IMG/VR virus record: IMGVR_UViG_3300034102_002177
Direction: 5' to 3' (one strand)
DNA from: a virus
Taxonomy: Duplodnaviria > Heunggongvirae > Uroviricota > Caudoviricetes
Length of the DNA stretch: 64,000 nucleotides
Part shown: piece by piece, positions 1 to 64,000 of the stretch
Layout of the letters: each line of letters opens with the position of its first letter
Numbering within the stretch: position 1 is the stretch's first letter
The notes under the pieces: generated by a model
What the model saw: only the letters and a program-made list of their open reading frames with translations
What the model was told of the DNA's origin: nothing
Database searches by the model: none
Made by a program: the position numbers and the translations under genes

Positions 1-220
1 CAATTTACTTGGGTTAGTTTAAATATGACATTTGGAACAACAATAGGTGGGTCATTTACTAACACGATTTCACCTATATTACCAACACCACATTGTTTTG
101 TTGCAACTTCATCATATTATATTTTCATAAACAATGTGAGAATTAATAATGATTGTGATACAATAAGAGTTGTTAATCCTAAACCACCAAAAATTCAATA
201 ATTAACTATTTATATACAAA

Positions 221-2755
221 ATGGCATATATAATAAAAAATACATCAGGACTTGTTAACACTAGAATGACAGATACAGGTAGATTGAAAATGTCTCAAGG
301 CAATTTCAATATATCATATTTCCAAATTGGAGATAGTGAAGTTTCTTACGATAAAGTTTCTAGTACTTATAATCAAGCAAATAGTTTTGTATTAATACCA
401 CCATTTGGTAGTCAAAATAGTGACGGTATACCAAAATCAAACAAACAAAATGTTAAATATCCATATTATGTTGATGGAAATGACGGTAACACTTATGGTA
501 TTCCATACATGGATTCTACTGTTGAAAACGTTTTTAATAGGGCTCCTTTGAGAGGGTTTTTTACGGGTAATACAACCGCTAGTACAATCACATGGAGTGC
601 ATTAACAAGTAGTAATTATGTTAAAACATCCAATTATTTAGTTGATCCATTTTCATTAAATGGTACTAATGAAATTACTTTAATTTATTCTGGTTGTAAT
701 ACATTTTTAACCGGATCATTTGATGTTGGTGATTTCATTACAATTTATTTCGATGGTTTGGGTTGTAACAATTGTACTTGTGTTAATCTACCAACCCCAA
801 CTCCAACGGCATCTCAAGGATCAACCCCAACTCCAACCCCAACACCTTCTGCGACTAGTGGAACAATAAATTGTGCTAGTCCTACCCCTACACCAACACC
901 ATCAAAAACTCAATGTTTAACACCAACACCAAGTAGACAATGTCCGGCTCCACCGGATCCTGTTTGTTTAATGTCTATGTATAGTTGTTATCCAATATTA
1001 ACCTATAGAATCATTGCGGTGTGTGAAAATAAAATTACATTAGATAGAACAACACCAAATTTTGGTTTAATTAGTAATGAATGTTGTTTTAGGGCTTTAG
1101 TATACCCTAAAACCATGACAGAATTATATGATAGTATAACGCCAAGTCCACATTGGGATAATGATGTTATTAACTATGAAACAATATGTGATGTTGATCA
1201 GTTTGATGTTAAAATTTGGAATATGAATATTCCTTGGACTGAAAGTCCTGCGGGTCTAAGATCAACTCAATTTGAGGACTATACTTATTTTGGATCAGTT
1301 AATTATATAGGAAGTAAGGAGTATTTTGGATATAATTCAAATTCAGGACAAACCTTTTATGTTAATTCAACTTTAAGTGCTGAAACTACTGACACATATT
1401 ACTACAACTCATTTGATGAGGTGGTAAAAGTTGAACCTGAAGAACAAAAAGCGATTGCGATAATACATTATACAAATCAAACGATTGACTTCTTCTATGG
1501 TGAGAAATTTGCGTTAGAACCGTATGATCCATCTAACCCTGACGACACAACCGGTCAGGCAAGAAACTTTAAGGTTCACATTCCTTGGATTATGTGGCAT
1601 AAAAATCCTGAATGTTGTTTTGGTGATACATTTTGGGTAGATCCTCCGGGATTTGATGGTAAAGGATTATTTGAGGTTCATTTCATGGAATCTAATCTTA
1701 ATAATGATATGAATAACCCTGGTTTAAGATATTATCACTTATGGGATACTCACCCTAATGCTAATGGATTACCAAGTAGAATAGGTAAAGTTTTCCCTGA
1801 TAGTCAAACTATTATTATTGATGATGAAGAAATTGTTGCGGCAATGTCATATAAAGCAAATCGAAATTGGACATTACCGGCACCTCAAGTATCATTAATA
1901 ACTCCGAATATATGTGATACAACCTCATCTACGATTAATGGTATATTAACGGGTAGTAATGAAACTATGTATATTACATATCGTTTAACTAATGATTACG
2001 GATTTACAAATTCATTACATTCCAATTATTATATTAAGATAACGGGTAATAATAACGATTGTTTCCCTGATACGTCTAAAAACGTGGCGATAAGATTTGG
2101 TGGTGAATTTGGATGTTTAGTTGTACCGGGATACAACCCAACAACAACCACAACAACGTATAGTCCAATAACAACTACAACAACAGTATATAGTCCTGTT
2201 ACAACTACTACCACATTCTGCCCAACTTGTGATATACCAAATGGTTTTTATGCTACTAAATTTGAAGTTTTGGCACAAAAAGTACCAACAGGTACTAGAC
2301 CAAATCCATCTAATTGGAGGTTAATAGATTTTACAAATAGTATTAGTGGAGACACAATTAATGGTTATATTACTGAAGATGCCTTAACAGGTACCACATT
2401 TATAGTAACGGAATCTTTGTATAATTCGGCTCCATATTATAACTTAAATGACTATATTGATTTAACCCCACTTGGTAATACAAGTCCAAAATTAAATTTT
2501 GGTGATGAATATTATTTTTATGGTGGGATTGAAACCGATATTCAAGCAACGATTTATGAAATGATGTATAAAGTTAATTTAAATTATACTGAATTCCAAA
2601 ATACGTCAAATCCGACATGGACACCAGGAACAAAATCTTATATTACTGAAATTGCGTTATTAGATGACAAAAAAGACGTGTTGGTTGTATCAAAACTACA
2701 ATCACCTGTTTTAAGACAAGGGATACAACAGTTCTTAGTTAAGTTTGATTTATAA
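221..2755 (+). CDS. Large Cys-rich protein with Pro/Thr-rich linkers (PTPTPT tracts near nt 790-940; poly-Thr near nt 2140-2220). Putative virion surface or host-recognition protein
   Basis: 844-aa uninterrupted ORF. PTPTPT linkers separate Cys-rich modules. Function is inferred only from composition and architecture. Confidence 0.6.
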   Translation: MAYIIKNTSGLVNTRMTDTGRLKMSQGNFNISYFQIGDSEVSYDKVSSTYNQANSFVLIPPFGSQNSDGIPKSNKQNVKYPYYVDGNDGNTYGIPYMDSTVENVFNRAPLRGFFTGNTTASTITWSALTSSNYVKTSNYLVDPFSLNGTNEITLIYSGCNTFLTGSFDVGDFITIYFDGLGCNNCTCVNLPTPTPTASQGSTPTPTPTPSATSGTINCASPTPTPTPSKTQCLTPTPSRQCPAPPDPVCLMSMYSCYPILTYRIIAVCENKITLDRTTPNFGLISNECCFRALVYPKTMTELYDSITPSPHWDNDVINYETICDVDQFDVKIWNMNIPWTESPAGLRSTQFEDYTYFGSVNYIGSKEYFGYNSNSGQTFYVNSTLSAETTDTYYYNSFDEVVKVEPEEQKAIAIIHYTNQTIDFFYGEKFALEPYDPSNPDDTTGQARNFKVHIPWIMWHKNPECCFGDTFWVDPPGFDGKGLFEVHFMESNLNNDMNNPGLRYYHLWDTHPNANGLPSRIGKVFPDSQTIIIDDEEIVAAMSYKANRNWTLPAPQVSLITPNICDTTSSTINGILTGSNETMYITYRLTNDYGFTNSLHSNYYIKITGNNNDCFPDTSKNVAIRFGGEFGCLVVPGYNPTTTTTTYSPITTTTTVYSPVTTTTTFCPTCDIPNGFYATKFEVLAQKVPTGTRPNPSNWRLIDFTNSISGDTINGYITEDALTGTTFIVTESLYNSAPYYNLNDYIDLTPLGNTSPKLNFGDEYYFYGGIETDIQATIYEMMYKVNLNYTEFQNTSNPTWTPGTKSYITEIALLDDKKDVLVVSKLQSPVLRQGIQQFLVKFDL

Positions 2756-2809
2756 TAAAAACTTTAGTTTTATTATCGTCTAATTATATTATTATAAAAT
2801 AATCATTAT

Positions 2810-3418
2810 ATGAGAACACCAATTAAAAACTCACCTAAAGTTTTAGGGTTAGATATTTCCACTAAAACAATAGGATGGGCCTTATTTGATATCAAGACAC
2901 AAGAACTATTAGAATTAACTCATGTATCACCAAGACCAAAATCAAAAGATACTGAGGATAATAAAATGTTAGAGTTAATACTTAAATCTGAAATTTTTAA
3001 AACAAAATTAGAGGATTATAAAAAATTAGGTATCGTTAGTGTGATCATTGAAGAACCATTACTTAATTCAAATAACGTATATACCATTCAAACCTTATTA
3101 AGGTTTAATACATTAATATGTAAAACGATTTATGATATTATTGGTATTGTGCCTGAATTCATTTCTACATATAATTCAAGGAAATTTGCTTTTCCTGAAT
3201 TGGTTAAAGAAAATGATAAGAAGAAACACGTACTATTTGGGGGTCTCCCAAAAGACGTTGATAAGAAAATGGTTATATGGGAATTAGTTGCTAAAAGAGA
3301 ACCACAGATCCAATGGCAATATACAAAAAATCAAACACTTAAGAAAGAGAATTTTGATCAAACAGATGCATATACCTGTGTGTTAGGTTATATGAGATCA
3401 AAAGGTATATGGGAATAA
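2810..3418 (+). CDS. RuvC-like/RNase H-fold Holliday junction resolvase candidate
   Basis: N-terminal GLDISTKTIGWAL (catalytic-Asp context), IIEEP (Glu), C-terminal DQTDAYTCVLGY resembling the RuvC DAADAL motif. Confidence 0.45.
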   Translation: MRTPIKNSPKVLGLDISTKTIGWALFDIKTQELLELTHVSPRPKSKDTEDNKMLELILKSEIFKTKLEDYKKLGIVSVIIEEPLLNSNNVYTIQTLLRFNTLICKTIYDIIGIVPEFISTYNSRKFAFPELVKENDKKKHVLFGGLPKDVDKKMVIWELVAKREPQIQWQYTKNQTLKKENFDQTDAYTCVLGYMRSKGIWE

Positions 3419-3471
3419 TATATGTTAAACAACATATATTTTACTTTATATGATAATTAACATATAAATTT

Positions 3472-3530
3472 AAATATCGTCTTTTTGACCGATATTTTTA
3501 AATATCGTCTTTATAGACGATATTTTTTTT
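3472..3530. terminator. Tandem hairpins sharing AAATATCG(TC)/(GA)CGATATTT arms, each followed by a T-run, between convergent genes. Bidirectional intrinsic terminator
   Basis: Perfect 8-bp and 10-bp inverted repeats read directly, followed by TTTTTTTT. Confidence 0.6.
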
Positions 3531-5115
3531 ATGGACAAAGTACTACGTCAATTATTGTTCCTGTAGAATCTACTTGTACGGCATAAACCACAACTGATGG
3601 TGCTAATACAGATGATATTGCAATCCATTGATTATTTTGACCTGTTATTGGTAAATTTGATAAAGCATCGATTAATGGAATTCCGACAACAGGTAATGAA
3701 GTAGATGTAATCCATCCATTACTTGCAAATGATACATAATTACTACAAGCCAATATATCCGTAGACCACCAATTTGCTCCACTAGTCCAATTATAACTTG
3801 TAATTTGGTTTGTGGATGATGGTGTTGGTGTGTGTGTTGGAGTAGGTGTTGGACTTGGGAAACAAGGTATACCTGTTTCACTAACAATTATTCCACCAAA
3901 CAATGAATATGGTGTTGATAATGAATTAACAATTATGCTTTGGTATGCATTTAATGTTTGAGTTGTGGATAGTCCTGATAAATCGGTATAAATATATGAT
4001 TGACCATTAACCGGACTATTATTATTTAATAAATATTGAACACAAAGATTACTATTACAACATATACCAACATTAGTTATTACGGCGCTACCTACTGAAA
4101 TAGTTGGTATTGTGGTGGAACAAATACGAACTACTCGATCAGCCCAAAATTGCCAACCCATAGACGACGGTCTTAAATCCACTAATCTATTATCTGAACA
4201 ATCGTTAAATGTAATAACTCCAATCTGAGCCGCAGAATTAAAGTTTGATATTGTATATGCGTTACACGAACAAGGTGTTGTTGGTGTTGGGGTCATTGTT
4301 GGTGTTGGTGTTGGTGTAGAGGTGGTTGGAATACAATCTAAACAACTACCATCACTAGAAGGACCATATTCTGTAGTAATAACAATTTTATCACCACCAC
4401 TTATATTATCAACTATTGTTTGGAATATAAAACAAGATGATTTACCGTTTATTGTACCACCATAAACATCCCCAACTACTAATATATTACCAACTGAGTC
4501 AAATAAAGTTTGTGTTGTGTAGTATTCAATACCAGTAAAACAATCTTCAAATTTCTTACTTGTGGCACAAACAATAAATCCATCAACATTATTAAATTTT
4601 GCAACACCATCATAATTACAAGGTCTATCAATTGGTGATGAGGGTGTTGGTGTGTTTGTTGGTGTAGGTGTGGGGGTGGGTGAATATGTGTTTGCGGTGA
4701 CATCTAATGAGACCCCACCACATACATTAGTTGGCGTGGGAGTCATTGTTGGGGTTGGAGTTAAAGTTGAGGTTGGGGTAGGGGTTGGAGTTGGTGGAAC
4801 ATCACAATCAAATTCTGCATCAAAATCAATATCACAAGGTGCTGGTGTGGGAGGTGTTGGATCACAAACCCCATCAGACAAAATTGATGGATAAAAATCG
4901 GGACAACTACTTGATGTTGGGTTTGGACCAAATAAAATACAAGGGTCACCTAAATTAGATGCTAAACACCACCTACTTTCTGATGTTGAATAAAAAATAT
5001 AGTAACCATTAGTGGCTCCCGTATAGTAATCTAAACTATTATATAGACCATCAATGGTATATGTGTCATCATATACTCCGGTACCGCTTATGCAAATATT
5101 TGTACTACAACTCAT
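3529..5115 (-). CDS. Cys-rich protein with multiple PT(P/S)T linkers. Paralogous in style to the 221..2755 protein. Putative structural or adhesin protein
   Basis: 528-aa ORF with at least five PTPTPT linker tracts. The ORFs antisense to it are low-complexity artefacts. Confidence 0.6.
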   Translation of the reverse strand: MSCSTNICISGTGVYDDTYTIDGLYNSLDYYTGATNGYYIFYSTSESRWCLASNLGDPCILFGPNPTSSSCPDFYPSILSDGVCDPTPPTPAPCDIDFDAEFDCDVPPTPTPTPTSTLTPTPTMTPTPTNVCGGVSLDVTANTYSPTPTPTPTNTPTPSSPIDRPCNYDGVAKFNNVDGFIVCATSKKFEDCFTGIEYYTTQTLFDSVGNILVVGDVYGGTINGKSSCFIFQTIVDNISGGDKIVITTEYGPSSDGSCLDCIPTTSTPTPTPTMTPTPTTPCSCNAYTISNFNSAAQIGVITFNDCSDNRLVDLRPSSMGWQFWADRVVRICSTTIPTISVGSAVITNVGICCNSNLCVQYLLNNNSPVNGQSYIYTDLSGLSTTQTLNAYQSIIVNSLSTPYSLFGGIIVSETGIPCFPSPTPTPTHTPTPSSTNQITSYNWTSGANWWSTDILACSNYVSFASNGWITSTSLPVVGIPLIDALSNLPITGQNNQWIAISSVLAPSVVVYAVQVDSTGTIIDVVLCP

Positions 5116-5116
5116 A

Positions 5117-5338
5117 TTATATATTTAAAGTATCCGTAACGATACAATTATTATTATCCACCACTTTTACAACAAATTCTGTTAAACTTGAATAAACAAC
5201 AGGAATATCAAAACTATATGGTATGTCAATTGTATTAATGGTAGCGACATAAATACAAGTTGTTATTGGTGAATCACACACATATATATCAAATGGTTGT
5301 GCACCAGTAACATTGTTTATTGTTATATTTGTTGGCAT
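5117..5338 (-). CDS. Small hypothetical protein, co-oriented immediately upstream of the PT-linker gene
   Basis: 73-aa ORF abutting the downstream minus-strand gene. Confidence 0.4.
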   Translation of the reverse strand: MPTNITINNVTGAQPFDIYVCDSPITTCIYVATINTIDIPYSFDIPVVYSSLTEFVVKVVDNNNCIVTDTLNI

Positions 5339-5410
5339 ATCTATAAATATAGAACTTATTAAAAACTTGTGAAGTTGATATGTTCTTTTATTTTGTCTAT
5401 ATTACTAAAA

Positions 5411-6310
5411 ATGGATGAAAGCGAAGCAATAGTTGAATTACTTGAGGATCTTTTAGGGGATCATGGATTACATTATCCTAATAGAGGTCAAATATCTTTT
5501 AATTGTCCTGTGTGTGATGAGGGTAGGAATAAACATAATTTAGAAATAAACTACATAAATAATGTTTATAAATGTTGGTCATGTGGGGATGTTGATGGAA
5601 CGCATGGTTCTTTAGGTAAATTATTTGATAAGTACGGTAATAAAAAGTTAAAGAAACTATATAATGTTTTGAAACCTGAGACCGTACAACCAAAACAAAG
5701 AAAAACAAAGAAACTTACCTTACCTGAAGGATTTACCTTATTTAAGGATTCAAGTGTGGTTTATCCGGTTAGACGACAAGCGTATAATTACCTAAAAAAT
5801 AGAGGGATAACAGATGAAATTATTGAAAAATATAATATTGGCTTTTGTGATCGTGGTAGTCATACAGGTCGCATTGTCGTTCCATCCTATAACAGTAAAG
5901 GAGAATTAAATTATTATATTGCCAGAAGTTGGGACACCAAAAGTAAGTTCAAGTATAAAAACCCTGAAGCAGAAAAAGATAAGATCATCTTCAATGAGAG
6001 ATTAATTGATTGGGGTAAAGACATTTATTTAGTAGAAGGTGTGTTTGATGGATTTTTCTTAGATAATTCAATCCCAATGTTAGGAAAACATATGTCCGAA
6101 ATTTTATTTGAGAAGATATATACCAAAGCGAAAGGTGATATTATCATTGCGTTGGATGGGGATGCTTGGGACAATGCGGTTAAACTATATCGTGAATTAA
6201 ATGGGGGTGAATTATATGATAGAATTAAGATAGTTCATTTACCTATGGATCAAGATGTTTGTGACCTACGAGGAAAAATTGAAGATTTTTTTGTAAAAAT
6301 TAGAGATTAA
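5411..6310 (+). CDS. DNA primase, T7 gp4-type: Zn-ribbon plus TOPRIM, no helicase domain
   Basis: CPVCDEG...CWSCGD zinc ribbon. TOPRIM motifs YLVEGVFDG (ExxD) and IIIALDGDAWD (DxD). The track start at 5369 is GTG; the first ATG (MDESEA) is at 5411. Confidence 0.8.
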   Translation: MDESEAIVELLEDLLGDHGLHYPNRGQISFNCPVCDEGRNKHNLEINYINNVYKCWSCGDVDGTHGSLGKLFDKYGNKKLKKLYNVLKPETVQPKQRKTKKLTLPEGFTLFKDSSVVYPVRRQAYNYLKNRGITDEIIEKYNIGFCDRGSHTGRIVVPSYNSKGELNYYIARSWDTKSKFKYKNPEAEKDKIIFNERLIDWGKDIYLVEGVFDGFFLDNSIPMLGKHMSEILFEKIYTKAKGDIIIALDGDAWDNAVKLYRELNGGELYDRIKIVHLPMDQDVCDLRGKIEDFFVKIRD

Positions 6311-6323
6311 TAAAAAAAAGTAT

Positions 6324-6331
6324 TATCTTTG
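6324..6331 (+). promoter_or_regulatory. Bacteroidetes-type -7 promoter box TAtcTTTG, 20 nt upstream of the ATG at 6352
   Basis: Exact TAnnTTTG. The same TATCTTTG/TACCTTTG recurs upstream of five other genes. Confidence 0.55.
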
Positions 6332-6351
6332 TGAAATTAATTATATAAAAT

Positions 6352-7206
6352 ATGGATTTAAAAGAAGTTGCTAACGAAATACGTGAGATAATTGCTCAGA
6401 AGCAAAAAGAACTTAAACTAACGTTTGAGGAGGATTCTCATAAGTATACGATGATAGATGTTGATGGTAAATTAAGAGATGATTTCCCATCTGTTTCAAA
6501 AGTTCTTAAATCATTTTATGAGGAATTTGATTCTGAAGGAATTTCATACAGAAAGGCAAATGGAGATCCGTACGAACAACAACGACTATTAGAAGAATGG
6601 GCGGCGGCTGGTGAGTACTCGGTAAACATTGGATCTAGATCTCACTTCTTTTTAGAAGAACATACGTTAAATGAGTTCGGTCTTGAGAAAGAATTGAGAC
6701 AACCTGTTTTTAAATGTGATGCCGAACAAATCGTTAAAAGTGATACGATGATAGTGGCCGGCAAAAAATACATTGATCTTCTTAAAGAACGAGGATGTGT
6801 ATTATTAGATACTGAAATTGTATTGGGTCACCCTGAATTAGGATATACAGGACAACCTGATAAGGTTTGGTTAGTTATTGGTGTTAATGGTCAAGTTGGT
6901 ATACTTATCACGGATTGGAAAACAAACAAACCAAAAAACTTTGAAACCAATAAGTTTACAAAGCAAATGAAGACACCTCTTGATCACTTACCGGATAATG
7001 CTCTTGGTCACTATAAAACACAACTTCCACTATATGGTAAGTTATTGTTAAAAATGTTAGAGGGATCTAAATATGAGAATATCCAACTATTAGGATGTAT
7101 TATTGTTCTAATAACAGAAGAAAGAGAGTATGTTGAACATAGAGTTGATAAAAAGACAATTAATACTATCTTAGAGATGAATGTTAAACAATATTTGAAA
7201 AAATAA
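6352..7206 (+). CDS. PD-(D/E)XK-family nuclease (lambda-Exo/YqaJ/Cas4-like recombination exonuclease)
   Basis: GQPDKVW ... ILITDWKT gives PD-x(n)-DxK. Sits between primase and Mre11/Rad50 genes. Confidence 0.5.
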   Translation: MDLKEVANEIREIIAQKQKELKLTFEEDSHKYTMIDVDGKLRDDFPSVSKVLKSFYEEFDSEGISYRKANGDPYEQQRLLEEWAAAGEYSVNIGSRSHFFLEEHTLNEFGLEKELRQPVFKCDAEQIVKSDTMIVAGKKYIDLLKERGCVLLDTEIVLGHPELGYTGQPDKVWLVIGVNGQVGILITDWKTNKPKNFETNKFTKQMKTPLDHLPDNALGHYKTQLPLYGKLLLKMLEGSKYENIQLLGCIIVLITEEREYVEHRVDKKTINTILEMNVKQYLKK

Positions 7207-7225
7207 ACTTTAAAAATTATATTAA

Positions 7226-7438
7226 ATGGATGATATTTTAAAACCAAGAATTGACCTTAAACAACAACCAACGGTTACTTGTGAGGATTGTGGGTCAAAG
7301 TACTTCAAAGAAGTGGTATTATTAAAAAAAGTACCAAAGTTATTAACCGGAAGTTCAGAAGATACGATCGTACCATTCCCAACATATATGTGTAATTCAT
7401 GTGGGTTTGTTAATGAGGACTTCATATTATTTGATTAA
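7226..7438 (+). CDS. Small zinc-ribbon protein
   Basis: CEDCGS ... CNSCGF pair of CxxC. Confidence 0.4.
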   Translation: MDDILKPRIDLKQQPTVTCEDCGSKYFKEVVLLKKVPKLLTGSSEDTIVPFPTYMCNSCGFVNEDFILFD

Positions 7439-7582
7439 AATGGAAATTGGAAAAATGACAATAAGTGAGGTATATCCTCATTTGAAAACTATATCGCTTG
7501 CGTATGGTTTAAGATTAAACAGATCAAAAGATTTTAAGTTAGCAAGAATTATTTTAGCAAACCTTTATAGTAGAGAATTAGT

Positions 7583-7828
7583 ATGACATACAAAGAATTT
7601 TACATTTGGTTAGAAGGATTTATGACCAATAGAAGTTGGACAGTTATTCAACAATCCGACATTGAGGGAATTCAGAATAAAATGAAAGAAGTTAAAGAAG
7701 TGAACCAACCTGGTATGTTTGATCCTAACAGAATACCAATACCGGTTAACCCATTTCCTAAAACTGATGACCCATTTAAACCACCATTTGAAATATATTG
7801 CAGAGACAAAACACAATTAAATGATTAA
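7583..7828 (+). CDS. Hypothetical protein
   Basis: 81-aa ORF in the operon run. Confidence 0.3.
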   Translation: MTYKEFYIWLEGFMTNRSWTVIQQSDIEGIQNKMKEVKEVNQPGMFDPNRIPIPVNPFPKTDDPFKPPFEIYCRDKTQLND

Positions 7829-8600
7829 GAAAATAGTACACTTTTCTGATTTACATATCAGATTATTTAAAGATCACGATTTATACCGATCAATATTAGA
7901 GACGGCAATTAAACAATGGAAAGAATTAGAACCTGACCGTATAATATTTACGGGTGATTTAGTTCATTCTAAAAACCAAATAACACCCGAACTTATTGAG
8001 ATTGTTGCTTGGATTTTAACTGAATGTTCATTCATTGCTAAAACTGTTATTATACCTGGTAATCACGACTTTTTGGTAAACAATACCGAAAGATTAGATG
8101 CTCTTACTCCTATTATTAATTCTTTGAGGAATGAGGATATTGTGTACTACCGAGATAGAGGTGTGTATGAGGATGAGAATATTAGTTGGTGTGTCTATTC
8201 GCAATATCAGGCTAATATCCCACCGGATTTGAATGTTGCCACGGGAATTAAAATTGGTTTATTTCACGGACCAATTCAAGGAATGAAAACCGATCTTGGT
8301 TTTGATTTTGGAGAAGAAGCATATGATGTGGATAAGTTCAACGGACTTGAAGCCGTACTATGTGGTGATATACATAAAAGACAGGAATTCAAATTCAAAA
8401 CCGGTAAAGGTTATATGATTGGAAGCCCTATTCAACAGAATATTGGAGAAAGTATTGGCAAACATGGATATGGTATTTATGACATTGTCAAAAAAGAATA
8501 TTCGTATGTTGATCTACCGAACCCAAAACCATTTTTAAAGTTCTCCATAAAATCATTTGAAGACATTGAAAATGGAACAGAAAAACTCCAAAATATTTAG
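7821..8600 (+). CDS. Mre11/SbcD-like metallophosphoesterase nuclease (T4 gp47-like)
   Basis: Calcineurin-fold motifs HFSDLHI, FTGDLVH, PGNHDF, FHGP, CGDIHK. Adjacent to a Rad50-like gene. Confidence 0.75.
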   Translation: MIKKIVHFSDLHIRLFKDHDLYRSILETAIKQWKELEPDRIIFTGDLVHSKNQITPELIEIVAWILTECSFIAKTVIIPGNHDFLVNNTERLDALTPIINSLRNEDIVYYRDRGVYEDENISWCVYSQYQANIPPDLNVATGIKIGLFHGPIQGMKTDLGFDFGEEAYDVDKFNGLEAVLCGDIHKRQEFKFKTGKGYMIGSPIQQNIGESIGKHGYGIYDIVKKEYSYVDLPNPKPFLKFSIKSFEDIENGTEKLQNI

Positions 8601-9186
8601 TAAGGAAACGATTCAGTTAGTAATGGCATTTTGTGAATCCCAAGAAATAAAAGACGTAAACAACTTTATGTATTTATGTTTCAAACAAGGGTTTGATATA
8701 AAGAAATATGGATTTTTAGGGGAAACCGAACAAGAAAAAATTGTAGAAGTTCCTGTTGAAATTATCAAAGAGGTTGAGAAAATAGTTGAGGTTCCTGTTG
8801 AAAAAGTTATTACAAAAATAGAATACATACGTGACCAAAATAACGAAAACGAACTTGTTGAAAAAATTACCAAGTTGGAAAATGAAATGTCTAAAAAGGA
8901 TGAAGAATTAGACGAACTTAGACGTAATTTAGACATAATTGTAGACAAACCACCGGTTGAAGTAATCAAAGAGGTGGAGAAAATCGTTGAAGTCATTAAA
9001 GAGGTTGAGAAACCGGATGATAGGATGGAAATGTTACAAGAAACATTACTTACCTTAAGAAAAGAACTTCAAACAAAAAACGAAAGAATAAAAGAATTAG
9101 AAAAAATAAACCGAGATCTTGAGAACATCAGTTCAAATAAAGGGGCTGTTTTTCTTAGGGGATCAAATTTAAATAATAGATTATGA
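8557..9186 (+). CDS. Coiled-coil protein carrying EKIVEVPVE/IKEVEKIVEV repeats. The start is probably an internal Met (8572 or 8623)
   Basis: Repeats at nt 8737-8806 and 8961-9010. The rest is heptad-like and E/K-rich. Confidence 0.5.
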   Translation: MKTLKMEQKNSKIFSKETIQLVMAFCESQEIKDVNNFMYLCFKQGFDIKKYGFLGETEQEKIVEVPVEIIKEVEKIVEVPVEKVITKIEYIRDQNNENELVEKITKLENEMSKKDEELDELRRNLDIIVDKPPVEVIKEVEKIVEVIKEVEKPDDRMEMLQETLLTLRKELQTKNERIKELEKINRDLENISSNKGAVFLRGSNLNNRL

Positions 9187-9536
9187 TAGAATTATTAATT
9201 TGGATGATTGTGGCATATGGTATGACCACAATATTAGTGTATGGATCAATCTTTAATGGGTTGAGAAATAATATTAAAAAAGCGGGTAGTAATGAAGGAT
9301 GGTTCTTAACTAGACCATTTTTTAAATTTGTATCTGACTTAATTTCTTGTATGTTATGTACGGGAACATGGGTAGGGTTTTTCCTATCATTAACTTTTTA
9401 TTCACCAATTTCACATTTTATTGGACTTAATGAATATTATTCCGTATTCTTTGATGGAATGTTATCCGCAGGTTCAGTTTGGGGGATTAATGCAATAATT
9501 GAATGGTTTGAAGAAAATAGACCGAGTAATAAATAA
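9183..9536 (+). CDS. Small integral membrane protein (CxxC in a TM segment, DUF1360-like)
   Basis: Three hydrophobic helices. CMLCTGTW motif. Confidence 0.45.
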   Translation: MIELLIWMIVAYGMTTILVYGSIFNGLRNNIKKAGSNEGWFLTRPFFKFVSDLISCMLCTGTWVGFFLSLTFYSPISHFIGLNEYYSVFFDGMLSAGSVWGINAIIEWFEENRPSNK

Positions 9537-9553
9537 TAACAAATAATATAACA

Positions 9554-9796
9554 ATGGGAAAAGCGGCAAAGGCTCACAGAGCAAAAGTGGAAAAACGAAA
9601 CAGAAAAATTGCACAAGACAAATACGCAATGAACAAGGCAATTGAACGAATGTTTGAGGCACGAAAAATGGCAATGGAAAATGAAGAAAACCTAAATGTT
9701 GAATTAAACGGACAAGAATTAGGGTTTCAAGTTGTTGAAGAAGTAGAGGTTAATGAATCACAAGTTGAAGACCAAGTTTCTGAGTTACAAAAATAA
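9554..9796 (+). CDS. Small basic/acidic bipartite protein
   Basis: 80-aa ORF, Lys/Arg-rich N-terminus, acidic C-terminus. Confidence 0.35.
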   Translation: MGKAAKAHRAKVEKRNRKIAQDKYAMNKAIERMFEARKMAMENEENLNVELNGQELGFQVVEEVEVNESQVEDQVSELQK

Positions 9797-9798
9797 AA

Positions 9799-12174
9799 AT
9801 GGATTTATTCAATCCCCCAAAATTATTCAATTACAATATAATGATAAAAGATTTAGATTTTTCTACGTTTGAAAACCCATCAATTCAAGTTGTATGGGAG
9901 GACTTACCTGAAAATTTCACACAAGATAAGATTAAGAGTGTTAAACATTATTTCCAAAAGAAATATAACACGACTAATGTGAATGTATTAACTAAGGTTA
10001 AAAACATTGAGAAAGATAGTATGCAAACTATTGATGTATCGGTGAATGTTGCTGACGTTAATTACCAACTTGACTTGTTGAAAAAATTCTTGGAATCAAA
10101 AGGTTATGACGGTCACTTGGATGACGTTTTAGGGATCAACAGAATGGTTGAGAACAAAATGCAAGAAGAGGAAGTTGAAACCACACAATTCAAGAAATGG
10201 TATATCAGAAACATAGAGTTCTCTAATTTCTTATCATATGGTGAGAACCAAAGATTGGATTTTGATAAGTGTGATGGTGTTGTGGTTGTAGAATCAAACC
10301 CACCAAACTTTGGGGGAAAAACAGTTCTTACGGTGGATTTGTTAATGTTCTTATTTTTTAATGAGACGACAAAAACTACTAAAGCGGAGGAAATCTTCAA
10401 CCGATTTACTGACAAAAATAAAGTAACGGTTAAAGGTGAGATCACAATTGATGGTGAGGAGTACATCATAGTTAGAAACATTGAAAGAAAACTTTCTAAG
10501 AAAGGTGAATGGAATGTTAAGACAGAATTGGACTTCTTCAAAAAATTGGCTGACGGTAGTTTACAAAACTTCACTGGAGAACAAAGAAGGGAAACTGAGG
10601 CGTTCATTAAGAATTCCATCGGTACAAAGGAAGATTTCCTTATGACCATTTTAACTACGGCAACAAACCTTGAGGAATTGTTGGAATCAAAACCAACGGC
10701 AAGAGGTCAAGTGTTGTCTCGTTTTATGGGACTTGAGTTTTTGAAACGGAAAGAGGAAGTTGCAAAAGAAGTTTATTCGGACTTCAACAAGTCAAAATTA
10801 TCTAACATTTATAATTCTGAAATGTTGAAAACAGATAATGAAACTTATGTAACTCAAATCGCTGAATTAAATGATCAAATTGAGGTATTAAAAACAGAGA
10901 TTGGTGATGTTGATGAGAAAATCCTGAAAGGGAAAGAGTATCGTGACGATATGTTGAAGAAAAAACACGGAGACATTGACCATGAAATCAGTTTGATGAA
11001 CCCGACTAAAACTCAGGAGGAAATTGATTCTTTGGAACGAGAGAAAACAGGGTTTCAAAAGAAATCAGAAGAACTTAAAGTTATTGAACCAAAAGAATTT
11101 TATCACGAAGACCAACATGATAAAATTAAAGAGGAGTATAACGATACCTTTAAGTTGAAAATTGAGCTTGATACACAGATCAATGAGATTGAGAAATTGA
11201 AGAGTTCTGTGAGTGATGGTATCAAATGTGAGCACTGTGGAATTGAGTTAATGAACGCTTCAATAACTCAACAAAAAATTAGTCAACTTGCCGTTTATAT
11301 CACGCATAGAGACCAAAAAACAACCTTAATGACGGATTTATCCGGCAGAGAACAACAGTTCGTACAACTTAAAAAAGATTTTGATGAGTATGAAAAAAAC
11401 AAACTTATCAAAGAAAAATATGAGTTAAGTATTGAAAGTTGTGATTTGAAGATTGGGACCTTAAAAGGTAAATTGGATAGTTGGGGTAAAGTTCAGGATA
11501 AAATCAAAGAGAACACTAAAATTGATGAAATGTTGATTAAGGCGGATCTAAGATTGGATGAACTTGAAAACATTAAAAAGAATAAAAACTCTCAAATTTC
11601 AAATAATGAATATCAAATCAAATCATTTAACGAGAAGATTGTTAATAACGAAGGATTAATTGATAAGATTAAGTTAGAAGAGGGTAGAGAAAAAATTTAC
11701 AAAATTTATTTAGAGGCGTACGGTAAAAATGGGTTATCAAAAATTATTATGAAAACAATGATGCCACTGATTAACTCAGAACTACAAAGATTGATGGAAG
11801 ATAGTTGTTACTTCAAATTAGAAATTAGAATTAATGACAAAAATGAAGTTGAATTTTTGATGGTCGATAATAGCACTGGTATTGAAAAATTAATGGTTTC
11901 GGGATCAGGTTATGAAAGAACAATTGCGTCTTTAGCGTTACGTTCGGTACTAAGTAAAATTTGCACATTACCGAAACCAAATATTGTAGTATTTGATGAG
12001 GTATTTGGAAAAATATCAAATGATAACCTTGAGATGGTATCTGAGTTCTTCCAAAAAATTAAAGAGTATTTTGGTAAAGTGTTCCTAATTAGCCACAACC
12101 CAATGATTAGTCAGTGGGGCGATACTATTGTAAAAATTGAAAAGGAAAATAATGTATCAAGAGTGTTAAATTAA
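9799..12174 (+). CDS. Rad50/SbcC-like SMC-family ATPase (T4 gp46-like)
   Basis: N-terminal P-loop NPPNFGGKTVL. About 450 aa of coiled coil with a CxxC hook-like CEHCG. C-terminal signature MVSGSGYERT and Walker B VVFDEVFG. Confidence 0.8.
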   Translation: MDLFNPPKLFNYNIMIKDLDFSTFENPSIQVVWEDLPENFTQDKIKSVKHYFQKKYNTTNVNVLTKVKNIEKDSMQTIDVSVNVADVNYQLDLLKKFLESKGYDGHLDDVLGINRMVENKMQEEEVETTQFKKWYIRNIEFSNFLSYGENQRLDFDKCDGVVVVESNPPNFGGKTVLTVDLLMFLFFNETTKTTKAEEIFNRFTDKNKVTVKGEITIDGEEYIIVRNIERKLSKKGEWNVKTELDFFKKLADGSLQNFTGEQRRETEAFIKNSIGTKEDFLMTILTTATNLEELLESKPTARGQVLSRFMGLEFLKRKEEVAKEVYSDFNKSKLSNIYNSEMLKTDNETYVTQIAELNDQIEVLKTEIGDVDEKILKGKEYRDDMLKKKHGDIDHEISLMNPTKTQEEIDSLEREKTGFQKKSEELKVIEPKEFYHEDQHDKIKEEYNDTFKLKIELDTQINEIEKLKSSVSDGIKCEHCGIELMNASITQQKISQLAVYITHRDQKTTLMTDLSGREQQFVQLKKDFDEYEKNKLIKEKYELSIESCDLKIGTLKGKLDSWGKVQDKIKENTKIDEMLIKADLRLDELENIKKNKNSQISNNEYQIKSFNEKIVNNEGLIDKIKLEEGREKIYKIYLEAYGKNGLSKIIMKTMMPLINSELQRLMEDSCYFKLEIRINDKNEVEFLMVDNSTGIEKLMVSGSGYERTIASLALRSVLSKICTLPKPNIVVFDEVFGKISNDNLEMVSEFFQKIKEYFGKVFLISHNPMISQWGDTIVKIEKENNVSRVLN

Positions 12175-12175
12175 C

Positions 12176-12709
12176 ATGGATAAAGTTGACTTATCTGATG
12201 TTTCTTTAGATGAAATTATAAAGGAACTATCAAATAGAGATCTTTTAACAAATACTAAATCAAATGGTGCAATTATTGCGGAAAATTTAGAAAACGTTAA
12301 ATTGATTTTAACAATGGGGATCCCTGAGGGTCATTTGGAATGTAGGGAGTGTTTAGAATTTTTACCGGCCACACAATTTAGTTTTTATCAAGGTAGGGTA
12401 GATAAAAATGGTTATTTGATGAGATCAAATGCGATATGTCTAACTTGCTCAAAAAAAATTAATAATGGTAGAAGTGAGGTTTTTAAAAACTCTAAAAAAA
12501 TACCTAAACCAAAAAAAGGAGATGTTTGTCCAAAATGTGATAGATCTTGGATTGGTAACTGGCACAAACATCATATAGATGATACAGTTCTTGGTTATAT
12601 ATGTGGTCATTGTAATATGTCATTAAGTGACCAAAGGAATAAACTTAATAATGATAAAGAATATTCTGTTATACCTGAGGAATTGAAAAAAAATAGTATA
12701 AATGCCTAA
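12176..12709 (+). CDS. Endonuclease VII-like (T4 gp49 family) resolvase/HNH-fold nuclease
   Basis: CPKCDRSWIGNWHKHHIDDTVLGYICGHCN matches the EndoVII CxxC...HxDH...GxxC..CN core. Confidence 0.55.
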   Translation: MDKVDLSDVSLDEIIKELSNRDLLTNTKSNGAIIAENLENVKLILTMGIPEGHLECRECLEFLPATQFSFYQGRVDKNGYLMRSNAICLTCSKKINNGRSEVFKNSKKIPKPKKGDVCPKCDRSWIGNWHKHHIDDTVLGYICGHCNMSLSDQRNKLNNDKEYSVIPEELKKNSINA

Positions 12710-12739
12710 AAAAATTAGTACATATACTAAATAATTTAG

Positions 12740-12747
12740 TATCTTTG
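12740..12747 (+). promoter_or_regulatory. Bacteroidetes-type -7 promoter box TAtcTTTG upstream of the 12773 ATG
   Basis: Exact motif, 25 nt upstream of the start. Confidence 0.55.
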
Positions 12748-12772
12748 TTGAATTAATTAAAAACACAAATAT

Positions 12773-13264
12773 ATGAAGTACTTACTTTTTGTTTATTATT
12801 CGGAAGGAGAAAAAACCGAAGATGATATTCACCAAATTGCCGAAGAATTATCACCAATCGTTGATTCGGATGAGATTAAATATGTATTCGGTCCATCACA
12901 CGTAGTTTTTAACTTTGTGACTGAGATGTCACATAGTGAATTATCAATGTATGTTGATATTATAACAGAAGATATCGGTTATTTTAAGTATATTTTAATC
13001 CCAACACCAAAGGTGATTGCTTCAAACATGGAACCAGATCATCTCAAACACCTTATGGCGGTTAATAGTCAAAATGAAGATAGTGGAGATATATCCCCTA
13101 ACTTTATTGAGTTTCTAAAGGAAAGTTTTAGTGGGTCAAATCACAGTATTTGTTATCTAACAATAGACGAGATTTTAGAGAAAATTAAAGATCAGGGAGT
13201 ACAATCCTTAACAAAAGAAGAAAAAGAAAAATTAGATAATTATTCACAATCAATCAAAAATTAA
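12773..13264 (+). CDS. Acidic hypothetical protein co-transcribed with the sigma factor (4-nt gap)
   Basis: 163-aa ORF with its own host-type promoter. The next gene is the sigma factor. Confidence 0.5.
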   Translation: MKYLLFVYYSEGEKTEDDIHQIAEELSPIVDSDEIKYVFGPSHVVFNFVTEMSHSELSMYVDIITEDIGYFKYILIPTPKVIASNMEPDHLKHLMAVNSQNEDSGDISPNFIEFLKESFSGSNHSICYLTIDEILEKIKDQGVQSLTKEEKEKLDNYSQSIKN

Positions 13265-13267
13265 TAA

Positions 13268-14068
13268 ATGAAGGACAAAAACTTAGGAATACCTATTAAC
13301 CAAGACGAAGTTTACCACTACCTTAAAGACATCAGAAAAATCAAAGTAATGACTCCCGACAGAGAGCGTGAGTTAGCCGTTAAGATGAAATCAAATGAGA
13401 TTTCAGACAAAGAGAGAAAACAAATTGAGGAAGAACTTCTTATAGGTAACTTAAGATTTGTCATTACTGTGGCGAAGCAGTACCAAAACCAAGGTTTAGA
13501 TTTACAAGATCTAATTGCTGAGGGTAATTATGGTTTGATGAAGGCAATCAAAAACTTTGATTGGGGAAAAGACCTTAGATTTATATCTTATGCGGTATGG
13601 TGGGTTAAACAATCAATTATTCAATCGTTAAATGATAATGCGAGAACAATAAGATTACCGGTGAATGTTGTTCAAGATCTTCATAGAGCAAAGAAAGAGT
13701 TGGAACAGACAGGTAAGAAGTTGGAAGACAAATTTTCCACATTACCATCAATCATTGATTTGGACATGAGAATTAATGATGAGGGAGATACTCTTATTGA
13801 TATGATTGCGAATCAAGATGCTGAGGCTCCTGATGCTTCTTTTCATACAAAAGATATTCTAAAAGAAAAAATGATGACCTTGTTGGATGTTTTAGATGAT
13901 CGTGAGAAGTCAATCATTGGGGATTACTTTGGGTTAACAGGAACTCCAAGAACTTTAGAGGACATTGGTAGTGATTTTGGTCTCACAAAAGAAAGAGTAC
14001 GTCAGATTAAAGAAAAGGCGTTAAGACGATTAAGAAACGATAGTTCGGAACTATTTGATTATTTGTAA
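13268..14068 (+). CDS. Sigma-70 family (RpoD/RpoS-like) RNA polymerase sigma factor
   Basis: Region 2: LIAEGNYGLMKAIKNFD. Region 3/4: TLEDIGSDFGLTKERVRQIKEKALRRLR. Confidence 0.8.
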   Translation: MKDKNLGIPINQDEVYHYLKDIRKIKVMTPDRERELAVKMKSNEISDKERKQIEEELLIGNLRFVITVAKQYQNQGLDLQDLIAEGNYGLMKAIKNFDWGKDLRFISYAVWWVKQSIIQSLNDNARTIRLPVNVVQDLHRAKKELEQTGKKLEDKFSTLPSIIDLDMRINDEGDTLIDMIANQDAEAPDASFHTKDILKEKMMTLLDVLDDREKSIIGDYFGLTGTPRTLEDIGSDFGLTKERVRQIKEKALRRLRNDSSELFDYL

Positions 14069-14173
14069 GAAAAGGGTTGAACCGAGATTACCCTTATAAC
14101 TCGGCGGAATGGGACACGAGGTTCCCTGGGTGAAATTCCTCAACTATATCTATATGGTATAGTGAAACTACAT

Positions 14174-14203
14174 CCCCTCACTGGTACCGGTGGGGGGTTT
14201 TTT
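14174..14203. terminator. GC-rich hairpin CCCCTCACTGG/TACC/GGTGGGGGG followed by TTTTTT. Intrinsic terminator of the sigma operon
   Basis: About 10-bp stem with T-run. The downstream gene is on the opposite strand. Confidence 0.7.
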
Positions 14204-14651
14204 ATACCCATATAACTGTTTGCCAACCGGCAACTCTAAAAGGATTTTCTTTTGATTCTCTAAAAACAGTGATCACATTTAATGTCCATTCTAAGTCATT
14301 TTTTTGAACAGGTTGAATTGCAATTGCAATCTCCCATTTTAATGATTTAACAACAAATCTTACATTTGTGACTATATGGTGGGAAACTATTTTTTCGGCT
14401 ATTTTATTTTTTGCTTTAAGTAATACTTCATTTATCTCGGAATTAGTTATTTCTCTTTGATTATAATCGTAACTATATTTACCTGTTAAATCTTTACCCT
14501 TACCCTCCAAATCAGGCCTCATTCTTCTTGCCCAAGCGTGATTTTCCCTATTTATCTCAAGATAAAAATCAGAATTTAAATTAACTGACATATTACCAAT
14601 AGTCCGTTCAATAAGTAAATGTTTTAATATTGTGTTCCTAAGTAATGACAT
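14202..14651 (-). CDS. Hypothetical protein: a single opposite-strand gene island
   Basis: 149-aa ORF. No recognisable motif. Confidence 0.4.
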   Translation of the reverse strand: MSLLRNTILKHLLIERTIGNMSVNLNSDFYLEINRENHAWARRMRPDLEGKGKDLTGKYSYDYNQREITNSEINEVLLKAKNKIAEKIVSHHIVTNVRFVVKSLKWEIAIAIQPVQKNDLEWTLNVITVFRESKENPFRVAGWQTVIWV

Positions 14652-14701
14652 ATGATTATAAATATGTTATTATTGATATTTATAAACACATAACAATTAT
14701 T

Positions 14702-15781
14702 ATGAAAGAAAAATTTTTACCTTGGTTTTTATTATTTTGTGCGTTGGGTCTATCGGGAACTGCGGCTTATTATAGTGTTGTTGGACTATCAATAGTGTTT
14801 GTGGGGGTTGCTATACCTGTTATTATTATGGGTGGGTTTTTGGAAGTTTCCAAGATAGCAATTGCGACTTATTTACACGATAAATGGAAAGAAACTTACG
14901 GAGCATTGAAGATTTATTTAACAATGGCATTAATTATTTTGTCAATTATCACATCCATCGGAATATACGGTTTATTGAGTACTGGATTCCAATCAAACAT
15001 TGCAAAATTAGAGATCAATGATAAACAGATTAAAAACATTGAGGTTAAAAAAAACAGGTTTGAGGAGATTAAATTAGAGTACACTAAAGAAAAAACAATA
15101 TTGGATAAGGACATCTCAAAGTTGAGAGACGGGTTATCAAGCAATACAACAACTCAAACTGTGGATAGACAAACAGGTCAAATTGTAACAAGAGCAAATA
15201 ATGCAAATAGACAATCATTTGAGAAACAGTTAAAATCTGCTCAAGACAACCGAGATATTGTGTCGGGTAAAATTGATGCAATGAACGACAGTATAACTAG
15301 ATTAGACATTAAAATATTGGACATGGAATCCCAAGAGATTGAAGGTAATGAACTTGGAGCAATTAAATATGTTAGTGAATTAAGTGGTTGGGGACTTAAT
15401 GAAGTTGCAAATTTATTTATTCTTATTTTGATTTTTGTATTTGATCCATTGGCAATCACATTAGTTATTGCGACTAATCAGGCGTTTAAGGCAAATAGAA
15501 AACGACCAAGTACCGATGAAGTAACCGATGAAGTTGATCCTATTATAATTGAAAAGATAGTTGAGGTTCCTGTTGAGGTAATTAAAGAGGTTGAGAAGAT
15601 TGTTGAGGTTCCTGTTGAAGTATTTGTGGAAAAAGGAAAGGTAGTTCCTAATATTGAGGAATTATTTGAATCTGACAATTTGTATATGGATATAATGTTG
15701 GATGATGAAACTACGACTACAACAACAACGACTCAAGAAGGTCCTAAAGTTTTAAGATACACTAAAAATAATGCTGGATGA
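14702..15781 (+). CDS. Membrane-anchored coiled-coil protein carrying the same EKIVEVPVEVIKEVEKIVEVPVE repeat, plus a poly-Thr tail
   Basis: Four N-terminal TM helices, coiled coil, a further TM, repeat at nt 15551-15625. The ATG at 14702 is preferred over the track start. Confidence 0.55.
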   Translation: MKEKFLPWFLLFCALGLSGTAAYYSVVGLSIVFVGVAIPVIIMGGFLEVSKIAIATYLHDKWKETYGALKIYLTMALIILSIITSIGIYGLLSTGFQSNIAKLEINDKQIKNIEVKKNRFEEIKLEYTKEKTILDKDISKLRDGLSSNTTTQTVDRQTGQIVTRANNANRQSFEKQLKSAQDNRDIVSGKIDAMNDSITRLDIKILDMESQEIEGNELGAIKYVSELSGWGLNEVANLFILILIFVFDPLAITLVIATNQAFKANRKRPSTDEVTDEVDPIIIEKIVEVPVEVIKEVEKIVEVPVEVFVEKGKVVPNIEELFESDNLYMDIMLDDETTTTTTTTQEGPKVLRYTKNNAG

Positions 15782-16370
15782 ACTGATGAAATACGGGAAC
15801 TTCCAATCAGTCGGGAAGAACCAAAACAAAAAACAAATTATACTAACCAACACATCCCGAAACGTAAAGGATTATTTACAATCACTAAAATATAGATATA
15901 ACGGTAAGTATAATAAGATACCAAACTATATTGTTACCAGAGATGGAAAGATTTTACAGTTATTGGAGAACGATGAGTATGGTAAATATAATGGTAATGA
16001 TAAGGTTGATATGAACTCTATTGTTATATCGTTAGAAAATTTAGGATGGTTAGAAAAAGAACCATTAAAAAATTCACACATTAATTGGATTGGAGATATT
16101 TATAATCAAAAGGTTTTTGAACGTAAATGGAGAGATTATTTTTTTTGGCAACCTTATGTTGAAGAACAGTTAAAAATAACTGCTAAACTATGTGTTGAAA
16201 TAACAAAAGAAACGTTAATTCCTTTAAAAAGTGTTGAACATAATACGAAAATAAATGGTGTAGAAAAAGTTGAAGGTATTGTGACAAGAAGTAATTTTGA
16301 TAGTGATTTTACTGATGTTAGTCCGGCTTTTAATTTTGAATATTTTATAAAACAATTATACGATGAGTAA
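15771..16370 (+). CDS. Amidase_2/PGRP-fold protein (T7-lysozyme-like) with likely substituted zinc ligands
   Basis: NYIVTRDGKILQLLEN...NGNDKVDMNSIVISLENLGW parallels the amidase_2 core IRRDGTV...GYNSQSIGV. The usual His ligands are absent. Confidence 0.35.
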   Translation: MLDELMKYGNFQSVGKNQNKKQIILTNTSRNVKDYLQSLKYRYNGKYNKIPNYIVTRDGKILQLLENDEYGKYNGNDKVDMNSIVISLENLGWLEKEPLKNSHINWIGDIYNQKVFERKWRDYFFWQPYVEEQLKITAKLCVEITKETLIPLKSVEHNTKINGVEKVEGIVTRSNFDSDFTDVSPAFNFEYFIKQLYDE

Positions 16371-16992
16371 TTACGACGAATTAAAACAATTATTATCGGC
16401 TTCAAGAAAATTAATTGGGGGTGATAAATTAAATGAAGATTATAATCGCATAAGAAAAACTTATGGGTTATTAATTGAACAACCAGTTGAAGATCCTGAC
16501 GCGGGTATTAATATAATGAAAGATATTGATGATAAGATTAAGGATGATACCGAATATGAAACCGCTGAAAAACCTGAAGAAGATGAGGATTACGATGAAA
16601 TAAAATCAGATAAAAAAAAGGCATATAGAATTTCAGGTGCGATTTTAGTAATTCACAGTAAAAATACTAGCGACTTACAATTAACAACAGATGACAAGTT
16701 GGCGTTCCAAGAAACTATGGATGAGTTTAAACAAGGAGTTACTGAAATGGCTGACTTCAATAAATTAAATTTATATCCAACAAATGTTGAATGGTCAGGT
16801 AAAATAACAGAGTTAGATATTGAGTTTTTCTTTTCAATTGCGGAAAGAAACGGAGTTTATATTAATGGTACCATGATTAAACTTGATGATGAATTTAGTG
16901 AAATGTCAACAAAACTAAAAACATATTATGAAAAGTTTAAAACAAAATGGTCAAAAATCGTATCAACAAGAAAGGAAACAAGTGGATTATGA
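16363..16992 (+). CDS. Acidic hypothetical protein
   Basis: 209-aa ORF. Confidence 0.45.
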   Translation: MSNYDELKQLLSASRKLIGGDKLNEDYNRIRKTYGLLIEQPVEDPDAGINIMKDIDDKIKDDTEYETAEKPEEDEDYDEIKSDKKKAYRISGAILVIHSKNTSDLQLTTDDKLAFQETMDEFKQGVTEMADFNKLNLYPTNVEWSGKITELDIEFFFSIAERNGVYINGTMIKLDDEFSEMSTKLKTYYEKFKTKWSKIVSTRKETSGL

Positions 16993-17342
16993 GAAAGTTT
17001 TTAAGTGAAAATTTCAAATATATTATGACACCAATATTATTAATCTTAATTGGGTTATTAATTTATGATCTAACAAGTAAAGATAATGGTATGTCCAAGG
17101 AAGATAAAAAAAGAATTGAACAACTTGATAAAGATATTAACAGTATGATTGAATATCAGAAACAGTTAGATGAAAAAATAACCGAATACAATAAAGAGAT
17201 TTTGAAGATAGATTCAACAATCTCAAATATAAAAGTTAAAAAAGAAGTTGTTAATAATTACTACGAACAAAAAGGTAAAGAAATTAAAAACTCTAACGCT
17301 AAACAAGTTGATAGTTTATTACGATCAAGATATAATTTTTAA
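16989..17342 (+). CDS. Type-II membrane protein with a periplasmic coiled coil (i-spanin-like architecture)
   Basis: N-terminal TM PILLILIGLLIY followed by a coiled coil. Start taken at the internal Met. Confidence 0.35.
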   Translation: MRKFLSENFKYIMTPILLILIGLLIYDLTSKDNGMSKEDKKRIEQLDKDINSMIEYQKQLDEKITEYNKEILKIDSTISNIKVKKEVVNNYYEQKGKEIKNSNAKQVDSLLRSRYNF

Positions 17343-17345
17343 AAA

Positions 17346-17759
17346 ATGAAAAATTTATTATTAATAGTATTCATGGCAATTGGGATTACCTCTTTCAGTC
17401 AAACAATTAAGAAGGAAGATACAACTGAAATTTGTTTACCGTATACTGTGGGAAAACAAATTATGTTGGATTTAAATAAATTAGATTCAACTACAGCAAT
17501 TTTAAAATTAACTGAGGAGGAAGTGATTGAGTTAAATAAAAAAATTGATCTACAACAATCGGTGATTACCACCATGGAAGAAAAGGTTAAAACAAGTGAA
17601 ACCATTATACAAAAAACAAATGAGAAGTTTCAAATTGTAGATAACATCAATAAAGACCTTACTTCAGATAACAAAAAATTAAAGAGAAAAAATACAATCA
17701 TACAGATAGTTTCCGCTGTAATTATAGGAGCATTAACATACGAAGTAGTAAGTAATTAA
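17346..17759 (+). CDS. Secreted/membrane coiled-coil protein (signal peptide plus C-terminal TM)
   Basis: Signal-like N-terminus, C-terminal hydrophobic segment. Confidence 0.4.
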   Translation: MKNLLLIVFMAIGITSFSQTIKKEDTTEICLPYTVGKQIMLDLNKLDSTTAILKLTEEEVIELNKKIDLQQSVITTMEEKVKTSETIIQKTNEKFQIVDNINKDLTSDNKKLKRKNTIIQIVSAVIIGALTYEVVSN

Positions 17760-17760
17760 G

Positions 17761-18006
17761 ATGGCGTTAACACAGGCAGATAAAAGAGAAATTGAAACAC
17801 TTATTAAAAAAGAAATTAAAGATTTCTTAGGATCTTCTACCGCCAAACAATTTGAAGACAAATTAGTGGAAAGAATCTCTAAGGAGATGAAAAGAGGTAA
17901 GTTGGAAAAAGACGTTAAGGAGTTAATTATTAAATCATTTAGGGAGTTTTATACCATAATGTACCAGCAAAGAAGTTTCTGGGAATCTAAATTCAAAAGT
18001 TCATAA
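17761..18006 (+). CDS. Hypothetical protein
   Basis: 81-aa ORF, tightly packed. Confidence 0.4.
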   Translation: MALTQADKREIETLIKKEIKDFLGSSTAKQFEDKLVERISKEMKRGKLEKDVKELIIKSFREFYTIMYQQRSFWESKFKSS

Positions 18007-18770
18007 TGGATTTAATTGATTTATTTAATAAAGAATATAATAAAAATGCTACCGATTTGGGAGTTACTGGAACTGAATTGGCTAAACAAAGAAAAAATTT
18101 CCAACCAATGGCCGAAGAGAACGAAAAAAAGAAAAAAACAAAACCTCAGGATTATCTTAAAGATAAGAATGATTTAAAAGACATTTTAGTGTTGGTAAAA
18201 AATAAAAGATTATCGGCAAATAAAACAAGGGTTGAATTGAAAAAAATGTTGGAGGATCCGGAAGATCTTAATGATTTCCTTAATTCATTATTAAAAGTCA
18301 CTAAAGGTAAAAAAGAAGAACCTAAAGAAATGGGTGCAGTATCTGCGGGGGCATATTCAGGTCAATTGTTTACGTCCAAAGAGATGAAAGAAGAAGAGTA
18401 TTGTGATTCTTGTGATAGAGTTAAATCTAAATGTGTTTGTAATAGACCTAAAAAGGTTGAAACAAAAGAAGGTGCAAGTACCACATCATCAGGTCAATAT
18501 TCAGGACCCAAGATGTGGGCGAAGTCAACTAGTAAAAAAGATTGGGGACCAAGCCGTAAAACACAATTACCTGGTGGTAAGTTTGTCCAAGTTAAGAAAA
18601 AGTGTAAAAAGTTTCCTTATTGTAATCAGGGTGATATTAATGCGCTTAAAATCTTTGAAAATGAAGGGTTAAAGAAAGTAATATCAAATATAAGTGAATC
18701 TTATGGTCTCACAGAGAGTTATATTAGAAACATAATTTATTTGGAGATGGAAAAATTGAATAAACATTGA
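18006..18770 (+). CDS. Lys-rich protein with a Cys cluster (possible nucleic-acid-binding or internal virion protein)
   Basis: CDSCDRVKSKCVCN cluster, very basic. Confidence 0.45.
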   Translation: MDLIDLFNKEYNKNATDLGVTGTELAKQRKNFQPMAEENEKKKKTKPQDYLKDKNDLKDILVLVKNKRLSANKTRVELKKMLEDPEDLNDFLNSLLKVTKGKKEEPKEMGAVSAGAYSGQLFTSKEMKEEEYCDSCDRVKSKCVCNRPKKVETKEGASTTSSGQYSGPKMWAKSTSKKDWGPSRKTQLPGGKFVQVKKKCKKFPYCNQGDINALKIFENEGLKKVISNISESYGLTESYIRNIIYLEMEKLNKH

Positions 18771-18792
18771 TATTTATATAAAAAACAAGAAA

Positions 18793-20202
18793 ATGAAAAA
18801 TAACAAATATTATGATGTTTTATTGAAAAAAATCCTCAATGAAACTTTAGAAGATAAGGCAAATGAAGTAATGGAAAAATTAAAATTTAATAAACCAGGT
18901 TCTTCATTTGATTATGTTGAGGAAGGTGAAACTTGCGAATGTGGGTCACCTATGGTTGAAGGGCAATGTATGGAGTGTGGTTATATGAAAGACGGTGAAG
19001 TATTAGAAATTGGGTTAGATGATCTTGAAATGGACAAAAAATATAAATACAACCCGAAAAAGTTTAAGAGAGAAGAAAGTGGAAAAGAATTATCTTATAA
19101 AGGTAGGACTAATTACCCACAAGGAGGAACTCAACATAACATATTCCAAGATGATATGATGGGTATGTTAATACCTGATGAAGGTTTAGATGATTTTGAT
19201 GAAATTGATGAAATTGATATTGAGGAAATTACTGAAAGATTATTATCTAAAGGACAAAAATTTATCGCAAAACAAGCAAAACCTCACAATAAAATTGATG
19301 CGGAAGATTTTAAAATGTTAAGAAAGAAAAAAGAAACAAAAGAAAATCGTGGTGAATGTATGGAATGTGGTGACAAATGGTCAATGGAAGAGGAAGAAAC
19401 TTCGGAAGGTAATGCATTTACAGATAAATTAAGGAACACACCAAAAGGTGGTAAATTTAAACTTGGTAATAAAGAATATACTGATAATTCTTCATTAGAA
19501 GAGGGAGTATTATACAAATTACAATCAGGTAATGATTCTGAATTATTTACTGAAAGTGAAATTGTTGATATGATAGAACAAATTATTATGGAAGAAAAAG
19601 ATAATATTAAGAAAGGAAAAACACCGGCAGGTTTAGAAGCGTATGAAAAGGCTCACAAAGGATCGGGTAAAGAGAATAAAGAATACATGAAAGAATTCAC
19701 AAAGAAAATTACTGAATATCAGAAAGATGGGTCTAAAGAGAAATTTACAACAGATCCAAAACATTTCCCCAAAGGTAACGGTGAATTAGAAAAGATGAGT
19801 AAAAAGGCTTATGTTATGTCTGATGGTGGAAAAGAATTTTTAGATGATTATATGAGTCCTGGTATGGAGGATCTTGTACCTGAAGAAATCACATATGATG
19901 AAGATTGGGTAAAAGATAACATCAAAGGCTCGTCAAGAACTGGTAATAACCCTGAGTGGGCTAATGCGGAAGAAACCGATTTAGGTGAAAAATTAGTTAA
20001 AAAACAAAAGGCTAAAAAATTCCACAAAGCTAAAGAAACTGCTTATAGAAAATCTAAACAACCTATAAGTGATGGTACGGGTGAGAACTCAGGAAGCGGT
20101 GTTAATATTAAACTTGAAAGTGTTGATAAAAAAACAGAAAAATTAAACGAAGAGTTTAACAGAATGAAAAGTTTAATTGGGTATAACCAAAAGACCCAAT
20201 AA
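18793..20202 (+). CDS. K/E-rich protein with zinc-ribbon motifs
   Basis: CECGSP...CMECGY and CMECGD. Confidence 0.45.
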   Translation: MKNNKYYDVLLKKILNETLEDKANEVMEKLKFNKPGSSFDYVEEGETCECGSPMVEGQCMECGYMKDGEVLEIGLDDLEMDKKYKYNPKKFKREESGKELSYKGRTNYPQGGTQHNIFQDDMMGMLIPDEGLDDFDEIDEIDIEEITERLLSKGQKFIAKQAKPHNKIDAEDFKMLRKKKETKENRGECMECGDKWSMEEEETSEGNAFTDKLRNTPKGGKFKLGNKEYTDNSSLEEGVLYKLQSGNDSELFTESEIVDMIEQIIMEEKDNIKKGKTPAGLEAYEKAHKGSGKENKEYMKEFTKKITEYQKDGSKEKFTTDPKHFPKGNGELEKMSKKAYVMSDGGKEFLDDYMSPGMEDLVPEEITYDEDWVKDNIKGSSRTGNNPEWANAEETDLGEKLVKKQKAKKFHKAKETAYRKSKQPISDGTGENSGSGVNIKLESVDKKTEKLNEEFNRMKSLIGYNQKTQ

Positions 20203-20228
20203 TTTACATATACCATATCTTTATTATA

Positions 20229-20258
20229 ATTTCTCCATAGACATAAATCTATGGAGAA
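20229..20258 (+). promoter_or_regulatory. Perfect 10-bp inverted repeat TTCTCCATAG-N8-CTATGGAGAA overlapping the ATG of the 20251 gene
   Basis: Read directly. The start codon lies inside the right arm. Confidence 0.5.
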
Positions 20259-20718
20259 TTTTTTTAACTATATAACCCAACCGATGAAACCTGAGGATGT
20301 TGATATTTGGTTTAGGATTAATAATATAATTCCTGAAAAAATGGATTTATATTATGATTTCACCTTTTCGCTATATTATTTGATAGTTGAGACATATTTG
20401 GGTGATGACAACAACGGATCTGAAACAAAGATCAACATGACAGATGACGACAAGAAAAATCATTTTCAATGGTGTTGGAAAAAAACAATAGAAAATTTTA
20501 ATAAAGAAAGCCTCATTTTTAATGAGAAGGGTGATCATCTTGATTACTTCTTAGATTTTTTTATGGAGATATTTTATTTACAAAAAGAGGATAAGATAAA
20601 GAATTCTATACCTACTTTTTTTACGGATGTTTTTGATAGAAAAAAACCGTTTACAAAATCTGATTTAGATATGATATCTAGTATATATAAGTCGTTAGAT
20701 AAAAATATACTCTTATAG
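20251..20718 (+). CDS. Hypothetical protein
   Basis: 155-aa ORF. Confidence 0.45.
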   Translation: MENFFNYITQPMKPEDVDIWFRINNIIPEKMDLYYDFTFSLYYLIVETYLGDDNNGSETKINMTDDDKKNHFQWCWKKTIENFNKESLIFNEKGDHLDYFLDFFMEIFYLQKEDKIKNSIPTFFTDVFDRKKPFTKSDLDMISSIYKSLDKNILL

Positions 20719-20785
20719 TATTTACAAACGACATTTATTGATTTAGATTTGATTATATAAAAATAAACAATTATTATTTTAAACA

Positions 20786-20959
20786 ATGGAAACTTTAGAA
20801 AAAATTAAAACGTTGACAGAAGAATTAAATGTTGATGTAACTAAATTCTACGGTGGTAATAAAAGTGCTGGAACACGTGCTAGAAAAACATCACAAGAAT
20901 TGAAAGCGTTGTTACAAACACTTAGAGGTGAGATTTTGGAAACAAGAAAAAATGACTAA
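20786..20959 (+). CDS. Histone H1-like (Hc1/Bacteroidetes histone-like) small DNA-binding protein. Below the ORF-track length cutoff
   Basis: 57-aa ORF translating to ...KFYGGNKSAGTRARKTSQELKALLQTLRGEIL, matching the GNKAAGTRARKASLEL core of bacterial H1-like proteins. Confidence 0.5.
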   Translation: METLEKIKTLTEELNVDVTKFYGGNKSAGTRARKTSQELKALLQTLRGEILETRKND

Positions 20960-21140
20960 TATTAATACAATATATTTATTTGTTTTTGTTTTCTCGGCAA
21001 TCTTATTGGTGAGAACAACGTTCAAATTTATTATCTCCTTATTACAAACAAATCCTGAAAGAATGGTTTTAAGTAGTAAGGAGATTTTATTCAACGGTTT
21101 AGCATTAAGTTATATAATAACATATTTAATACAAGTATAA
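20952..21140 (+). CDS. Small hydrophobic membrane protein
   Basis: MTNINTIYLFVFVFSAILLV TM segment. Confidence 0.3.
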   Translation: MTNINTIYLFVFVFSAILLVRTTFKFIISLLQTNPERMVLSSKEILFNGLALSYIITYLIQV

Positions 21141-21578
21141 ATGAGCTTATTTAAGGAATTTACAATATTATTCCCATATTTACAATCGGTTAGGAAATTA
21201 AAGACATACTTATCGTTTGATATTGAATTTCCCGATACTTGGAAATTACCTAAAAAATATGTGAATGAAGAAAAAGTGGTTGAAAATGATAAATCAAAAC
21301 AAGGGTTTAGATTCTTTTCATTTGTTTCAGAATTTGATGAAAAATCAGTTGATGAGATTATATCAAACATTAAAAATATAATTGCATATAATAAGGAAAG
21401 AGAAGAAAAGGAAAAATTATTCCAAGTAAAGGTGGATGAACTTAAAAAGATGTTTGAAAAAGAAAAGTTAGATGATCTACAAGCATTAAAATTTGAAATC
21501 ATCGAAGAAAAAATTATGTTAGATGACACAGAAGAAACCATCAAGCCGGTTGGAGGGAATGCAACAATGGCTAAATAA
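21141..21578 (+). CDS. Hypothetical coiled-coil protein
   Basis: 145-aa ORF. Confidence 0.45.
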   Translation: MSLFKEFTILFPYLQSVRKLKTYLSFDIEFPDTWKLPKKYVNEEKVVENDKSKQGFRFFSFVSEFDEKSVDEIISNIKNIIAYNKEREEKEKLFQVKVDELKKMFEKEKLDDLQALKFEIIEEKIMLDDTEETIKPVGGNATMAK

Positions 21579-21695
21579 TGAAATTGAAAAAGACCAACTT
21601 GATTTGATAAACGAAAAAAATCGTTTCATTAATCAAATTAAAAAAATTAATAAAGAAGATATTATTCCCGTTAAAAAGAAAATAAAACTAACCAT

Positions 21696-22016
21696 ATGGC
21701 AGAAGATCAAAAAAGTATTGATGGGATAATTGAAAAGTTAGCAATGATAACAGACGCGACTCAAACACTATTTCCAAATGGTAAAAGTGCTATAGTCCTT
21801 GAGTTACCTTTTGATGACTTTAAAAAAGTGCAATCAAATTTTAGGCAAATAGATCAAGGTTTTAAACAATTTAAAATTGATCTATCCGGTGTTGAAGTTA
21901 TTTTTATTTTAGATGGGGAATTTAAAATTGTTGAACCACCAAAAGAAATTAAAAAACAAGGGTTTTTTTCTAAAGTACTATCTCTTATACGTGGTAAATC
22001 TACGGTAAAGAACTGA
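21696..22016 (+). CDS. Hypothetical protein
   Basis: 106-aa ORF. Confidence 0.4.
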   Translation: MAEDQKSIDGIIEKLAMITDATQTLFPNGKSAIVLELPFDDFKKVQSNFRQIDQGFKQFKIDLSGVEVIFILDGEFKIVEPPKEIKKQGFFSKVLSLIRGKSTVKN

Positions 22017-22613
22017 TTTAGAATAACCATTTTCTGACAAAAGATCGTACATATATTTCTTTTGTTCTTTTGAAGAATCTTTAACTAAAAGACAATCAAT
22101 CCTTCCCTCGTTTAACATATGGGAAGAAAGACAATCCATTAACCGATCACAATCATCCTCACTCTTAAGTGAAAAAAGAAATATCTTATCATCGTTTTGT
22201 ATAACAATTTTATTGTTAAGTTTAGATACTAATTTAACTCCAACTTTAGGTAAGTATTGTTTCAATAATGTAGGAACGGTTATCTTCTTTGATTTATTAA
22301 GATCATATATTAATTCTTCCTTATTATATTGATTAATAACCGTGATGTTAAAATCAGGATCATCAAGATCAATTTTAATTTGTCTACCAAATTGGTCTCT
22401 TACAAAATAAGGTCTGTGAGCAATTACTCGTTCCAGAAAACCAATTTCATATTCACACGGTTTACCATTCTCCGTTTTCATTCCAAATATAACCGATTGA
22501 CTTTCCTTAACTAAATTATCATAAAATTTTTTAGCCCTATCAAATGTCTTAAATTTCTTGATAATTTTCTTTTTTGTTTTATTTTTAAACAATACGATTA
22601 TATAGTTATCCAT
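21978..22613 (-). CDS. Hypothetical protein, divergent from dnaJ. Start taken at MDNY
   Basis: Minus-strand ORF. The N-terminal 33 codons of the track ORF are hydrophobic junk. Confidence 0.45.
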   Translation of the reverse strand: MDNYIIVLFKNKTKKKIIKKFKTFDRAKKFYDNLVKESQSVIFGMKTENGKPCEYEIGFLERVIAHRPYFVRDQFGRQIKIDLDDPDFNITVINQYNKEELIYDLNKSKKITVPTLLKQYLPKVGVKLVSKLNNKIVIQNDDKIFLFSLKSEDDCDRLMDCLSSHMLNEGRIDCLLVKDSSKEQKKYMYDLLSENGYSKSVLYRRFTTYKR

Positions 22614-22664
22614 TTTGATTATTATATATCTGTTAAATATAAGTGTAAATAAGTTAAAATAAAT

Positions 22665-23594
22665 ATGGAAGATTATTATAGTGTTTTGGGGGTTAATGAA
22701 AGTGCGACCCAAGAGGAGATTAAAAGAGAATATAGAAAGTTAGTAAAAGAGAACCATCCTGATAAAGGAGGGGATGAAGAGAAGTTTAAAAAAATCTCAA
22801 CGGCTTATGATACAATAGGTGACGAAACTAAACGTAGGCAGTACGATCAACAAAAAAACAATCCATTTGGTAACATGGGTGGATTTGGTGGAGCATCTAT
22901 GGAAGAAATGATGAACAGTATGTTTGGTGGTAATCGTAGACAACAAACTAGAGTTCACGATACTGTTATTGATGTTCATATTGGTGTGATAGAATCTTAT
23001 ATGGGTGGAAAGAAAACAATGACATATAATAGAAAGGATAAATGTAATCCTTGTAATGGAACAGGTGGTGAAAAGAAAGTATGTCACACTTGTGGAGGAC
23101 AAGGATATACAGTTAAACAAATGGGTTCAGGTATGTTCATTCAAATTGTACAGGTTGCTTGTGGAACTTGTAATGGTGTTGGAAAAATAACAACCGCCGC
23201 TTGTTATGCTTGCGGTGGACAAGGGGCTAAAAACACAATAAACACAATAGAAGTACAATTACCACATGGTATTGATGATGGTCAATTTTTAAGGTTACAA
23301 GGACTTGGTGATTACAGAAATGGGGGTTACGGTAATTTAGTTGTGAGAATAAGAACGATAAATGAGGGAAATTTTGAAAAGGATGGACCTAATTTAATAT
23401 ATAATGCATTTTTAAATATTGGAGATTTTCAAAAAGGGGATTTTGAGGTACCTCATCCCGATGGATCAATAAGTATTAAGTTTCCTAATAATATAGATAC
23501 CTCAATGCCGTTAAGAGTTAAGGGTAAAGGGTTCAAATATCAACCACAAGGTGATTTATTAATTAATCAATATTTAAAATATAATAGAGGTTAG
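22665..23594 (+). CDS. dnaJ: DnaJ (Hsp40) type-I co-chaperone
   Basis: J-domain with HPD (ENHPDKGG), G/F-rich linker, four CxxCxGxG zinc repeats. Confidence 0.85.
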   Translation: MEDYYSVLGVNESATQEEIKREYRKLVKENHPDKGGDEEKFKKISTAYDTIGDETKRRQYDQQKNNPFGNMGGFGGASMEEMMNSMFGGNRRQQTRVHDTVIDVHIGVIESYMGGKKTMTYNRKDKCNPCNGTGGEKKVCHTCGGQGYTVKQMGSGMFIQIVQVACGTCNGVGKITTAACYACGGQGAKNTINTIEVQLPHGIDDGQFLRLQGLGDYRNGGYGNLVVRIRTINEGNFEKDGPNLIYNAFLNIGDFQKGDFEVPHPDGSISIKFPNNIDTSMPLRVKGKGFKYQPQGDLLINQYLKYNRG

Positions 23595-23758
23595 AATAAG
23601 GATTTAATATCATAAATTAATGATACTAATCCGTAGATTGATAACATCAACATTAAACCTCCAGTTATAAAAACAAATTTTTGAGTTCTTCCTGTTGTTT
23701 GGTTACATTTTCTACATCCGGTTACTTGAGTTGCTTCAGTTTTCATTTCGTCTTCCAT
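23591..23758 (-). CDS. Small tail-anchored membrane protein with CxxC
   Basis: 55-aa ORF MEDEMKTEATQVTGCRKCNQ... with a C-terminal TM. Below the track cutoff. Confidence 0.25.
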   Translation of the reverse strand: MEDEMKTEATQVTGCRKCNQTTGRTQKFVFITGGLMLMLSIYGLVSLIYDIKSLF

Positions 23759-23833
23759 GATTTCTTTTTATTAATAATAAATATTATTGATTGACATATA
23801 AATATAAAATAACTATTTTTACACTAAAAAATT

Positions 23834-24673
23834 ATGCTATCATATATCGGAGGTAAAAGTAAAATTGGAAAGTGGATTGTCCCTTTCTATGATAAAAATA
23901 TGGAAACATATCTTGAAACATTTGGAGGTATGTTTTGGTGTTTTTATAACATGGATTTAAAACAATTTCCCAATTTAAATAAAGTTGTGTATAACGACTT
24001 TAACCCACTCAACCACAATTTATTTAAGTGTGTTCAAAACCCAACTGAATTATTAAGGTCAATCAACTCAATTGACTGTCAAAAATTTGGTAATGAGGTA
24101 ACACCTGAAATATATCGTGAACAATTTGTTTCTTTCCAAAGTGAGTTATTTAATGACGGATTCAAAATTGATGGAGTTGATTATGATGCTGCGGCTAAAT
24201 ATGTTTACGTGTTAACTCAGGTTTTTAGTGGGTCAAAACCAGAAACGTCAAAATTTATTGACTTAAAAGGAAAATATAAGTCAAAATACCTTACCTTTAG
24301 AGACAAGTTAATGAAACCTGATTGGGTAGATCATTTCTTAAAGATTACAGATGTTGAAAACATGGATTTTGCGGATGTAATCAATAAGTACGACTCACCA
24401 TCAACATACATTTACTTGGACCCGCCTTATTGGAAAACTGAGAACTACTACTCCAACCACGACTTTGATCGTGACGATCATGAGCGTTTAGCAAATGTGT
24501 TAGATGAGGTTAAAGGTAAGTTTTCATTGTCTTACTATGACTTTGACTTACTTCGTGAATGGTTCCCTGAGGATAAATATACTTGGGTTAGAAAAGAGTT
24601 TGCAAAAGCGGCGGCAGCTAAGAAAGGGGAGAAACAAAATATGGGTGAAGAGTTACTTATAATGAATTACTAA
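23834..24673 (+). CDS. Dam-like N6-adenine DNA methyltransferase (D12 class)
   Basis: N-terminal SYIGGKSK, catalytic motif IV YLDPPYW. Confidence 0.7.
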   Translation: MLSYIGGKSKIGKWIVPFYDKNMETYLETFGGMFWCFYNMDLKQFPNLNKVVYNDFNPLNHNLFKCVQNPTELLRSINSIDCQKFGNEVTPEIYREQFVSFQSELFNDGFKIDGVDYDAAAKYVYVLTQVFSGSKPETSKFIDLKGKYKSKYLTFRDKLMKPDWVDHFLKITDVENMDFADVINKYDSPSTYIYLDPPYWKTENYYSNHDFDRDDHERLANVLDEVKGKFSLSYYDFDLLREWFPEDKYTWVRKEFAKAAAAKKGEKQNMGEELLIMNY

Positions 24674-24714
24674 TTTTTTTTATTTCTTAGATATTTATAT
24701 TAAAAAAAGTCAAC

Positions 24715-26778
24715 ATGGAATTAGTAAGAATTTTATCAAAAGTTATTAAAGAAAACGTAAATATTAAAAAAATATTATTAGAATATCCCGAATCAACGGT
24801 TAAAAAACTATTGGATAAGTTTTCTGGAGAAACTGATGATACTGAGGATGAAATCAAGAAAACAATATCTGATTTTGAAAGATTTAAAGGTGGTTTTGCT
24901 ATAGATGAAAAAAATGAACTTAAACAACTTAACGACGAGTTAAAAACTTTAGAACCGTCTTCTCAAGAGTATATAGATTTACAAAATAGAATTCGTGATT
25001 TAAACAAAAGAGTACAAGATACCTTAGACATATTCAAGTACGACTATGAGAGTTTAAAAAATCTGACCGCAGATAAATCCACAAAACAAAAAACCAAAAA
25101 AGATCTTGAAAGTATAGCTCAAGAATTTGTTACCAAACATAAAGGTGCTGACTTACAATTAGTGAAAACAAATATTAAAAAATATTTTGAGTTAAAAACT
25201 TTGTTCCCTGAACAAAAATTATTCAAAAGAGAGATAACTGAATTAACACCATCTCAGTTGAGTGATTTAGTTGGTAAATTCTTTTCTAAATTTAATGAAA
25301 GAGGGGAAAATGAGTTAACAAAAAGGATGACGGAAAAGTTTTCTAAAGAAAATCCGGATGATGATCCACTTACCGTAATATTACCAAGGGTTAAAAGATT
25401 TGTACATCACTTTGAATTAATTCCATTAAACGCTAAATTAAGTGCGTTTATGACATTTGATGACTTTGAACATTTAGTTGATGGTTACACACCAATGGGT
25501 GAAGATGAATATAGTTTACCTGAAATTGATTTAGATGACGTTGATATTGCGTATGAAGATGATGACATATTAATTTTTGCTCCTGATGAAAAACAAAAAT
25601 GTATTAACATTAGAAAAAAACACGCTCCTGATAGAAAATGGTGTACATCTTGGGAAGGATCAAGTAATTACTACTACAATTATAGATTAAATCAAAACTT
25701 AACATTATATTATGTTATTAGTAAGAATTTACCTGAATCTGATGTGAACTATGCGGTTGTTGTTCTTGTTGATAGATGGGGAGGAATGAGATTGGCGGAT
25801 GGTACCAATTCAGGTAAATATGCTGGTGGACAAGAAATTGATTGGTCTGAAATTATTAGAAAGGTCCCTACATTACGAGATAAGAAAGAATATCTTGAAC
25901 CAAAACCATTTAGTAATGAGGATCAAGAAAAAATGCAGAGATACAAATCTTATAACTTAAAAACTGATGACCCAATACAAGAGTTAGGTAGTGTTGAAGA
26001 AGTTGAATTATGGATAGAATTAAGAGGTCCTGACTTTAGTCATATGAGTAATGGTGATGTAATATTTGGTAAATTACCTGAAGAATTACAAAGAAAATAT
26101 ATTGGTTTAGGAACTGAGTTAAGTGGTGGGATGGTTAAAGTCCTTAAAGGTGGGGCACTAGGTTATTATGTGTCAAAGAAAAAAGAGAAGTTACTTACAA
26201 AGACATTAAGTCAGTTAACTTCAAGTGATATTGAAACAATTAAGACCTTAGAAATGAGACCTTATTTAAGAGAGTTAAAAAGAAAATTCTCTAAGGAGTT
26301 AGTTTCTAAGGATATGGGATCATATGTTCAATTAGAATACCCTAAAGATGATGCGTCTAAATATGTTGCTCTATTTGGTTTTGAGGAATATTTTGATTCT
26401 ATTCCTGATAATGTTGAATTTATTAACATAGAGAATAAATCAAATGATGTGATTGCGGAGAAACTACCTGAATCAATAGGAAGATTTACTGAACTTAAAA
26501 CATTGGTAATTGATAATTATATTAAATCAATACCTGAAAGTATTGGAAATTGTAGACAATTGTCATTCTTAAATTTAACTAATAATAGTCAATTGGATAA
26601 ATTGCCGGGATCTATTTCTAAATTAACTTGTTTGGAGTTCTTCTCAATTATGGGATCAGATCCAAACATTAAAATACCTAAAAAATTAAAGGATTATATG
26701 ACACCGGATGAAGATTTTTTCTTACTACACTTCCCTGAAAATATGAAAAAACACTGTACCGGAATGGTAGGGTTCTAA
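24715..26778 (+). CDS. Member of the KWCT-core paralog family fused to C-terminal leucine-rich repeats
   Basis: Core DDDILIFAP...RKWCTSWEG...LTLYYVISKN aligns with the 41903, 47763 and 55853 proteins. C-terminal LPESIGRFTELKTLVIDNYIKSIPESIGNCRQLSFLNLTNN are LRRs. Confidence 0.6.
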   Translation: MELVRILSKVIKENVNIKKILLEYPESTVKKLLDKFSGETDDTEDEIKKTISDFERFKGGFAIDEKNELKQLNDELKTLEPSSQEYIDLQNRIRDLNKRVQDTLDIFKYDYESLKNLTADKSTKQKTKKDLESIAQEFVTKHKGADLQLVKTNIKKYFELKTLFPEQKLFKREITELTPSQLSDLVGKFFSKFNERGENELTKRMTEKFSKENPDDDPLTVILPRVKRFVHHFELIPLNAKLSAFMTFDDFEHLVDGYTPMGEDEYSLPEIDLDDVDIAYEDDDILIFAPDEKQKCINIRKKHAPDRKWCTSWEGSSNYYYNYRLNQNLTLYYVISKNLPESDVNYAVVVLVDRWGGMRLADGTNSGKYAGGQEIDWSEIIRKVPTLRDKKEYLEPKPFSNEDQEKMQRYKSYNLKTDDPIQELGSVEEVELWIELRGPDFSHMSNGDVIFGKLPEELQRKYIGLGTELSGGMVKVLKGGALGYYVSKKKEKLLTKTLSQLTSSDIETIKTLEMRPYLRELKRKFSKELVSKDMGSYVQLEYPKDDASKYVALFGFEEYFDSIPDNVEFINIENKSNDVIAEKLPESIGRFTELKTLVIDNYIKSIPESIGNCRQLSFLNLTNNSQLDKLPGSISKLTCLEFFSIMGSDPNIKIPKKLKDYMTPDEDFFLLHFPENMKKHCTGMVGF

Positions 26779-26788
26779 ATTATAAAAT

Positions 26789-27085
26789 ATGAAAAACATA
26801 GATGTTGAGGTTTACATAAGTCAAATGATCACTTTTTTTGAAAACAATCCTAGTGATTTTATGGATTTAGTTGGTACCGCACAAAAAGATGAGTTCTTTC
26901 AAAAAATGAAAGAAAAATCATTAGAAAATGTTGAAAAAGGTGAAGATTTTATTTTAACTAAACAACAAATTTTAGATATTGTATTAGAGTTAAAGGCACC
27001 TGAATTAACGGAAAAGTTAGGATCAATTGAAAAAATTGAACAACATATTATGAAAACAAAATTCGGAGATATATTTTTAAATTAA
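26789..27085 (+). CDS. Hypothetical protein
   Basis: 98-aa ORF. Confidence 0.4.
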   Translation: MKNIDVEVYISQMITFFENNPSDFMDLVGTAQKDEFFQKMKEKSLENVEKGEDFILTKQQILDIVLELKAPELTEKLGSIEKIEQHIMKTKFGDIFLN

Positions 27086-27126
27086 AAAAAAAGTAAAAAA
27101 GTTATTGTGGTTTTTAAAAAAAGCAT

Positions 27127-27134
27127 TATCTTTG
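27127..27134 (+). promoter_or_regulatory. Bacteroidetes-type -7 promoter box TAtcTTTG upstream of 27158
   Basis: Exact motif, 23 nt upstream of the ATG. Confidence 0.55.
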
Positions 27135-27157
27135 TGGTATAATTAAAATTTATACTT

Positions 27158-27913
27158 ATGATTTACACACCAGAATTAATTAAACAAGTGGCACCATCGG
27201 TGTTCGCAACAGAACCTTCAAGTAAATTAACTAACAAATATTCTTTTGTACCTACGGATCAGGTAATTGAATATTTTGTAAGAGAAGGTTGGGATGTTTC
27301 TTCGGCACATCAAACGGGTAGAGGTATCCATGCTTTACATGAAGTTAAATTCCGTAACAAACAATTACCGGCAGTTGGTGATACCTTAGTTGAGGCGATT
27401 GTTCGTAACTCACACAATGGTACTTCAGGGTTTTCTTTGGGGGCTGGTCTTTATCGTTTGGTTTGTAGTAATGGTCTTGTTGTCCCTACGTCTGTTTCTG
27501 AAAGATTTAATATTCGTCATAAGGCATTTACTTTAGATGAGGTTAAAGAATTGACTGAAAGTTTTAGTAAGAAATTACCTAAGATTGAACATTCTGTTGG
27601 TAGAATGATGGCAAGAACATTAACAATTGATGAGAAGATTGATTTTGTTGAAAAATCCTCTAAGTTTAGATGGTCAATGGGATCTGTACCTGCGGAGTTA
27701 AATATTGAAGAAATATTAACACCTTTAAGACACGAAGATTCTGGAGATGACCTTTGGTCAACATTCAATATGGTTCAGGAAAAATTTGTCCGAGGGGGTA
27801 TTGAGTATAAGACAAAAACAGGTCGTAGATCAAGTTTAAGAAGTTTGAAAAACATATCATCTTTGAATTATGTTAACACAAAACTTTGGGAAACTGCTGA
27901 ATCGATGTTGTAA
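27158..27913 (+). CDS. Hypothetical protein
   Basis: 251-aa ORF with its own promoter and terminator. Confidence 0.5.
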   Translation: MIYTPELIKQVAPSVFATEPSSKLTNKYSFVPTDQVIEYFVREGWDVSSAHQTGRGIHALHEVKFRNKQLPAVGDTLVEAIVRNSHNGTSGFSLGAGLYRLVCSNGLVVPTSVSERFNIRHKAFTLDEVKELTESFSKKLPKIEHSVGRMMARTLTIDEKIDFVEKSSKFRWSMGSVPAELNIEEILTPLRHEDSGDDLWSTFNMVQEKFVRGGIEYKTKTGRRSSLRSLKNISSLNYVNTKLWETAESML

Positions 27914-27918
27914 ATACT

Positions 27919-27944
27919 ATGGGGTCTACGGACCCCATTTTTTA
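27919..27944 (+). terminator. Intrinsic terminator ATGGGGTC-TACG-GACCCCAT followed by TTTTTT
   Basis: Perfect 8-bp stem with T-run, directly after the stop codon. Confidence 0.8.
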
Positions 27945-27948
27945 AATT

Positions 27949-28284
27949 ATGGAAGATAAATATTTTTTAAAGGAAAATGACTTTTTGGGGATCCTTAAGG
28001 ATAAACACCAAAAATTATATGGTATAATAAAAGTTAATAGTCATCTTATTTTAACTCCTGATTTATTAATCCAAAAAGAATTTGATATCGAATATCTTAA
28101 TGGGGATGAGTACAACGGGGAGATAAAATATAATGAAGGGATTTTTAGACATAGATCTGGTTTTTATATATATTTATCTAAGATTACGGCAACAGAATTA
28201 AATTTTAGTGTTAGAGTTTATTATGATGTTGATCAATTAGAAGAGGTAAAATTCTTCATAAAAAATTTGTTAAAATTAAAGTAA
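27949..28284 (+). CDS. Hypothetical protein
   Basis: 111-aa ORF. Confidence 0.4.
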   Translation: MEDKYFLKENDFLGILKDKHQKLYGIIKVNSHLILTPDLLIQKEFDIEYLNGDEYNGEIKYNEGIFRHRSGFYIYLSKITATELNFSVRVYYDVDQLEEVKFFIKNLLKLK

Positions 28285-28289
28285 AAAAA

Positions 28290-28604
28290 ATGGAAATTAC
28301 GAGTGTAGAATTACAAGAAAAAATCAACAAAGGTGAAAAACTTATTATTGAGTTTTGGGCTGAATGGTGTGGGCCATGTAGAATGATGAAACCCATCTTT
28401 GAGAGAATCTCAACTGAAAATACATCTGACGTACAAATGTATACAATGAATGTTGATTTAAATAGAGAAGTTGGGGCATCGTTAGGTATTAGAAGTATCC
28501 CTACGATTAAGGTAATCAATTCTGGTGAAGTTATTGACACAAAAGTTGGTGTTCTTAACGAAGGACAACTAAAAGGTATGTTAACTGAATTAATTAATGG
28601 ATAA
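28290..28604 (+). CDS. trxA: Thioredoxin
   Basis: WAEWCGPCRMMKP active site. Confidence 0.85.
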   Translation: MEITSVELQEKINKGEKLIIEFWAEWCGPCRMMKPIFERISTENTSDVQMYTMNVDLNREVGASLGIRSIPTIKVINSGEVIDTKVGVLNEGQLKGMLTELING

Positions 28605-28881
28605 GGTAGCGGTTCTTTTTACGATGAAACAATGTCCTTTTTGTCATATGTTAAAAGAAATGTTAGACAAAGAGGGTGTTGAATATGTTGATCGTGACAT
28701 ACACGAATATGAGGAAGAGTATAACTTATTTGTTGAAGTAACAGAAAATGAGTTTGTTCCTGCGTTTATGTTGATTGAATCACCTGAGAATAATCCTGTT
28801 ACTAGATTATTTGCCCCTGACCGAGATTTTGAAGATATCAATCAGGGTGCTAAAATCATTAAAGAATTCTTTGAAAGATAG
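28597..28881 (+). CDS. Glutaredoxin-like (NrdH/Grx) redoxin
   Basis: N-terminal MKQCPFCHMLK CxxC in glutaredoxin context. Overlaps trx by 8 nt. Confidence 0.65.
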   Translation: MDKVAVLFTMKQCPFCHMLKEMLDKEGVEYVDRDIHEYEEEYNLFVEVTENEFVPAFMLIESPENNPVTRLFAPDRDFEDINQGAKIIKEFFER

Positions 28882-28882
28882 A

Positions 28883-29578
28883 TTAGAAGACAATAACGTC
28901 TTCCAATCTATCTTGGATAAGATATGGTTTTTCTCCCATAGGATCTAATATATCTTGAATTATATTATATCCATCCACTTTAGTTTTAAAGTCCTCTAAA
29001 TCAAAGTCAAATAGGTCTAATATTAAAGATTTAATAATATTTTTATCTAATCCTTTATCTGTCACTATTTTAATTTTAAAATCTTCATTGGAATCAATTT
29101 TCTTACTAAAGAAAAAGTGAACCTCATCAGTCATTATTGTGCTATAAACTTGGTTAAACATATAGTGGGTGTAGTAAACCATTAATCTACCACAGTTTAA
29201 ACTATGACCGTAGGGGAATTCAGAATTGATTGATATTTCACTTAAAGGTTCAGGTTCTTCAACGAACGGGTGTTTATTAACTTTAACCCATCCTTTCTCA
29301 ATGTTACCAATTTCTTGGTTATATTTGATAATATCAATAACGTTAAGTGATTTTATTTCTAATGACGTTAAGATGTCTTGAAATTTTTCCGTAAATTCAT
29401 CTCTTATTAAATTTACATCTAAAAATGTTTCACTTGTGGTTATACCATTTATAACATAAAAAGATCCCACATCTGAAACTTGTATTATTGAATTTTCATT
29501 CTTATCAATTTTAGATAAAATGAAATCGGCAAATAAATTAACAATGCCTCTTTTTGAATTTTTATTTATTAATCTCAT
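28883..29578 (-). CDS. Hypothetical protein
   Basis: 231-aa minus-strand ORF. Confidence 0.45.
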   Translation of the reverse strand: MRLINKNSKRGIVNLFADFILSKIDKNENSIIQVSDVGSFYVINGITTSETFLDVNLIRDEFTEKFQDILTSLEIKSLNVIDIIKYNQEIGNIEKGWVKVNKHPFVEEPEPLSEISINSEFPYGHSLNCGRLMVYYTHYMFNQVYSTIMTDEVHFFFSKKIDSNEDFKIKIVTDKGLDKNIIKSLILDLFDFDLEDFKTKVDGYNIIQDILDPMGEKPYLIQDRLEDVIVF

Positions 29579-29639
29579 ACCTTTTTTTTACAATTGATAT
29601 GGATTTTAAATGAATATCTAAATAGTTAATGATTTTTAG

Positions 29640-30725
29640 TTAAATATAATCTGATAACATATCATTTATATTCTTCTCAACTTCACGGTAGTCAGGATAA
29701 TCTGGTATTCTAAAATCTAAGTAATCCATTATTTCCGAATCCATTAAATGTTTAATCATTTCGGTATATGATCCGTGATAGTCAAGGTTATCTTCGTTAT
29801 ATCCTGAACCTTCAAATGAACTAAGAAATCTGTGTACATCATTATAAAAATCTCGTATTTTAATATATGGGGTATAATAAGTTCTATCATTCTTTGTTGA
29901 CTGTTCTTCGGTTATGTCACCAACAAATAATCTTTCTAATTCTGATCTAACATCGTCATAAATTTCACTTTCATAAGCACTGTTATATGAGTTACTGTGT
30001 AGTGAGTACAATTCTTGTTTTAAATCATCAAGATCGTCATTAAGAAGTAGTTTCATTGATTCTTCATCTCTGAGTAATTCACCGACATTTTCCGTTGTAA
30101 TTGTAAATTCTCCCGATTCATTTGAAATACTATCAAAAAATTCAGTTTCATAATCATCAATTGATAAAACCTGATTACCAATACGATCAACTATATAATG
30201 AGAGATAACTTCTAAATTTTCTTTATCTAAAACTTCAATAACATCCCTATAAACATCATTAGTTGTGTCCCAATATGGTTCAAATATATCATCTTCACCT
30301 AAAACTGATTTTGCAACATCACGGGGAGAAGTACTTCTACCATAATCTTTAAAAAATTGAGATAATTCTTCTCGGTCTGTTAAACGAAGGTAATAATCTT
30401 CACCCCTTAGCTCAACGTCTGATAAAAGGTCATCACAAATAAATGACAAAGTTTCTTTTGGATTTTTCTCTAATTTATACAAAAGAAATTTATTTGATGA
30501 TTCGTCTGGAACTGATCTATATTCTAAATTATCTAAAAGACCTAAAGAATCCAAAAATTCCATTTCAGGAAAATCATCTTCCGGTATCTGATTTATATCA
30601 ATTCTATCTAATAAGTTTTTACCTTTTAAAAATTTTAAAAAAGTCGTAATTTTACGATTAAAAATAGGTGATATATCTTCCCAATCACCATCATTAAAAT
30701 TTTGTATAATTTGTCTTAAATCCAT
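29640..30725 (-). CDS. Acidic hypothetical protein
   Basis: 361-aa minus-strand ORF. Confidence 0.45.
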   Translation of the reverse strand: MDLRQIIQNFNDGDWEDISPIFNRKITTFLKFLKGKNLLDRIDINQIPEDDFPEMEFLDSLGLLDNLEYRSVPDESSNKFLLYKLEKNPKETLSFICDDLLSDVELRGEDYYLRLTDREELSQFFKDYGRSTSPRDVAKSVLGEDDIFEPYWDTTNDVYRDVIEVLDKENLEVISHYIVDRIGNQVLSIDDYETEFFDSISNESGEFTITTENVGELLRDEESMKLLLNDDLDDLKQELYSLHSNSYNSAYESEIYDDVRSELERLFVGDITEEQSTKNDRTYYTPYIKIRDFYNDVHRFLSSFEGSGYNEDNLDYHGSYTEMIKHLMDSEIMDYLDFRIPDYPDYREVEKNINDMLSDYI

Positions 30726-30741
30726 ATCTAATTAATAAATA

Positions 30742-30770
30742 TAAAAAAAGGTGGAAAAATAATTCTCCAC
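30742..30770 (-). terminator. Minus-strand intrinsic terminator GGTGGA-N10-TCCACC with a T-run on the minus strand
   Basis: Perfect 6-bp IR. The A-run at 30743-30748 is the T-run on the minus strand. Confidence 0.45.
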
Positions 30771-30793
30771 CTCAACAATTAGCATAACACCTA

Positions 30794-30934
30794 TTACTTA
30801 TTCTTGTAATATTTCTCAACAATTTTTTTCACAGATTCCTGAACCGTAGCATTTTGTGGTGCTGGCTGAGGTTGTGCTTGTGGTTGAGGTGCCGCTTGTG
30901 CTTGATTTTTTTTACATCCGCATCCCATGATCAT
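30794..30934 (-). CDS. Small Cys-rich protein MIMGCGCKKNQAQAAPQPQ...
   Basis: 46-aa ORF followed by its own terminator. Below the track cutoff. Confidence 0.3.
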   Translation of the reverse strand: MIMGCGCKKNQAQAAPQPQAQPQPAPQNATVQESVKKIVEKYYKNK

Positions 30935-30978
30935 TTGTTTTTATTAGGTTTATTTATCTATAAATATCTAAAGATTAT

Positions 30979-30986
30979 TATATTTG
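30979..30986 (+). promoter_or_regulatory. Bacteroidetes-type -7 box TAtaTTTG
   Basis: Exact TAnnTTTG. Implies a TSS near 30993, so the second Met (31012) is the likely start. Confidence 0.45.
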
Positions 30987-31011
30987 TAAAGAATTGAATA
31001 TTTATTATTAT

Positions 31012-32502
31012 ATGTCAAGAATAGTAGAGATAAAGGAAAGTGATTTAGTTGATCTAATAAAAACTATAATATTTGAGGAAACTGAAGATCAAAATGATTA
31101 TTATGATCTTTCACCTGAACAGTATTATAAATTGTTACGATCTGTTAATTATGTGGCTCAGGCAATACCTAAGTTACCAATGTTTAAAGGTAAAAAACTT
31201 AGAGTTAATGGTAATTTAAATTTATCCGATAAACCTATTAAAAGTTTGGGTGAATTATCAATAACTGGACAGTTAGATTTTAGGAATACAAATATAAAAA
31301 GTTTAGAGGGTGTTGAATATGGTGTCCTTGGGACTTATTATGGTACGCCATATTCGGAAGAAATTGAAAGACGTAAAAAACAAAAAGAAAGAGACGATGC
31401 CGATCAGAGAAGAATTGATGATGAGTGGAATTTAAACGATACTGATAATACTGGGGAAATGGCTCATGCGGTATTCCGATTTATGGTTAATGAGGGTGAT
31501 ATTGATGAGTTAGATGAAGATGAAATTGAAGAGTTAAAAAGTTTAGAACAAAAACTAGAGGAACTCCAAGATAGGATTGATGTTGAATCAGATGCTGATG
31601 TGGTTGATGAATTAACAAATGATTATGATGAGTTACAATATGATATTGACGAACTTAAATCTAAAAATAATGATGTTTACGGATTAATTCCAACCGGTTA
31701 TAATCATTATGAGATGGATACATTTAGATCAATTCATGATGATACAAATGGAAATACATATGCGGTTGGTACCGAATACGAAGCGGATAAATCTCTTGAA
31801 ACTTATTATGATGATATGGTGGATGATTTAAGTAATTTTGATAAAAATACTTTATCTTATTATATTGATGGTGATGAGGTGGCTGAATATTTTGAGGAAA
31901 CAATAAGAGAATGGATCTATGATGACCCGGATAATTATGATGTGACAAGATATCTGTCCAAATCTCAAGAAACCGAAATAAAAGAATTAGAGGTTGAGTT
32001 ATTTTTATTAAACTATGGTATTATACCACCATTAGAATTGGTTGTTAACCGAGAAAATAATTGGGAGTACACTGATGGTGTCGGAAATAAAATAAACTTT
32101 ATTTCCAACCAAGACGGTAGTAGTACGGTTTTATTAAATGGGACACCAACTCTCAAGAATCCGGTATATGAAGATATTGATTGGGATGAAATGTCAGAAA
32201 ATATTTCTGAAAGAATTGTTGATATTAATGATGAGATAGAAACAATAAAAGATAATCCGGATGGAGATCTTGATGACAGTACTGTTGAAAGAGAAGTTGA
32301 AGAAAAAATGGATGAAATAAAAGATGATCCAGTTAGATGGTTGGACGACTATGGTATGGAGTATCAACAATTTGTAGATGTGAGAGGTTTAAAGGACCAA
32401 TTAGTAAGTGAATCGGATTATGGTACATTGGCAAGTTATGACGGAACTTATGATGAAATTAGAGTTGATAATACAAACTACGTTGTCTTTAGAATTGACT
32501 AA
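31012..32502 (+). CDS. Large highly acidic protein
   Basis: About 497-aa D/E-rich ORF. Alternative start at 30994. Confidence 0.5.
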   Translation: MSRIVEIKESDLVDLIKTIIFEETEDQNDYYDLSPEQYYKLLRSVNYVAQAIPKLPMFKGKKLRVNGNLNLSDKPIKSLGELSITGQLDFRNTNIKSLEGVEYGVLGTYYGTPYSEEIERRKKQKERDDADQRRIDDEWNLNDTDNTGEMAHAVFRFMVNEGDIDELDEDEIEELKSLEQKLEELQDRIDVESDADVVDELTNDYDELQYDIDELKSKNNDVYGLIPTGYNHYEMDTFRSIHDDTNGNTYAVGTEYEADKSLETYYDDMVDDLSNFDKNTLSYYIDGDEVAEYFEETIREWIYDDPDNYDVTRYLSKSQETEIKELEVELFLLNYGIIPPLELVVNRENNWEYTDGVGNKINFISNQDGSSTVLLNGTPTLKNPVYEDIDWDEMSENISERIVDINDEIETIKDNPDGDLDDSTVEREVEEKMDEIKDDPVRWLDDYGMEYQQFVDVRGLKDQLVSESDYGTLASYDGTYDEIRVDNTNYVVFRID

Positions 32503-32543
32503 TATCTTTACAGAATAGAAAAATATTATTATCTTTATGTGTA

Positions 32544-33326
32544 ATGGGAAGAAAGAAAAAAATAGAGTTTTTAATGAACACCGAGTGGATGTTTGAAAAA
32601 CCTATTGACCAAGAGCACAAAGAATACAAGTTATTATCGTACTTCCAAAAAATGGGAGAAAAATTAGACAACATGGAACTGTATCCAAGTTTCATTGAAT
32701 TATCATTACATTTAGCGAATATCCAAACCTTAATTAAGGATAAGAAAATAATTTATACCGATAAGAAATTTTCAACAATAGACGATGAGTTACTTGTTAA
32801 AGATTTAAAGATCAAAGAAATCCCAACACTGGAAAGTGATGAAATGGGTGAATTTACAAAAATACTTTCGTATAGTGCTCCAAGGATGTTAGAATACTTT
32901 AACATAGCAAAATCTGTTTGGGAAATAGTTTTTGATAGTATTGTTATGAAGTTAAAGAAAAACAAAAGTGAAGTTTTACAAAAAAAAGGTTATTTTTATT
33001 ATATTAATCCTAAAGATGAGATGTATTATGTTTGGGAGTATGATATTAAACCTGTTAATAAAAAATCACCTGAAAGTAAAACTTTAGTGAATTTAATATA
33101 TTCAGATAAAAAAAATAATTTGACAATTACAAAAATTATAAATACATTTAGTCAATGGAACACAGAAAATAAATCAAAGTTACCTCTATTTGAAATGAGT
33201 TGTGAGGGTGAGTTTCCGATTAATGAAACACTTTTACCTCTTTTCAAAAGAAAGTTGATTAGTTATGTAAACCAAGTACAAATGTTGGAAAACTACAAAA
33301 AGAACAAGGAACAATTAAATTCTTAA
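32544..33326 (+). CDS. Hypothetical protein
   Basis: 260-aa ORF. Confidence 0.45.
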   Translation: MGRKKKIEFLMNTEWMFEKPIDQEHKEYKLLSYFQKMGEKLDNMELYPSFIELSLHLANIQTLIKDKKIIYTDKKFSTIDDELLVKDLKIKEIPTLESDEMGEFTKILSYSAPRMLEYFNIAKSVWEIVFDSIVMKLKKNKSEVLQKKGYFYYINPKDEMYYVWEYDIKPVNKKSPESKTLVNLIYSDKKNNLTITKIINTFSQWNTENKSKLPLFEMSCEGEFPINETLLPLFKRKLISYVNQVQMLENYKKNKEQLNS

Positions 33327-33466
33327 TATGGATAAAAATTTTGACAAATTAATTGAAAAATTAATTAAGGATCTACCAAATGATATGGAGTTAGGTAGAG
33401 AAATCAGAAAGGCATATATTAAAAATGTAAAAGAAAAAAAATCCGAAACCCTTAAATCTAATTTAA

Positions 33467-33649
33467 ATGGGATTCAATAAAAGAATTTTCACAAAAGAAC
33501 TTATTATAAGACACATTTATGATATTGAAAGATATCTAAGTGTTGATGCGGCATTTTTGAGAGATGATTTCTCAAGAGATGTTTATAGAATGCATAATGA
33601 GGGAAAATCAAAAGAAGAAATAATAAAATACATAAATGAAAACAAATGA
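33467..33649 (+). CDS. Small hypothetical protein
   Basis: 60-aa ORF abutting glnA-like gene. Confidence 0.3.
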   Translation: MGFNKRIFTKELIIRHIYDIERYLSVDAAFLRDDFSRDVYRMHNEGKSKEEIIKYINENK

Positions 33650-34770
33650 AAATTAAGTTAGAGTATGTTTGGCTTGATGGATACAAACCAGAACCAAACC
33701 TTAGAAGTAAAGTTAAAATTGTTGAAAGTGAAGTTCCTATGGAATTAAAAGATATTCCGGTATGGAATTTTGATGGATCATCCACTTCTCAAGCGGAAAC
33801 AGGTAATTCGGATCGTCTTTTAAAACCTGTTAGACAATATACAACCCATGGATTCCCATTCATAAATGATACTGTGTATGTGTTATGTGAAGTATTAAAT
33901 CCTGATGGTACACCACACGAATCAAATAAAAGATCTCAGATTGGAGATAACTTTGAAGATCTTTGGTTTGGTTTTGAACAAGAATACTTTATTCGTGAAG
34001 AAATTAACGGAAACATTTTAGGACATAAAAGAAACATTCTTAAAGGTCAGGGTGAATATTATTGTGGTGTGGGTCATAATGTTGTTGGTCGTGATTTTGT
34101 TGAAGAACATTTAGAAATGTGTTTAAACTACGGAATTGATATTACCGGTATAAATGCTGAAGTTGCTTTAGGCCAGTGGGAATATCAAGTATTTTCAAAA
34201 GGAAAACATAAAGGAGGAGATGATCTCTGGATGACTCGTTACTTCTTATTTAAGATGGGGGAAAAATACGGATATCATATTGAACTACATCCAAAACCAT
34301 TAACTCACGGAGAATGGAATGGATCAGGACTCCACACAAATTTTTCAACAGATATGATGAGAAACGAGGGGAATGAGAAATATTTTATGGCTTTGTTTAA
34401 TGCATTTGAATCAAGACACCAAGATCATATTAAAGCGTATGGGTCCAACAACAACCTTCGTTTAACTGGTGAGTATGAAACTCAATCAATTGATAAGTTC
34501 AGTTGGGGTGTGTCTGATCGAGGAGCGTCAATTAGAGTTCCACAAGATACCGCAAAAGAATGGAAAGGTTATGTTGAAGATCGTAGACCTGGATCAAACG
34601 CGGATCCATACAAAATTATTCGTGAGATTGTTAAATCATTAGACACCACTAAACAAATCTATGAAATGAAAGATATAATGACTAGATTTGTTGATATGGA
34701 TGGTTTAAGTGGTAAGTACAATGCCATATCAAATGAAGAATTATTAAAAGAATATAGAGAGGAGGAATAA
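33646..34770 (+). CDS. Glutamine synthetase, type II (GSII)
   Basis: N-terminal LEYVWLDG, GFEQEYF, GLHTNFST, RGASIRVP. All are hallmark GSII motifs. Confidence 0.85.
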   Translation: MKIKLEYVWLDGYKPEPNLRSKVKIVESEVPMELKDIPVWNFDGSSTSQAETGNSDRLLKPVRQYTTHGFPFINDTVYVLCEVLNPDGTPHESNKRSQIGDNFEDLWFGFEQEYFIREEINGNILGHKRNILKGQGEYYCGVGHNVVGRDFVEEHLEMCLNYGIDITGINAEVALGQWEYQVFSKGKHKGGDDLWMTRYFLFKMGEKYGYHIELHPKPLTHGEWNGSGLHTNFSTDMMRNEGNEKYFMALFNAFESRHQDHIKAYGSNNNLRLTGEYETQSIDKFSWGVSDRGASIRVPQDTAKEWKGYVEDRRPGSNADPYKIIREIVKSLDTTKQIYEMKDIMTRFVDMDGLSGKYNAISNEELLKEYREEE

Positions 34771-34772
34771 TA

Positions 34773-35057
34773 ATGGATAATTTAAAAGTGTGTTTATGTG
34801 GGGGTACAGGACCTTGTCAGTGTCCTCCACTAAAAGTAGAACAAGTTAACCATCCACTACATTATGGTGGAGTAAACAATCCTTACGAAGCCATCAAGGT
34901 AATAGATGCTTGGGGATTAGGATTTAGTTTAGGTAATACAGTAAAATACATTTCAAGAGCCGGAAAGAAAGATTCGGATAAAGAATTACAAGATTTAAAA
35001 AAGGCATTATGGTACTTACAACACCATATTAAAATGTTAGAAAATCAAAATGGATAA
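34773..35057 (+). CDS. DUF3310-like phage protein
   Basis: HPLHYGG...PYEAIKVIDAWGLGFSLGNTVKYISRAGKK...LKKALWYLQHHI pattern. Confidence 0.45.
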   Translation: MDNLKVCLCGGTGPCQCPPLKVEQVNHPLHYGGVNNPYEAIKVIDAWGLGFSLGNTVKYISRAGKKDSDKELQDLKKALWYLQHHIKMLENQNG

Positions 35058-35370
35058 AAAAACTAAAAAAGTATTAGAAAAAGAGATTGTTGTTTTAGAT
35101 GCGATAACAAGTCCGGGGGAACTTATAAGAGAAACTTTAATTAATTTTACTTGGGGATTATTAGGGAACTCCGTAGTGGTTTTTGTTTCTAAAGAAATGG
35201 ATTTCATGGTTTTAATTAACTATATTTTATACTACATTTTAATATCATATATTGTGAATAGAAAAAAATACGAAACCATGTTAGGTAAGTTTATTGTACT
35301 TCCTGGATCGGCAGCAATCGGTGCTTATACGGGATACAAAATTGCACAATTAATTTCAGGAACATTATGA
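35050..35370 (+). CDS. Small membrane protein
   Basis: Two hydrophobic helices. Confidence 0.4.
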   Translation: MDKKTKKVLEKEIVVLDAITSPGELIRETLINFTWGLLGNSVVVFVSKEMDFMVLINYILYYILISYIVNRKKYETMLGKFIVLPGSAAIGAYTGYKIAQLISGTL

Positions 35371-36305
35371 AAATAGTAGTAACGGGAGGGGCGGGTTTTA
35401 TAGGTTCCGCATTTATAAATCACTTATTAGATAACTTTGAATGTGATGTTCTTTGTATTGATAAACTGACTTATGCTGGTAAAAGAGAAAATATCAAACA
35501 TAATGTTTCGTTTCTACAAAAAGATATTTGTGAGGTGACGGCAGATCAACTTGGTGAATTTGATTATATTGTTCATTTTGCTGCGGAATCTCATGTAGAT
35601 AATTCAATTAAAAATGGGTTACCATTTGTTAGAACTAATGTGGAAGGAACATTCAATTTGTTGGAGATTTCAAGAAAGAATAAAAATCTTAAGAAATTTA
35701 TTCACATCTCAACTGATGAAGTTTATGGGGACATGGATGATCATTTTGCAATAAACCATACTGCAACAGAGGAGAATAAGATTAAACCAAGTTCCTATTA
35801 CTCATCAACTAAGGCAGCTTCTGATATGTTAGTTATTTCCGCAAATAGGACATATGGGTTACCATACTTAATCACAAGAACTTGTAATAATTTTGGGGAA
35901 CATCAATTTGAAGAGAAATTCCTCCCAACAATTACAAGATCAATTAATGAGGGTAACTCAATACCTGTTTATGGTGATGGAAAACAGGTAAGGGAATGGA
36001 TGTATGTGTATGATAATGTAAAAGTAATATGTGACCTAATGTTTGATGATGAGGTTATAAATCAAATTTTTAACATTGGAACACGTTTTAGATTAACTAA
36101 TTTAGATATTATTAAAGAAATAGGTATTATTTTAAATAAAGATGTTAAAATAAAACACGTTGAGGATAGATTAGGTCATGATAAGAAATATGGTTTAAAT
36201 ACCAATAAAATGGATAACTACTATAAAAATAAACATGGACAAATACCTGAATTTTTAAATTTAATAAACTATCTAAAAAAAATTTACGGAAATGAAATGG
36301 GATAG
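35367..36305 (+). CDS. dTDP-glucose 4,6-dehydratase-like (RmlB) NAD-dependent sugar dehydratase/epimerase
   Basis: VTGGAGFIGSAF Rossmann, HFAAESHVDNS, YSSTKAASD (YxxxK). Confidence 0.8.
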   Translation: MKIVVTGGAGFIGSAFINHLLDNFECDVLCIDKLTYAGKRENIKHNVSFLQKDICEVTADQLGEFDYIVHFAAESHVDNSIKNGLPFVRTNVEGTFNLLEISRKNKNLKKFIHISTDEVYGDMDDHFAINHTATEENKIKPSSYYSSTKAASDMLVISANRTYGLPYLITRTCNNFGEHQFEEKFLPTITRSINEGNSIPVYGDGKQVREWMYVYDNVKVICDLMFDDEVINQIFNIGTRFRLTNLDIIKEIGIILNKDVKIKHVEDRLGHDKKYGLNTNKMDNYYKNKHGQIPEFLNLINYLKKIYGNEMG

Positions 36306-36445
36306 GAATGAATGGCAAGGAAGATCGGAGGAACAGGTAAAACGTAACTATAAAGTATTTGGAATGGGTATTATAAGTATTTTTGTTGTTACCACTGGAC
36401 TTTTAATTATTTATTTATTATTATTATAAAAAACAAAAAAAAGAA

Positions 36446-37291
36446 ATGATAGAAACAGGAAAAATAATAAATGGGGATTGTGTTGAGGTAATGAAAACAC
36501 TACCTGAAGGAACGGTAGATCTGATTGTAACGTCTCCACCTTATGGGGTTGGCATTGCGTATGATGTTCACGAAGATGATGTTGAATTTGATGAATATGT
36601 TGAGTTTGCAAAAAATTGGTTAACAGAAGCGTATAGATTATTAAAAGATGATGGAAGAATCGCTTTGAATATTCCATATGAGATTAATCGTCAAAAAAAA
36701 GGAGGTCGTATCTTTTTTGTATCTGAGATGTGGCAAATTATGAAAGAGATTGGTTATGGGTTCTTTGGAATCGTTGACCTTGAAGAACAATCACCACATA
36801 GAAGCAAGACAACGGCTTGGGGATCTTGGATGAGTCCTAGTTCACCATATATCTATAACCCAAAAGAATGTGTTATCTTAGCGTATAAGAAACAACACAT
36901 CAAAAAAGTTAAAGGTCAACCACAATGGACCGGAGTTCCAACTGATATTGAACAGGAAGATGGAACATTAAAGAAAAAAGTAGTTTATGAAGAGGAAGAT
37001 AAGAAAGAGTTTATGGAGCTTGTTTTTGGTCAGTGGAATTATTTTGCAGATACAAAATCACTCACCAAGGCGACCTTCTCAATGGACATCCCAACGAAAG
37101 CAATCAAAATATTGTCCTACAAAAACGATGTAGTATTAGATCCGTTTGCGGGATCTGGAACAACTTTAGTGGCGGCAGAAATATTAAATCGTAGATGGTT
37201 AGGAATTGAATTATCACCTAATTATATGGAAATTGCTTTAGAAAGAGTTAGTTTATTTGCGAATCAGAAATCACTCTTTGATCAAAATTGA
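36446..37291 (+). CDS. Beta-class DNA N6-adenine/N4-cytosine methyltransferase
   Basis: Motif IV DLIVTSPPYGVG precedes motif I LDPFAGSGTT. Confidence 0.8.
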   Translation: MIETGKIINGDCVEVMKTLPEGTVDLIVTSPPYGVGIAYDVHEDDVEFDEYVEFAKNWLTEAYRLLKDDGRIALNIPYEINRQKKGGRIFFVSEMWQIMKEIGYGFFGIVDLEEQSPHRSKTTAWGSWMSPSSPYIYNPKECVILAYKKQHIKKVKGQPQWTGVPTDIEQEDGTLKKKVVYEEEDKKEFMELVFGQWNYFADTKSLTKATFSMDIPTKAIKILSYKNDVVLDPFAGSGTTLVAAEILNRRWLGIELSPNYMEIALERVSLFANQKSLFDQN

Positions 37292-37627
37292 ATCTCCCTC
37301 GGTGATATCGTATTTGATACAATCACCACCATTGATCTCTAAGATCATATCACCAACACCTTCATAGTGGGAACATTTCGTATTGTCTTGTTCCCTACAT
37401 GGAGGACAGTCACTGTAAATTTTTTGAATTTTACCGTCTGATATGTAAATGATGTCTAAAGAAATCAAACAATCTTTCATCCAAAATGAATGATAACCTT
37501 CATTCATTACAAATAACATTCCATTAAATGTGTCATTAAATTTTTTACCTTTCATCCCTTCTTGAATGTCTTTATCAGTTATTGCTGATTTGACATTAAA
37601 AAGATTATTGTTTATTATTATTTCCAT
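37271..37627 (-). CDS. DUF192 (COG1430) family protein
   Basis: GMLFVMNEGYHSFWMKDCLISLDIIYISDGKI and LEINGG cores. Confidence 0.55.
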   Translation of the reverse strand: MEIIINNNLFNVKSAITDKDIQEGMKGKKFNDTFNGMLFVMNEGYHSFWMKDCLISLDIIYISDGKIQKIYSDCPPCREQDNTKCSHYEGVGDMILEINGGDCIKYDITEGDSILIKE

Positions 37628-37646
37628 ATTTATAAATATAGGAGGT

Positions 37647-38066
37647 ATGAAGAAAAATAAAAGATTTTCCGGTATATTAGTTAAATGTAATGATAAGGTA
37701 TTGTTGTGTAAGAGAAGTAATGATAATACTTTACCTGGCGTTTGGTCAATACCTGGTGGTGGGATAGAAGATGGGGAAAGTCCTGAAGATGCTGCTCGTA
37801 GAGAGTTTTATGAAGAAACAAATATCAAAGTTGATGGTAATTTAGATTTAGTTGGATTTATTGATCGTTATAATAAAGACGGGACTTATTTAAAAGGATT
37901 TATGTATGTGTACTCTTTAGAGGTGGATGAAGAGATTTATCCCGATTTAGAAAACGCAGTTGATGGTGGAGAACATACTGAATGTGGTTACTTTGGTATT
38001 AATAATTTACCATTGGATAAAAAAAATGATGAATTTTATAATATTATTGTAAATAATTTAAAATAA
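37647..38066 (+). CDS. NUDIX hydrolase
   Basis: Nudix box GGIEDGESPEDAARREFYEETNI. Start taken at the internal Met, because the track N-terminus overlaps the minus-strand gene. Confidence 0.8.
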   Translation: MKKNKRFSGILVKCNDKVLLCKRSNDNTLPGVWSIPGGGIEDGESPEDAARREFYEETNIKVDGNLDLVGFIDRYNKDGTYLKGFMYVYSLEVDEEIYPDLENAVDGGEHTECGYFGINNLPLDKKNDEFYNIIVNNLK

Positions 38067-38163
38067 AATTGAATTTTGGTAAATAATGGTATATTTATAT
38101 CATACAAAAACAACCAAAATCCCCCTTCTCAGTTATTTAATGGTTAATCAAAACATAATCCCA

Positions 38164-38210
38164 TAATTTTTTTAAAAAAAAAGTTGTGGGATTTTTTGTT
38201 TTTGTTTGGC
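38164..38210. terminator. Hairpin ATCCCATA-loop-TGTGGGAT followed by a T-rich run
   Basis: Near-perfect IR with a palindromic T7/A9 loop. Confidence 0.4.
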
Positions 38211-38227
38211 AGTTTAAAAAATAGTAT

Positions 38228-38235
38228 TACCTTTG
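38228..38235 (+). promoter_or_regulatory. Bacteroidetes-type -7 box TAccTTTG upstream of 38262
   Basis: Exact motif, 26 nt upstream of the ATG. Confidence 0.55.
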
Positions 38236-38261
38236 TAGTGTAATTAAAAACATAAACAATT

Positions 38262-38720
38262 ATGACAACTACAAAAACCAACACAATTATCACAGTTAAT
38301 GAAGGAACAATGGCTGGTGACGTATTCTACGGATCTTTTAGTACAATCGTTAAAAACAAGGTACATAAGGTACTAGTTACTAATCATCTTAAAGATGAGA
38401 ATCAAGAATATGAATTCCGTATCGCGGGAAAATGTAGAGCAGGGTTTATTAGTATCCACGATACTAAAGGAACACCTTCTAGTGTTATTCGTGGGTATAA
38501 GAAAAATGTATTAGTTAACATCCAAATGAAAAATGAGTTTGGTCATTGGATGAATGTTTATACTACTAAAGGTGGTAAGTGGTTTTCAATAGATAAAGCA
38601 TTCTTGGAAACATTAACTGTTGGGACTATGAGAGAATCATTCCCTGATATGTGTGACATGAATATTTGGACCCGAATGGGAGCAAAAACTTGGGCTGATA
38701 AAGCGTTTAGTCAAAATTAA
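38262..38720 (+). CDS. Hypothetical protein
   Basis: 152-aa ORF with its own promoter and terminator. Confidence 0.5.
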   Translation: MTTTKTNTIITVNEGTMAGDVFYGSFSTIVKNKVHKVLVTNHLKDENQEYEFRIAGKCRAGFISIHDTKGTPSSVIRGYKKNVLVNIQMKNEFGHWMNVYTTKGGKWFSIDKAFLETLTVGTMRESFPDMCDMNIWTRMGAKTWADKAFSQN

Positions 38721-38727
38721 TTAATCT

Positions 38728-38756
38728 TCCCCCCTTAATTGGGGGGATTTAAATTT
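38728..38756 (+). terminator. TCCCCCC-TTAATT-GGGGGGA hairpin plus T-rich tail
   Basis: 7-bp G/C stem. Confidence 0.6.
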
Positions 38757-38763
38757 TAAAACA

Positions 38764-39093
38764 ATGGGAACTTACATTTATACTTACAAGAAGAAATTAG
38801 ATAAGAAGGCAACTCTTGATGGACAAGAGGTTATAGTTGGAGAAGCAACTTTCTTGTGTAGACAAGATTGGTCTGGAAATTACACACCACAAGAAAAACG
38901 TGAAATGACAAGATCAGCATCTTTACTTGAACACGATCAACCGGAATATATTACATTCGGTGAAGAAGTTTATAAAAATAATAAACGTGGTCTTTGGAGT
39001 GATGGTAGTGGTTTTTGGTCAGGAATTGATTATAAAAACGACTATGTTGGTAAGTTAGAAAAACAAGGTAAAAAATATATAATAACAAAATAA
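38764..39093 (+). CDS. Hypothetical protein
   Basis: 109-aa ORF. Confidence 0.4.
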   Translation: MGTYIYTYKKKLDKKATLDGQEVIVGEATFLCRQDWSGNYTPQEKREMTRSASLLEHDQPEYITFGEEVYKNNKRGLWSDGSGFWSGIDYKNDYVGKLEKQGKKYIITK

Positions 39094-39094
39094 T

Positions 39095-39547
39095 ATGGGA
39101 AGTGTAATTGATAATATCGAATGTCCAAACTGTAAACAAGAAGCGTTTAGCGACTTCTATTATAAAACAGGAGAAGAATATATAGGTTGTAATAATTGTG
39201 GTTATCGTAGATTGGCATTTTATAAAAGAGATGAGAACGGTAAACTTGTAACCGAAGATGGTACTGATAATTATAAATTTGAAAATCTTATTATGGAATT
39301 TTCGGAACTTAAAAATCCATATGGATCATATAGGATAAAGACCTACAACTCACCGGCAACACAGATAGGTTCATTTGAAAATGAAGAACAATATAATGAG
39401 TTTAAGTTACAACTTGAAGGGGATGTTGAAATTGAGTTTTGTTCCGTGTCAAAATTTGTTGATGGTGAAATAAAAGTTGAAGTTTTAATTGATAATGGGC
39501 CACAAATTGATTCATCAGGATTTACACATGAAGATAATTTTTTATAA
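39095..39547 (+). CDS. Zinc-ribbon protein
   Basis: CPNCKQ...CNNCGY. Confidence 0.45.
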   Translation: MGSVIDNIECPNCKQEAFSDFYYKTGEEYIGCNNCGYRRLAFYKRDENGKLVTEDGTDNYKFENLIMEFSELKNPYGSYRIKTYNSPATQIGSFENEEQYNEFKLQLEGDVEIEFCSVSKFVDGEIKVEVLIDNGPQIDSSGFTHEDNFL

Positions 39548-39576
39548 TAAAAATTTGTTATTGTAAAATAGTTTAC

Positions 39577-39584
39577 TATCTTTG
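39577..39584 (+). promoter_or_regulatory. Bacteroidetes-type -7 box TAtcTTTG upstream of 39601
   Basis: Exact motif, 16 nt upstream of the ATG. Confidence 0.55.
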
Positions 39585-39600
39585 TTTAAAATTATAGAAT

Positions 39601-39885
39601 ATGTCAAAACCAACAATTACAGGATACACATTAAAAGTCATCAACGAGAACATGGGTGTGTTAATTGATGAGAAGTTTATGGATCAGATTCAATTCAAAT
39701 TGTTTCTAAAAATGATTCATGGATCAATTGAGTTAAAACACAATTTAAGTTTTTACAATGGTGATACATTTTTAGTTCACATTCCATATAAAATTTTGGT
39801 TAACTCTGTAATTATTAGTAATGAGAGTGAGATCTTAATGTCAGAACAAGTTAAGAGTAAGATTGAATCATTAGTAACACAATAG
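39601..39885 (+). CDS. Hypothetical protein
   Basis: 94-aa ORF. Confidence 0.4.
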   Translation: MSKPTITGYTLKVINENMGVLIDEKFMDQIQFKLFLKMIHGSIELKHNLSFYNGDTFLVHIPYKILVNSVIISNESEILMSEQVKSKIESLVTQ

Positions 39886-39888
39886 ATT

Positions 39889-40341
39889 ATGAAGAGAATA
39901 TTTTTTTTATTAGTATTATCCTTGGGTTTGTTTTCTTGTGAGAAACAAGTAATTGAACCGGGAGTGTATCAACCACCGGTTCCTACTAACCCAAACCCAC
40001 AGGATACTACAGAGTATTCATTGGTTGGACAAACTTGGGTGATCAAACAATACCGTATTGGTGAAATGGGATTACCATTGGATATGACCCCACCTGATAC
40101 AATTAAATTTATCACAAAGAGTGTGTATAAGTATAATTCAATGGGACCATATAACTATGGGTTTAATTCAGTTGGAACTGTTTATTCTTTAACATTGAAT
40201 TACACAATATTTGGGTATTTGACTGGTAATCTGAATAAGGTTAATTTAGAAATGGGATATATAATTGGGGGTAGATTTACAGATATTTCAATAGGTGTGG
40301 TTAATCCTCCAAACTACTACCTTTGGATTGAAAGAATATAG
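39889..40341 (+). CDS. Lipoprotein (signal peptide plus lipobox LFSC)
   Basis: MKRIFFLLVLSLGLFSCEKQ. Confidence 0.5.
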   Translation: MKRIFFLLVLSLGLFSCEKQVIEPGVYQPPVPTNPNPQDTTEYSLVGQTWVIKQYRIGEMGLPLDMTPPDTIKFITKSVYKYNSMGPYNYGFNSVGTVYSLTLNYTIFGYLTGNLNKVNLEMGYIIGGRFTDISIGVVNPPNYYLWIERI

Positions 40342-40343
40342 AT

Positions 40344-40823
40344 ATGGGAACAAATTATTACAGAATACCAACTGTAAATGAATTGGAAACAAGACGAAAT
40401 CGTCTTATGTCTAGAATTAGACAAATGGAATTAACTGTGGAATCGGTTAGTAAAGATTTTACGATTGGGGATCCTACTAAATTTGACAATTGGTCACCTT
40501 GGGATGAGTTTAGTGATAATGTAAAAGTTCATTTAGGTAAACGTAGTATGGGGTGGAAGTTCCTTTGGAATTTTAATGATGATAAGTATTTTAAGGATAA
40601 AGAATCACTATTTAAATTCATTAGATCAGGACGTATTATAGATGAATACGGAAATGAAATGAGTCAGGAAAAATTCATTGATATGGCTCTTTCTTGGGGT
40701 AAGGAAGATGGTTATGATATTGAGTCATACTATTTGGAATATCCTGAACGTAGAACTTCCTGGAGTAAACCTGAACGTTATGTGGATGGATTAAGAATAT
40801 CAGATTCAACAAACTTTAGTTAA
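40344..40823 (+). CDS. Hypothetical protein
   Basis: 159-aa ORF. Confidence 0.4.
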   Translation: MGTNYYRIPTVNELETRRNRLMSRIRQMELTVESVSKDFTIGDPTKFDNWSPWDEFSDNVKVHLGKRSMGWKFLWNFNDDKYFKDKESLFKFIRSGRIIDEYGNEMSQEKFIDMALSWGKEDGYDIESYYLEYPERRTSWSKPERYVDGLRISDSTNFS

Positions 40824-40882
40824 TTTTCCTTGTTTAGTAAAACAAGGTGGTGGAGTCGGACAATTCGTTGTCGACCTTTAAA

Positions 40883-40909
40883 GGGAGGGGTTAACCTTCC
40901 CTTTTTTTA
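40883..40909. terminator. GGGAGGG-GTTAA-CCTTCCC hairpin plus TTTTTTT, between convergent genes
   Basis: 7-bp stem with T7. Confidence 0.65.
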
Positions 40910-41451
40910 TTTAGTTTTTCTAAATAAGATTTAACATTTGCTTTTGCTTTAAATAAATTTGATTTTGAGGTCCCATCACTAATTCCTAATTCATCGGCAA
41001 TTTCTTGGTGAGACATATTTTCAAAATAATACATATTAAAAATTCTTTTATATGATGGTGATAAACTTTCCATCGCATCTTTAATATCTGACATAGAAAA
41101 AATGGGTTCTTCATTTGGTATATCCTCAAGACCTAAATCTTCATAACCAAAATCAACATCTTTTCTTTTTGGAGATCTTTTTTCTTTTCTTAATTCATCA
41201 ATAATTGTATTTTTTATAATACGTTGAATCCAACCTTCAAGGCTACCTGAACCATCGTACATAGACATTTTTTGGTGAACTTTAATAAACCCTAATTGAC
41301 AAAAATCATTTGCCTTTTCTATATCACCATTTGCATATCTTAAACAAATTTGTTTAAATAGTTTTGGGTATAATCTTTTATATTCAAGATCAAAATTAAA
41401 ACCTTCATTTAATAGGTGTTGATATTGTAACTCAGTCAAGATAATTTTCAT
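40891..41451 (-). CDS. ECF-type (sigma-24 family) sigma factor, orphan with no adjacent anti-sigma
   Basis: Region 2 YPKLFKQICLRYANGDIEKANDFCQLGFIKV. Region 4 LSPSYKRIFNMYYFENMSHQEIADELGISDGTSKSNLFKAKANV. Confidence 0.7.
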   Translation of the reverse strand: MKIILTELQYQHLLNEGFNFDLEYKRLYPKLFKQICLRYANGDIEKANDFCQLGFIKVHQKMSMYDGSGSLEGWIQRIIKNTIIDELRKEKRSPKRKDVDFGYEDLGLEDIPNEEPIFSMSDIKDAMESLSPSYKRIFNMYYFENMSHQEIADELGISDGTSKSNLFKAKANVKSYLEKLNKKREG

Positions 41452-41492
41452 ACATATAAATAGTTGTTTATTAAAAAAAAATTTTCTATATT

Positions 41493-41900
41493 TTGATTAT
41501 GGAAAAAATATTATATATTGTTCGTGGAATTCCAGGATCCGGTAAATCCACATTTGCCAAATCTTTAGGTGGTACTCACTTTGAAACTGATATGTTTTTT
41601 ATGAAAGACGGTGAGTATAAATTTGATATGTTTAAACTTAAAGAGGCTCATAAATGGTGCCAGGATAGTGTTTATAGTGCAATGCTATTAAATCATACTG
41701 CGTTATTAAACAACGTAATTGTTGTTTCAAACACATTCACTCAAGAATGGGAAATGAAACCATATTTTGAAATGGCGGAATATTTTGAATATAAAATTTT
41801 TTCCATAATTGTGGAAAACAGGCACGGTGGTATTAACGAACATAATGTACCTGAAGAAACATTAACCTCAATGAGAAATCGGTTTGAAATAAATTTGTAG
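41493..41900 (+). CDS. P-loop polynucleotide kinase-like protein (T4 Pnk N-terminal domain-like)
   Basis: LYIVRGIPGSGKSTFAKSL Walker A. Resembles the T4 Pnk N-terminus ILTIGCPGSGKSTWAREF. Confidence 0.6.
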   Translation: MIMEKILYIVRGIPGSGKSTFAKSLGGTHFETDMFFMKDGEYKFDMFKLKEAHKWCQDSVYSAMLLNHTALLNNVIVVSNTFTQEWEMKPYFEMAEYFEYKIFSIIVENRHGGINEHNVPEETLTSMRNRFEINL

Positions 41901-41902
41901 TT

Positions 41903-42817
41903 ATGAGTAGATTAGATAAATTAAAAGAACAACATCCTGAATTAAACATTACAATTATTGATCTTATTGGTATGATAGATCCTACCGATACTTACAAGTA
42001 TTCGGAGTTTCTAATTAAAATTTTGAAAAATTGGTATGATAATATGGACATACGATATGGAATTGGGGTTGATCTTTTTGGTGATGAGAATGTAGAGACC
42101 TTAAATGAGTTTGAAAAACATTGTAAGGCAAAAAGAATTGAAAAAAACGATATTAGTCAACATACCACCTTTATAACTTTACAAAGTGAGGTTAATAAGG
42201 CTAAAGAAATTCTTAGATTGAAAGAGTTAGAAAAACAAACCAAAAAATTACTTGAACACGGAGAATGGTTGGTTATGATACCATTAAGTTATGAAGCGGC
42301 GAAGTTATATGGGGCAAATACTAAATGGTGTATAACTGAATTAAAATATTGGAATAACTATGTTGAGAATTATAAAATTATTTATGTGATCAATAGAAGT
42401 ACGGATGTTAAATACGCTATCTCTAGAGATAAAACGGATAATAAAGATTTAAAAGCGTGGTTGTCTGATGATAGTGAGACAAGTCCATTACTATTAAATA
42501 TACCTCAGGAAATATGGTCGGTGGTAATACCTGAATTACAAAAAGAAGAATCAATATGGGATTTACTACCAGATAATAATAAGATTATTCCACATAATTT
42601 GGGTTCGGATAACATCCTTGATAGAGTGAGAAATTTATTAATCAGCAATAGTACGGGCACAACAAATTTGACCGGAGGTTATATGGGTGACATAAATACT
42701 GATTTCCGCACTGACGCATATAAAACTTACAGTACATATGGTACATATGGAGATGATTTTGAAAAGTATTTAAGAGAATATATGTATACGTCAGATGAAT
42801 CAATTGATTTACCTTAA
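41903..42817 (+). CDS. KWCT-core paralog family protein, copy 1
   Basis: EWLVMIPLSYEAAKLYGANTKWCITE...YKIIYVINRS. Confidence 0.55.
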   Translation: MSRLDKLKEQHPELNITIIDLIGMIDPTDTYKYSEFLIKILKNWYDNMDIRYGIGVDLFGDENVETLNEFEKHCKAKRIEKNDISQHTTFITLQSEVNKAKEILRLKELEKQTKKLLEHGEWLVMIPLSYEAAKLYGANTKWCITELKYWNNYVENYKIIYVINRSTDVKYAISRDKTDNKDLKAWLSDDSETSPLLLNIPQEIWSVVIPELQKEESIWDLLPDNNKIIPHNLGSDNILDRVRNLLISNSTGTTNLTGGYMGDINTDFRTDAYKTYSTYGTYGDDFEKYLREYMYTSDESIDLP

Positions 42818-42828
42818 ATAAAAAGAAT

Positions 42829-43482
42829 ATGAAATTTGATAAAATATTAACAACAGGTAGAGTGTGGGTCACATCGGATCCACATTACAACCATAAAAAC
42901 ATTTGTAGAGGGGTAACGAATTGGAGAACCCAAGATGGTGAGATTCCTATTAATAGTACAAGAGATTTTCACACAATAGATCTAATGAATAATGTTTTAG
43001 TGGATAACATAAACTCAAAAGTTGGACAGAACGACACATTAATTATATTGGGTGATGTTGCGTTCGGTGGTTTTGAAAGTATTAGAATTTTCTTGGATCG
43101 TTTGGTGTGTAAGAATATTCATTTAGTTATGGGTAATCATGATCAACACATAAGAAACAATAGAGATAACATCAAAGATATGTTTTTATCTGTGAGCGAT
43201 TACCTCCAAGTTAATATTGACGGTGCCGATTTTGTTATGACACATTATCCATTTGAAAGTTGGAATGGTCTTAATAAAGGTGTTATACACCTTCACGGAC
43301 ACGTTCACTTACCTGCAAGTAAAAAGTGGGGTAAAGGTAAACGATTAGATGTTGGTGTTGATGGTAACAATCTATCACCATATAGTATAACTGAAATTGT
43401 ACATATGATGGATAAACGAGATATCGTTCCTGAAATGGAAGGTGATCACCATTTAGATGATTTAATTGGGGTTATTGGATAA
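42829..43482 (+). CDS. Calcineurin-like metallophosphoesterase (lambda-PPase or CthPnkp-phosphoesterase type)
   Basis: DPHYNH, ILGDVAFGG, GNHDQ, LHGHVH. Confidence 0.75.
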   Translation: MKFDKILTTGRVWVTSDPHYNHKNICRGVTNWRTQDGEIPINSTRDFHTIDLMNNVLVDNINSKVGQNDTLIILGDVAFGGFESIRIFLDRLVCKNIHLVMGNHDQHIRNNRDNIKDMFLSVSDYLQVNIDGADFVMTHYPFESWNGLNKGVIHLHGHVHLPASKKWGKGKRLDVGVDGNNLSPYSITEIVHMMDKRDIVPEMEGDHHLDDLIGVIG

Positions 43483-43509
43483 TTTAATATCCTCAATATA
43501 TTTATTAGT

Positions 43510-44748
43510 ATGAAAATTATTATAACTGAAAGTCAATGTAGAATTATTAATGAGGCGTTAGGTGTTCCTGACAATATTCTTGATGCCGCAGAAAAACTAT
43601 TTGAGATAGTATCTAAAGATATTCAAACCATTAATACCAAACAAGAAGAATATAATTTTGAGGGGGATTTAGATATTGAGTTAGGGTATAATAAAAAAAT
43701 AATTATTGATCATTATGAGTTATCGGTTGAGGTAAAAGAATTTGATGAATACAATGGTGAACCGGATGTTCTATCAATGGGTATGGGTCAAACATTTAGG
43801 TTTGATAGAAAAATTATGATGAAAAAAGTTAAACCATCAACGAATGCCGCTTTAGTAATAACATTTGCGGTTTCACCATATTGGGAACCTAACCAGTTAT
43901 ATGAAACTTTAATAAAAAACAAGAGTGAACATTTATCTTCACTAGCGCATGAACTAAAACATAAGTACGATAAACAAGCGAAACAAACTGATTTAATCGG
44001 TAGAGATGTAAAATATAGTGCAACACAAAAAATCTCTACATTTGGAATACCTGTGATAGATAAACAATTTTTTAGGTATATGTACTATACTTCTATTGCT
44101 GAAAATTTAGTAAGACCAACTGAAATTGCATCTGGACTTAAAAGTGAAAATATAACAAAATCTCAATTCAGGGAATTTTTACAAAACAATAGAGTTTATA
44201 AAGAATTAATTGAAATTAAAAATTTTACATACGAAAAACTTATTGAAGGTTTGTATGAAAGGATGGACAGAGTGGATGCATTACTTAACCATATTGGAGA
44301 AGATACGGATGAAATGACGGATCAAGAAAAAGTTGAAAGAGTACTAGAACTTGTATTTATAAATCTTGCAAATATAAAAATTGAAATATTTGATGAAATG
44401 GTTAGTACTGAGAACGATATGTTAAAAAGTTTTTTTAGACAAATGGTGGGTAATGTACCTTCATTTATGGAAGATGATGAAGAAAAAAACGTGGATAAAG
44501 TAAGGAGAAAAATTATAAATAGTATTGTTAAATATGAAAAAGACCCCTTAAGATTCTTCCAAGACGAGTGCGAAAAATTTAATTACATTACAACAAAAAT
44601 GTTGAAAAAAATTGGTAAACTTTATGCTATGGCAAAAGATGATGAACCGGTTAATGAATCTATCATTAATTGGGAACTTCATCAGAAGTTAATGGAAAAA
44701 AAGTATGGAAAAAGACCAATACACAAAAAAATTTCTTACTTAAAGTAA
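43510..44748 (+). CDS. Hypothetical protein
   Basis: 412-aa ORF. Confidence 0.5.
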   Translation: MKIIITESQCRIINEALGVPDNILDAAEKLFEIVSKDIQTINTKQEEYNFEGDLDIELGYNKKIIIDHYELSVEVKEFDEYNGEPDVLSMGMGQTFRFDRKIMMKKVKPSTNAALVITFAVSPYWEPNQLYETLIKNKSEHLSSLAHELKHKYDKQAKQTDLIGRDVKYSATQKISTFGIPVIDKQFFRYMYYTSIAENLVRPTEIASGLKSENITKSQFREFLQNNRVYKELIEIKNFTYEKLIEGLYERMDRVDALLNHIGEDTDEMTDQEKVERVLELVFINLANIKIEIFDEMVSTENDMLKSFFRQMVGNVPSFMEDDEEKNVDKVRRKIINSIVKYEKDPLRFFQDECEKFNYITTKMLKKIGKLYAMAKDDEPVNESIINWELHQKLMEKKYGKRPIHKKISYLK

Positions 44749-44768
44749 ATTAATCAAAATTTTTTTAT

Positions 44769-44776
44769 TATCTTTG
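44769..44776 (+). promoter_or_regulatory. Bacteroidetes-type -7 box TAtcTTTG, 7 nt upstream of a short ORF
   Basis: Exact motif. Confidence 0.5.
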
Positions 44777-44783
44777 TTCTTAT

Positions 44784-44963
44784 ATGAAAAAACCATGTAA
44801 GGAATGTCCTCATTTTATCAAAAATCATCACAATGATATGATTGTTAGTTTTGCCGAAAGAACCGGTAAAAAACATAATTGTCATATGACGGAAGGAAAA
44901 AAAGATTTGTGGAATGTAACGGATAAGAAACTTGAATGTTATGGTAGTAGAAAGGACAGTTAA
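44784..44963 (+). CDS. Small Cys/His-rich (zinc-binding-like) protein, 59 aa. Below the track cutoff
   Basis: MKKPCKECPHFIKNHHND...NCHMTEGKK...ECYG. Promoter immediately upstream. Replaces the antisense track ORF 44754..44978. Confidence 0.4.
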   Translation: MKKPCKECPHFIKNHHNDMIVSFAERTGKKHNCHMTEGKKDLWNVTDKKLECYGSRKDS

Positions 44964-45222
44964 GAAGAAATATATCATTGTGTTTTTAAGTGCTTCGGTT
45001 CTTGAAATTGGGAGTACTTTTTACATTAGTGTGGTCTCAGATAAGGATTATCTTGGTATGATGTTTTTTGCATTTATTGGGCCATTTCTATCATTACCAT
45101 TTGTTGGTTTTATGGTTGAATCAAAAACTTGGAAAGAAAGATTAAAACTTGCTTTATGGTCAGGTTTTGGTTATTTGATTGGTTCATTAATAACTATTAT
45201 ATTTTTTGAAATATTAAAATGA
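44932..45222 (+). CDS. Small membrane protein
   Basis: Three hydrophobic helices. Start uncertain. Confidence 0.35.
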   Translation: MNVMVVERTVKKKYIIVFLSASVLEIGSTFYISVVSDKDYLGMMFFAFIGPFLSLPFVGFMVESKTWKERLKLALWSGFGYLIGSLITIIFFEILK

Positions 45223-45581
45223 AAAAAAAAGAAACAAAATTTGGAACCTATATAGATATGGAAACAAAAAGTAACTCAGAAATAACCGGAGATAAAATCA
45301 CGGTATTCGTAGAAAGATTAAAAAAGATTGGTATTGAAGTTAAACTTGTGGGTAACTATCCTTGGGTTTATATTGATGAAATCTGTGGTATTAAAGTAAA
45401 AGAGAAGTTCGCGGGTAATCACGGGTTTACTATAATCTTTCTTCCTGTAAGAACTGACACACCGCCAAGCGATTTTACCGATATTGGGGAGACATTCAAA
45501 TTGATAAGAAAATACAGTAGACAAGCTCTATTGGTAAAACTTATGAAAGATGATGAAGAAAGTGGAATGTATGAAAATTAA
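45219..45581 (+). CDS. Hypothetical protein
   Basis: 120-aa ORF. Confidence 0.4.
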   Translation: MKKKETKFGTYIDMETKSNSEITGDKITVFVERLKKIGIEVKLVGNYPWVYIDEICGIKVKEKFAGNHGFTIIFLPVRTDTPPSDFTDIGETFKLIRKYSRQALLVKLMKDDEESGMYEN

Positions 45582-45592
45582 AAAAAATAAAA

Positions 45593-46036
45593 ATGGAAAA
45601 ACAAAAATATAGAATTTATTTGGATGATGTAAGAACACCGGTTAGTCCTAACAATGCATTGGTGGATGGTATTCCTGAGTGGACTGTGGTTCGTTCTTAC
45701 GACGAGTTCGTACAAAAGATAAACTCAATTGGTTTGGAGAACATTGAGTTAATCTCATTAGATCACGACTTGGGTGACAGTGCTATGTCAGAATGGTTAT
45801 ATGGTGTTACTAAAAACTATTCAATTAACTACGATAACATTACCGAAAAAACCGGTATGGATTGTACTAAATGGTTAGTGAATCAATGGTTAGATGGTAA
45901 ACCTGTTGTTGAAGTTGTAGTTCATTCCGCAAACGCTGTTGGTAGTGCAAATATGATGGGTTACATTAACAATTACCGACACCTCAATCGTTTACCACAA
46001 AATTGTGTGAGAGTACAAATAGAACATACAGTATAA
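45593..46036 (+). CDS. Hypothetical protein
   Basis: 147-aa ORF. Confidence 0.45.
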   Translation: MEKQKYRIYLDDVRTPVSPNNALVDGIPEWTVVRSYDEFVQKINSIGLENIELISLDHDLGDSAMSEWLYGVTKNYSINYDNITEKTGMDCTKWLVNQWLDGKPVVEVVVHSANAVGSANMMGYINNYRHLNRLPQNCVRVQIEHTV

Positions 46037-46046
46037 AAATAAAGTT

Positions 46047-46307
46047 ATGGAATTAGAAAAATTTGAACAAGCAAAAAAAGTAAAAGAAAACCTTGATAGG
46101 TTGGAAAGACAGAAGTATAAATTGGAATCTGCGCTTAAATCTTGTGGTTTGAGTGTCACGATTGGATTTACACACTCTGGAGGATTCAACAGAAAAGGTG
46201 AGGTCAGTTTCTATAACAAAGAGATTATTAAAGAAATGATCTCTAAAGAACTTGATAGAGTGAATGAAGAAATTGATTTAGTAAAAAAAGAATTTGAAAA
46301 CGTATAA
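46047..46307 (+). CDS. Small coiled-coil protein
   Basis: 86-aa ORF. Confidence 0.4.
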   Translation: MELEKFEQAKKVKENLDRLERQKYKLESALKSCGLSVTIGFTHSGGFNRKGEVSFYNKEIIKEMISKELDRVNEEIDLVKKEFENV

Positions 46308-46310
46308 AAA

Positions 46311-47444
46311 ATGGAAAATTTAAATAGTGTATGTTATGTTGGTGTGATCGGAGAGATATTACCAATAGATGGAGCGGATAACATTGAACTTGCATTGGTT
46401 GGTGGTTGGCAAGCCATTACTAAGAAAGGTGAATATAGTGTTGGTGATAAGGTTGTTGTTGCAACTACCGATGCGGTAATCCCTGTTGAATTATCTGATT
46501 TAATGGGCGTAACTAATTACCTAAGAAAAGGTCAAAGAGTTCGCACCGTTAAACTTCGTAAAGTTTACTCTGAGTGTTTGTTAATACCATTCAAATACTT
46601 GGCACCAAGGTCTTTGGAGAACAATGTAAATGAAGGTCACGACATGATGGAACTGTTAGGTATCACTAAATATGAACCACCAGTTAAGATGGTTGAGATG
46701 AGTGTTGGTGGAAGAAAATTCAAATACCACCAAAACCCGAACTTCCACATTTACTACAAATTCCCAAATATGAAGAACGTACCTGATATGTTCAATGAGG
46801 AGGATGAAGTATGTATCACTCGTAAGTTACACGGAACCAATGCTCGTTACGGTATTGTGAGAAAGAAAAAACTTTCAATCCTTGATAAGATTAAAGGGTG
46901 GTTTGGTAATCAATGGGTTGGTTACGAATACGTTTATGGATCCCACAACGTTGAGAAGGGATCTGACTCTCAAGGTTTTTATGCAACTGATGTGTGGAAA
47001 ACAGTTGCGGAAAAATATGATATCCGTAAAAAACTTTGGGATCACGTTAAAGATACTTTTGATCCTAATGATGTTGGTTCAGGATTTATCATCTATGGTG
47101 AAATCTATGGACACGGAATACAAAAGAATTACGACTATGGTTTAACTGAAATCCGTTTTGCGGGATTTGACGTTGAGGTTGATGGATCTTATGTTGATAA
47201 CATTTACCAATCAACTCATTTTAAATGTTTAGGTTTAGAAGAAGTTGAAACTTTATATTCAGGTCTTTGGTCAAAAGAAGAACAAGATAAATATGTGTTT
47301 AATAACAACATTCAAGGAACTAAAGTTCCTCACGAAGGTATTGTTGTAAAATGTTTATCTGGTAATCGTCATAAGATTGGAAAAGTAATCAACCCTGATT
47401 ATTTAATTTACGGTGAAAAAAATAACGTAGGTGACTCCCATTAA
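46311..47444 (+). CDS. RNA ligase, Rnl5-type (DraRnl/NgrRnl-like)
   Basis: Motif I as KLHGTN (KxHGxN variant characteristic of DraRnl), motif IV EGIVVK, motif V HKIGKV. Confidence 0.65.
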   Translation: MENLNSVCYVGVIGEILPIDGADNIELALVGGWQAITKKGEYSVGDKVVVATTDAVIPVELSDLMGVTNYLRKGQRVRTVKLRKVYSECLLIPFKYLAPRSLENNVNEGHDMMELLGITKYEPPVKMVEMSVGGRKFKYHQNPNFHIYYKFPNMKNVPDMFNEEDEVCITRKLHGTNARYGIVRKKKLSILDKIKGWFGNQWVGYEYVYGSHNVEKGSDSQGFYATDVWKTVAEKYDIRKKLWDHVKDTFDPNDVGSGFIIYGEIYGHGIQKNYDYGLTEIRFAGFDVEVDGSYVDNIYQSTHFKCLGLEEVETLYSGLWSKEEQDKYVFNNNIQGTKVPHEGIVVKCLSGNRHKIGKVINPDYLIYGEKNNVGDSH

Positions 47445-47488
47445 CTTGATGGGATCACTTTTTTTATTTATATTTAAAAAAATAACAA

Positions 47489-47761
47489 ATGAGTTGGGTT
47501 AGAATTGATGTGGATTTAGATGAGGTTTATAATGAAATGAGCCGCAATGATAAAAGAGATATGGCCGAATGGTTACACGAAGATGGAATTTTGGAATCAC
47601 ATCCAAATCCTGAAATACGTAAAGTGGTTAGAGGTGACCGAGAATCTCCAGGGGAAAAAGAATTAAGAGATAATCTCCTTAGAATATGGAATTCTTATTA
47701 TCAGTTAACACAAGAAGATGAAGAAATAATAAAAAAAATAACAAATAAATTACCTTTATAG
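47489..47761 (+). CDS. Hypothetical protein
   Basis: 90-aa ORF. Confidence 0.4.
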   Translation: MSWVRIDVDLDEVYNEMSRNDKRDMAEWLHEDGILESHPNPEIRKVVRGDRESPGEKELRDNLLRIWNSYYQLTQEDEEIIKKITNKLPL

Positions 47762-47762
47762 T

Positions 47763-48863
47763 ATGGGAATAAAACATTTAATTCAGGAAAATCCTAATAT
47801 GGATATAAATTTGGTTCGTTTAATATCTAAACTTGATCCAAGCAAAACAAATAAACTAACACCATTTATGGTAAAAGTTTTTAAAAAAAGAATGGTTGAT
47901 TTTGAAAAAGAAATCACTCAAGAGGAAGGTATTTATGGATTAAGATATGAATATGTTAATAGTAAGATGAGTGATGCAAGTGGTTTTGAAAAATTAATAT
48001 TAACTTGGGTTATAGATCAATTTAGAGCGGAAAATATTGAAATCTTAAGAGAATTTAATGAGGTTTTGGATAAAGGTTTAGTGGATCAAAATGACATATC
48101 TAAATACGAAAATTTTGAAGAGATTACAAATCAATTGTCGGTTGCTAGAACAAAAGATTTATTGAAGAAATCTAGAAAAGAAATCTCTGTTGTCTATGAA
48201 GATGATGAAATTATGATGCTTAAACCATTATCTTTTGAGGCATCTTTGAAATATGGTGCTGGAACAAAATGGTGTACAGCAATGAAAAATGAACCTGAAT
48301 ATTTTTATAGATACTCTAAAAATGGTATTTTAATCTATCTTATTAATAAAGAAACCGGTAGAAAATTTGGGTGTCATTCGGAAAGATATAATGATAATAG
48401 AGTTCAAATCTTTAATGAGATTGATCAGGTTATTGATTCTTTCCATATGGGTTTACCATATGAAAAATTAACTATCTTAATGGATTTAATGGATTCAGAA
48501 AAATATGGTGTTAATTCAGAGTTATTTAGTGAAGAGGAAAAAAGTAAGTATGGGTTAAGAGTGAATAAATATTCGGTAGATGAGGTGATGGATATGCCAA
48601 CTGAAGAAATGCCAGTGAATGAAGAATTACCAAGATTGATGCCAAGATTGAACAGACGAATCCCAATTACGGATCAAGAAATGAGAATAATGGAAGACCC
48701 AATGGTAGAAGAGCAAGGACCGATAGAAATTGAATACAATATGGCTGTACCTGATAGAATGTTAATGAGAGAGATTCAAAAAGAAATTGATTCCATTATG
48801 GTTCTTGATCGTGCGGGAGCTTTCGCTCATCTTGAAAATGAAGAGGGTGACACATTACCATGA
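47763..48863 (+). CDS. KWCT-core paralog family protein, copy 2
   Basis: EIMMLKPLSFEASLKYGAGTKWCTAMK...GILIYLINKE. Confidence 0.55.
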   Translation: MGIKHLIQENPNMDINLVRLISKLDPSKTNKLTPFMVKVFKKRMVDFEKEITQEEGIYGLRYEYVNSKMSDASGFEKLILTWVIDQFRAENIEILREFNEVLDKGLVDQNDISKYENFEEITNQLSVARTKDLLKKSRKEISVVYEDDEIMMLKPLSFEASLKYGAGTKWCTAMKNEPEYFYRYSKNGILIYLINKETGRKFGCHSERYNDNRVQIFNEIDQVIDSFHMGLPYEKLTILMDLMDSEKYGVNSELFSEEEKSKYGLRVNKYSVDEVMDMPTEEMPVNEELPRLMPRLNRRIPITDQEMRIMEDPMVEEQGPIEIEYNMAVPDRMLMREIQKEIDSIMVLDRAGAFAHLENEEGDTLP

Positions 48864-48906
48864 TTAGATTACGAAGATAAACAAGGATAAAAATAAATAA
48901 AATAAT

Positions 48907-49110
48907 ATGCAAACACTAACATTTAACACAACAAAAAGAGAAGTTAAAGTAGTTAACTCTCAAGGGGATACGATTTATAGTCAAGATAACGTCCCAACGG
49001 TAAAAGTAATGGAACAACACTATGAAGTTTATGTTGAGGATTTTGAAGGAAAAAAAATCCCAACATTTAGAGCCCCAATTGCTAACACAAATATGTTTAT
49101 TCAAAAATAG
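48907..49110 (+). CDS. Hypothetical protein
   Basis: 67-aa ORF. Confidence 0.35.
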   Translation: MQTLTFNTTKREVKVVNSQGDTIYSQDNVPTVKVMEQHYEVYVEDFEGKKIPTFRAPIANTNMFIQK

Positions 49111-49116
49111 TAAGTC

Positions 49117-49407
49117 ATGGATGAACCTCAAGAACGTATTAACAAAATGTATTTGAGAATAAATGGTGAAATAACAGATCGTGAAATGCCACCACCTCCA
49201 CCTAAAAAAGGTAAAACTAAAACTTTTACTCTTGATGAAAATCAAGTTAAAAAGTTGGAGGAGTGGCAGAGCCACATAAAGGCAATCTATGGGAGTTATG
49301 GAAACTACGAATATACATTCTCAAGTAGTGGTATAGGACAAAATGTCGTAGTATACAGCGAATTAGCTGACACAGAATTAGATTTGACAGACGTTGATAG
49401 TTGGTAA
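49117..49407 (+). CDS. Hypothetical protein
   Basis: 96-aa ORF followed by a small hairpin and T-run at 49408-49429. Confidence 0.4.
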   Translation: MDEPQERINKMYLRINGEITDREMPPPPPKKGKTKTFTLDENQVKKLEEWQSHIKAIYGSYGNYEYTFSSSGIGQNVVVYSELADTELDLTDVDSW

Positions 49408-49507
49408 ACTGACAAAATGTCAGTATTTTACGAATGGAACATTTTTTGGGAAACTTGGTACGACTGAAAAGTAATAATAAATAAAAAATAAAAACTAAAA
49501 ATTAAAA

Positions 49508-51364
49508 ATGGGAAAAATAATTGGAATTGACTTAGGTACAACAAACTCTTGTGTGGCCGTTATGGAAGGGAATGAACCGGTAGTTATTACAAATAACGAA
49601 GGTAAACGAACAACGCCATCTGTAATCGGATTCATTAAAGATGGTGAAAGAAAGATTGGGGATCCGGCTAAACGACAAGCGGTAACCAATCCTGAAAAAA
49701 CCGTACATTCAATTAAACGATTTATGGGAACAAGTTTTACTGAATCTAAAAATGAGGTAAAGAAAGTTCCTTATAAAGTTGTAAAAGGAGATGGTGGATC
49801 ACCAAGAGTGGATATTGATAAACGACAGTATTCTCCGCAGGAACTTTCCGCAATGGTTTTACAAAAAATGAAACAAACTGCTGAGGATTATTTGGGTGAG
49901 ACGGTTACTGAGGCGGTTATTACGGTACCAGCGTATTTTAATGATGCTCAACGACAGGCAACCAAAGAAGCGGGTGAGATTGCGGGTTTGGAAGTAAAAC
50001 GTATCATTAATGAGCCAACAGCGGCGGCATTAGCATATGGTTTAGATAAAATGTCTAAAGATATGGTAGTGGTTGTGTTTGACTGTGGTGGTGGTACACA
50101 CGATGTTTCTATTCTTGAATTAGGTGATGGTGTATTTGAAGTATTGTCTACTGATGGTGATACTCACTTAGGTGGTGATGACTTTGATCAGGTTATTATT
50201 GAATGGTTAGCAAATGAATTCAAAGATGAGAATGGAATTGATGTGACCAAGGATCCGATGGCGTTACAACGTTTACGAGAAGCGGCAGAAAAGGCAAAAG
50301 TTGAATTATCTTCAACCTCATCAACGGAAATTAATTTACCGTATTTGATGCCGGTAGATGGGATGCCAAAACACTTGGTTAGAACTTTATCAAAATCTAA
50401 ATTTGAACAACTGGCAGATTCATTAATCAAACGAACTATTGAACCTTGTAAGACAGCGTTGAAAAATGCTAAGATGGATGTGTCTGATGTTGATGAAATT
50501 ATCTTGGTTGGAGGTACAACAAGAATTCCGGCAATTCAAGAAGCGGTTAAACAATTCTTTGGTAAGGAACCATCTAAAGGTGTTAATCCTGATGAGGTAG
50601 TTGCTTTAGGTGCGGCGATCCAAGGTGGTGTACTTGCTGGTGATGTTAAAGATGTCTTATTATTAGATGTGACTCCATTATCTTTAGGTATTGAAACTAT
50701 GGGTGGAGTTATGACTAAATTGATTGATGCTAACACCACGATCCCAACTAAAAAATCTCAGGTGTTCTCAACGGCAGTAGATAATCAACCAACAGTTGAG
50801 ATCCACGTACTTCAGGGAGAACGAGCAATGGCAAAAGATAATAAAACCATTGGTAAGTTCAATTTAGATGGTGTTCCACCAGCGATGAGAGGTGTTCCAC
50901 AAATTGAGGTTACGTTTGATATTGATGCGAATGGTATTATCAATGTTTCTGCAATGGATAAAGGTACAAACAAACAACAAACAATTCGTATCGAAGCGTC
51001 CTCAGGTTTATCAAAAGAAGAGATTGAGAAAATGAAACAAGAAGCTGAGTTAAATGCCGAACAGGATAAAAAACTCAGAGAAGATGCTGAAGTTCTAAAC
51101 ACGGCTGATGGTACAATCTTCCAAACTGAGAAGTCAATCAAAGATTTGGAAGATAAATTAACTGAAGAACAAAAGAGTGAACTTGATGGATTACTTGGAA
51201 CGTTAAAAGAATCTTACGCAAAAAAAGACATTGAGAAGATTAATCAAGATATTGAAAATCTTAATAGTCAGTTCCACCATATTAGTCAATCATTGTACGA
51301 ACAAACTACAACTGAAGAAGGTAATGATGCTCCGTCTGACGTTGAATTTGAAGAAGTACTTTAA
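49508..51364 (+). CDS. dnaK: Hsp70 chaperone DnaK
   Basis: [47 protein letters not shown], full substrate-binding and lid domains. Variant [10 protein letters not shown] in place of canonical DLGGGTFDVS. Confidence 0.9.
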
Positions 51365-51403
51365 AAAAGTTATCGGGGCCTCAAAAATAAATTGGGGTCC
51401 CGC

Positions 51404-51432
51404 TTGACTTAACGGTATTTATAACTTATACT
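51404..51432 (+). promoter_or_regulatory. Sigma-70-consensus-like promoter TTGACT-N17-TATACT
   Basis: Read directly. -35 at 51404-51409, -10 at 51427-51432, 21 nt to the ATG at 51454. Confidence 0.45.
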
Positions 51433-51453
51433 TTCATACAAAAAATATTTATT

Positions 51454-51888
51454 ATGACAATTAAGCAAGCTCTGAAACAAAAAAATAAACTGATCAAACA
51501 GATTGGTGAGAACACAAAGTTGATGCAAGAATACAACTCAATAGAGGTTGGAAATGAAAGACCATATAGTTCAATTATACTATTGGCTAAAATCTCTGAA
51601 GACACAAAAGAGTTGGCTAATTTGAAATCAAAAATCCATATTGCCAACACACCGGTATTGGAAGACATCTTTTTGATGTCAGAGTTGAAATCCATTGCTC
51701 AATCACTTAAAAAAATGGATTGTACCGAAGGTAAATCAAATCGTGATCGTTACCGATTAGAAAGTGAGAGTGTTAAAACCTCAGAAATCTCTTTGGTTAG
51801 ACGAAATGAAACAATTAAAGAGTTGGAAACTCGTATTGAAGAAATCCAAGATCGTTTGGATGTATTCAACGCAACCACTCAAATCTAA
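51454..51888 (+). CDS. Coiled-coil protein immediately downstream of dnaK
   Basis: 144-aa ORF. Confidence 0.45.
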   Translation: MTIKQALKQKNKLIKQIGENTKLMQEYNSIEVGNERPYSSIILLAKISEDTKELANLKSKIHIANTPVLEDIFLMSELKSIAQSLKKMDCTEGKSNRDRYRLESESVKTSEISLVRRNETIKELETRIEEIQDRLDVFNATTQI

Positions 51889-52066
51889 TATAGTTTGTGG
51901 ATAGGGTCAAAATGATATGTGTTCTATACATGGAGGCTGCATAGTCGGATAATTGATAGTGATAACGTAATGGTCCCAAACTCATTATTCAAATACTCAA
52001 AAGTCATTTGATTAAAATTTAAAACTCTTGTCTACATAATTTTAATTCTTGAAACAAACTATACGA

Positions 52067-52096
52067 AACCCTCACAGAAATGTGGGGGTTTTTTTG
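52067..52096 (+). terminator. AACCCTCACA-loop-TGTGGGGGTT hairpin plus TTTTTTT, ending a roughly 180-nt non-coding stretch
   Basis: About 9-bp stem with T7. Confidence 0.6.
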
Positions 52097-52122
52097 ACTA
52101 TATGATTTTTATTTATTATTAT
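52094..52122 (+). promoter_or_regulatory. Second sigma-70-consensus-like promoter TTGACT-N17-TATTAT, 7 nt before the ATG at 52130
   Basis: Read directly. Same -35 hexamer and spacing as at 51404. Confidence 0.4.
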
Positions 52123-52129
52123 TACATAA

Positions 52130-52411
52130 ATGAACTCAAACAAGAAAATATTAATTAAAAAGTTTCTTTCCTTACACTATAGTAATTTAGAGTATAGTCC
52201 TAAACGAATGCTGTATTATAAGGAAGGTAAAGTTTATTTTGAGTATCAACCAAAAGACGAAATAATATTTTTGAATTTTAAGTTAATGGTTGAACCAATG
52301 ATAAGAACACTTAGAATTGATGATAAAGATCCTGTCATACTAACAGAAGTTTATAAAGTGATGGAAGAATGGTTTGAGGAGAAGTTTAATATAATAGGTG
52401 CAATAACATAA
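52130..52411 (+). CDS. Hypothetical protein
   Basis: 93-aa ORF. Confidence 0.4.
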   Translation: MNSNKKILIKKFLSLHYSNLEYSPKRMLYYKEGKVYFEYQPKDEIIFLNFKLMVEPMIRTLRIDDKDPVILTEVYKVMEEWFEEKFNIIGAIT

Positions 52412-52414
52412 AGT

Positions 52415-52999
52415 ATGAAAGTATTATTTTTAGATCATGATGGTGTAATTTGTCTCTCCAATAATTGGGGTGGACGAACAAAGAAATGGGCGAAATATCG
52501 TTCTGAAAATCCTGAATCCTCCTCAAATCTAAAAGAGGGTCCGGTGTCTGTACGATTTGATGACTTTGATCAAAAGGCAATTAAGATCCTTAATGAGATT
52601 GTTGAAGAGACAGGATGTGAAATTGTGGTAAGTTCAGATTGGAAGCTACACGCAACTCTTGAAGAACTTGGTGAATATTATGAATTACATGGGATAAGTA
52701 AAAAACCAATTGCGTTAACACCAAATATACAAGATTGTAAAGTTCATGGTAATTTATTTATATGGTCACCAAGATGGGATTTAGAACAAACACGAACTAT
52801 TGAAATCAGACAATATCTTCAGGATCATCCTGAGGTTACACATTGGGTTTCTGTTGATGATTTAAATATGGGTAAAATTGGTGAGGATTGGAAAGATGTA
52901 TGGGCGATAGATAATTTTGTTTTAACGCCAAGATCAAATGAGGGAATAAAACAGAGCGGAGTTAAAGAAAAAATATTAAAGTTTTTGAAAAATGACTAA
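52415..52999 (+). CDS. HAD-superfamily phosphatase-like protein (T4 Pnk 3'-phosphatase-domain-like)
   Basis: N-terminal VLFLDHDGVI = hhhhDxDGV motif I, comparable to T4 Pnk VIFDVDGTL. Confidence 0.45.
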   Translation: MKVLFLDHDGVICLSNNWGGRTKKWAKYRSENPESSSNLKEGPVSVRFDDFDQKAIKILNEIVEETGCEIVVSSDWKLHATLEELGEYYELHGISKKPIALTPNIQDCKVHGNLFIWSPRWDLEQTRTIEIRQYLQDHPEVTHWVSVDDLNMGKIGEDWKDVWAIDNFVLTPRSNEGIKQSGVKEKILKFLKND

Positions 53000-53390
53000 A
53001 AATATAGAAGAAGAAATGAATGAGTATCTTGAGTCCATTGGAGGACTTGAGAGTGGGTTTTTTACGGATAGACCACCAATTACTGATAGTGGTTTTTTTA
53101 GTGTTGGTTTGGGTTGGTACCCAATCATTAAAGATCTAATAGAAGATCTCATTAAACTTGGATGGAATAAACAATTGTGTCAGGTTAAAGAAAAATTTGG
53201 TGGATTACGGTTTTACATTAATGAGGGATCGGATGAAATACATAAAAGAATCCGACTTGCTGAAGATCAAAGTTATGAAATCTGTGAGATCTGCGGTGAA
53301 AAAGGGGAGTTAAGAACAAATATAGGTTGGTATAGTACATTATGTGAAAATCATTACAATGAAAAATATAAATCAAATATTCAAAAATAA
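52992..53390 (+). CDS. Zinc-finger hypothetical protein
   Basis: CEICGEKG...CENH. Confidence 0.4.
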   Translation: MTKNIEEEMNEYLESIGGLESGFFTDRPPITDSGFFSVGLGWYPIIKDLIEDLIKLGWNKQLCQVKEKFGGLRFYINEGSDEIHKRIRLAEDQSYEICEICGEKGELRTNIGWYSTLCENHYNEKYKSNIQK

Positions 53391-53670
53391 TAGACACCTG
53401 ATGGATGAACCTGAAGTTATGGAGTTAATAGAGTATTGTAGAGAATTAGAAGGAGACGTTATGGAAGTGGAGATCAATAGACAATACGATAAAGAAGAAA
53501 TCCTACATAACGTGGTTAAAGAAATCTATAGTAGTTGTCGGCAACTAATCAAAGATGAGGAAGATTCTGTTAGATTTGGTGAAACTCCGAGAGTTGATTT
53601 TGAAAAATCTATCACTAACCTTAAAGAGTATATTGAGGATATAAATAGAACATACAAGTTTGGGTTATGA
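53344..53670 (+). CDS. Hypothetical protein
   Basis: 108-aa ORF. Confidence 0.35.
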   Translation: MKIITMKNINQIFKNNRHLMDEPEVMELIEYCRELEGDVMEVEINRQYDKEEILHNVVKEIYSSCRQLIKDEEDSVRFGETPRVDFEKSITNLKEYIEDINRTYKFGL

Positions 53671-53984
53671 AAAAGATAAGATTAAGTGAAAATTGTTTTG
53701 GTCCTGATGTTGAAATTGATGATGAGTCATTATTTATACATGAGTATGATAATAGAAATCCTGAGATGATTAGTGATTTACAAGATCAATTAATTGATAA
53801 ATTAAAATCATTAAAAAACAATTTGGGAATGAGTGATTGGACTGAAATTACAATGATGGTTATTAATAGTGGTGATGAGTTTGAATATGATGTGGATAAC
53901 TCAAAAGAATACGAACCTTGCGATCAGTGTGGTAATTGGAACCATAATCACATATATATAAAAAAAGATAAAAATGATGAATAA
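53667..53984 (+). CDS. Hypothetical protein
   Basis: 105-aa ORF. Confidence 0.35.
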   Translation: MKKIRLSENCFGPDVEIDDESLFIHEYDNRNPEMISDLQDQLIDKLKSLKNNLGMSDWTEITMMVINSGDEFEYDVDNSKEYEPCDQCGNWNHNHIYIKKDKNDE

Positions 53985-54276
53985 GATTATTATAATGGAA
54001 AAGGAACCGTACTTGGTTTCAGATGAAGAGATCCAATTAGGAGATGTTGCAATTGTAACGGTGGGCAATCAATACCCTTCAAGAGTTGTTTGTGAAAACG
54101 AAACGGTACTATCCTTAATAAAAGATCCAAAATTAACTCTAACTAAGAGTTATAAGTTGGTTGGTGAACCTGATAAAGTAAAATTACCTGAAGCCAGAAT
54201 CAATACCATAATTGAGAATGGTGGTATATGTGATGTTATAATTGATGGTGCGGAACTTAAATTTACTACGGTATGA
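53974..54276 (+). CDS. Hypothetical protein
   Basis: 100-aa ORF. Confidence 0.35.
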   Translation: MMNKIIIMEKEPYLVSDEEIQLGDVAIVTVGNQYPSRVVCENETVLSLIKDPKLTLTKSYKLVGEPDKVKLPEARINTIIENGGICDVIIDGAELKFTTV

Positions 54277-54372
54277 TGTTAATAGAAGGTATATTACATT
54301 TGGTTGGGATTGGTTTTTTACTTATTGTTATGCCAATATGTTGGATTATAAAAAACTATAAAAATAAAAAAT

Positions 54373-54927
54373 ATGGTCATAGAAATTAATAATTTTTTAT
54401 CGTACGAAGAATGTGATAATTTAATAAGTTTAGCCTCAGATATTTTTGATGAAGTTGGAGTTCTTGGTGAGAGTATTGAAGGGTATAGAGTTGCAAAAGG
54501 GGCTTGGTTAGATGAAGAACATGGGGATGTTGTTATAAAATATAGAGACCTTATTTCTGAGACGACCAAACTACCAAAAATTAATATGGAAAGTATTCAT
54601 GTTGTTAAATATAGTGTTGGTGAAGAATATAAAGATCATCATGATTTTTTTCATCCTGGTGAAGAATACTATGAGGATGAGGTAAATAGAGGTGGACAAA
54701 GATTAAAAACGGCTTTGGTTTACTTAAATGATGATTTTGAAGGTGGAGAAACAAATTTCCCAAATTTAAATATTAAAGTTGATCCTAAAAAAGGTAAACT
54801 TGTATTGTGGGACAACATTAAAGATGATGGTTCTTTAGATTACGATAGCCTTCATGCTGGATTACCCGTAAAAAGTGGTTACAAGTATATTGCGGTAATT
54901 TGGATTAGAGAGAATGAATTTTATTAA
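54373..54927 (+). CDS. 2OG-Fe(II) oxygenase, prolyl 4-hydroxylase-like
   Basis: HHDFFHP (HxD), GGETNFPNL, LHAGLPV distal His. P4H alpha-subunit-like. Confidence 0.7.
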   Translation: MVIEINNFLSYEECDNLISLASDIFDEVGVLGESIEGYRVAKGAWLDEEHGDVVIKYRDLISETTKLPKINMESIHVVKYSVGEEYKDHHDFFHPGEEYYEDEVNRGGQRLKTALVYLNDDFEGGETNFPNLNIKVDPKKGKLVLWDNIKDDGSLDYDSLHAGLPVKSGYKYIAVIWIRENEFY

Positions 54928-54980
54928 AAATTTGTTTTATTTAAAAAATAATTACTATATTTGTCTAATAATATAATTTT

Positions 54981-55217
54981 ATGGACCCAATCAAAGCAAA
55001 TTTATTAAGTCAAACTTTGGAAATGACATACACCCAAGAGGCGGATTGTTGTACAACTGAGGAACAATATTTAACGATCAAAACAGATAATGGTGGTGGT
55101 GGTGATTTTTATGTCATTGAGACAAAAAGATGGGCATTTGATACTGTTGAAGAGATCATTGAATTATTAAATCAATTTAAAGAAAAACACCTTAAAATAA
55201 AAGAAGAAAATCTATGA
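54981..55217 (+). CDS. Hypothetical protein
   Basis: 78-aa ORF. Confidence 0.35.
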   Translation: MDPIKANLLSQTLEMTYTQEADCCTTEEQYLTIKTDNGGGGDFYVIETKRWAFDTVEEIIELLNQFKEKHLKIKEENL

Positions 55218-55456
55218 AAAAGTTAATATTAATTACTTTAGTTGGGATAGTATTGTTTTCTTGTAAGAGAAAAGAATATAAATATGAAATTCACGGGAAA
55301 GTTTATATCCCAACCTCAGGGTTGAACCCAATGCATGATGCAATATGGTATACGGATACAATTAGTTTTGATGGTGACACATTATATTATTTTAATAGTG
55401 ATGGGTCTGAAGTAAGAATTTATCCACCGTATATTTTAAAAGATAATTCAAAATGA
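55214..55456 (+). CDS. Small lipoprotein (lipobox VLFSC)
   Basis: MKKLILITLVGIVLFSCKRKE. Confidence 0.45.
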   Translation: MKKLILITLVGIVLFSCKRKEYKYEIHGKVYIPTSGLNPMHDAIWYTDTISFDGDTLYYFNSDGSEVRIYPPYILKDNSK

Positions 55457-55866
55457 AGATAGGAATAACTTGCTCCTGTTTTGATTTATTTCATGCGGGA
55501 CACGTAAAGATGTTGGAGGAAGCTAAAACTCAATGTGATTATTTAATTATTGCGTTACAAACAGATCCAACAATTGATAGACCAGAAAAAAACAAACCAA
55601 TACAATCGGTCGTTGAAAGATACATTCAACTTAAAGGTTGTAAATTCGTTGATGAGATCATACCATACGAAACTGAAAAAGATTTAGAAGATCTTTTTAA
55701 CACATTAAAATTAGATGTTAGAATTATTGGTGAGGACTATAAGGGTAAAGATTTCACCGCAAAACAAATATGTTTAGATAGGAGTATTGTGTTATACTAC
55801 AATGAAAGAAAACACAATTTCTCAAGTACAGAACTTAAAAAAAGAATAAACAATGGCAAAAATTGA
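55453..55866 (+). CDS. Cytidylyl/adenylyltransferase of the HxGH nucleotidyltransferase superfamily (HldE C-domain/TagD-like)
   Basis: GITCSCFDLFHAGHVKMLEEAK. Confidence 0.7.
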   Translation: MKIGITCSCFDLFHAGHVKMLEEAKTQCDYLIIALQTDPTIDRPEKNKPIQSVVERYIQLKGCKFVDEIIPYETEKDLEDLFNTLKLDVRIIGEDYKGKDFTAKQICLDRSIVLYYNERKHNFSSTELKKRINNGKN

Positions 55867-56746
55867 TGAACTAAGAAAAAAATACCCAAAAGTTAATAAA
55901 TCTACGGGTGATAAATTTTTTGAGGGAGATAAAACACCAACCAAAAAATATCTTGAATTTATGTTTAAGATGTGGTCAACAAGAAATGAACGTCCAGTTG
56001 AGGGAGTATCGGCACCTCAGTATGTTAAAATAATTAATGAGTTTGATCAGTTGTTACCATATATTCAAAATAAAGACATTTATAGTAGTCAATATAAATC
56101 TATGATGCAGTTATTTAGGATAGTTGAAAATGCTAAAGCATTAAAAGAGGAAAATGAATTTATTCGTGAAGATCATATTGATGTTTTAATTGAAAATGAT
56201 GATTATCTTTTAATTAGTCCTTTAACTTTAAAGGGATCCCTAAAATATGGTGCGGATACTAAATGGTGTACCGCCAGTAAATCAAGTTCTTATCAGTTTA
56301 CAAGTTACACTAAAGACGGTTATTTGTTTTATTTGATCTCAAAAAAAGAAAGAGCTAAAAATTATAATAAGGTTGCATTTTATTCACGTAGTAAAAATGA
56401 ACACTTGACCACATATTATACAATTTATAATCAAATTGATACTGAAGTTAATGAGCAAAAAGTTATTTTGAATGATTGGACTATGTTTGAACTATTTGAA
56501 ATAATGGCTAAAATAAGAGTTTATACTTATGAAAAGTATATAATTGAAAAGGCTAAAACTGATGTTGAAAAAACTGTTAATGTTCTGAAATCAGTTAATT
56601 TAGATGAATTTTTACGACAAGTTAATTTGTTGGAGAAATACGGAGAAAGTGGGAAAATAGAAGGAAAAGATGAATTGGAAAAAGTAATTCAAACTTTAAG
56701 TAAAAAAACAGAAGATTTATTTGGTAAATCTAAAATTAATGTGTAG
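55853..56746 (+). CDS. KWCT-core paralog family protein, copy 3
   Basis: DYLLISPLTLKGSLKYGADTKWCTASK...YLFYLISKK. Confidence 0.55.
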   Translation: MAKIDELRKKYPKVNKSTGDKFFEGDKTPTKKYLEFMFKMWSTRNERPVEGVSAPQYVKIINEFDQLLPYIQNKDIYSSQYKSMMQLFRIVENAKALKEENEFIREDHIDVLIENDDYLLISPLTLKGSLKYGADTKWCTASKSSSYQFTSYTKDGYLFYLISKKERAKNYNKVAFYSRSKNEHLTTYYTIYNQIDTEVNEQKVILNDWTMFELFEIMAKIRVYTYEKYIIEKAKTDVEKTVNVLKSVNLDEFLRQVNLLEKYGESGKIEGKDELEKVIQTLSKKTEDLFGKSKINV

Positions 56747-56789
56747 ATTTGTCATTCACAAGTTAAATCATATAAAATAAATGAAGTAA

Positions 56790-57011
56790 ATGTTTAAAAC
56801 AGAAAAGTTAGGACTATGGGGAGTCATAATACTAACAACGATCTATCTCTATCTAATCAATTTATATTTTGAATATATCCTTAGTAGAGAGGTGGCAAGT
56901 GAAATCCAAATTGTTGTAAGTTTAGTAGCCTTGGCTTACACAATTTTTCAAGTAAAATTAATAGTAAAAAAGGCAGTTAGTTTATTTAAAAAAGAAGAAA
57001 AAAATGATTAG
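56790..57011 (+). CDS. Small membrane protein
   Basis: Two TM helices. Confidence 0.4.
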   Translation: MFKTEKLGLWGVIILTTIYLYLINLYFEYILSREVASEIQIVVSLVALAYTIFQVKLIVKKAVSLFKKEEKND

Positions 57012-57906
57012 TATTGTATTATTTATTGTGTTTATTGCTATTGGGGCAATGATGTTTTTATCAGGTCGTGCAAATGACGATGACCGTAGAACTATAATGG
57101 GAATTGCCGTTGCGGTGATTGGAATTTTGGTTACAATATTCCAACCATATTCAATTGAAAAAATTGATTCGGGTCACAAAGGATTAAAAATTAATTTGAT
57201 TGGTAATCAACGAGGAGTGTCAAGTTATCAATATAAGACAGGTTGGGTTTTTTATAATAGTTGGACAGAACAAGTTTTAGAGTTCCCAACATACCAACAA
57301 CATATTGAATACGAAGATCAAGGTGTGATCCTAAAAGGTGGGTTCTCTGCGACTATTAAACCAACGTTCAACTATTCATTACGTGAAGATGCGATTGGAG
57401 ATATGTTTGTTAACTTAAGAAAAGATATCAAAGAGATTGAACAAGGTTGGTTGAAAAATGCCATTATCGGAGCGGTTAATGATGTTGCTAATACATGGGA
57501 AGTAGATAGTATCTTTAATCACCGACAAGCATTTGAGGCGGCTATTGTAACCGAATGTAATGTACGTTTATCTAAGTGGTTTAATGTGTCTCAATTACGA
57601 ACTAATATTATCCCACCTGATGCATTACAAGAATCTATTATAGCAAAAACAAAGGCAATCCAACAAGCGGAAGCATCAGAGCAACAAGCGATCGCTGCGA
57701 TCTCTGAAGGTAGACGTAAGGTGGCTGTGGCACGAGCTGACTCGGCAGAAACTATCATCAACGCACAAGCGGCGGCATTGGCAATCAAAATTAAACAAAA
57801 CCAATTGTCTCCATTGTATATTGAATATGTTAAGTGGAATGCTTGGGATGGGAAACTTCCTACAACAGTGGCTGGTGGATCAGGAACTTTATTAAACATT
57901 AAGTAA
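57004..57906 (+). CDS. SPFH/Band-7 (HflK/C, prohibitin-like) membrane protein
   Basis: N-terminal TM, then a C-terminal AIQQAEASEQQAIAAISEGRRKVAVARADSAE Ala/Glu-rich coiled coil typical of SPFH proteins. Confidence 0.5.
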   Translation: MISIVLFIVFIAIGAMMFLSGRANDDDRRTIMGIAVAVIGILVTIFQPYSIEKIDSGHKGLKINLIGNQRGVSSYQYKTGWVFYNSWTEQVLEFPTYQQHIEYEDQGVILKGGFSATIKPTFNYSLREDAIGDMFVNLRKDIKEIEQGWLKNAIIGAVNDVANTWEVDSIFNHRQAFEAAIVTECNVRLSKWFNVSQLRTNIIPPDALQESIIAKTKAIQQAEASEQQAIAAISEGRRKVAVARADSAETIINAQAAALAIKIKQNQLSPLYIEYVKWNAWDGKLPTTVAGGSGTLLNIK

Positions 57907-57927
57907 TTCACTAATATTATAATTAAA

Positions 57928-57956
57928 CCCCATCTTTTTTACAGGTGGGGTTTTTT
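57928..57956 (+). terminator. CCCCATC-loop-GGTGGGG hairpin plus TTTTTT
   Basis: 7-bp stem with one G-U pair, T6. Confidence 0.65.
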
Positions 57957-57973
57957 ATTTAAAAAACTTTTAT

Positions 57974-57981
57974 TATATTTG
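57974..57981 (+). promoter_or_regulatory. Bacteroidetes-type -7 box TAtaTTTG, 4 nt before the ATG at 57986
   Basis: Exact motif. Implies a leaderless or near-leaderless transcript. Confidence 0.4.
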
Positions 57982-57985
57982 TATT

Positions 57986-58219
57986 ATGGAAAAAAGAAGT
58001 ACACACTACGGAGACGTACAAAAATGGATTGAGAAAGTTATTGACTCTTGTGAGACATATGAACAAACTCGTTCAGCAAGAGTTTTAGTTTGGAATTTTG
58101 AAAAACAAATGATTAGAAATAAAGTAGATAGTGGTATTCTTTATACTATAGGACATTATTTACGTGACGTGATTAGTTACAAAGTTCAGGCAATACAAGG
58201 AAAATATTTAGAATCATAA
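57986..58219 (+). CDS. Hypothetical protein
   Basis: 77-aa ORF. Confidence 0.4.
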   Translation: MEKRSTHYGDVQKWIEKVIDSCETYEQTRSARVLVWNFEKQMIRNKVDSGILYTIGHYLRDVISYKVQAIQGKYLES

Positions 58220-58232
58220 AAAATAAAACAAT

Positions 58233-58406
58233 ATGGAAAATAAAATAGATAAGATCGCGATAGCAATTGGAATTGTTATTGGTTGTGTTTTAGGTAGTAT
58301 CATGTCGTACTCAATGTTGAAGGAAGCTAAAAAATGTGAACTACTTGTTGAAGAAAATAAAATGTTGAGAGATATGCTCTATGAAGAGCAAAACGATGGT
58401 CAGTAA
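58233..58406 (+). CDS. Small single-TM protein, 57 aa. Below the track cutoff
   Basis: MENKIDKIAIAIGIVIGCVLGSIMSY... fills an otherwise empty gap. Its stop overlaps the next start (TAAATG). Confidence 0.35.
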   Translation: MENKIDKIAIAIGIVIGCVLGSIMSYSMLKEAKKCELLVEENKMLRDMLYEEQNDGQ

Positions 58407-58652
58407 ATGAAAGGTACGTTAATATATTTTGAACCTGATGAAGAAACAGGTTATAAAGGTAATTGGGTGATACAGATACCTACTGAAAAACCTTATAATA
58501 ATATATTCTCACTTTCTGATGAAAGTGTGAAATGGATTAAAGAAAATAATCCACCAAAAAAAATTGATGTTGATTTTGTGGTAATTTGTGATTGTCATTA
58601 TGATGAGGAAACAAATACTGCTAAACACGCATTAGTTGCCACAATAAAATAA
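58407..58652 (+). CDS. Hypothetical protein
   Basis: 81-aa ORF. Confidence 0.4.
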   Translation: MKGTLIYFEPDEETGYKGNWVIQIPTEKPYNNIFSLSDESVKWIKENNPPKKIDVDFVVICDCHYDEETNTAKHALVATIK

Positions 58653-58666
58653 TAAATAAAAAATTA

Positions 58667-59293
58667 ATGGAAAATTACGAAATACTTGAAAATGGTTTAA
58701 TAAAACAAAAATCTATCGTTAATAAGATCCAAACGTATGATACAAAATATGTGGATGAAAGATATAATCAATACGGTGAAAAAGGACCTCAAATGGCTGG
58801 TATTCGACTTGGATATTTAGTTGGGACTTTAGGTTACTGGCCACAATCCATACTAGATATTGGATATGGTAATGGTGATTTCTTAAAGGTCTGTAAAGGT
58901 GTTATTGAGTCATATGGTAATGATGTTTCAGGATATCCTGTACCTGAAGGTGTTACATACACTGATAATATATTTGATAAACATTACGAGGTGATCTCAT
59001 TCTTTGATGTATTGGAACATTTTGAGGAAATTGATTTCGTAAAAGATTTGGATTGTAATTACGTCTACATTAGTTTACCTTGGTGTCACAACTTTAGTGA
59101 AGAATGGTTTATGAATTGGAAACACAGAAGACCTGATGAACATTTGTGGCATTTTAATGAAAAGTCAATTGAAAACTTCTTCAATGAAATGGGGTATGAC
59201 ATGGTTGATTATTCAAATGTTGAAGATTTAATAAGAGTTTCTGGTGAAGAATATCCTAACATTTTAACTTGTATCTTTAAGAAAAGAAAATAA
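58667..59293 (+). CDS. Class I SAM-dependent methyltransferase
   Basis: Motif I ILDIGYGNGDF, motif II FFDVLEH. Confidence 0.65.
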   Translation: MENYEILENGLIKQKSIVNKIQTYDTKYVDERYNQYGEKGPQMAGIRLGYLVGTLGYWPQSILDIGYGNGDFLKVCKGVIESYGNDVSGYPVPEGVTYTDNIFDKHYEVISFFDVLEHFEEIDFVKDLDCNYVYISLPWCHNFSEEWFMNWKHRRPDEHLWHFNEKSIENFFNEMGYDMVDYSNVEDLIRVSGEEYPNILTCIFKKRK

Positions 59294-60210
59294 TGGGAGA
59301 ATTTGGAATAAAAGTTTCTGAGACATTTGGAGATACGATATATATGACACCTGTAATTGCTTACATGAGCAGGTGTCATAATAAAAAGTTTCATGTTGAG
59401 ACAATGTTTCCTGATCTATTCAAAAACAATCCTTATGTGGAAAAAGTATATAACACCAAAAATGGTGAATTTTTTCCTGAAGATATAATCGTTTATGAAG
59501 CGAAACGAATATTTGAAGGGGATATGTTTAGGCAAAGAAAAATGCATTCAATTGACTTTTATTCAAGTAATCTTGGATTTATTTTAGCGCCTGAAGAAAA
59601 AACTTTATTATATTATCCTGATGAATTGGATATGGAGTTACCTGAAGGAAGATATGTTGTTATAAATCCTTCCGTTACAACTACTTGTCGTACATGGGAT
59701 AAAGAGAAATGGGAAACATTAATAGATATGATCATCAGTACGGGTACAAAAGTTGTTGTTGTTGGTAAAGAAATAAATTACGACCATGAATTTAACAGAG
59801 GTGTTATGCGTGTTGGTGGTGATAAAGTTATTGATCTAATCAATAAATTAAATACCTCACAGTTATGGCATATAATTGAGAATAGTTTAGTGATATTTAC
59901 GATGAACGCAGGATTATGGCCGTTCGCAGGTACAACAGATGCCAACATAATTGCAATGGGAAGTACAATTAATCCTTATTATCGGGCACCATACAGACAT
60001 GGTAGACAAGATTATAAACATTATTTTGTTGGGGGTGAATGTAAAATATTTTGTCATACTGACATGAAGTATAATTCAAGTGGGGATATTAAAGTTACTG
60101 GAGGTTTTCCAATAGCAAAATGTTTTGAAAATAAACCAACTTATGAGTGCCATCCAACGCCAGAAAATGTATTTAAAACATTTTTAAATTTACTTGAAAA
60201 TAAAAATTAA
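59293..60210 (+). CDS. GT9-like glycosyltransferase (heptosyltransferase fold), tandem paralog A
   Basis: N-terminal IKVSETFGDTIYMTPVIAYM and C-terminal NSLVIFTMNAGLWPFAGTTDANIIAMGST match GT9 patterns. Confidence 0.55.
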   Translation: MGEFGIKVSETFGDTIYMTPVIAYMSRCHNKKFHVETMFPDLFKNNPYVEKVYNTKNGEFFPEDIIVYEAKRIFEGDMFRQRKMHSIDFYSSNLGFILAPEEKTLLYYPDELDMELPEGRYVVINPSVTTTCRTWDKEKWETLIDMIISTGTKVVVVGKEINYDHEFNRGVMRVGGDKVIDLINKLNTSQLWHIIENSLVIFTMNAGLWPFAGTTDANIIAMGSTINPYYRAPYRHGRQDYKHYFVGGECKIFCHTDMKYNSSGDIKVTGGFPIAKCFENKPTYECHPTPENVFKTFLNLLENKN

Positions 60211-60212
60211 TA

Positions 60213-61136
60213 ATGAGATACGGATTTAAAATAGAAGGTTGTTTTGGTGATGTGTTATATTCAACACCTGTGTTAAGATATTTGAGTGTGTGTCATAATG
60301 ATAAGATAGATGTTGAAACTAATTTCCCAATTATCTTTAAGAACAACCCATATGTTGGTAAAATATATGACACTAACCAAAATGAATTTTTACCTGGTGG
60401 TCAAGAATTTTATGATTGTAATGGTCATAATTTTGAGGATGTTCAAAAACAAATTAGAAAAATGCATCTCACCGATTATTGGTCAACTCATTTGGGTTTT
60501 ATTTTAACGCCAGAAGAAAAAACAATTAATTTTTATCCGGATCCAATTGACATTGACTTACCTGAAGGTGATTACATTGTAATAAGTCCGTCAAAAACTT
60601 GGGAATGTAGAACGTGGGACAAAGAAAAATGGGAAAAGTTAACTGAAATGATTTTAAAGTTAGGGATAAAAGTTGTTGTTACTGGTAAAGATATAAGTTA
60701 TGGTGATGATATAAAAAGCTCTATAGAAATTGACAATCCTAATGTGATAAATTTGATAAATAAATTAAATTTGTCTCAGTTATGGCATTTGGTTAATAAT
60801 AGTTTGGTTACCATAACTATGAATGCTGGTTTATTACCTTTTGCTGGGACTACAGATGTAAATATTTTGGAATTAGGGGGAGCAATTAATCCGGCATATA
60901 GATCCCCATTTAGGAATGGATCGCAGGAATATAAACACAAATTTGTTGGGGGTTCTTGTAAATTATTTTGTCAGTCAGATATGAAATATAATGTGATTGG
61001 AGATCAAAAAATTACAAGATGGAATAGTTTTGCAGCACCGGCTTGTTATGAAAAAAAACCAACATATGAATGTCACACATCAGTTAATGCTGCTTTTAAT
61101 GGGGTTTTAGAGTTTTTAAAAATGAAAAATAAATGA
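60213..61136 (+). CDS. GT9-like glycosyltransferase, tandem paralog B (about 40% identical to A)
   Basis: Collinear with 59293..60210: GCFGDVLYSTPVLRYL, TWECRTWDKEKWE, NSLVTITMNAGLLPFAGTTDVNILELGG. Confidence 0.55.
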   Translation: MRYGFKIEGCFGDVLYSTPVLRYLSVCHNDKIDVETNFPIIFKNNPYVGKIYDTNQNEFLPGGQEFYDCNGHNFEDVQKQIRKMHLTDYWSTHLGFILTPEEKTINFYPDPIDIDLPEGDYIVISPSKTWECRTWDKEKWEKLTEMILKLGIKVVVTGKDISYGDDIKSSIEIDNPNVINLINKLNLSQLWHLVNNSLVTITMNAGLLPFAGTTDVNILELGGAINPAYRSPFRNGSQEYKHKFVGGSCKLFCQSDMKYNVIGDQKITRWNSFAAPACYEKKPTYECHTSVNAAFNGVLEFLKMKNK

Positions 61137-61567
61137 TAAATCTAAAAGATTATAAAATCATAAAATATAATTACGTTTTATCTAATGAGGAATTAACAAT
61201 TCAGTTATGGGATAAAATGAATTTTGAGGAAACTAGATGGGCGGTTAAACTAACTTTGGAAGGTGTGAATGATTCTTCTTCAGGTGATCAATATCCTGCT
61301 TGGGATATGTTCTTTCTTGAAACAAAATTGGAGGAAAAGATTAGTAATGTACTTTTTAAATATAATATTGAATACGTTATTGAGGATTTAACTGAAGAAT
61401 TGTTAAAAGATGATACTGTATTAACCGAAGAGTTATTAGATAAAATTGAATACTTTTTAGAAAAAAATTTAACCGTTGATGAAGTATTAGATAATATAAT
61501 TGATGTTGGTATTGAAAATATTAGTATCTTTGAAAAATACTATTTGAAAAAACAAAATAATGAATAA
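61133..61567 (+). CDS. Acidic hypothetical protein
   Basis: 144-aa ORF. Confidence 0.4.
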   Translation: MINLKDYKIIKYNYVLSNEELTIQLWDKMNFEETRWAVKLTLEGVNDSSSGDQYPAWDMFFLETKLEEKISNVLFKYNIEYVIEDLTEELLKDDTVLTEELLDKIEYFLEKNLTVDEVLDNIIDVGIENISIFEKYYLKKQNNE

Positions 61568-62624
61568 CAAAGAGAAAATTGTAAAGAGGTTATTATTTGA
61601 AATAATTGATAAAATGAGTAAAGACGCTGATGTTTATCATAATAATGGATCTTTATGGTTAATTCATACTGATGATAGAAAATGGATCGTTGAGTACACA
61701 AAAGAACGAACATTGTGGTTTAATTATAATTTTTTTAGATCTGCCTTTAAATTTGTTTCTTTAGATATTAATGATAAAAATGAATATGTTACCGAATGGT
61801 TTGAGTCAAGATTTTTGAATATGAATAGGGTAAAACACATTTTAGATGTGTCAAATCCTAATCCACCTGGTGTTGAAGACACCATTCAAAATGGGGTGAA
61901 ACGCACCAAAACACTAAATTTGAAAATAGAAGAATCTGTTGAAGACACCATTGAAAATGGGGTGAAACACACCCGGCAATTTGCTGCAAATAAACACTTC
62001 GCGGTTGAAGACACCATTGAAAATGGGGTGAAGAACACCAGTTTTTATTACGATGGATATAACCAATATGTTGAAGACACCATCCAAAATGGAGTTAAAC
62101 GCACCGTACCTGAATCAATTGCCGATTCATTCGCTATTGAAGATACCATTCAAAATGGTGTGAAAGAAACTAATCCTACAAATTTTGCTGCCGTTGATGA
62201 GGCAATTCAAAATGGGGTGAAGGACACCAAAACCTCGATGTCATACCAAACGTTTTCAGTTGAAGATACCATTCAAAATGGTGTTAAGGATACCAAACCA
62301 ATGGATGAGTGGGTAAATGCTGAAAGTATTGTTGAAGGTGTAATGGAGTATGGTGTTAAAGAACTACAACCACTACCGGCACAAGATGGTAATATGGATT
62401 GGGGTAATTACTATCGCGGAAAAGAAGATAGGACAAAACCATTTAATGAATATCTTGATGAAGCAATTAGATTTGGTGTTAAAGAAGTTATTGAAGAAAA
62501 TCATCACAGAACAAGAGAAGTTGTTGTAACAATAAAAGATGGTGTAAAAGAAACTCACCAAGATTGTTCAAATAACATTGCAAGAGTTGAAGGTATAATT
62601 AGAGTTGGGGAAAAATTAGATTAA
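61560..62624 (+). CDS. Tandem-repeat protein: about 10 copies of a roughly 20-aa unit with core VEDTIQNGVK(R/D/E)T
   Basis: Repeat tract at nt 61866-62560, visible also as DNA repeats (gttgaagacaccattcaaaatggggtgaaa...). Confidence 0.6.
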   Translation: MNNKEKIVKRLLFEIIDKMSKDADVYHNNGSLWLIHTDDRKWIVEYTKERTLWFNYNFFRSAFKFVSLDINDKNEYVTEWFESRFLNMNRVKHILDVSNPNPPGVEDTIQNGVKRTKTLNLKIEESVEDTIENGVKHTRQFAANKHFAVEDTIENGVKNTSFYYDGYNQYVEDTIQNGVKRTVPESIADSFAIEDTIQNGVKETNPTNFAAVDEAIQNGVKDTKTSMSYQTFSVEDTIQNGVKDTKPMDEWVNAESIVEGVMEYGVKELQPLPAQDGNMDWGNYYRGKEDRTKPFNEYLDEAIRFGVKEVIEENHHRTREVVVTIKDGVKETHQDCSNNIARVEGIIRVGEKLD

Positions 62625-62625
62625 G

Positions 62626-62931
62626 ATGGGATTTGATAAAAAAATAATGGAATTAAGTAGAACTATCTATCAAACATCTGTCATGTCTCACGGAACAAAA
62701 GCAGATCCAACAAAACAGATTGATAAGATCCGTGCTATGATTAGAGAGTTTATACGAGTTGAGGTGGTTCCATATGAATTAACTAATCAGGAAAAACTAT
62801 CATTCATTTTAAAAAATGAGGCAATGATTAATAGTGCGGTTATGGGTGGTCATCAACCAACAAATCAAGATGAATACCAACCTGTTAGAAATAAAATAAA
62901 ACAATACAGAAAAGAATTGGGGTTGATATAA
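62626..62931 (+). CDS. Hypothetical protein
   Basis: 101-aa ORF. Confidence 0.4.
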   Translation: MGFDKKIMELSRTIYQTSVMSHGTKADPTKQIDKIRAMIREFIRVEVVPYELTNQEKLSFILKNEAMINSAVMGGHQPTNQDEYQPVRNKIKQYRKELGLI

Positions 62932-63119
62932 TGAAAAAAATTGATTATTATAAACTTGTTTATGAGATGTTGGATAAACTATACGAAAATCAGGGTTTTA
63001 GTGAGTGGTATGATAGTTTAGATGATGATCAGGAGAATAAAATAAATGATGATCTTATTGAAATAGTAGAAAGAAGAATTAATAAAAATAAAATAGGAGA
63101 TGGAGGAAAAATTAAATAA
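62931..63119 (+). CDS. Hypothetical protein
   Basis: 62-aa ORF. Confidence 0.3.
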   Translation: MKKIDYYKLVYEMLDKLYENQGFSEWYDSLDDDQENKINDDLIEIVERRINKNKIGDGGKIK

Positions 63120-63342
63120 GTTACACAATCAATTAGAAGATTTTGAAAGCGTTAGATACCGAATGGGTGCTGAAGGATTTCATTATTGTTTTGAAAGTTA
63201 CTCAAGTTTTGAAGAAATTGAGGATGATAAATTTCACGATTTAAGAAATGAATATCTCAGAGTGAGTAAAGAGTTGGAGAACTATGTGAAAAATAAAATT
63301 CATGAAATAGAAACTGAAATTGCGATCAATGAATATGAGTAG
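63100..63342 (+). CDS. Hypothetical protein
   Basis: 80-aa ORF. Confidence 0.35.
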   Translation: MEEKLNKLHNQLEDFESVRYRMGAEGFHYCFESYSSFEEIEDDKFHDLRNEYLRVSKELENYVKNKIHEIETEIAINEYE

Positions 63343-63505
63343 TACATTTGAGGAAATCTATAATGAGATTGTTGAGAGTTCCCGTGGTAATTTAACAAAC
63401 GAAGAATATAGAGAATTAATCACACTTGAATATGTTGTAACTCAAGGGTATGATAAAGTTGGTGATCTTGAAAGATTAAATGAATTAAGAAGTAAGAAAC
63501 GATGA
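63320..63505 (+). CDS. Hypothetical protein
   Basis: 61-aa ORF. Confidence 0.3.
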   Translation: MRSMNMSSTFEEIYNEIVESSRGNLTNEEYRELITLEYVVTQGYDKVGDLERLNELRSKKR

Positions 63506-63708
63506 AAAAAATTTATATATTTTTTTGGTGGGTATGGAATTACCCTGAAATAGTTTGGATGAAAATTAAATCAAAATTTGAAAGATGACGGAAGAAGAAA
63601 AGGATAACAGAATAAAAGAACTTGAGGAATTTCTTGAAGAGGTTATTGAACATCCTTATATGTATGGGTCACACATTTGGGAAGAAGGATGTAAATTATT
63701 AAACAAAG

Positions 63709-64000
63709 ATGAAGATGAACAAACTAGATAAACAATACCAAGAATTACTCCAAACCATATTGGATTACGGAGTTGAAAAGAAAGACAGAACAGGTACAGG
63801 AACCAAAAGTATTTTTGGTTATACCATTCGTCATAATATGCAAGATGGATTTCCAGTTCTTACAACCAAGAAAATGGCTTGGAAACAAATTGTAACTGAA
63901 TTATTATGGTTTTTAAGAGGAGATACCAACATTAAGTTTTTAGTTGACAATGGTTGTCACATTTGGGATGGTGATTGCTTTGCCAATTACATTAGAAATT
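63709..64000 (+). CDS. thyA: Thymidylate synthase (ThyA), N-terminal part. Continues beyond the window
   Basis: [74 protein letters not shown] closely matches the ThyA N-terminus (DRTGTGT, LLWFLxGDTN). Not in the ORF track because it is truncated. Confidence 0.85.

Follow-up and report, generated by a model that had tools for sequence, protein, structure and literature searches.

The 64,000-nucleotide stretch of viral DNA analysed here, referred to throughout as the window, encodes a full-length bacterial-type Hsp70 (DnaK) and a short class-A J-protein (DnaJ). The account which we regard as probable, taken as a whole, is that an ancestor of the phage clade captured its DnaK gene from a Flavobacteriales-type bacterium, that this gene joined an older and diverged DnaJ, and that the two proteins would raise Hsp70 capacity in the infected cell while depending on the GrpE of the host. 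The window most likely belongs to a freshwater jumbo phage that infects Bacteroidota and has not been cultivated, either a moraphage or a close relative, the match with moraphages being one of gene content and, apparently, of origin and host.

Both chaperone genes had been proposed in an earlier note made from the letters of the sequence, which described a full-length Hsp70 and a type-I DnaJ with J domain, Gly/Phe-rich region and four zinc repeats, and both descriptions are borne out by profile searches and translations (Table 1), with matches well past anything that chance would produce. The 618-residue DnaK matches the Pfam HSP70 profile (PF00012) end to end, over profile positions 1-598 of 599 (1.9e-258), and the solved structures of E. 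coli DnaK and human mortalin are matched at E values of about 1e-221. The GIDLGTT motif, the lysine of IKR, the glutamate of NEPTAA, the DxGGGTxD motif and the interdomain linker are all found at the positions expected in a DnaK. The nucleotide-binding domain is ~80% identical to that of Flavobacteriales DnaK, divergence from cellular DnaKs is confined to the lid and the tail, and dN/dS values for the gene range from 0.04 to 0.10. As far as can be judged from its sequence, the phage DnaK has undergone no functional modification and is predicted to be a working chaperone. No CIRCE-like heat-shock operator was seen on reading the sequence upstream of dnaK, where only a small hairpin is present.

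The earlier note described the nucleotide-binding motif of DnaK, which contains DCGGGTHD, as a variant in place of DLGGGTFDVS. The motif is indeed present in the nucleotide-binding domain, but it is not phage-specific, because 30 of the 80 closest cellular DnaKs of Bacteroidota carry it as well, one of them on a 3.4-Mb chromosome. Both of the changes to DxGGGTxD, from leucine to cysteine and from phenylalanine to histidine, are common to these 30 cellular proteins. DCGGGTHD is also found in all of the 80 IMG/VR viral DnaKs and in LR745206, and the viral DnaK clade is set apart by one signature substitution only, the conservative I59V. It is the motif normal for cellular DnaKs of the Flavobacteriales type, and the phage inherited it along with the gene. 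Mis-binning of phage DNA as the origin of the cellular sister contigs which bear it was ruled out, since the dnaK loci nearest among cellular genomes have 45-47% GC and housekeeping genes at their sides. Across 185,579 species genomes, the nearest cellular DnaKs are those of Flavobacteriales and other Bacteroidota, with identities of at most 75%. The viral DnaKs, 81 in number, are monophyletic (100/100 NJ bootstrap replicates) and fall among the DCGGGTHD-bearing cellular proteins, the viral clade being nested in the Flavobacteriales-type DnaKs.

The 309-residue DnaJ is a class-A protein, as it combines a J domain, a Gly/Phe-rich linker, four zinc repeats and client-binding domains I and II. 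All three Pfam matches lie above the curated cut-offs: DnaJ for the J domain (6.2e-22, residues 3-61), DnaJ_CXXCXGXG for the zinc module (1.5e-9, residues 127-187) and DnaJ_C for the client-binding domains (8.3e-20, residues 102-301). Residues H31, P32 and D33 of the HPD motif are invariant in an alignment of DnaJs (alignment A4), and so are the eight cysteines of the zinc repeats, which read CNPCNGTG, CHTCGGQG, CGTCNGVG and CYACGGQG in the translation. The Gly/Phe-rich stretch, translated as NPFGNMGGFGG...MFGG, forms a linker of ~30 residues, which is shorter than the linkers of canonical DnaJs in the same alignment. The closest solved relative is the bacterial DnaJ 6jzb (E 4.4e-40, with residues 12-338 of 385 aligned). 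The C-terminal dimerisation extension, a feature typical of bacterial DnaJ and not a criterion for class A, is missing: the phage protein stops 5 residues past the last aligned position, whereas canonical DnaJs of 373-377 residues have 45-60 further residues after domain II (alignment A4). In E. coli, DnaJ deprived of its C-terminal region is reportedly monomeric and has a weaker autonomous chaperone activity.

Identity to canonical-length cellular proteins reaches at most 42% among the best 150 representatives, and the phage protein is, on the alignment, a short and divergent DnaJ from which the C-terminal extension is missing. Relatives of this form were found on metagenomic contigs only, of up to ~300 kb, and DnaJ appears to be both older and more widespread than DnaK in these phages. 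Against relatives of 78-96% identity, dN/dS values for dnaJ range from 0.06 to 0.11, and both genes are of long standing in the lineage and under constraint there (0.04-0.11 for the two together). The earlier note had allowed for a recently acquired host operon; the pair is not such an operon, the two genes lying 26 kb apart and both proteins having low identities to cellular relatives.

Table 1. Chaperone-related features of the window (positions are those of the whole stretch)
Feature	Position	Strand	Basis
dnaJ, short class-A (type I) J-protein	22665..23594	+	309-aa ORF; three Pfam domains
J domain with HPD motif, aa 3-61	22671..22847	+	Pfam DnaJ; translation ...VKENHPDKGG...
Short Gly/Phe-rich linker, ~aa 62-92	22848..22940	+	Translation QQKNNPFGNMGGFGGASMEEMMNSMFGGNRRQQ
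Zinc-finger-like region, four CxxCxGxG repeats, aa 127-187	23043..23225	+	Translation; Pfam DnaJ_CXXCXGXG
dnaK, full-length bacterial-type Hsp70, 618 aa	49508..51364	+	ORF; Pfam HSP70
Phosphate-2 motif with DCGGGTHD, nucleotide-binding domain of DnaK	50081..50110	+	Translation
DnaK interdomain linker	50654..50683	+	Translation; 97-100% identical to cellular DnaKs
144-aa three-helix ORFan	51454..51888	+	Starts 90 nt past dnaK stop

A bacterial-type DnaK with its nearest relatives in Bacteroidota, together with the occasional presence of such contigs in MAG bins, might suggest that the window comes from a host chromosome or from a chimeric assembly and that its chaperones are ordinary host genes. 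Such an origin is hardly conceivable in view of the remaining content of the DNA, and the assignment to a phage made in the earlier note can be kept. Housekeeping genes, those for ribosomal components and tRNAs among them, are absent from the 64 kb and its 20-kb flanks, most ORFs are ORFans without a Pfam match, and independent assemblies from several samples show one and the same order of genes. The GC content, 27-36% along the window and 30% overall, is also far from that of the nearest cellular dnaK loci with their housekeeping neighbours, and no cellular sequence falls within the viral DnaK clade. Nearly all genes lie on one strand. IMG/VR holds contigs near-identical to the window, with DnaKs that are 94-99% identical; a 234,714-bp contig encodes an identical DnaK protein, related contigs in IMG/VR are up to 322 kb long, and dnaJ and dnaK are found together on two further IMG/VR contigs.

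Phage-typical matches in the window and its flanks comprise an SbcC-like protein (PHROG 77), an RNA ligase (PHROG 968), HAD_SAK_2, D12 and N4/N6 methylases, sigma factors, Hc1, a GlnA-like protein, Trx/Grx and GT9, and a DnaG-type primase and bacterial sigma factors belong to the same genome as dnaK. When the large window ORFs were scanned with PHROG and Pfam, no capsid, terminase or tail hallmarks were revealed, so that the identification as a phage relies on the genomic context, on the presence in IMG/VR and on the match with the literature. The marker genes MCP, TerL and PolB, which define the moraphage clade, were likewise not found in the window or its 20-kb flanks, and when 24 kb of window sequence were compared with phage records by megablast, the dnaK gene alone was matched, at 70%. 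The host signal consists of the Flavobacteriales-type DnaK and a T9SS Por_Secre_tail protein. The samples appear to form a lake time series, to judge from the names of MAGs with neighbouring JGI sample numbers. A contig of 64,467 bp, JBFDJV010000956.1, overlaps with the window, the overlap starting near window position 17,155.

The earlier note further proposed that the 144-residue ORF which follows dnaK could serve as a nucleotide-exchange factor, and suggested that its predicted structure be compared with GrpE. The ORF exists where it was described, but it resembles an exchange factor neither in sequence nor in profile or fold. No match was obtained in Pfam at E<=0.01 or in PHROG, and hhalign gave a probability of 0.15% against GrpE (PF01025). 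The AF2 model (pLDDT 80.6) is all-helical, with helices at residues 3-29, 38-87 and 106-141, and has nothing like the C-terminal beta-sheet domain by which GrpE, beside its long helix, touches the nucleotide-binding domain of DnaK. In a Foldseek search of the PDB nothing was matched by this model at E<=0.001, the best match being 3kdq, a protein of unknown function, at E 0.3; GrpE, BAG, HspBP1 and Hsp110 are all missing from the match list. With the results of an iterative HMM search added to these, an identity as GrpE or BAG was ruled out.

A self-contained three-part system, in which this ORF would be a new type of exchange factor and DCGGGTHD a phage-specific adaptation of the ATPase, is very improbable. 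It would accord with the position of the ORF on the same strand immediately after dnaK, with purifying selection (dN/dS 0.12-0.21) and with the predicted helical fold, BAG-type exchange factors being three-helix bundles. However, in addition to the missing resemblance to GrpE or BAG and to the occurrence of the motif in cellular DnaKs, the ORF is absent from 74 of the 80 viral dnaK loci, the 6 which carry it being those of the closest strains only. Where DnaK is 94% identical the ORF is 69% identical, a sign of much faster evolution, and a sigma-70-like site separates it from dnaK. Although the ORF is a genuine gene, no exchange factor can be recognised in it, and it probably stands outside the chaperone system.

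A GrpE HMM detected nothing among all window ORFs or, in ~120 related viral loci, among ORFs no more than 5 kb away from dnaK or dnaJ; the positive control, the GrpE of LR745206, was recovered (Pfam 7.7e-19). A scan of IMG/VR, pattern-seeded and run from a trimmed five-sequence core alignment, yielded 57 GrpE-bearing contigs, none of which is shared with the DnaK or DnaJ clades, contigs of 185-322 kb included. The window is 64 kb of an incomplete genome, and on this basis the phage lineage seems to be without the GrpE which is encoded by Lak and LR745206-type megaphages. Nucleotide exchange on the phage DnaK would most likely be provided by the GrpE of the host, given that none was detected for the phage and that the nucleotide-binding domain is closely similar to that of Flavobacteriales.

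In the account favoured here, the captured DnaK would have stayed nearly the same in all its functional elements, from the ATPase residues, the DCGGGTHD motif and the linker to the substrate-binding beta domain and the EFEEV tail, beside a class-A DnaJ which would have been in the phage for longer and which retains HPD, a short Gly/Phe-rich linker, the zinc module and both client-binding domains. During infection the phage DnaJ would hand clients to Hsp70 and trigger ATP hydrolysis; we infer that its partner is the phage DnaK and probably the host DnaK too. The added capacity may be directed to the folding or assembly of phage proteins or to the remodelling of replication complexes. A system dedicated to giant or repeat-rich virion proteins, as envisaged in the earlier note, may be one form of this role.

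It is rather unlikely that the phage DnaJ essentially serves the host DnaK and that the phage DnaK is an accessory dosage gene, with no specific pairing between the two. DnaJ is common among moraphages and DnaK is present in 8 of 25 genomes (PMC12619734), which suggests that DnaK is dispensable for the lineage and that DnaJ may act mainly on the host DnaK. Recruitment of host Hsp70 is also what has been predicted for the DnaJ-domain proteins of group 2.2 jumbo phages (PMC7824862), and this reading would also fit the distance between the two genes and their great difference in evolutionary depth, identity to cellular proteins reaching no more than 42% for DnaJ but 75% for DnaK. Yet dnaJ and dnaK co-occur on contigs that are long enough, both are strongly constrained, and this reading differs from the favoured one in emphasis only.

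Counter-defence has been put forward for moraphages in PMC12619734, where the DnaJ-dependent bNACHT25 is cited. Phage chaperones would here replace, titrate or mimic the host DnaJ and DnaK which immune systems use as co-factors or guards, examples being DnaJ-requiring NLR-related sensors and chaperone-dependent toxin-antitoxin modules. The divergence of DnaJ into a phage-specific short form is consistent with this role. The region around dnaK is rich in RNA-repair-type genes (AAA_33 kinase, Metallophos, RNA ligase and HAD_SAK_2) which may serve counter-defence; in 34 of 80 viral loci the HAD_SAK_2 gene is no more than 5 kb away from dnaK. A conserved LRR protein is encoded 1-3 kb downstream of dnaJ in 29 of 39 loci. 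Such linkage may, however, be mere general synteny, and a functionally unmodified DnaK is to be expected of a working chaperone rather than of a decoy; counter-defence is considered unlikely as the principal role. It is unlikely that the short DnaJ represents a distinct, phage-specific class of J-proteins, with an Hsp70 cycle either independent of GrpE or dependent on that of the host, and with a specialised purpose such as the neutralisation of DnaJ-dependent immune sensors, possibly together with the LRR protein encoded two genes further downstream, or the assembly of particular virion proteins.

Phage Hsp70 systems bear on the extent to which large phages replace host proteostasis, and they provide a signal for host prediction, which points here to Flavobacteriales. 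These points are already in print for the moraphage lineage, and the additions made here are modest refinements: the DnaK is predicted to be functionally unmodified, its conservation dating from before the diversification of the clade, the DnaJ is truncated and much more diverged, and GrpE is seemingly missing.

The rarity which the earlier note ascribed to the pair holds roughly, as DnaK matches were found in 50 of 50,697 deposited phage records, several of them short and probably bacterial fragments. The pair is not unprecedented, being present in moraphages, in Lak phages and in LR745206/LR756502-type huge phages, and phage DnaK and DnaJ were already published for the moraphage lineage in 2025 (PMC12619734). 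Moraphages are freshwater jumbo phages of 200-307 kb with predicted Bacteroidota hosts (Perez-Hernandez, Aldaroub, Barth, Aylward, Arch Virol 2025; PMC12619734), and their genes include an Hc1-like histone (PF07432), glutamine synthetase, glutaredoxin, primase, exonuclease subunit 2, a sigma factor and glycosyltransferases. This characteristic gene content, DnaJ and DnaK included, is matched in full in or around the window. Moraphage DnaKs form a clade inside Flavobacteriaceae and their transfer is called 'recent' (PMC12619734), whereas the identities found here do not exceed 75% between the phage DnaK and cellular DnaKs, or 42% between DnaJ and the best 150 canonical-length proteins. That article is silent on DCGGGTHD, the truncated DnaJ, the absence of GrpE and the ORF downstream of dnaK.

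Lak phages, whose hosts are Bacteroidota, and LR745206/LR756502-type huge phages encode a full-length DnaK 49-65% identical and a class-A DnaJ 24-33% identical to those of the window, and LR745206 shares the DCGGGTHD motif. Unlike the window, these phages also encode GrpE, which adjoins dnaJ in LR745206; their genomes of 540-735 kb show no synteny with the window. The DnaJ of LR745206, with 360 residues, keeps part of the C-terminal extension which the 309-residue protein lacks. LR745206 is the closest of the deposited huge phages; within 42 kb, it and the window have DnaJ, DnaK and one methylase in common, and the sharing of three genes only indicates that there is no relationship at genome level.

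In comparison with the bacterial DnaK-DnaJ-GrpE system, represented by the E. coli paradigm and the Flavobacteriales donors, the phage proteins retain the same architecture of a three-domain Hsp70 and a class-A J-protein, with catalytic and allosteric elements kept and a phosphate-2 motif identical to that of Flavobacteriales DnaK. In contrast to the bacterial system, the phage genes are dispersed rather than joined in an operon, no GrpE was detected, the Gly/Phe-rich region of DnaJ is shorter and the extension of 45-60 residues is missing. Rki of phage RB43, as cited in PMC12619734, is a J-domain co-chaperone acting on host Hsp70. Like the group 2.2 co-chaperones, it has a J domain with HPD that is predicted to drive the Hsp70 cycle, as here; in the window, however, the J-protein comes close to a full class-A DnaJ, zinc module and client-binding domains included, and is accompanied by the phage's own Hsp70. 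Among viruses of eukaryotes, the Hsp70 homologues, such as those of mimivirus-type giant viruses and the closterovirus Hsp70h, are either of the eukaryotic type or highly derived and employed in virion assembly or movement. These homologues are likewise Hsp70-family ATPases encoded by viruses, and that of the window is a bacterial DnaK.

The window encodes both a DnaJ and a full-length Hsp70, as the earlier note had claimed, and the pair is confirmed by the open reading frames (ORFs), by the Pfam domains and by the match of DnaK to solved DnaK and mortalin structures (E about 1e-221). Translated directly, DnaJ shows four CxxCxGxG repeats in addition to the HPD motif and a short Gly/Phe-rich stretch. 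The two genes are separated by 26 kb, and they co-occur on two further IMG/VR contigs.

Features of the chaperone genes, their surroundings and compared loci (window positions unless another locus is named)
Feature	Position	Strand	Details
dnaJ ORF	22665-23594	+	309 aa
J domain	aa 3-61		Pfam 6.2e-22, above curated threshold
DnaJ central cysteine-rich domain	aa 127-187		Pfam 1.5e-9, above curated threshold
DnaJ C-terminal domain	aa 102-301		Pfam 8.3e-20, above curated threshold
dnaK ORF	49508-51364	+	618 aa; Pfam HSP70 end to end, 1.9e-258
DnaK motif [10 protein letters not shown]	50081-50110		coding stretch, read in translation
Hairpin upstream of dnaK	49409-49425		ACTGACA-AAA-TGTCAGT, then ATTTT
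Sigma-70-like site	51404-51432		TTGACT, 17-nt spacer, TATACT; 10/12 matches
144-aa ORF	51454-51888
Sigma-70-family factor	13268-14068	+	regions 2 and 4
Sigma-70-family factor	40891-41451	-	regions 2 and 4; minority strand
Hc1 gene	about 20787-20960		chlamydial histone H1-like, PF07432
LRR protein	24715-26778		687 aa
Glutamine-synthetase-like gene	33646-34770		Gln-synt_C 7.9e-17; Gln-synt_N 6.1e-9
RNA-repair-like set	41493-41900, 42829-43482, 46311-47444, 52415-52999
366-aa protein	47763-48863
Thymidylate synthase, ClpP protease, 636-aa Por_Secre_tail protein	12156-16788 (related locus L233)		beyond the window 3' end
Peptide deformylase	5267-5890 (cellular locus L015)
grpE-dnaJ pair	7178-8260 and 9127-9825 (LR745206.1, L007)	- and -	12 kb from dnaK

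Host chromosomal DNA is excluded for practical purposes as the source of the window, because its composition, phage-type genes, repeated assembly and relatives are those of a virus. GC content is 27-36%, nearly all ORFs of at least 100 aa lie on the plus strand, and the window contains no tRNAs. Most of its proteins have no Pfam or PHROG match, and those that can be annotated are typical of large phages: a DnaG-like primase, an SbcC-like exonuclease subunit (PHROG 77), an RNA ligase (PHROG 968), a HAD_SAK_2 protein, DNA methylases of the D12 and N4/N6 types, thioredoxin, glutaredoxin, NUDIX, an epimerase and two family-9 glycosyltransferases. The gene order was independently assembled in several metagenomes, an identical DnaK occurs on a 234,714-bp contig, and IMG/VR holds contigs with DnaK 94-99% identical, within a broader set at 75-90% on contigs of up to 322 kb. 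Among 50,697 deposited phage records, the relatives of the SbcC-like protein, a core protein of replication type, are only 22-24% identical and all belong to jumbo or huge phages. Among the products of the 20 kb past the window ends are large ORFans, of which one has weak SprB repeats, and the type IX secretion (T9SS) sorting domain Por_Secre_tail in a phage protein is a Bacteroidota signature. The two sigma factors suggest phage-directed reprogramming of the host RNA polymerase; a small Hc1 gene and a glutamine-synthetase-like auxiliary metabolic gene are also present.

The DnaK motif had been taken for a variant of DLGGGTFDVS. It is indeed encoded, but its core, DCGGGTHD, is not specific to phages: when DnaK from the best 80 cellular loci (185,579 species genomes) was compared with that of 80 IMG/VR loci, the core was found in all 80 viral proteins and in the huge phage LR745206, and also in 30 of the 80 cellular ones. 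The latter are almost all from Flavobacteriales-type MAGs, and their carriers include contigs of 963, 587 and 391 kb as well as the 3.4-Mb chromosome CP051243.1. Column by column, a single position, I59V, distinguishes the viral clade (at least 95% of viral and at most 5% of cellular sequences). As the motif is shared with cellular DnaKs and only I59V marks the viral ones, DCGGGTHD is a lineage trait inherited from donor bacteria and no phage adaptation. A non-cellular nature of the four cellular loci closest to the viral clade was ruled out, their GC content (45-47%) and flanking genes (MscL, an MMPL transporter, a periplasmic binding protein, a patatin-like lipase and peptide deformylase) being genuinely cellular.

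Recent acquisition of an unmodified host operon was the other reading to be weighed, and the phylogeny does not agree with it. The 81 viral DnaKs form one clade, with no cellular sequence within it, in 100/100 bootstrap replicates of a neighbour-joining tree built on 613 columns with Kimura distances; the next enclosing clade takes in LR745206 (55/100), followed by DCGGGTHD-bearing Flavobacteriales/Bacteroidota. Identity is 75-100% inside the viral clade and at most 75% between the window DnaK and cellular DnaKs, and synonymous sites are saturated over the clade, with a dN/dS of 0.04-0.10. The simplest reading of these sequence data is a single capture of dnaK, predating the diversification of the clade, from a Flavobacteriales-type host; the gene would then have been maintained under strong purifying selection. 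By phylogeny and constraint, the protein itself would be functionally unmodified. The window DnaK is closest to cellular DnaKs in the linker (mean identity 97%), followed by the beta substrate-binding domain (78%) and the nucleotide-binding domain (75%); the helical lid and the tail reach only 43% and 34%. Upstream of dnaK, between its start and the stop of ORF 49117-49407, a perfect hairpin may be a small terminator or operator; no CIRCE-like heat-shock operator was seen there when the sequence was read by eye.

DnaJ is far more divergent from its cellular relatives than DnaK. Searched exhaustively, 1.84 billion cluster representatives yielded relatives mostly of 300-350 aa with 34-49% identity; ten of these clusters, when inspected, were metagenomic, on contigs of up to about 255-300 kb, and the top DnaJ of canonical length (about 375 aa) among the best 150 representatives, from a Neisseriaceae MAG, was 42% identical. 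Within IMG/VR, identity in the DnaJ clade ranges from 96% down to about 46%, and unsaturated pairs give a dN/dS of 0.06-0.11. Aligned with canonical DnaJs, the protein keeps HPD and each of the eight cysteines, has a shorter G/F linker and lacks the C-terminal extension of 45-60 residues, stopping right after C-terminal domain II.

The 144-aa ORF, which starts about 90 nt past the dnaK stop, had been proposed as a nucleotide-exchange factor. It is a real gene, with a dN/dS of 0.12-0.21, but the proposed role finds no support. Comparisons of the ORF with GrpE, Pfam and PHROG gave no match beyond a sub-threshold coiled-coil; profile-profile (hhalign) comparison with GrpE gives a probability of 0.15%; and its AlphaFold2 model (pLDDT 80.6) consists of three long helices without a beta domain, for which no PDB entry reached E<=0.001 in Foldseek and no class of exchange factor was among the matches, the top one being an uncharacterised protein (E 0.3). 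Iterative HMM searches place the ORF downstream of dnaK in just 6 of the 80 viral loci, and it is 69% identical where DnaK is 94% identical. A sigma-70-like site in the 89-nt gap that separates it from dnaK suggests that it may have its own transcription; over the whole region such sites are only slightly above shuffled expectation (21 vs 14.4 +/- 4). Two of the three elements considered special, the variant motif and the exchange factor, thus fail.

A GrpE HMM, seeded with E. coli GrpE and validated by its match to the Pfam-confirmed GrpE of LR745206, had zero matches among the window ORFs, and likewise none in about 120 related loci among ORFs no more than 5 kb from dnaK or dnaJ. An IMG/VR scan with a five-sequence core alignment found GrpE on 57 contigs, many of 280-600 kb (largest 597 kb), none of which is a DnaK-clade or DnaJ-clade contig, though these clades reach 185-322 kb. 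Since the scan was pattern-seeded, the absence of GrpE from these phages is a moderate negative.

Around the chaperone genes, a domain of about 60-100 aa without assigned function ('...YEDDxI...KWCT...YxYxY...', pairwise E 4e-8) is common to the LRR protein, encoded two genes downstream of dnaJ, and the 366-aa protein, encoded three genes upstream of dnaK. In 29 of 39 DnaJ-clade IMG/VR loci the LRR-bearing member follows dnaJ at a distance of 1.1-2.8 kb, which could reflect plain synteny or a functional link. An RNA-repair-like set surrounds dnaK, comprising an AAA_33 kinase, a calcineurin-like phosphoesterase, the RNA ligase and a HAD domain of 'Swiss Army Knife' RNA repair proteins; 34 of 80 viral loci have a HAD_SAK_2 homologue no further than 5 kb from dnaK. 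Some phage relatives also carry a deformylase near dnaK, as homologues of the one adjoining the cellular dnaK of a Flavobacteriales MAG occur at most 5 kb from dnaK in five viral loci.

A working Hsp70 system is the most likely interpretation: the phage J-protein would target clients and stimulate ATP hydrolysis by the phage DnaK and probably also by that of the host. Host GrpE would supply nucleotide exchange, a plausible arrangement because the phage nucleotide-binding domain is about 80% identical to the Flavobacteriales one. Candidate clients are virion or assembly proteins, replication complexes and defence systems dependent on host chaperones.

An earlier study of 353 huge-phage genomes noted DnaK chaperones among their abundant ATPases (PMC8297831), and jumbo-phage DnaJ co-chaperones have been predicted to recruit host Hsp70 (PMC7824862). 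The claimed rarity holds insofar as tblastn found DnaK matches in just 50 deposited phage records; the meaningful ones are LR-series huge phages (480-735 kb, 55-65% identity) and Lak megaphages (49-50%), which carry a class-A DnaJ alongside DnaK. Several short records (2-17 kb, one of 138 kb) whose labels name Listeria, Enterococcus, Staphylococcus or Escherichia phages have adjacent dnaK-dnaJ, whose products resemble those of the window roughly as much as bacterial-annotated proteins in the same lists do; these look like bacterial DNA in a phage database, not phage chaperones. LR745206 (635 kb) differs from the window in encoding a genuine GrpE (Pfam 7.7e-19) immediately adjacent to its own dnaJ. 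As GrpE is present in LR756502 and Lak-A/C too, the full trio already exists in published phage genomes, invisible in the LR745206 entry because that record is unannotated. The gene content of the window matches that of the moraphages, a group of 25 contigs (200-307 kb) that come mostly from freshwater and have Bacteroidota (Flavobacteriia) as predicted hosts (Perez-Hernandez et al., Arch Virol 2025, PMC12619734). They share primase, exonuclease subunit 2, glutaredoxin, a sigma factor and several glycosyltransferases, the Hc1 PF07432 family is highlighted, nine have glutamine synthetase, and seven moraphage DnaKs form a clade within Flavobacteriaceae (PMC12619734). Every one of these content features was found here too, a likeness by gene content, the capsid, terminase and polymerase genes lying outside the window. 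Given the 2025 paper and the megaphage genomes, the DnaK/DnaJ observation is correct yet ordinary.

Follow-up and report, generated by a model that had tools for sequence, protein, structure and literature searches.

Four open reading frames (ORFs) of the window, by which we mean the whole 64,000-nucleotide stretch of phage DNA analysed here, are true paralogues: diverged, ancient and fixed members of a protein family of large (jumbo) phages. All four are encoded on the + strand, and they are named P1 to P4 in the order of their positions (Table 1). P1 is the long copy; P2, P3 and P4 are the short copies.

Table 1 Positions of the four paralogues and of their main features in the window.
Feature	Position (nt)	Strand	Description
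P1, 687 aa	24715..26778	+	Divergent Trp-Cys core, conserved middle region, C-terminal leucine-rich repeats (LRR)
P1 core domain, aa 274-408	25534..25938	+	Window-free profile E 2.8e-10; A5 profile 2.6e-22
P1 invariant Trp309-Cys310	25639..25644	+	
P1 LRR, aa 582-657	26458..26685	+	~3-4 units, LPESIGxLxxLxxL
P2, 304 aa	41903..42817	+	Shared helical N-terminus; core ~aa 106-229 (nt 42218-42589); Tyr/Thr/Asp-rich acidic tail
P3, 366 aa	47763..48863	+	Shared helical N-terminus; core ~aa 132-262 (nt 48156-48548); acidic disordered tail
P3 Trp170-Cys171	48270..48275	+	
P4, 297 aa	55853..56746	+	Shared N-terminus; core ~aa 100-239 (nt 56150-56569); helical tail

Four paralogues with a common Trp-Cys core

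Alignment of the four proteins revealed a collinear core of ~130 aa, reading (Y/I)E(D/N)D-hhhh-P-x8-(Y/H)(G/A)-x2-(T/R)KWC(T/I)-x7-9-Y-x7-Y-x-I(N/S)(K/R). The P, K-W-C, Y, Y and I positions, among others, were invariant among the four. In pairwise phmmer searches, P2, P3 and P4 matched each other with E values of 1e-12 to 3e-23. P1 is much the most divergent copy, and pairwise search missed it. For an independent search, a core profile was built from 94 database domains, with all window sequences removed. Against the 319 six-frame ORFs of the window, it matched exactly the four ORFs (E 1.2e-49, 7.3e-34, 5.3e-27 and 2.8e-10), and no fifth core copy was found.

The earlier note on this DNA had described the collinear core in these four proteins, and had named a similarity of composition only as the alternative to be checked. 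The four ORFs would then be unrelated, and their likeness a product of low-GC, Lys/Tyr/Asn-rich sequence. The window does have a GC content of ~30%, and the long copy is undetectable in pairwise comparison. However, a profile free of window sequences singled out these ORFs even at the divergence of P1, the motifs are in register with the invariant W-C, and the fold prediction is confident. The pairwise phmmer results and the window-free profile refute a compositional origin, the probability of which we consider negligible.

The short copies also share a helical N-terminus of ~135 aa, as had been noted before. An independent N-terminal profile matched all three of them, with E values of 2e-35, 2e-26 and 1e-5. 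Behind the core the proteins diverge, and the tail of P3 was modelled by AlphaFold2 with a pLDDT below 50.

Related phages carry all four copies in the same places, with identities among orthologues falling to 49-59%; the copies are thus fixed core genes, not sporadic insertions. The order DnaJ-P1-...-Trx-Grx was kept in a relative. The gene order of P2 and P3 was also the same in a relative, and that of P4 in relatives. The neighbours of P1 differ between the window and the relative, because genes for Dam and DUF932 are inserted in the window. An expansion of the family within the window had been proposed earlier. It is real, but not recent or local, given that the four genes have fixed, syntenic places in related phages.

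The long copy P1 and its leucine-rich repeats

According to the earlier note, the 687-aa member replaces its C-terminus with LRRs. The repeats are there, at the residues given in Table 1, but the wording was loose, since the N-terminus and the middle region of P1 differ as well. The N-terminus is different from, and longer than, that of the short copies and gave no match to their N-terminal profile. A conserved region of ~170 aa lies between core and LRR. In the core itself, P1 lacks the PL(S/T)xEAxxKYGAxT part and has APDEKQKCINIRKKHAPDR there instead.

The LRR module is real but short. Its repeat can be read directly in the sequence, and Pfam LRR_14 matched it with an E value of 1.1e-8 and 34.7 bits, under the 40-bit cut-off. 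LRR_4, LRR_13 and LRR_8 matched the same segment. PF23598 is precomputed for the 687-aa database protein identical to P1 (P0121), and for most P1 orthologues. More than 110 full-length orthologues were found, with 49-81% identity, on contigs of up to 290 kb. Across 114 of them, the core was the most conserved segment (mean top-residue fraction 0.91-0.94 for aa 281-340) and the LRR the least conserved (0.50-0.69). The LRR copy is conserved clade-wide and its repeats evolve faster than its core, which makes it a natural entry point to a cellular partner.

Locally, the LRR segment matched the repeats of the Xanthomonas effectors XopAE, XopL and XopAC (NCBIfam, E 4e-9 to 8e-7). In these effectors, a binding LRR is joined to a separate functional domain, and P1 follows the same logic. 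However, P1 scored only 28-36 bits against family cut-offs of 450-600, with no more than ~60-75 LRR residues covered, and it has neither their secretion signal region nor their E3-ligase, kinase or other effector domain. Its LRR, of only ~3-4 units, follows the conserved domain on the C-terminal side. P1 thus gave no full-length match, effector domain included, above the NCBIfam cut-offs of these type III-secreted LRR effectors.

Family distribution, core fold and relation to PcfJ

The family counts 7,425 representatives (clusters at 50% identity) at E<=1e-3, and 2,703 at E<=1e-10. With thousands of such clusters, it belongs to the larger domain families that are still wholly uncharacterised in large phages. 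IMG/VR holds at least 580 confirmed loci with the strict motif. The same motif was found in 2 of 185,579 species genomes, and the Trp-Cys type in none of 72,556 plasmids. GenBank phage matches were limited to jumbo phages: PA5oct-like phages (~287 kb), Caulobacter phage CcrBL9 (322 kb) and Salicola phage SCTP-2 (440 kb), the last with family matches in seven places. The family is essentially phage-restricted. It is ancient and very large, and its expansion is neither recent nor local. The suggestion of the earlier note to look among Bacteroidetes phages found a weak echo, in that both cellular-assembly matches are Bacteroidota MAG contigs.

The homologues of Pseudomonas phage PA5oct, SCTP-2 and CcrBL9 share the core (E 5e-22 with the family profile; Foldseek E 4e-6 to 2e-9), and SCTP-2, like the window, is multi-copy. 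Their subfamily is another one, in which the core strands are followed by a KxQFHxE...FMD motif. The single PA5oct copy is EST35_0205 (482 aa); its N-terminus is only marginally similar to that of the short copies (E 0.018). Unlike P1, the PA5oct protein (NCBIfam) and the three SCTP-2 copies inspected showed no LRR. Other repeat fusions do occur in the family, with WG repeats and in an ankyrin-annotated protein. A Pfam scan of long single-copy members for informative fusions returned nothing beyond weak WG repeats.

As expected from the earlier reading of the sequence, the core resembles no characterised domain. Neither P2, P3 and P4 nor P1 outside its LRR had a Pfam match, a PDB sequence search with two family profiles gave no meaningful match, and a fold search no convincing match to known structures. 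The short copies matched PHROG 17056 and PHROG 28193 over the core, with E values of 4.4e-14 and 1.3e-10 for P3, 8.1e-9 and 1.3e-4 for P4, and 2.1e-6 and 1.2e-4 for P2. Multi-copy database members matched them too, and P1 did not. Both PHROGs are listed as 'unknown function' and carry no functional or structural annotation.

The core fold is predicted with confidence, without a solved counterpart. The AlphaFold2 model of the P3 core (pLDDT 93.7, pTM 0.88) is a compact alpha/beta domain, with its elements predicted to run beta-beta-alpha-loop-alpha-beta-beta-beta and then into helices. The domain is marked by a Gly-rich loop, YGxGT(K)WC, and in the model the Cys is the first residue of the short helix after this loop. 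Among 98 diverse domains, conserved residues included W (98/98), C (97/98), P (95/98), G (95/98), Y184 (93/98) and D221 (89/98). Cysteines are scarce in the core domains (median 2). An acidic cluster (E-D-D) and conserved lysines are also present. No catalytic constellation was definable from conservation across the 98 domains. A Cys-His-Asp triad was rejected because position 205, the His site, varies between His, Tyr and Phe, and a metal cluster because only one Cys is conserved. The invariant Trp-Cys could be purely structural.

The core probably forms a phage-specific branch that is a distant sister to the PcfJ-like domain (PF14284), which is found in conjugative plasmids and temperate phages. 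The link rests on four weak, concordant lines. PcfJ, with its type in the Enterococcus faecalis plasmid pCF10, shows the elements of the core in unchanged order and register. An acidic residue precedes a hydrophobic strand, Pro and a helix; Gly comes next and, after x4, an aromatic residue or His with the conserved Cys behind it; Tyr, Gly and a second hydrophobic strand, which ends in Arg/Lys, complete the series. The G-x4-H-C of PcfJ-like domains thus stands at the place of the Trp-Cys. At the sequence level, the family member P0242 matched PF14284 exactly over the core, with 27.4 bits (cut-off 25). Among 45 isolated cores scanned, three gave weak matches to PF14284 (best E 0.0056), and it was the sole Pfam family matched by more than one core. 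The four window proteins did not match it at E<=1, nor did they reach the 25-bit gathering cut-off.

Profile and structure comparisons pointed, weakly, the same way. A homologue search with the C-terminal fragment of PcfJ returned only 20 near-identical Enterococcus fragments, and the PcfJ profile was therefore assembled from plasmid loci and is shallow. In hhalign, the core aligned in register with a single PcfJ sequence (P 0.009) and with the shallow profile of seven Firmicute sequences (P 4.7e-4, probability 32%). In pCF10 PcfJ, the G and C of EG-x4-HC were paired with G165 and C171 of P3, and the register held for the flanking strand-Pro element and for the hydrophobic strand with Arg/Lys at its end. 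A small PcfJ HMM gave real domains up to 17.5 bits, compared with 8.0 for the best of 890 shuffles. In a Foldseek search of BFVD, PcfJ-like proteins were the first matches outside the family itself (probabilities 0.92, 0.96, 0.87 and 0.54), with TM-scores of only 0.43-0.48 and E values of 0.02-0.5. A sequence search with PcfJ found no solved PcfJ structure in the PDB.

The two branches differ in several respects. The signature is (T)KWC(T)A in the Trp-Cys family and HCVG in PcfJ. The PcfJ proteins examined carry the domain at their C-terminal end or close to it, behind a long N-terminal region, whereas it is central in the window copies. PcfJ-type genes occur in 574 plasmid records; the Trp-Cys type was found in large phages instead. 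Their PHROGs also differ (7484, 8470 and 3169 for PcfJ). Common to both are a location on mobile elements and an unknown function. For PcfJ, the literature held no study assigning a function, and a survey of polyvalent proteins did not mention it. Four Firmicute plasmids, conjugative and other, were inspected for the context of PcfJ. In all four, its gene followed an AcrIIA9-family gene, and in three of them SNF2-related, SprT-like or thermonuclease genes were found one to two genes downstream. The link to PcfJ would join two 'dark' gene sets, the multi-copy genes of jumbo phages and the plasmid gene behind the AcrIIA9-family gene, so that one biochemical result on either branch would annotate both.

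Gene neighbourhood and proposed role

The copies adjoin enzyme genes, an earlier observation that was borne out. P1 has a Dam methylase gene upstream. P2 starts 3 nt past the end of an AAA_33 kinase-like gene directly upstream, and is followed by a metallophosphoesterase gene. An RNA ligase gene is found one small gene upstream of P3, the start of which abuts the preceding small ORF. P4 begins before a cytidylyltransferase-like gene has ended, so that the two overlap. Both in the window and in its relatives, the copies are dispersed between genes for chaperones, redox proteins, RNA repair and nucleotide metabolism, not among virion or morphogenesis genes.

We judge the chances about even that these proteins are phage effectors or adaptors of modular build, in which variable tails bind the partners and the Cys-centred core is common to all. 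Each copy would consist of an N-terminal region (helical and common to the short copies), the core, and a variable C-terminal part: an acidic or disordered tail in two copies, a helical one in the third, and the middle region with the LRR in P1. The core may supply one common activity centred on its lone conserved cysteine, either covalent or thiol-dependent chemistry or binding to a ligand or partner that all copies share. Each paralogue would be steered to a different partner by its variable tail or repeat module, and P1 would bind a protein target. A conserved core with variable tails and binding-repeat fusions fits an effector with targeting modules. The earlier idea that the LRR fusion suggests target binding agrees with this modular architecture, and the further WG-repeat and ankyrin-annotated fusions fit it. 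We infer a functional role for the Cys, and an effector or adaptor role for the proteins, which would act inside the infected cell, either as effectors aimed at the host or as adaptors.

The earlier note had suggested an uncharacterised effector family for host takeover or anti-defence. The modular, uncharacterised family stands. Host takeover or anti-defence is a role that we infer from the gene context, the virion mass spectrometry of PA5oct and the plasmid company of PcfJ. The PADLOC defence models gave no match for the four window proteins, P0242 or pCF10 PcfJ, and we found no functional study of the family in the literature. A bolder proposal, which we regard as unlikely, is that the Trp-Cys core is an unrecognised cysteine-dependent enzyme or covalent-ligand module, with a fold that no solved structure has shown so far. 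Jumbo phages and, in its PcfJ form, conjugative plasmids would deliver it into the newly entered cell to disable the immunity of the host or remodel its machinery. Arrays of several copies, and fusions to LRR, ankyrin and WG repeats, would then serve as a targeting repertoire, each copy directed at a different host protein.

Jumbo phages often expand virion proteins (internal head, inner-body-type or tail accessory proteins) into paralogue families. The family could likewise consist of such virion components, without an enzymatic or host-directed role and with the core as an assembly or docking domain. Its confinement to large phages and the several copies per genome would suit this, and EST35_0205 lies within a run of genes whose products were detected in virions by ESI-MS/MS. 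This protein is annotated as 'structural protein' by ESI-MS/MS, but it is not discussed individually, and the mass-spectrometry list has 93 products, including enzymes unrelated to the virion, so that its packaging is not proven (PMC7318152). The window copies, however, are not among morphogenesis genes. A near-invariant lone Cys with a Gly-rich loop over thousands of lineages would be unusual for a purely structural module, and the plasmid relatives of the core have no virion to build. We consider a purely virion-structural family rather unlikely; even so, its core would be a marker domain for jumbo-phage contigs. Under the effector or adaptor reading, the virion may likewise carry at least some proteins of the family.

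The tight coupling to enzyme genes (the 3 nt gap at P2, the overlap at P4, the abutting small ORF at P3) recurs as the same adjacencies in related contigs. Each paralogue could thus be a regulator, scaffold or specificity subunit of its coupled enzyme, with the core and N-terminus as a common dock and the tail binding the enzyme. However, the comparison covered close relatives (75% identity or orthologous), and the conserved gene order may reflect shared descent only. Some copies do not fit the pattern. A group of three in SCTP-2 is surrounded by hypothetical genes and a sigma-factor-like gene, and no enzyme genes are annotated among them; the PA5oct copy is among virion genes; and the Dam and DUF932 insertion gives P1 other neighbours than in the relative. 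Such enzyme partnerships appear improbable. Selfish mobile genes of the homing-endonuclease type, inserted between conserved genes, are far less probable still. Their scattered, multi-copy distribution would resemble that of the four copies, and the acidic cluster and conserved lysines of the core could be read in the same sense, but the synteny in relatives largely refutes a free-standing homing endonuclease, and no nuclease family was matched by sequence or fold. The charge of the proteins also speaks against it: the core is close to neutral, and P1, P2 and P3 are acidic (pI 4.9-5.3). Nucleic-acid binding as the main role was rejected on the same grounds of a neutral core and acidic proteins. 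P4 is the sole basic copy, with a pI of 8.7.

Four copies of a common core

The window has a GC content of ~30%, with a positive GC skew in all 2-kb windows. Most of its ORFs of at least 80 aa, including every ORF discussed here, are on the + strand. The four ORFs described in the earlier note (P1 to P4, see Table) do carry a common core, which was collinear in a MAFFT alignment, with P, K-W-C, Y, Y and I invariant. By phmmer, P2, P3 and P4 detected each other with E values of 1e-12 to 3e-23. A profile of 94 database domains, with every window sequence excluded, picked exactly P1 to P4 from 319 six-frame window ORFs (E values 1.2e-49, 7.3e-34, 5.3e-27 and 2.8e-10), and no fifth copy was found in the window. 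A merely compositional likeness, a possibility raised in the earlier note, has practically no chance against these two results. Pfam gave no match for any window copy.

Of the four copies, P1 has diverged much the furthest, and pairwise searches with the others did not detect it. Its helix-and-loop segment is APDEKQKCINIRKKHAPDRKWCT, in place of PLSxEASxKYGxGTKWCT. The common N-termini claimed for the three short copies were recovered by an independent profile built from 87 database proteins, which matched P3 (2e-35), P2 (2e-26) and P4 (1e-5). Since P1 had no match to this profile, its N-terminal half is, judging from sequence, different from that of P2-P4.

Features of the window, with coordinates in nucleotides.
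Feature	Coordinates	Strand	Length	Remark
P1	24715-26778	+	687 aa	
P2	41903-42817	+	304 aa	
P3	47763-48863	+	366 aa	
P4	55853-56746	+	297 aa	
DnaJ	22665-23594	+		all three DnaJ domains
D12-class Dam DNA adenine methyltransferase	23834-24673	+		flanks P1; missing at this position in the 224-kb relative
DUF932 gene	27158-27913	+		flanks P1; missing at this position in the 224-kb relative
Thioredoxin and glutaredoxin genes	28290-28881	+		adjacent; just downstream of P1
Glutamine-synthetase-like protein	33646-34770	+		auxiliary gene
NAD-dependent epimerase/dehydratase	35367-36305	+		auxiliary gene
AAA_33 kinase-like gene	within 41493-43482	+	135 aa	RNA-repair-like set
Calcineurin-like metallophosphoesterase	within 41493-43482	+	217 aa	RNA-repair-like set
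RNA ligase	46311-47444	+	377 aa	PHA02142 OB domain; RNA-repair-like set
Hsp70/DnaK	49508-51364	+		full-length, 859 bits
2OG-Fe(II) oxygenase	54373-54927	+		auxiliary gene
SPFH/Band 7 protein	57004-57906	+		auxiliary gene
Two tandem family-9 glycosyltransferases (heptosyltransferase-like)	59293-61136	+		auxiliary genes

The core was modelled by AlphaFold2 from a diverse alignment of 45 sequences (pLDDT 93.7, pTM 0.88). The predicted order is two strands, a helix, a Gly-rich loop, a short helix starting at the Cys, a longer helix, three strands and several short helices. In the full-length P3 model the helical N-terminal region was moderately confident, and the tail had a pLDDT <50. Among 98 diverse cores (P3 numbering), W170 was present in all, C171 in 97, P155 and G165 in 95, Y184 in 93, T168 and G188 in 90, and K201 and D221 in 89; the E146-D147 pair and K196 were also strongly conserved. 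A metal cluster is unlikely, because the core is Cys-poor (median of two Cys per domain). The core is near neutral (median pI 6.8) and P1 to P4 are acidic in three of four cases, which is weak evidence against a main role in binding nucleic acids.

The leucine-rich repeat (LRR) fusion proposed for the 687-aa copy proved real. The module (aa 582-657) matched Pfam LRR_14 with an E value of 1.1e-8, at a sub-threshold bit score, as well as other LRR models, and aligned locally with the XopAE, XopL and XopAC LRRs. PF23598 is precomputed on a database protein identical to P1 and on P1 orthologues. More than 110 full-length orthologues were found (49-81% identity, contigs up to 290 kb). In a set of 114 P1 orthologues, the most conserved segment was the core at aa 281-340 (mean top-residue fraction 0.91-0.94), in which W309, C310 and many other positions were invariant, and the least conserved were the LRR and C-terminus (0.50-0.69). 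Such a contrast between the core and a binding module that evolves faster is what one would expect of an effector with a changing target; mere relaxation of constraint on the repeats would fit as well. A coiled-coil-like insertion of ~40 aa in the window P1 (aa 61-100, nt 24895-25014) was gapped in 66-94% of the 114 orthologues and accounts for its length of 687 aa, versus ~648 aa in the orthologues.

Distribution of the family

When a profile of the window copies was used in a word-indexed search, there were 421 matches, and the 120 listed were all hypothetical proteins lacking any Pfam domain. With a core profile of 12 sequences, a full HMMER scan over 1.84 billion cluster representatives found 7,425 proteins at E<=1e-3, of which 2,703 reached E<=1e-10 and 135 reached E<=1e-30. 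Of the 145 listed representatives that were scanned locally, most were ~300 aa long with the core at residues 130-270, a layout as in P2-P4, and 27 were long ORFs with two to five cores at ~500-aa spacing, at least two of them additionally with WG beta-repeats. These giant ORFs include the database proteins P0241 (1844 aa), P0295 (1972 aa), P0258, P0253 and P0242-P0244; each could be a true tandem fusion (a polyvalent protein) or the product of gene calling that passed through stops in a recoded genome.

The strict motif YG[AYS][GND]TKWC yielded at least 580 IMG/VR loci that tblastn confirmed; their contigs reached 318 kb. In GTDB, with one genome per species, 2 of 185,579 species had the motif, both on Bacteroidota MAG contigs, and none of 72,556 plasmids matched the Trp-Cys type by tblastn. 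Only jumbo phages carry the family among 50,697 GenBank phage records: the PA5oct group (~287 kb), Caulobacter phage CcrBL9 (322 kb) and Salicola phage SCTP-2 (440 kb; 5-7 places, up to 7 by tblastn). The family is thus essentially viral. The two GTDB contigs are short (Chitinophagaceae MAG, 28 kb; Bacteroidia MAG, 35 kb). They may belong to phages and have been binned together with the host genome, which would be a hint that part of the family has Bacteroidota hosts. In SCTP-2, gp40, gp37 and gp34 are three members inside 6.3 kb (28901-35224), and an RpoH-like sigma-factor gene of the other strand is interspersed among them.

Probable relation to PcfJ

The family is already in PHROGs, with 'unknown function', and its probable parent superfamily is PcfJ (PF14284), a named but uncharacterised Pfam family, the only one matched by more than one of 45 isolated cores. 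P0242 scored 27.4 bits against PF14284 (cut-off 25), exactly over one of its cores. PcfJ of plasmid pCF10 and four further plasmid homologues were taken for comparison. With hhalign, the family profile gave a P value of 0.009 against PcfJ alone and of 4.7e-4 (probability 32%) against a 7-sequence PcfJ profile. Both runs aligned an acidic residue, strand, Pro, helix, G-x4-(W/H)-C loop, Tyr and strand ending in Lys/Arg in the same register. A small PcfJ HMM scored real cores at up to 17.5 bits, versus 8.0 for the best of 890 shuffled controls. In a BFVD Foldseek search, the first 20 matches were uncharacterised proteins of SCTP-2, CcrBL9, PA5oct, uncultured large phages and binned Marseillevirus contigs, and the next annotated ones were PcfJ-like proteins (probability 0.87-0.96, TM 0.44-0.48). 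No single line is decisive; taken together, they make one superfamily quite probable. The two types differ in occurrence, PcfJ-type genes being in 574 plasmid records and the Trp-Cys type in none. As far as our searches show, there is no earlier description of the link to PcfJ, of the Trp-Cys signature or of the family's restriction to jumbo phages, nor of its multi-copy and tandem architectures, the LRR fusion across a whole clade and the confident predicted fold without solved counterpart.

We found no paper giving PcfJ a function, no solved PcfJ structure in the PDB and no PcfJ match in PADLOC. In all four Firmicute plasmids inspected, the gene directly before PcfJ has the annotation 'Cas9 inhibitor AcrIIA9 family', with an overlap between the two in pCF10 (20874-22984); the pair has the look of a conserved unit of two genes. 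In the three plasmids other than pCF10, SNF2-related, SprT-like or thermonuclease genes follow one to two genes downstream. This is company typical of establishment or anti-defence genes, an association from record annotations only.

Gene neighbourhood and possible roles

A 224-kb relative has the order DnaJ, P1 orthologue, two small genes, thioredoxin, glutaredoxin. The window keeps it, plus the Dam and DUF932 genes on either side of P1, which look like window-specific insertions. Related contigs also retain AAA_33 kinase-like, P2, metallophosphoesterase; RNA ligase, a 90-aa gene, P3, with Hsp70 further on; and cytidylyltransferase-like, P4, one small gene, Band_7. The starts of P2, P3 and P4 each lie no more than a few bases from the preceding gene's stop. 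The kept orders indicate that the copies are fixed, neither mobile nor recently expanded. Of the expansion suggested in the earlier note, the multiple copies stand, and conserved synteny and the P1 orthologues argue against a recent local event. The same evidence makes selfish, homing-endonuclease-like genes very improbable.

The core is fused to LRRs in P1 and to WG repeats in other members, and is present in an ankyrin-annotated protein; all three partners are protein-binding repeats. The best-supported reading, that P1 to P4 are modular intracellular phage proteins, has about an even chance for its functional part. The common Cys-centred core, PcfJ-like in origin, would perform one job, tails or repeats would select the partner of each copy, and some members might be delivered with the virion. 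In PA5oct, core-carrying EST35_0205 is annotated as a structural protein by ESI-MS/MS, inside a run of likewise annotated genes. Its packaging is suggested but not proven, because the 93 virion-linked products of this phage include some enzymes unrelated to the virion (PMC7318152); that the family consists of purely structural virion proteins is unlikely. P2 lies between the kinase-like and phosphoesterase genes with the RNA ligase nearby, in the same order as in a related contig, and the three enzymes look like a split RNA-repair set of separate genes. We consider it quite improbable that the copies are dedicated partners of such adjacent enzymes.

A 375-aa database protein (P0002), otherwise 100% identical to P3, continues ...GDTLPGLDYEDKQG. 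The P3 stop (48861-48863) is nine codons earlier, within the disordered tail, and is therefore a premature stop or a strain difference.

What the first reader, a model, noticed from the sequence alone, without database searches (positions are those of the whole stretch)
33646..34770. Type-II glutamine synthetase as an auxiliary metabolic gene
GSII hallmarks are all present: EYVWLDG, GFEQEYF, HTNFST, RGASIRVP. A phage-borne glutamine synthetase is uncommon. It could boost glutamine supply for nucleotide synthesis (thyA, trx and grx are also present), or it could serve a non-canonical role.
Basis: partly seen in the sequence, partly recalled or inferred. Interest (0 to 1): 0.55.

Follow-up and report, generated by a model that had tools for sequence, protein, structure and literature searches.

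The report
Intact glutamine synthetase in large phage
A large freshwater phage that probably infects Bacteroidota carries an intact, strongly conserved type II glutamine synthetase, most likely to keep glutamine flowing during infection; the gene is real, but recent surveys already list this kind of gene in big phages.

Summary
ORF 33646-34770 (+) encodes a 374-aa type II glutamine synthetase (GSII) with both Pfam GS domains. All 22 active-site positions checked are intact. The model is confident (pLDDT 93.5) and superposes on solved GSII decamer subunits (TM about 0.8).

The gene belongs to a phage. The window has sigma-70 factors, SbcCD, primase, DUF3310, DnaK and DnaJ. It almost lacks Shine-Dalgarno sites and has Bacteroidota-type TAnnTTTG promoters, so the host is probably a Bacteroidota bacterium.

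The protein belongs to a monophyletic viral GSII family (99% bootstrap). I fetched 160 IMG/VR loci out of 862 confirmed matches, from contigs up to 290 kb. Selection is strongly purifying (dN/dS 0.07). The family has a conserved C-terminal tail of about 40 aa that cellular GlnII lacks. The closest cellular relatives (58% identity or less) are mainly Bacteroidota and Planctomycetota GlnII.

GS sits in a variable slot of a conserved backbone, and close relatives lack it at exactly that junction. Megaphages predicted to infect Bacteroidetes carry GSII of separate origin.

"Uncommon" holds only for deposited phage genomes (4 of 50,697). Papers from 2025-2026 already report glnA in hundreds of large phages, and I found no biochemical study. 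Verdict: a new member of a known kind, of moderate interest.

The parts
33646..34770 (+). Type II glutamine synthetase CDS (374 aa plus stop)
   Evidence: ORF and motifs; Pfam and NCBIfam; PDB sequence matches at 1e-85; AF2 model with pLDDT 93.5 and Foldseek TM 0.81/0.88 to 4bax
33658..33903 (+). N-terminal beta-grasp domain (residues 5-86), carrying ammonium-pocket residues D43 and S46
   Evidence: Pfam PF03951 on residues 5-86; D43 and S46 align with human D63 and S66 and are invariant in 81 of 81 viral sequences
33958..34611 (+). Catalytic domain (residues 105-322). It holds metal ligands E111, E113, E172, E179, H230 and E311, flap residue E278, and R272, R292, R297 and R313
   Evidence: Pfam PF00120 on residues 105-322; residue mapping onto human GS; all invariant in 81 of 81
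34642..34767 (+). C-terminal tail specific to the viral family (residues 333-374), ending in an acidic ...ELLKEYREEE
   Evidence: Cellular GlnII proteins end near query residue 335. Tail dN/dS is 0.21, with invariant Y339, K357, Y358, E365, L366, L367 and Y370. The sister viral cluster P0121 shares it. AF2 extends the last helix to residue 347, and the distal part has pLDDT 56-70
33467..33649 (+). Small upstream ORF (60 aa) whose stop overlaps the GS start (ATGA)
   Evidence: Sequence; present in 63 of 80 close loci; in GS-less relatives it abuts DUF3310 directly
34773..35057 (+). DUF3310 gene 2 nt downstream of GS (PHROG 'nucleotide kinase' families)
   Evidence: Pfam PF11753 at 3e-13; phrog_236 at 9e-23; found in 49 of 80 and 59 of 80 GS-bearing loci
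30994..36305 (+). Tightly packed co-directional gene block containing GS; probably one transcription unit (inferred)
   Evidence: Gaps of 41 nt or less and four overlaps, behind a 268-nt intergenic region; no terminator-like site inside the block
30979..30986 (+). TATATTTG, a candidate Bacteroidota-type -7 promoter element heading the GS block
   Evidence: TAnnTTTG on the + strand occurs 13 times in intergenic DNA against 2.6 +/- 1.6 in shuffles (0 of 2000 shuffles reach 13), and twice on the - strand. Most copies lie 17-27 nt before start codons
38157..38193 (+). First terminator-like hairpin downstream of the block
   Evidence: Scan hit with a 17-bp stem followed by a T-run

Best explanation
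The gene encodes a catalytically competent type II glutamine synthetase (glutamate + NH4+ + ATP -> glutamine + ADP + Pi). It is carried by a large phage (at least 200 kb) that most likely infects a freshwater Bacteroidota bacterium. It is expressed inside a phage operon, probably from a host-type promoter. It adds glutamine-synthesising capacity that does not depend on the transcriptional or post-translational state of the host's own GS, and so sustains the amide-nitrogen supply (nucleotides, amino sugars, asparagine, NAD, protein) needed to build a very large AT-rich genome and many virions. Shown: the identity, the fold, the intact active site, purifying selection, the phage context and the family distribution. 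Inferred: enzymatic activity, decameric assembly, time of expression, independence from host regulation, and which glutamine-consuming pathway benefits.
For: The GSII domains and fold are established. All 22 positions mapped from human GS are conserved and invariant in 81 viral sequences. They cover the ammonium pocket D63/S66/Y162/E305, ATP contact R324 and gamma-phosphate contact R340 (roles from PMC4737493), plus the metal ligands (roles from my own knowledge of PDB 2QC8). Core dN/dS is 0.07 at dS about 1. Codon usage and GC3 are indistinguishable from the rest of the phage genome. The start overlaps the upstream ORF by ATGA, and there is no riboswitch or terminator nearby. Phage identity rests on sigma-70 factors, SbcCD, RuvC, primase, DUF3310, DUF932 and an amidase. 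The exact protein lies on contigs of 0.2-1 Mb. A Bacteroidota host is supported by SD-like motifs in 2 of 86 genes against a 12.8% background, with A-rich leaders, and by TAnnTTTG promoter boxes enriched in intergenic DNA. The GSI model match ends at position 368 of 462, so the segment carrying the GSI adenylylation site has no counterpart. Nucleotide-metabolism genes lie in the same genome (thyA, trx, grx), and GS is adjacent to thyA in one sub-lineage. Separate GSII lineages occur in megaphages predicted to infect Bacteroidetes, which suggests a recurring benefit.
Against: No activity, expression or phenotype data exist for any phage GS that I could find. GS is dispensable at this locus, since 27 of 63 related loci lack it there, so it is accessory and its benefit may be conditional. 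No glutamine-dependent amidotransferase was seen in the 64-kb window, so the link to nucleotide synthesis is circumstantial. Many Bacteroidota already have their own GlnII, so the added value of a phage copy is not self-evident. The conserved tail and the Tyr or Phe replacing the flap-adjacent His hint that its properties differ from those of cellular GlnII.
Confidence: 0.72

Rival explanations
1. The chemistry is the same but the purpose differs. The phage GS mainly recaptures ammonium released when host macromolecules and nucleotides are degraded or deaminated during infection, which conserves nitrogen in N-poor lake water; it does not boost any particular biosynthetic branch.
For: The ammonium pocket is intact and invariant. 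The family comes largely from lake metagenomes: IMG sample 3300044630 yields both the viral contig L026 and a MAG labelled ME2003-07-23 (L148). A preprint reports 215 of 247 GS-bearing huge phages from freshwater or marine habitats. The presence/absence polymorphism fits a benefit that depends on conditions.
Against: No deaminase or nuclease-salvage genes were linked to GS in the window. Sequence alone cannot separate this reading from the main explanation.
Confidence: 0.12
2. Regulatory hijack. By raising the glutamine/2-oxoglutarate ratio, or by binding host nitrogen regulators through its extra acidic C-terminal tail, the phage GS makes the cell signal nitrogen sufficiency and reprogrammes host gene expression. 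In this reading the metabolic flux is secondary.
For: The tail is family-specific and conserved (dN/dS 0.21, with invariant KY...ELL..Y residues) and ends in an acidic run. GS proteins are known regulatory partners in other bacteria, for example GS-GlnR (PMC9249791, title and abstract seen).
Against: The full catalytic apparatus is under much stronger constraint than the tail (0.07 against 0.21), as expected for an enzyme. No partner gene is evident: the conserved neighbours have no recognisable domains. Nitrogen regulators of Bacteroidota were not examined here.
Confidence: 0.08
3. A GS-like enzyme with a different acceptor. It would gamma-glutamylate a polyamine or another amine, as the GS-like GlnA2-4 and PuuA-type enzymes do, perhaps for detoxification or for a modified metabolite.
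For: GS-like enzymes without GS activity exist (PMC9397018; PMC11335346, abstract seen). The viral family replaces the conserved His before the flap Glu with Tyr or Phe and has a one-residue insertion before the EWNGSG loop. It is the most divergent branch on the GlnII model, at about 330 bits against about 390-410 for cellular relatives.
Against: All four ammonium-pocket residues and all glutamate- and ATP-binding residues are invariant. In the review read here, the known alternative-acceptor enzymes are glnA-like paralogues distinct from the functional GlnA and GlnII; that they are GSI-type is my own knowledge. In human GS, H304A changes KM(glutamate) only about 5-fold (PMC13657631).
Confidence: 0.05
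4. The gene is not viral. It would be a cellular gene on a misassembled or misbinned contig, or it would belong to a giant virus of eukaryotes.
For: One close homolog is labelled 'Bacteroidetes bacterium' in NCBI (P0085). GS is also known in Mimiviridae (PMC9270025).
Against: The same gene order recurs on many independent contigs from different samples. No genome among 185,579 GTDB species representatives carries a relative above 58% identity. The window has bacterial sigma factors, PHROG hits and Bacteroidota-style promoters and leaders. Composition is homogeneous across the window.
Confidence: 0.02

Closest known systems
Bacterial GlnII (type II glutamine synthetase), e.g. Streptomyces coelicolor GlnII (PDB 4BAX) and the GlnII of Bacteroidota, Planctomycetota and Verrucomicrobiota
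   Same: The two-domain architecture is the same, and the N-terminus starts at the same point, without the eukaryotic N-terminal extension. Identity is 50-58% to Bacteroidota and Planctomycetota GlnII. It is the best structural match (TM 0.81/0.88). All active-site residues are shared. The query falls on the bacterial side of the split from eukaryotic GSII (98% bootstrap).
   Different: The viral family forms its own clade (99%). It has a conserved C-terminal tail of about 40 aa, Tyr or Phe in place of the His before the flap Glu, Glu in place of Asp with a one-residue insertion before WNGSG, and a 3-residue insertion at 67-72. It scores about 60-85 bits lower on the GlnII model than its cellular relatives do. 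It is encoded in a phage operon.
GS or glnA genes reported as auxiliary metabolic genes in huge, jumbo or large phages (bioRxiv 10.1101/2025.02.27.640493; PMC13037316; PMC13172472)
   Same: The category is the same: a GS gene in phage genomes over 200 kb, mostly from freshwater or marine samples, clustering with prokaryotic homologs. The function proposed there is the same as here (glutamine supply under nitrogen limitation).
   Different: In the passages I read, those surveys annotate and count the genes. They do not state the GS type, the tail, the selection regime, a Bacteroidota host signal or the cassette-like presence/absence. I did not check whether this exact family is among their 248 genes, because their supplementary table was not read.
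GSII homologs in the 635-735 kb megaphages LR756501/LR756503, LR756502 and LR745206 (Mahaphage clade)
   Same: They are also GSII, also in phages predicted to replicate in Bacteroidetes (PMC7162821), and those phages also encode a DnaK 62-65% identical to the one in this window.
   Different: Identity to the query is only 46-56%. They lack the tail (331-365 aa) and do not group with the query family (joined in 4 of 100 bootstrap replicates). LR756501 sits among Bacteroidota GlnII (weak support, 47%). LR756502 and LR745206 form a separate clade with a marine cluster (100%).
Eukaryotic GSII (human GLUL, maize GS1a, yeast Gln1) and Mimiviridae GS
   Same: The fold (TM about 0.8) and the catalytic residues are the same, and identity is 40-47%.
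   Different: The eukaryotic references separate from the query with 98% bootstrap support. The query has no N-terminal extension. Giant-virus GS is reported to cluster with eukaryotic homologs, whereas large-phage GS clusters with prokaryotic ones.

Membership tests
Glutamine synthetase type II (GSII / GlnII) | Gln-synt_N beta-grasp domain followed by the Gln-synt_C catalytic domain in a chain of about 330-380 aa | tested here: met
   PF03951 on residues 5-86 and PF00120 on residues 105-322, both above the gathering score; 374 aa
Glutamine synthetase type II (GSII / GlnII) | Full-length similarity to GSII as opposed to GSI or GSIII | tested here: met
   GlnII model 328.6 bits over positions 1-328 of 333, against 61 bits for GSI and 32 bits for GSIII. 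PDB GSII chains score 1e-74 to 1e-85, against 1e-10 or weaker for GSI
Glutamine synthetase type II (GSII / GlnII) | Score at or above the curated NCBIfam GlnII equivalog cutoff (500 bits) | tested here: not met
   The query scores 328.6 bits. The calibration shows the cutoff is narrow: cellular Bacteroidota and Planctomycetota GlnII score 389-413, and megaphage GS scores 394. This failure marks divergence from the model's seed group and is not exclusion from GSII
Glutamine synthetase type II (GSII / GlnII) | Metal ligands (human E134, E136, E196, E203, H253, E338) | tested here: met
   E111, E113, E172, E179, H230 and E311, invariant in 81 of 81 family members. The residue roles come from my own knowledge of PDB 2QC8
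Glutamine synthetase type II (GSII / GlnII) | Ammonium pocket (D63, S66, Y162, E305) and ATP/phosphate arginines (R324, R340, R341-D339) | tested here: met
   D43, S46, Y139, E278, R297, R313, R314 and D312, with roles from PMC4737493. All but D312 are invariant in 81 of 81 sequences, and D312 is invariant in the 51-sequence alignment
Glutamine synthetase type II (GSII / GlnII) | GSII three-dimensional fold | tested here: met
   AF2 model with pLDDT 93.5 and pTM 0.91. Foldseek gives 4bax_A at E 1e-38 and TM 0.81/0.88, and human, maize, fly and yeast GSII at TM about 0.8
Glutamine synthetase type II (GSII / GlnII) | Decamer of two pentameric rings, with active sites formed between subunits | not testable with these tools
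   Only a monomer could be modelled. SEC-MALS, cryo-EM or a multimer prediction is needed
Glutamine synthetase type II (GSII / GlnII) | ATP-dependent synthesis of glutamine from glutamate and ammonium | not testable with these tools
   No biochemical data were found for any phage GS
Phage auxiliary metabolic gene (AMG) | A metabolic gene of cellular type located inside a bona fide phage genome, with phage genes on both sides | tested here: met
   The flanks hold DUF3310, an N6/N4 methylase, DUF932, SbcCD, a primase and sigma factors. The same context recurs in 141 of 160 viral loci, on contigs up to 290 kb
Phage auxiliary metabolic gene (AMG) | Accessory to the phage replication and structural core (variable presence among relatives) | tested here: met
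   36 of 63 related loci carry GS at the slot and 27 do not. L267 and L268 have the identical backbone with GS precisely absent. GS is found in three genomic contexts
Phage auxiliary metabolic gene (AMG) | Maintained by selection in the virus (not a decaying passenger) | tested here: met
   dN/dS is 0.07 for the core and 0.21 for the tail at dS about 1. Codon usage is adapted to the phage
Phage auxiliary metabolic gene (AMG) | Expressed during infection, with an effect on host metabolism | not testable with these tools
   Metatranscriptomes or an isolate are needed

The most novel reading that the evidence does not exclude
The viral GSII family may be a re-engineered, deregulated enzyme and not merely a borrowed copy. 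Its conserved acidic C-terminal tail (absent from all cellular GlnII examined) and the aromatic residue replacing the His that anchors the catalytic E305 loop would change its oligomeric behaviour, its product or feedback sensitivity, or its partner binding. The phage would then gain an always-on glutamine pump, or a nitrogen-status decoy, tailored to Bacteroidota. That could explain why at least two or three lineages of Bacteroidota-infecting large phages acquired GSII independently.
Probability: 0.2. Interest if true: 0.55.

Novelty: new member of a known kind. Interest (0 to 1): 0.33.

Why it matters
Glutamine synthetase is the gateway for ammonium into biomass. A virus-encoded copy that is abundant in lake phages of Bacteroidota (major degraders of algal polymers) would mean that part of the ammonium assimilation in infected cells is under viral control. 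That matters for nitrogen budgets in lakes. The family offers a clean natural experiment, because otherwise syntenic phages either carry or lack the gene. It also offers a compact, divergent GSII with an extra tail for enzymology. As a discovery it is incremental: recent surveys already list GS in large phages, and what is missing is experiment, not annotation.

Tried and rejected
1. Glutamine riboswitch or other regulatory RNA. Rfam at gathering thresholds found nothing in the whole window, and there is no intergenic space before GS anyway.

2. Nucleotide-level relatives among deposited phages. Megablast of 26-46 kb found nothing, and the 844-aa ORF has no tblastn hit, so this lineage is absent from GenBank phages.

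3. The first AF2 run used 51 close homologs and gave an unusable model (pLDDT 56). It was replaced by a run with a diverse alignment.

4. TAnnTTTG over the whole window is not significantly enriched (123 against 106 +/- 10). The signal appears only when the count is restricted to intergenic DNA and to one strand.

5. I tested whether Y277/E223 is a compensatory pair preserving the human H304-N246 hydrogen bond. I rejected it as a clean case, because both positions vary widely across GSII and a viral subclade has Phe at 277.

6. I first described GS as a vertically inherited core gene on the basis of synteny. I revised this after sampling loci through the neighbouring gene showed precise GS-less junctions.

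7. I looked for a function for the conserved neighbours (the 502-aa acidic ORF, the 260-aa ORF, and the 60-aa and 106-aa ORFs). There were no Pfam, PHROG or PDB matches.

8. Failure of the NCBIfam equivalog cutoff is not evidence against GSII membership, because cellular GlnII of the same part of the tree also fail it.

9. The sigma-70 consensus promoter scan is uninformative here (53 sites against 47.6 expected).
Full report
OBSERVATION. The translation contains EYVWLDG, GFEQEYF, HTNFST and RGASIRVP. It carries both Pfam glutamine-synthetase domains: Gln-synt_N on residues 5-86 and Gln-synt_C on residues 105-322. It matches the NCBIfam GlnII model end to end (4e-98, 328.6 bits), far better than the GSI model (61 bits) or the GSIII model (32 bits). 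Its best solved relatives are yeast Gln1 (3fky, 1e-85) and Streptomyces GlnII (4bax, 1e-83).

ACTIVE SITE. I aligned the protein with human GS. I had recalled the human sequence from memory, and it proved identical to PDB 8dnu_A over residues 1-373. All 22 functional positions examined are conserved:
- The ammonium pocket D63/S66/Y162/E305 maps to D43/S46/Y139/E278.
- The metal ligands E134/E136/E196/E203/H253/E338 map to E111/E113/E172/E179/H230/E311.
- The positions N248/G249/R299/R319 map to N225/G226/R272/R292.
- The positions W130/N255/S257/R262/R324/Y336/R340/R341 map to W107/N232/S234/R239/R297/Y309/R313/R314.
The roles of the ammonium pocket, R324, R340 and the D339-R341 pair are described in PMC4737493. 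The metal-ligand assignments rest on my own knowledge of the human GS structure (PDB 2QC8).

STRUCTURE. A first AlphaFold2 run with only close homologs was unusable (pLDDT 56). A second run used a 140-sequence alignment spanning 38-93% identity and gave pLDDT 93.5 and pTM 0.91. Foldseek against the PDB returns only GSII enzymes at the top. The best is 4bax_A (TM 0.81/0.88, rmsd 2.7 A), followed by human, maize, Drosophila and yeast GS at TM about 0.8.

WHAT GENOME THIS IS. The window is about 31% G+C, and almost all genes lie on one strand. Recognisable genes include:
- a primase (5369-6310) and an SbcC-like protein (9799-12174);
- two sigma-70-family factors, one at 13268-14068;
- DnaJ (22665-23594) and a full-length DnaK (49508-51364);
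- a Dam-type methylase (23834-24673), DUF932 (27158-27913), thioredoxin and glutaredoxin (28290-28881);
- DUF3310 (34773-35057), an N6/N4 methylase (36446-37291), NUDIX (37566-38066) and an RNA ligase (46311-47444);
- two GT9 heptosyltransferases (59293-61136), RuvC-like and SbcD-like proteins and a cell-wall amidase.
Bacterial sigma factors and many PHROG matches show that this is a bacteriophage and not a giant virus of eukaryotes. The exact GS protein occurs on contigs in the 0.2-1 Mb class, and close relatives lie on IMG/VR contigs of 274-290 kb. It is therefore a huge phage in the usual sense (over 200 kb).

HOST. Four independent signals point to Bacteroidota.
- Only 2 of 86 genes have a Shine-Dalgarno-like tetramer at -20..-5, against 12.8% at random positions, and the leaders are 55-60% A from -13 to -2. 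Bacteroidetes usually lack SD sequences (stated in PMC9723584).
- The motif TAnnTTTG occurs 13 times on the + strand in 3.3 kb of intergenic DNA, against 2.6 +/- 1.6 in shuffles (0 of 2000 shuffles reach 13). It occurs only twice on the - strand, and most copies lie 17-27 nt before start codons. From my own knowledge, TAnnTTTG is the -7 element of Bacteroidetes sigma-A promoters.
- The closest cellular GS relatives are mainly Bacteroidota, with Planctomycetota and Verrucomicrobiota.
- The DnaK and the GS both have their only homologs in deposited phages among the 635-735 kb megaphages. Al-Shayeb et al. predicted all genomes above 634 kb to replicate in Bacteroidetes (PMC7162821).
The host assignment is an inference, not a demonstration.

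THE FAMILY. The metagenomic protein database holds more than 8000 relatives at E <= 1e-20, and the best 120 are 78-95% identical. A second scan with the sister cluster P0121 yielded 268 more. The two scans may overlap. At 50% clustering the whole family collapses to one representative (P0121, 57% identical), and the next clusters are 50-55% identical. Among 185,579 GTDB species genomes the best match is 58% (a Saprospiraceae MAG).

PHYLOGENY. I built neighbour-joining trees with 100 bootstraps. All freshwater viral sequences, 26 of them spanning about 57-98% identity, form one clade (99%). Eukaryotic references split off with 98% support. Deeper nodes are unresolved. The megaphage GS sequences join the query family in only 4 of 100 replicates. 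LR756502 and LR745206 form a separate 100% clade with a marine cluster, and LR756501 sits among Bacteroidota GlnII (47%). This indicates at least two, and probably three, separate phage GSII lineages. Because the deep nodes are weak, the count is provisional.

SELECTION AND FAMILY-SPECIFIC FEATURES. Across 81 coding sequences, the core (residues 1-332) has dN/dS = 0.07 at dS about 1.0, and all 22 active-site residues are invariant. GC3 (0.227 against a genome mean of 0.237) and codon usage (r = 0.89 with the pooled genes) match the phage, so nothing suggests recent transfer. Compared with 40 cellular GlnII and 5 eukaryotic references, the viral clade has several distinguishing features.
- It has a C-terminal tail of about 40 residues (333-374). 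Cellular GlnII ends near residue 335. The tail is itself constrained (dN/dS 0.21; Y339, K357, Y358, E365, L366, L367 and Y370 invariant) and ends in an acidic run. AF2 extends the last core helix to residue 347 and is unsure about the remainder (pLDDT 56-70).
- It has Tyr at position 277 where the cellular and eukaryotic sequences compared have His (human H304).
- It has Glu223 for Asp, with a one-residue insertion, and a three-residue insertion at 67-72.
In human GS, H304 on the E305 loop hydrogen-bonds to N246 (written N249 elsewhere in that text), and H304A raises KM(glutamate) about five-fold (PMC13657631). Y277 and E223 align with exactly these two residues. Across 140 GSII representatives, however, both positions vary, and a divergent viral subclade has Phe at 277. 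I therefore treat this as a family trait that may tune loop dynamics, not as a demonstrated compensatory change. The viral family is the most divergent branch on the GlnII model, at about 330 bits. Cellular Bacteroidota and Planctomycetota GlnII score 389-413 and megaphage GS scores 394. None of them reaches the 500-bit equivalog cutoff, so that cutoff is narrow and failing it is not disqualifying.

GENOMIC SETTING. The GS start overlaps the stop of a 60-aa ORF (ATGA), and DUF3310 follows 2 nt after the GS stop. Genes from 30994 to 36305 are packed, with gaps of 41 nt or less, behind a 268-nt intergenic region. That region contains a TATATTTG box at 30979-30986. The next terminator-like hairpin is at 38157-38193. 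GS is therefore probably co-transcribed with its neighbours from a host-type promoter; this is inferred. No Rfam family, including glutamine riboswitches, matches anywhere in the window.

Of 160 GS-bearing viral loci, 141 have this context (the 260-aa ORF upstream and/or DUF3310 downstream). Two loci, from the 274-290 kb contigs, have GS between a UvrC-like gene and thymidylate synthase. Twelve have a third context, and five are too short to classify. I also sampled loci through the 260-aa neighbour. Only 36 of 63 have GS in the slot. In L267 and L268, whose neighbours are 76-87% identical, the backbone is otherwise the same and the 60-aa ORF abuts DUF3310 directly. The same slot variably holds the nucleotide-sugar epimerase (35367-36305, present in 8 of 80 close loci) and other inserts. 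GS is therefore an accessory cassette. It entered this phage family once (monophyly) and was then moved, lost or exchanged among relatives. Whether the GS-less junctions reflect loss or relocation could not be decided with 4-10 kb flanks.

MECHANISM. The best-supported reading is a working glutamine synthetase that supplements or replaces host capacity during infection. Identity, fold, intact catalytic machinery, strong purifying selection and phage residence are shown. Activity, decamer formation, time of expression and metabolic purpose are inferred. The match to the GSI model stops at position 368 of 462, so the segment that carries the adenylylation tyrosine of enterobacterial GSI (my own knowledge) has no counterpart. 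Expression from a phage operon would also bypass host transcriptional control of GS. The link to nucleotide synthesis is circumstantial. The same genome encodes thyA, trx and grx, and GS is adjacent to thyA in one sub-lineage. No glutamine-dependent amidotransferase is encoded in these 64 kb. The rivals are ammonium recapture, manipulation of nitrogen-status signalling (possibly through the tail), an alternative amine acceptor, and non-viral origin. They are listed with their evidence in the rival explanations. The last is effectively excluded.

WHAT IS KNOWN. A 2025 preprint reports 248 GS genes in 247 huge phages, 215 of them from freshwater or marine habitats, and proposes the same role. 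A 2026 survey lists glnA among jumbo-phage AMGs. A 2026 Nature Communications paper finds glnA commonly in giant viruses and large phages, with the phage copies clustering with prokaryotes. GS is also recorded in Mimiviridae. I found no paper containing phrases such as "phage-encoded glutamine synthetase" and no biochemical study. Among 50,697 deposited phage records, only four carry a GSII homolog, all of them metagenomic megaphages. The other eight hits are weak GSI-like matches at 25-28% identity.

VERDICT. The finding is real and correctly identified, but it belongs to a category already noted in the literature. This analysis adds several things: the type (GSII of bacterial affinity); a defined, abundant, monophyletic viral family with a conserved extra tail; a probable Bacteroidota host; quantified purifying selection; cassette-like presence/absence in a conserved backbone; and separate GSII lineages in other large phages predicted to infect Bacteroidetes. 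Novelty: a new member of a known kind. Interest: 0.33.

Noticed in passing
window intergenic regions, e.g. 6324-6331, 12740-12747, 27127-27134, 30979-30986, 38228-38235, 39577-39584, 54956-54963, 57974-57981: TAnnTTTG boxes in a shared context (tAttAtcTTTGt) lie 17-27 nt upstream of start codons. There are 13 on the + strand in intergenic DNA, against 2.6 expected, and 2 on the - strand. They look like Bacteroidota sigma-A -7 promoter elements used by the phage.
   Followed up: yes
window, all gene starts: Shine-Dalgarno-like motifs are almost absent (2 of 86 genes, below the 12.8% background), and leaders are strongly A-rich from -13 to -2. This is Bacteroidota-style translation initiation.
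   Followed up: yes
window 49508-51364 and 22665-23594: The phage encodes a full-length DnaK (Hsp70, 859 bits) and a three-domain DnaJ. The DnaK is 62-65% identical to those of the 635-735 kb megaphages LR745206, LR756502 and LR756501.
   Followed up: partly
window 35367-36305: A nucleotide-sugar epimerase/dehydratase gene sits in the same variable slot as GS. It is present in only 8 of 80 close relatives, and other relatives carry unrelated inserts of 213-460 aa there.
   Followed up: partly
window 13268-14068 (second copy not located): There are two sigma-70-family factors (regions 2 and 4; PHROG 351 'RNA polymerase sigma factor' matches twice), so the phage probably redirects host RNA polymerase in stages.
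   Followed up: no
window 59293-60210 and 60213-61136: There are tandem GT9 heptosyltransferase genes. Elsewhere in the window are a heptose-phosphate adenylyltransferase-like gene (phrog_7878, not located) and a weak LptF/LptG-like hit (55853-56746). Together they suggest the phage remodels LPS or the cell surface.
   Followed up: no
window 46311-47444 and 52415-52999: RNA-repair genes are present: an RNA ligase with a PHA02142 OB-fold, and a 194-aa ORF placed here by size as the HAD_SAK_2 ('Swiss Army Knife' RNA repair) hit. A cREC_REC domain protein was also detected but not located. This could be a counter-defence against tRNA or RNA nucleases.
   Followed up: no
window 63715-63999: Thymidylate synthase begins here and is cut off by the window end. 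In a sub-lineage (L017, L018, L248, L249) GS lies two small genes upstream of this thyA.
   Followed up: yes
window 221-2755, 30994-32502 and 32544-33326: Three conserved proteins have no match in Pfam or PHROGs. The 844-aa ORF also has no tblastn hit in deposited phages. The very acidic 502-aa ORF and the 260-aa ORF accompany the GS slot across the family, and the 260-aa ORF has no meaningful PDB match.
   Followed up: partly
window 37271-37627 (- strand): A DUF192 gene lies on the minus strand between + strand genes and overlaps both neighbouring ORFs as listed. It is called as a gene in public assemblies and is conserved in 51 of 80 close loci.
   Followed up: no
L161 (LR756501), L162 (LR756502), L163 (LR745206): The largest known phages, which are predicted to infect Bacteroidetes, also encode GSII, but of separate phylogenetic origin and without the C-terminal tail. 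GSII acquisition seems to recur in large phages of Bacteroidota.
   Followed up: partly
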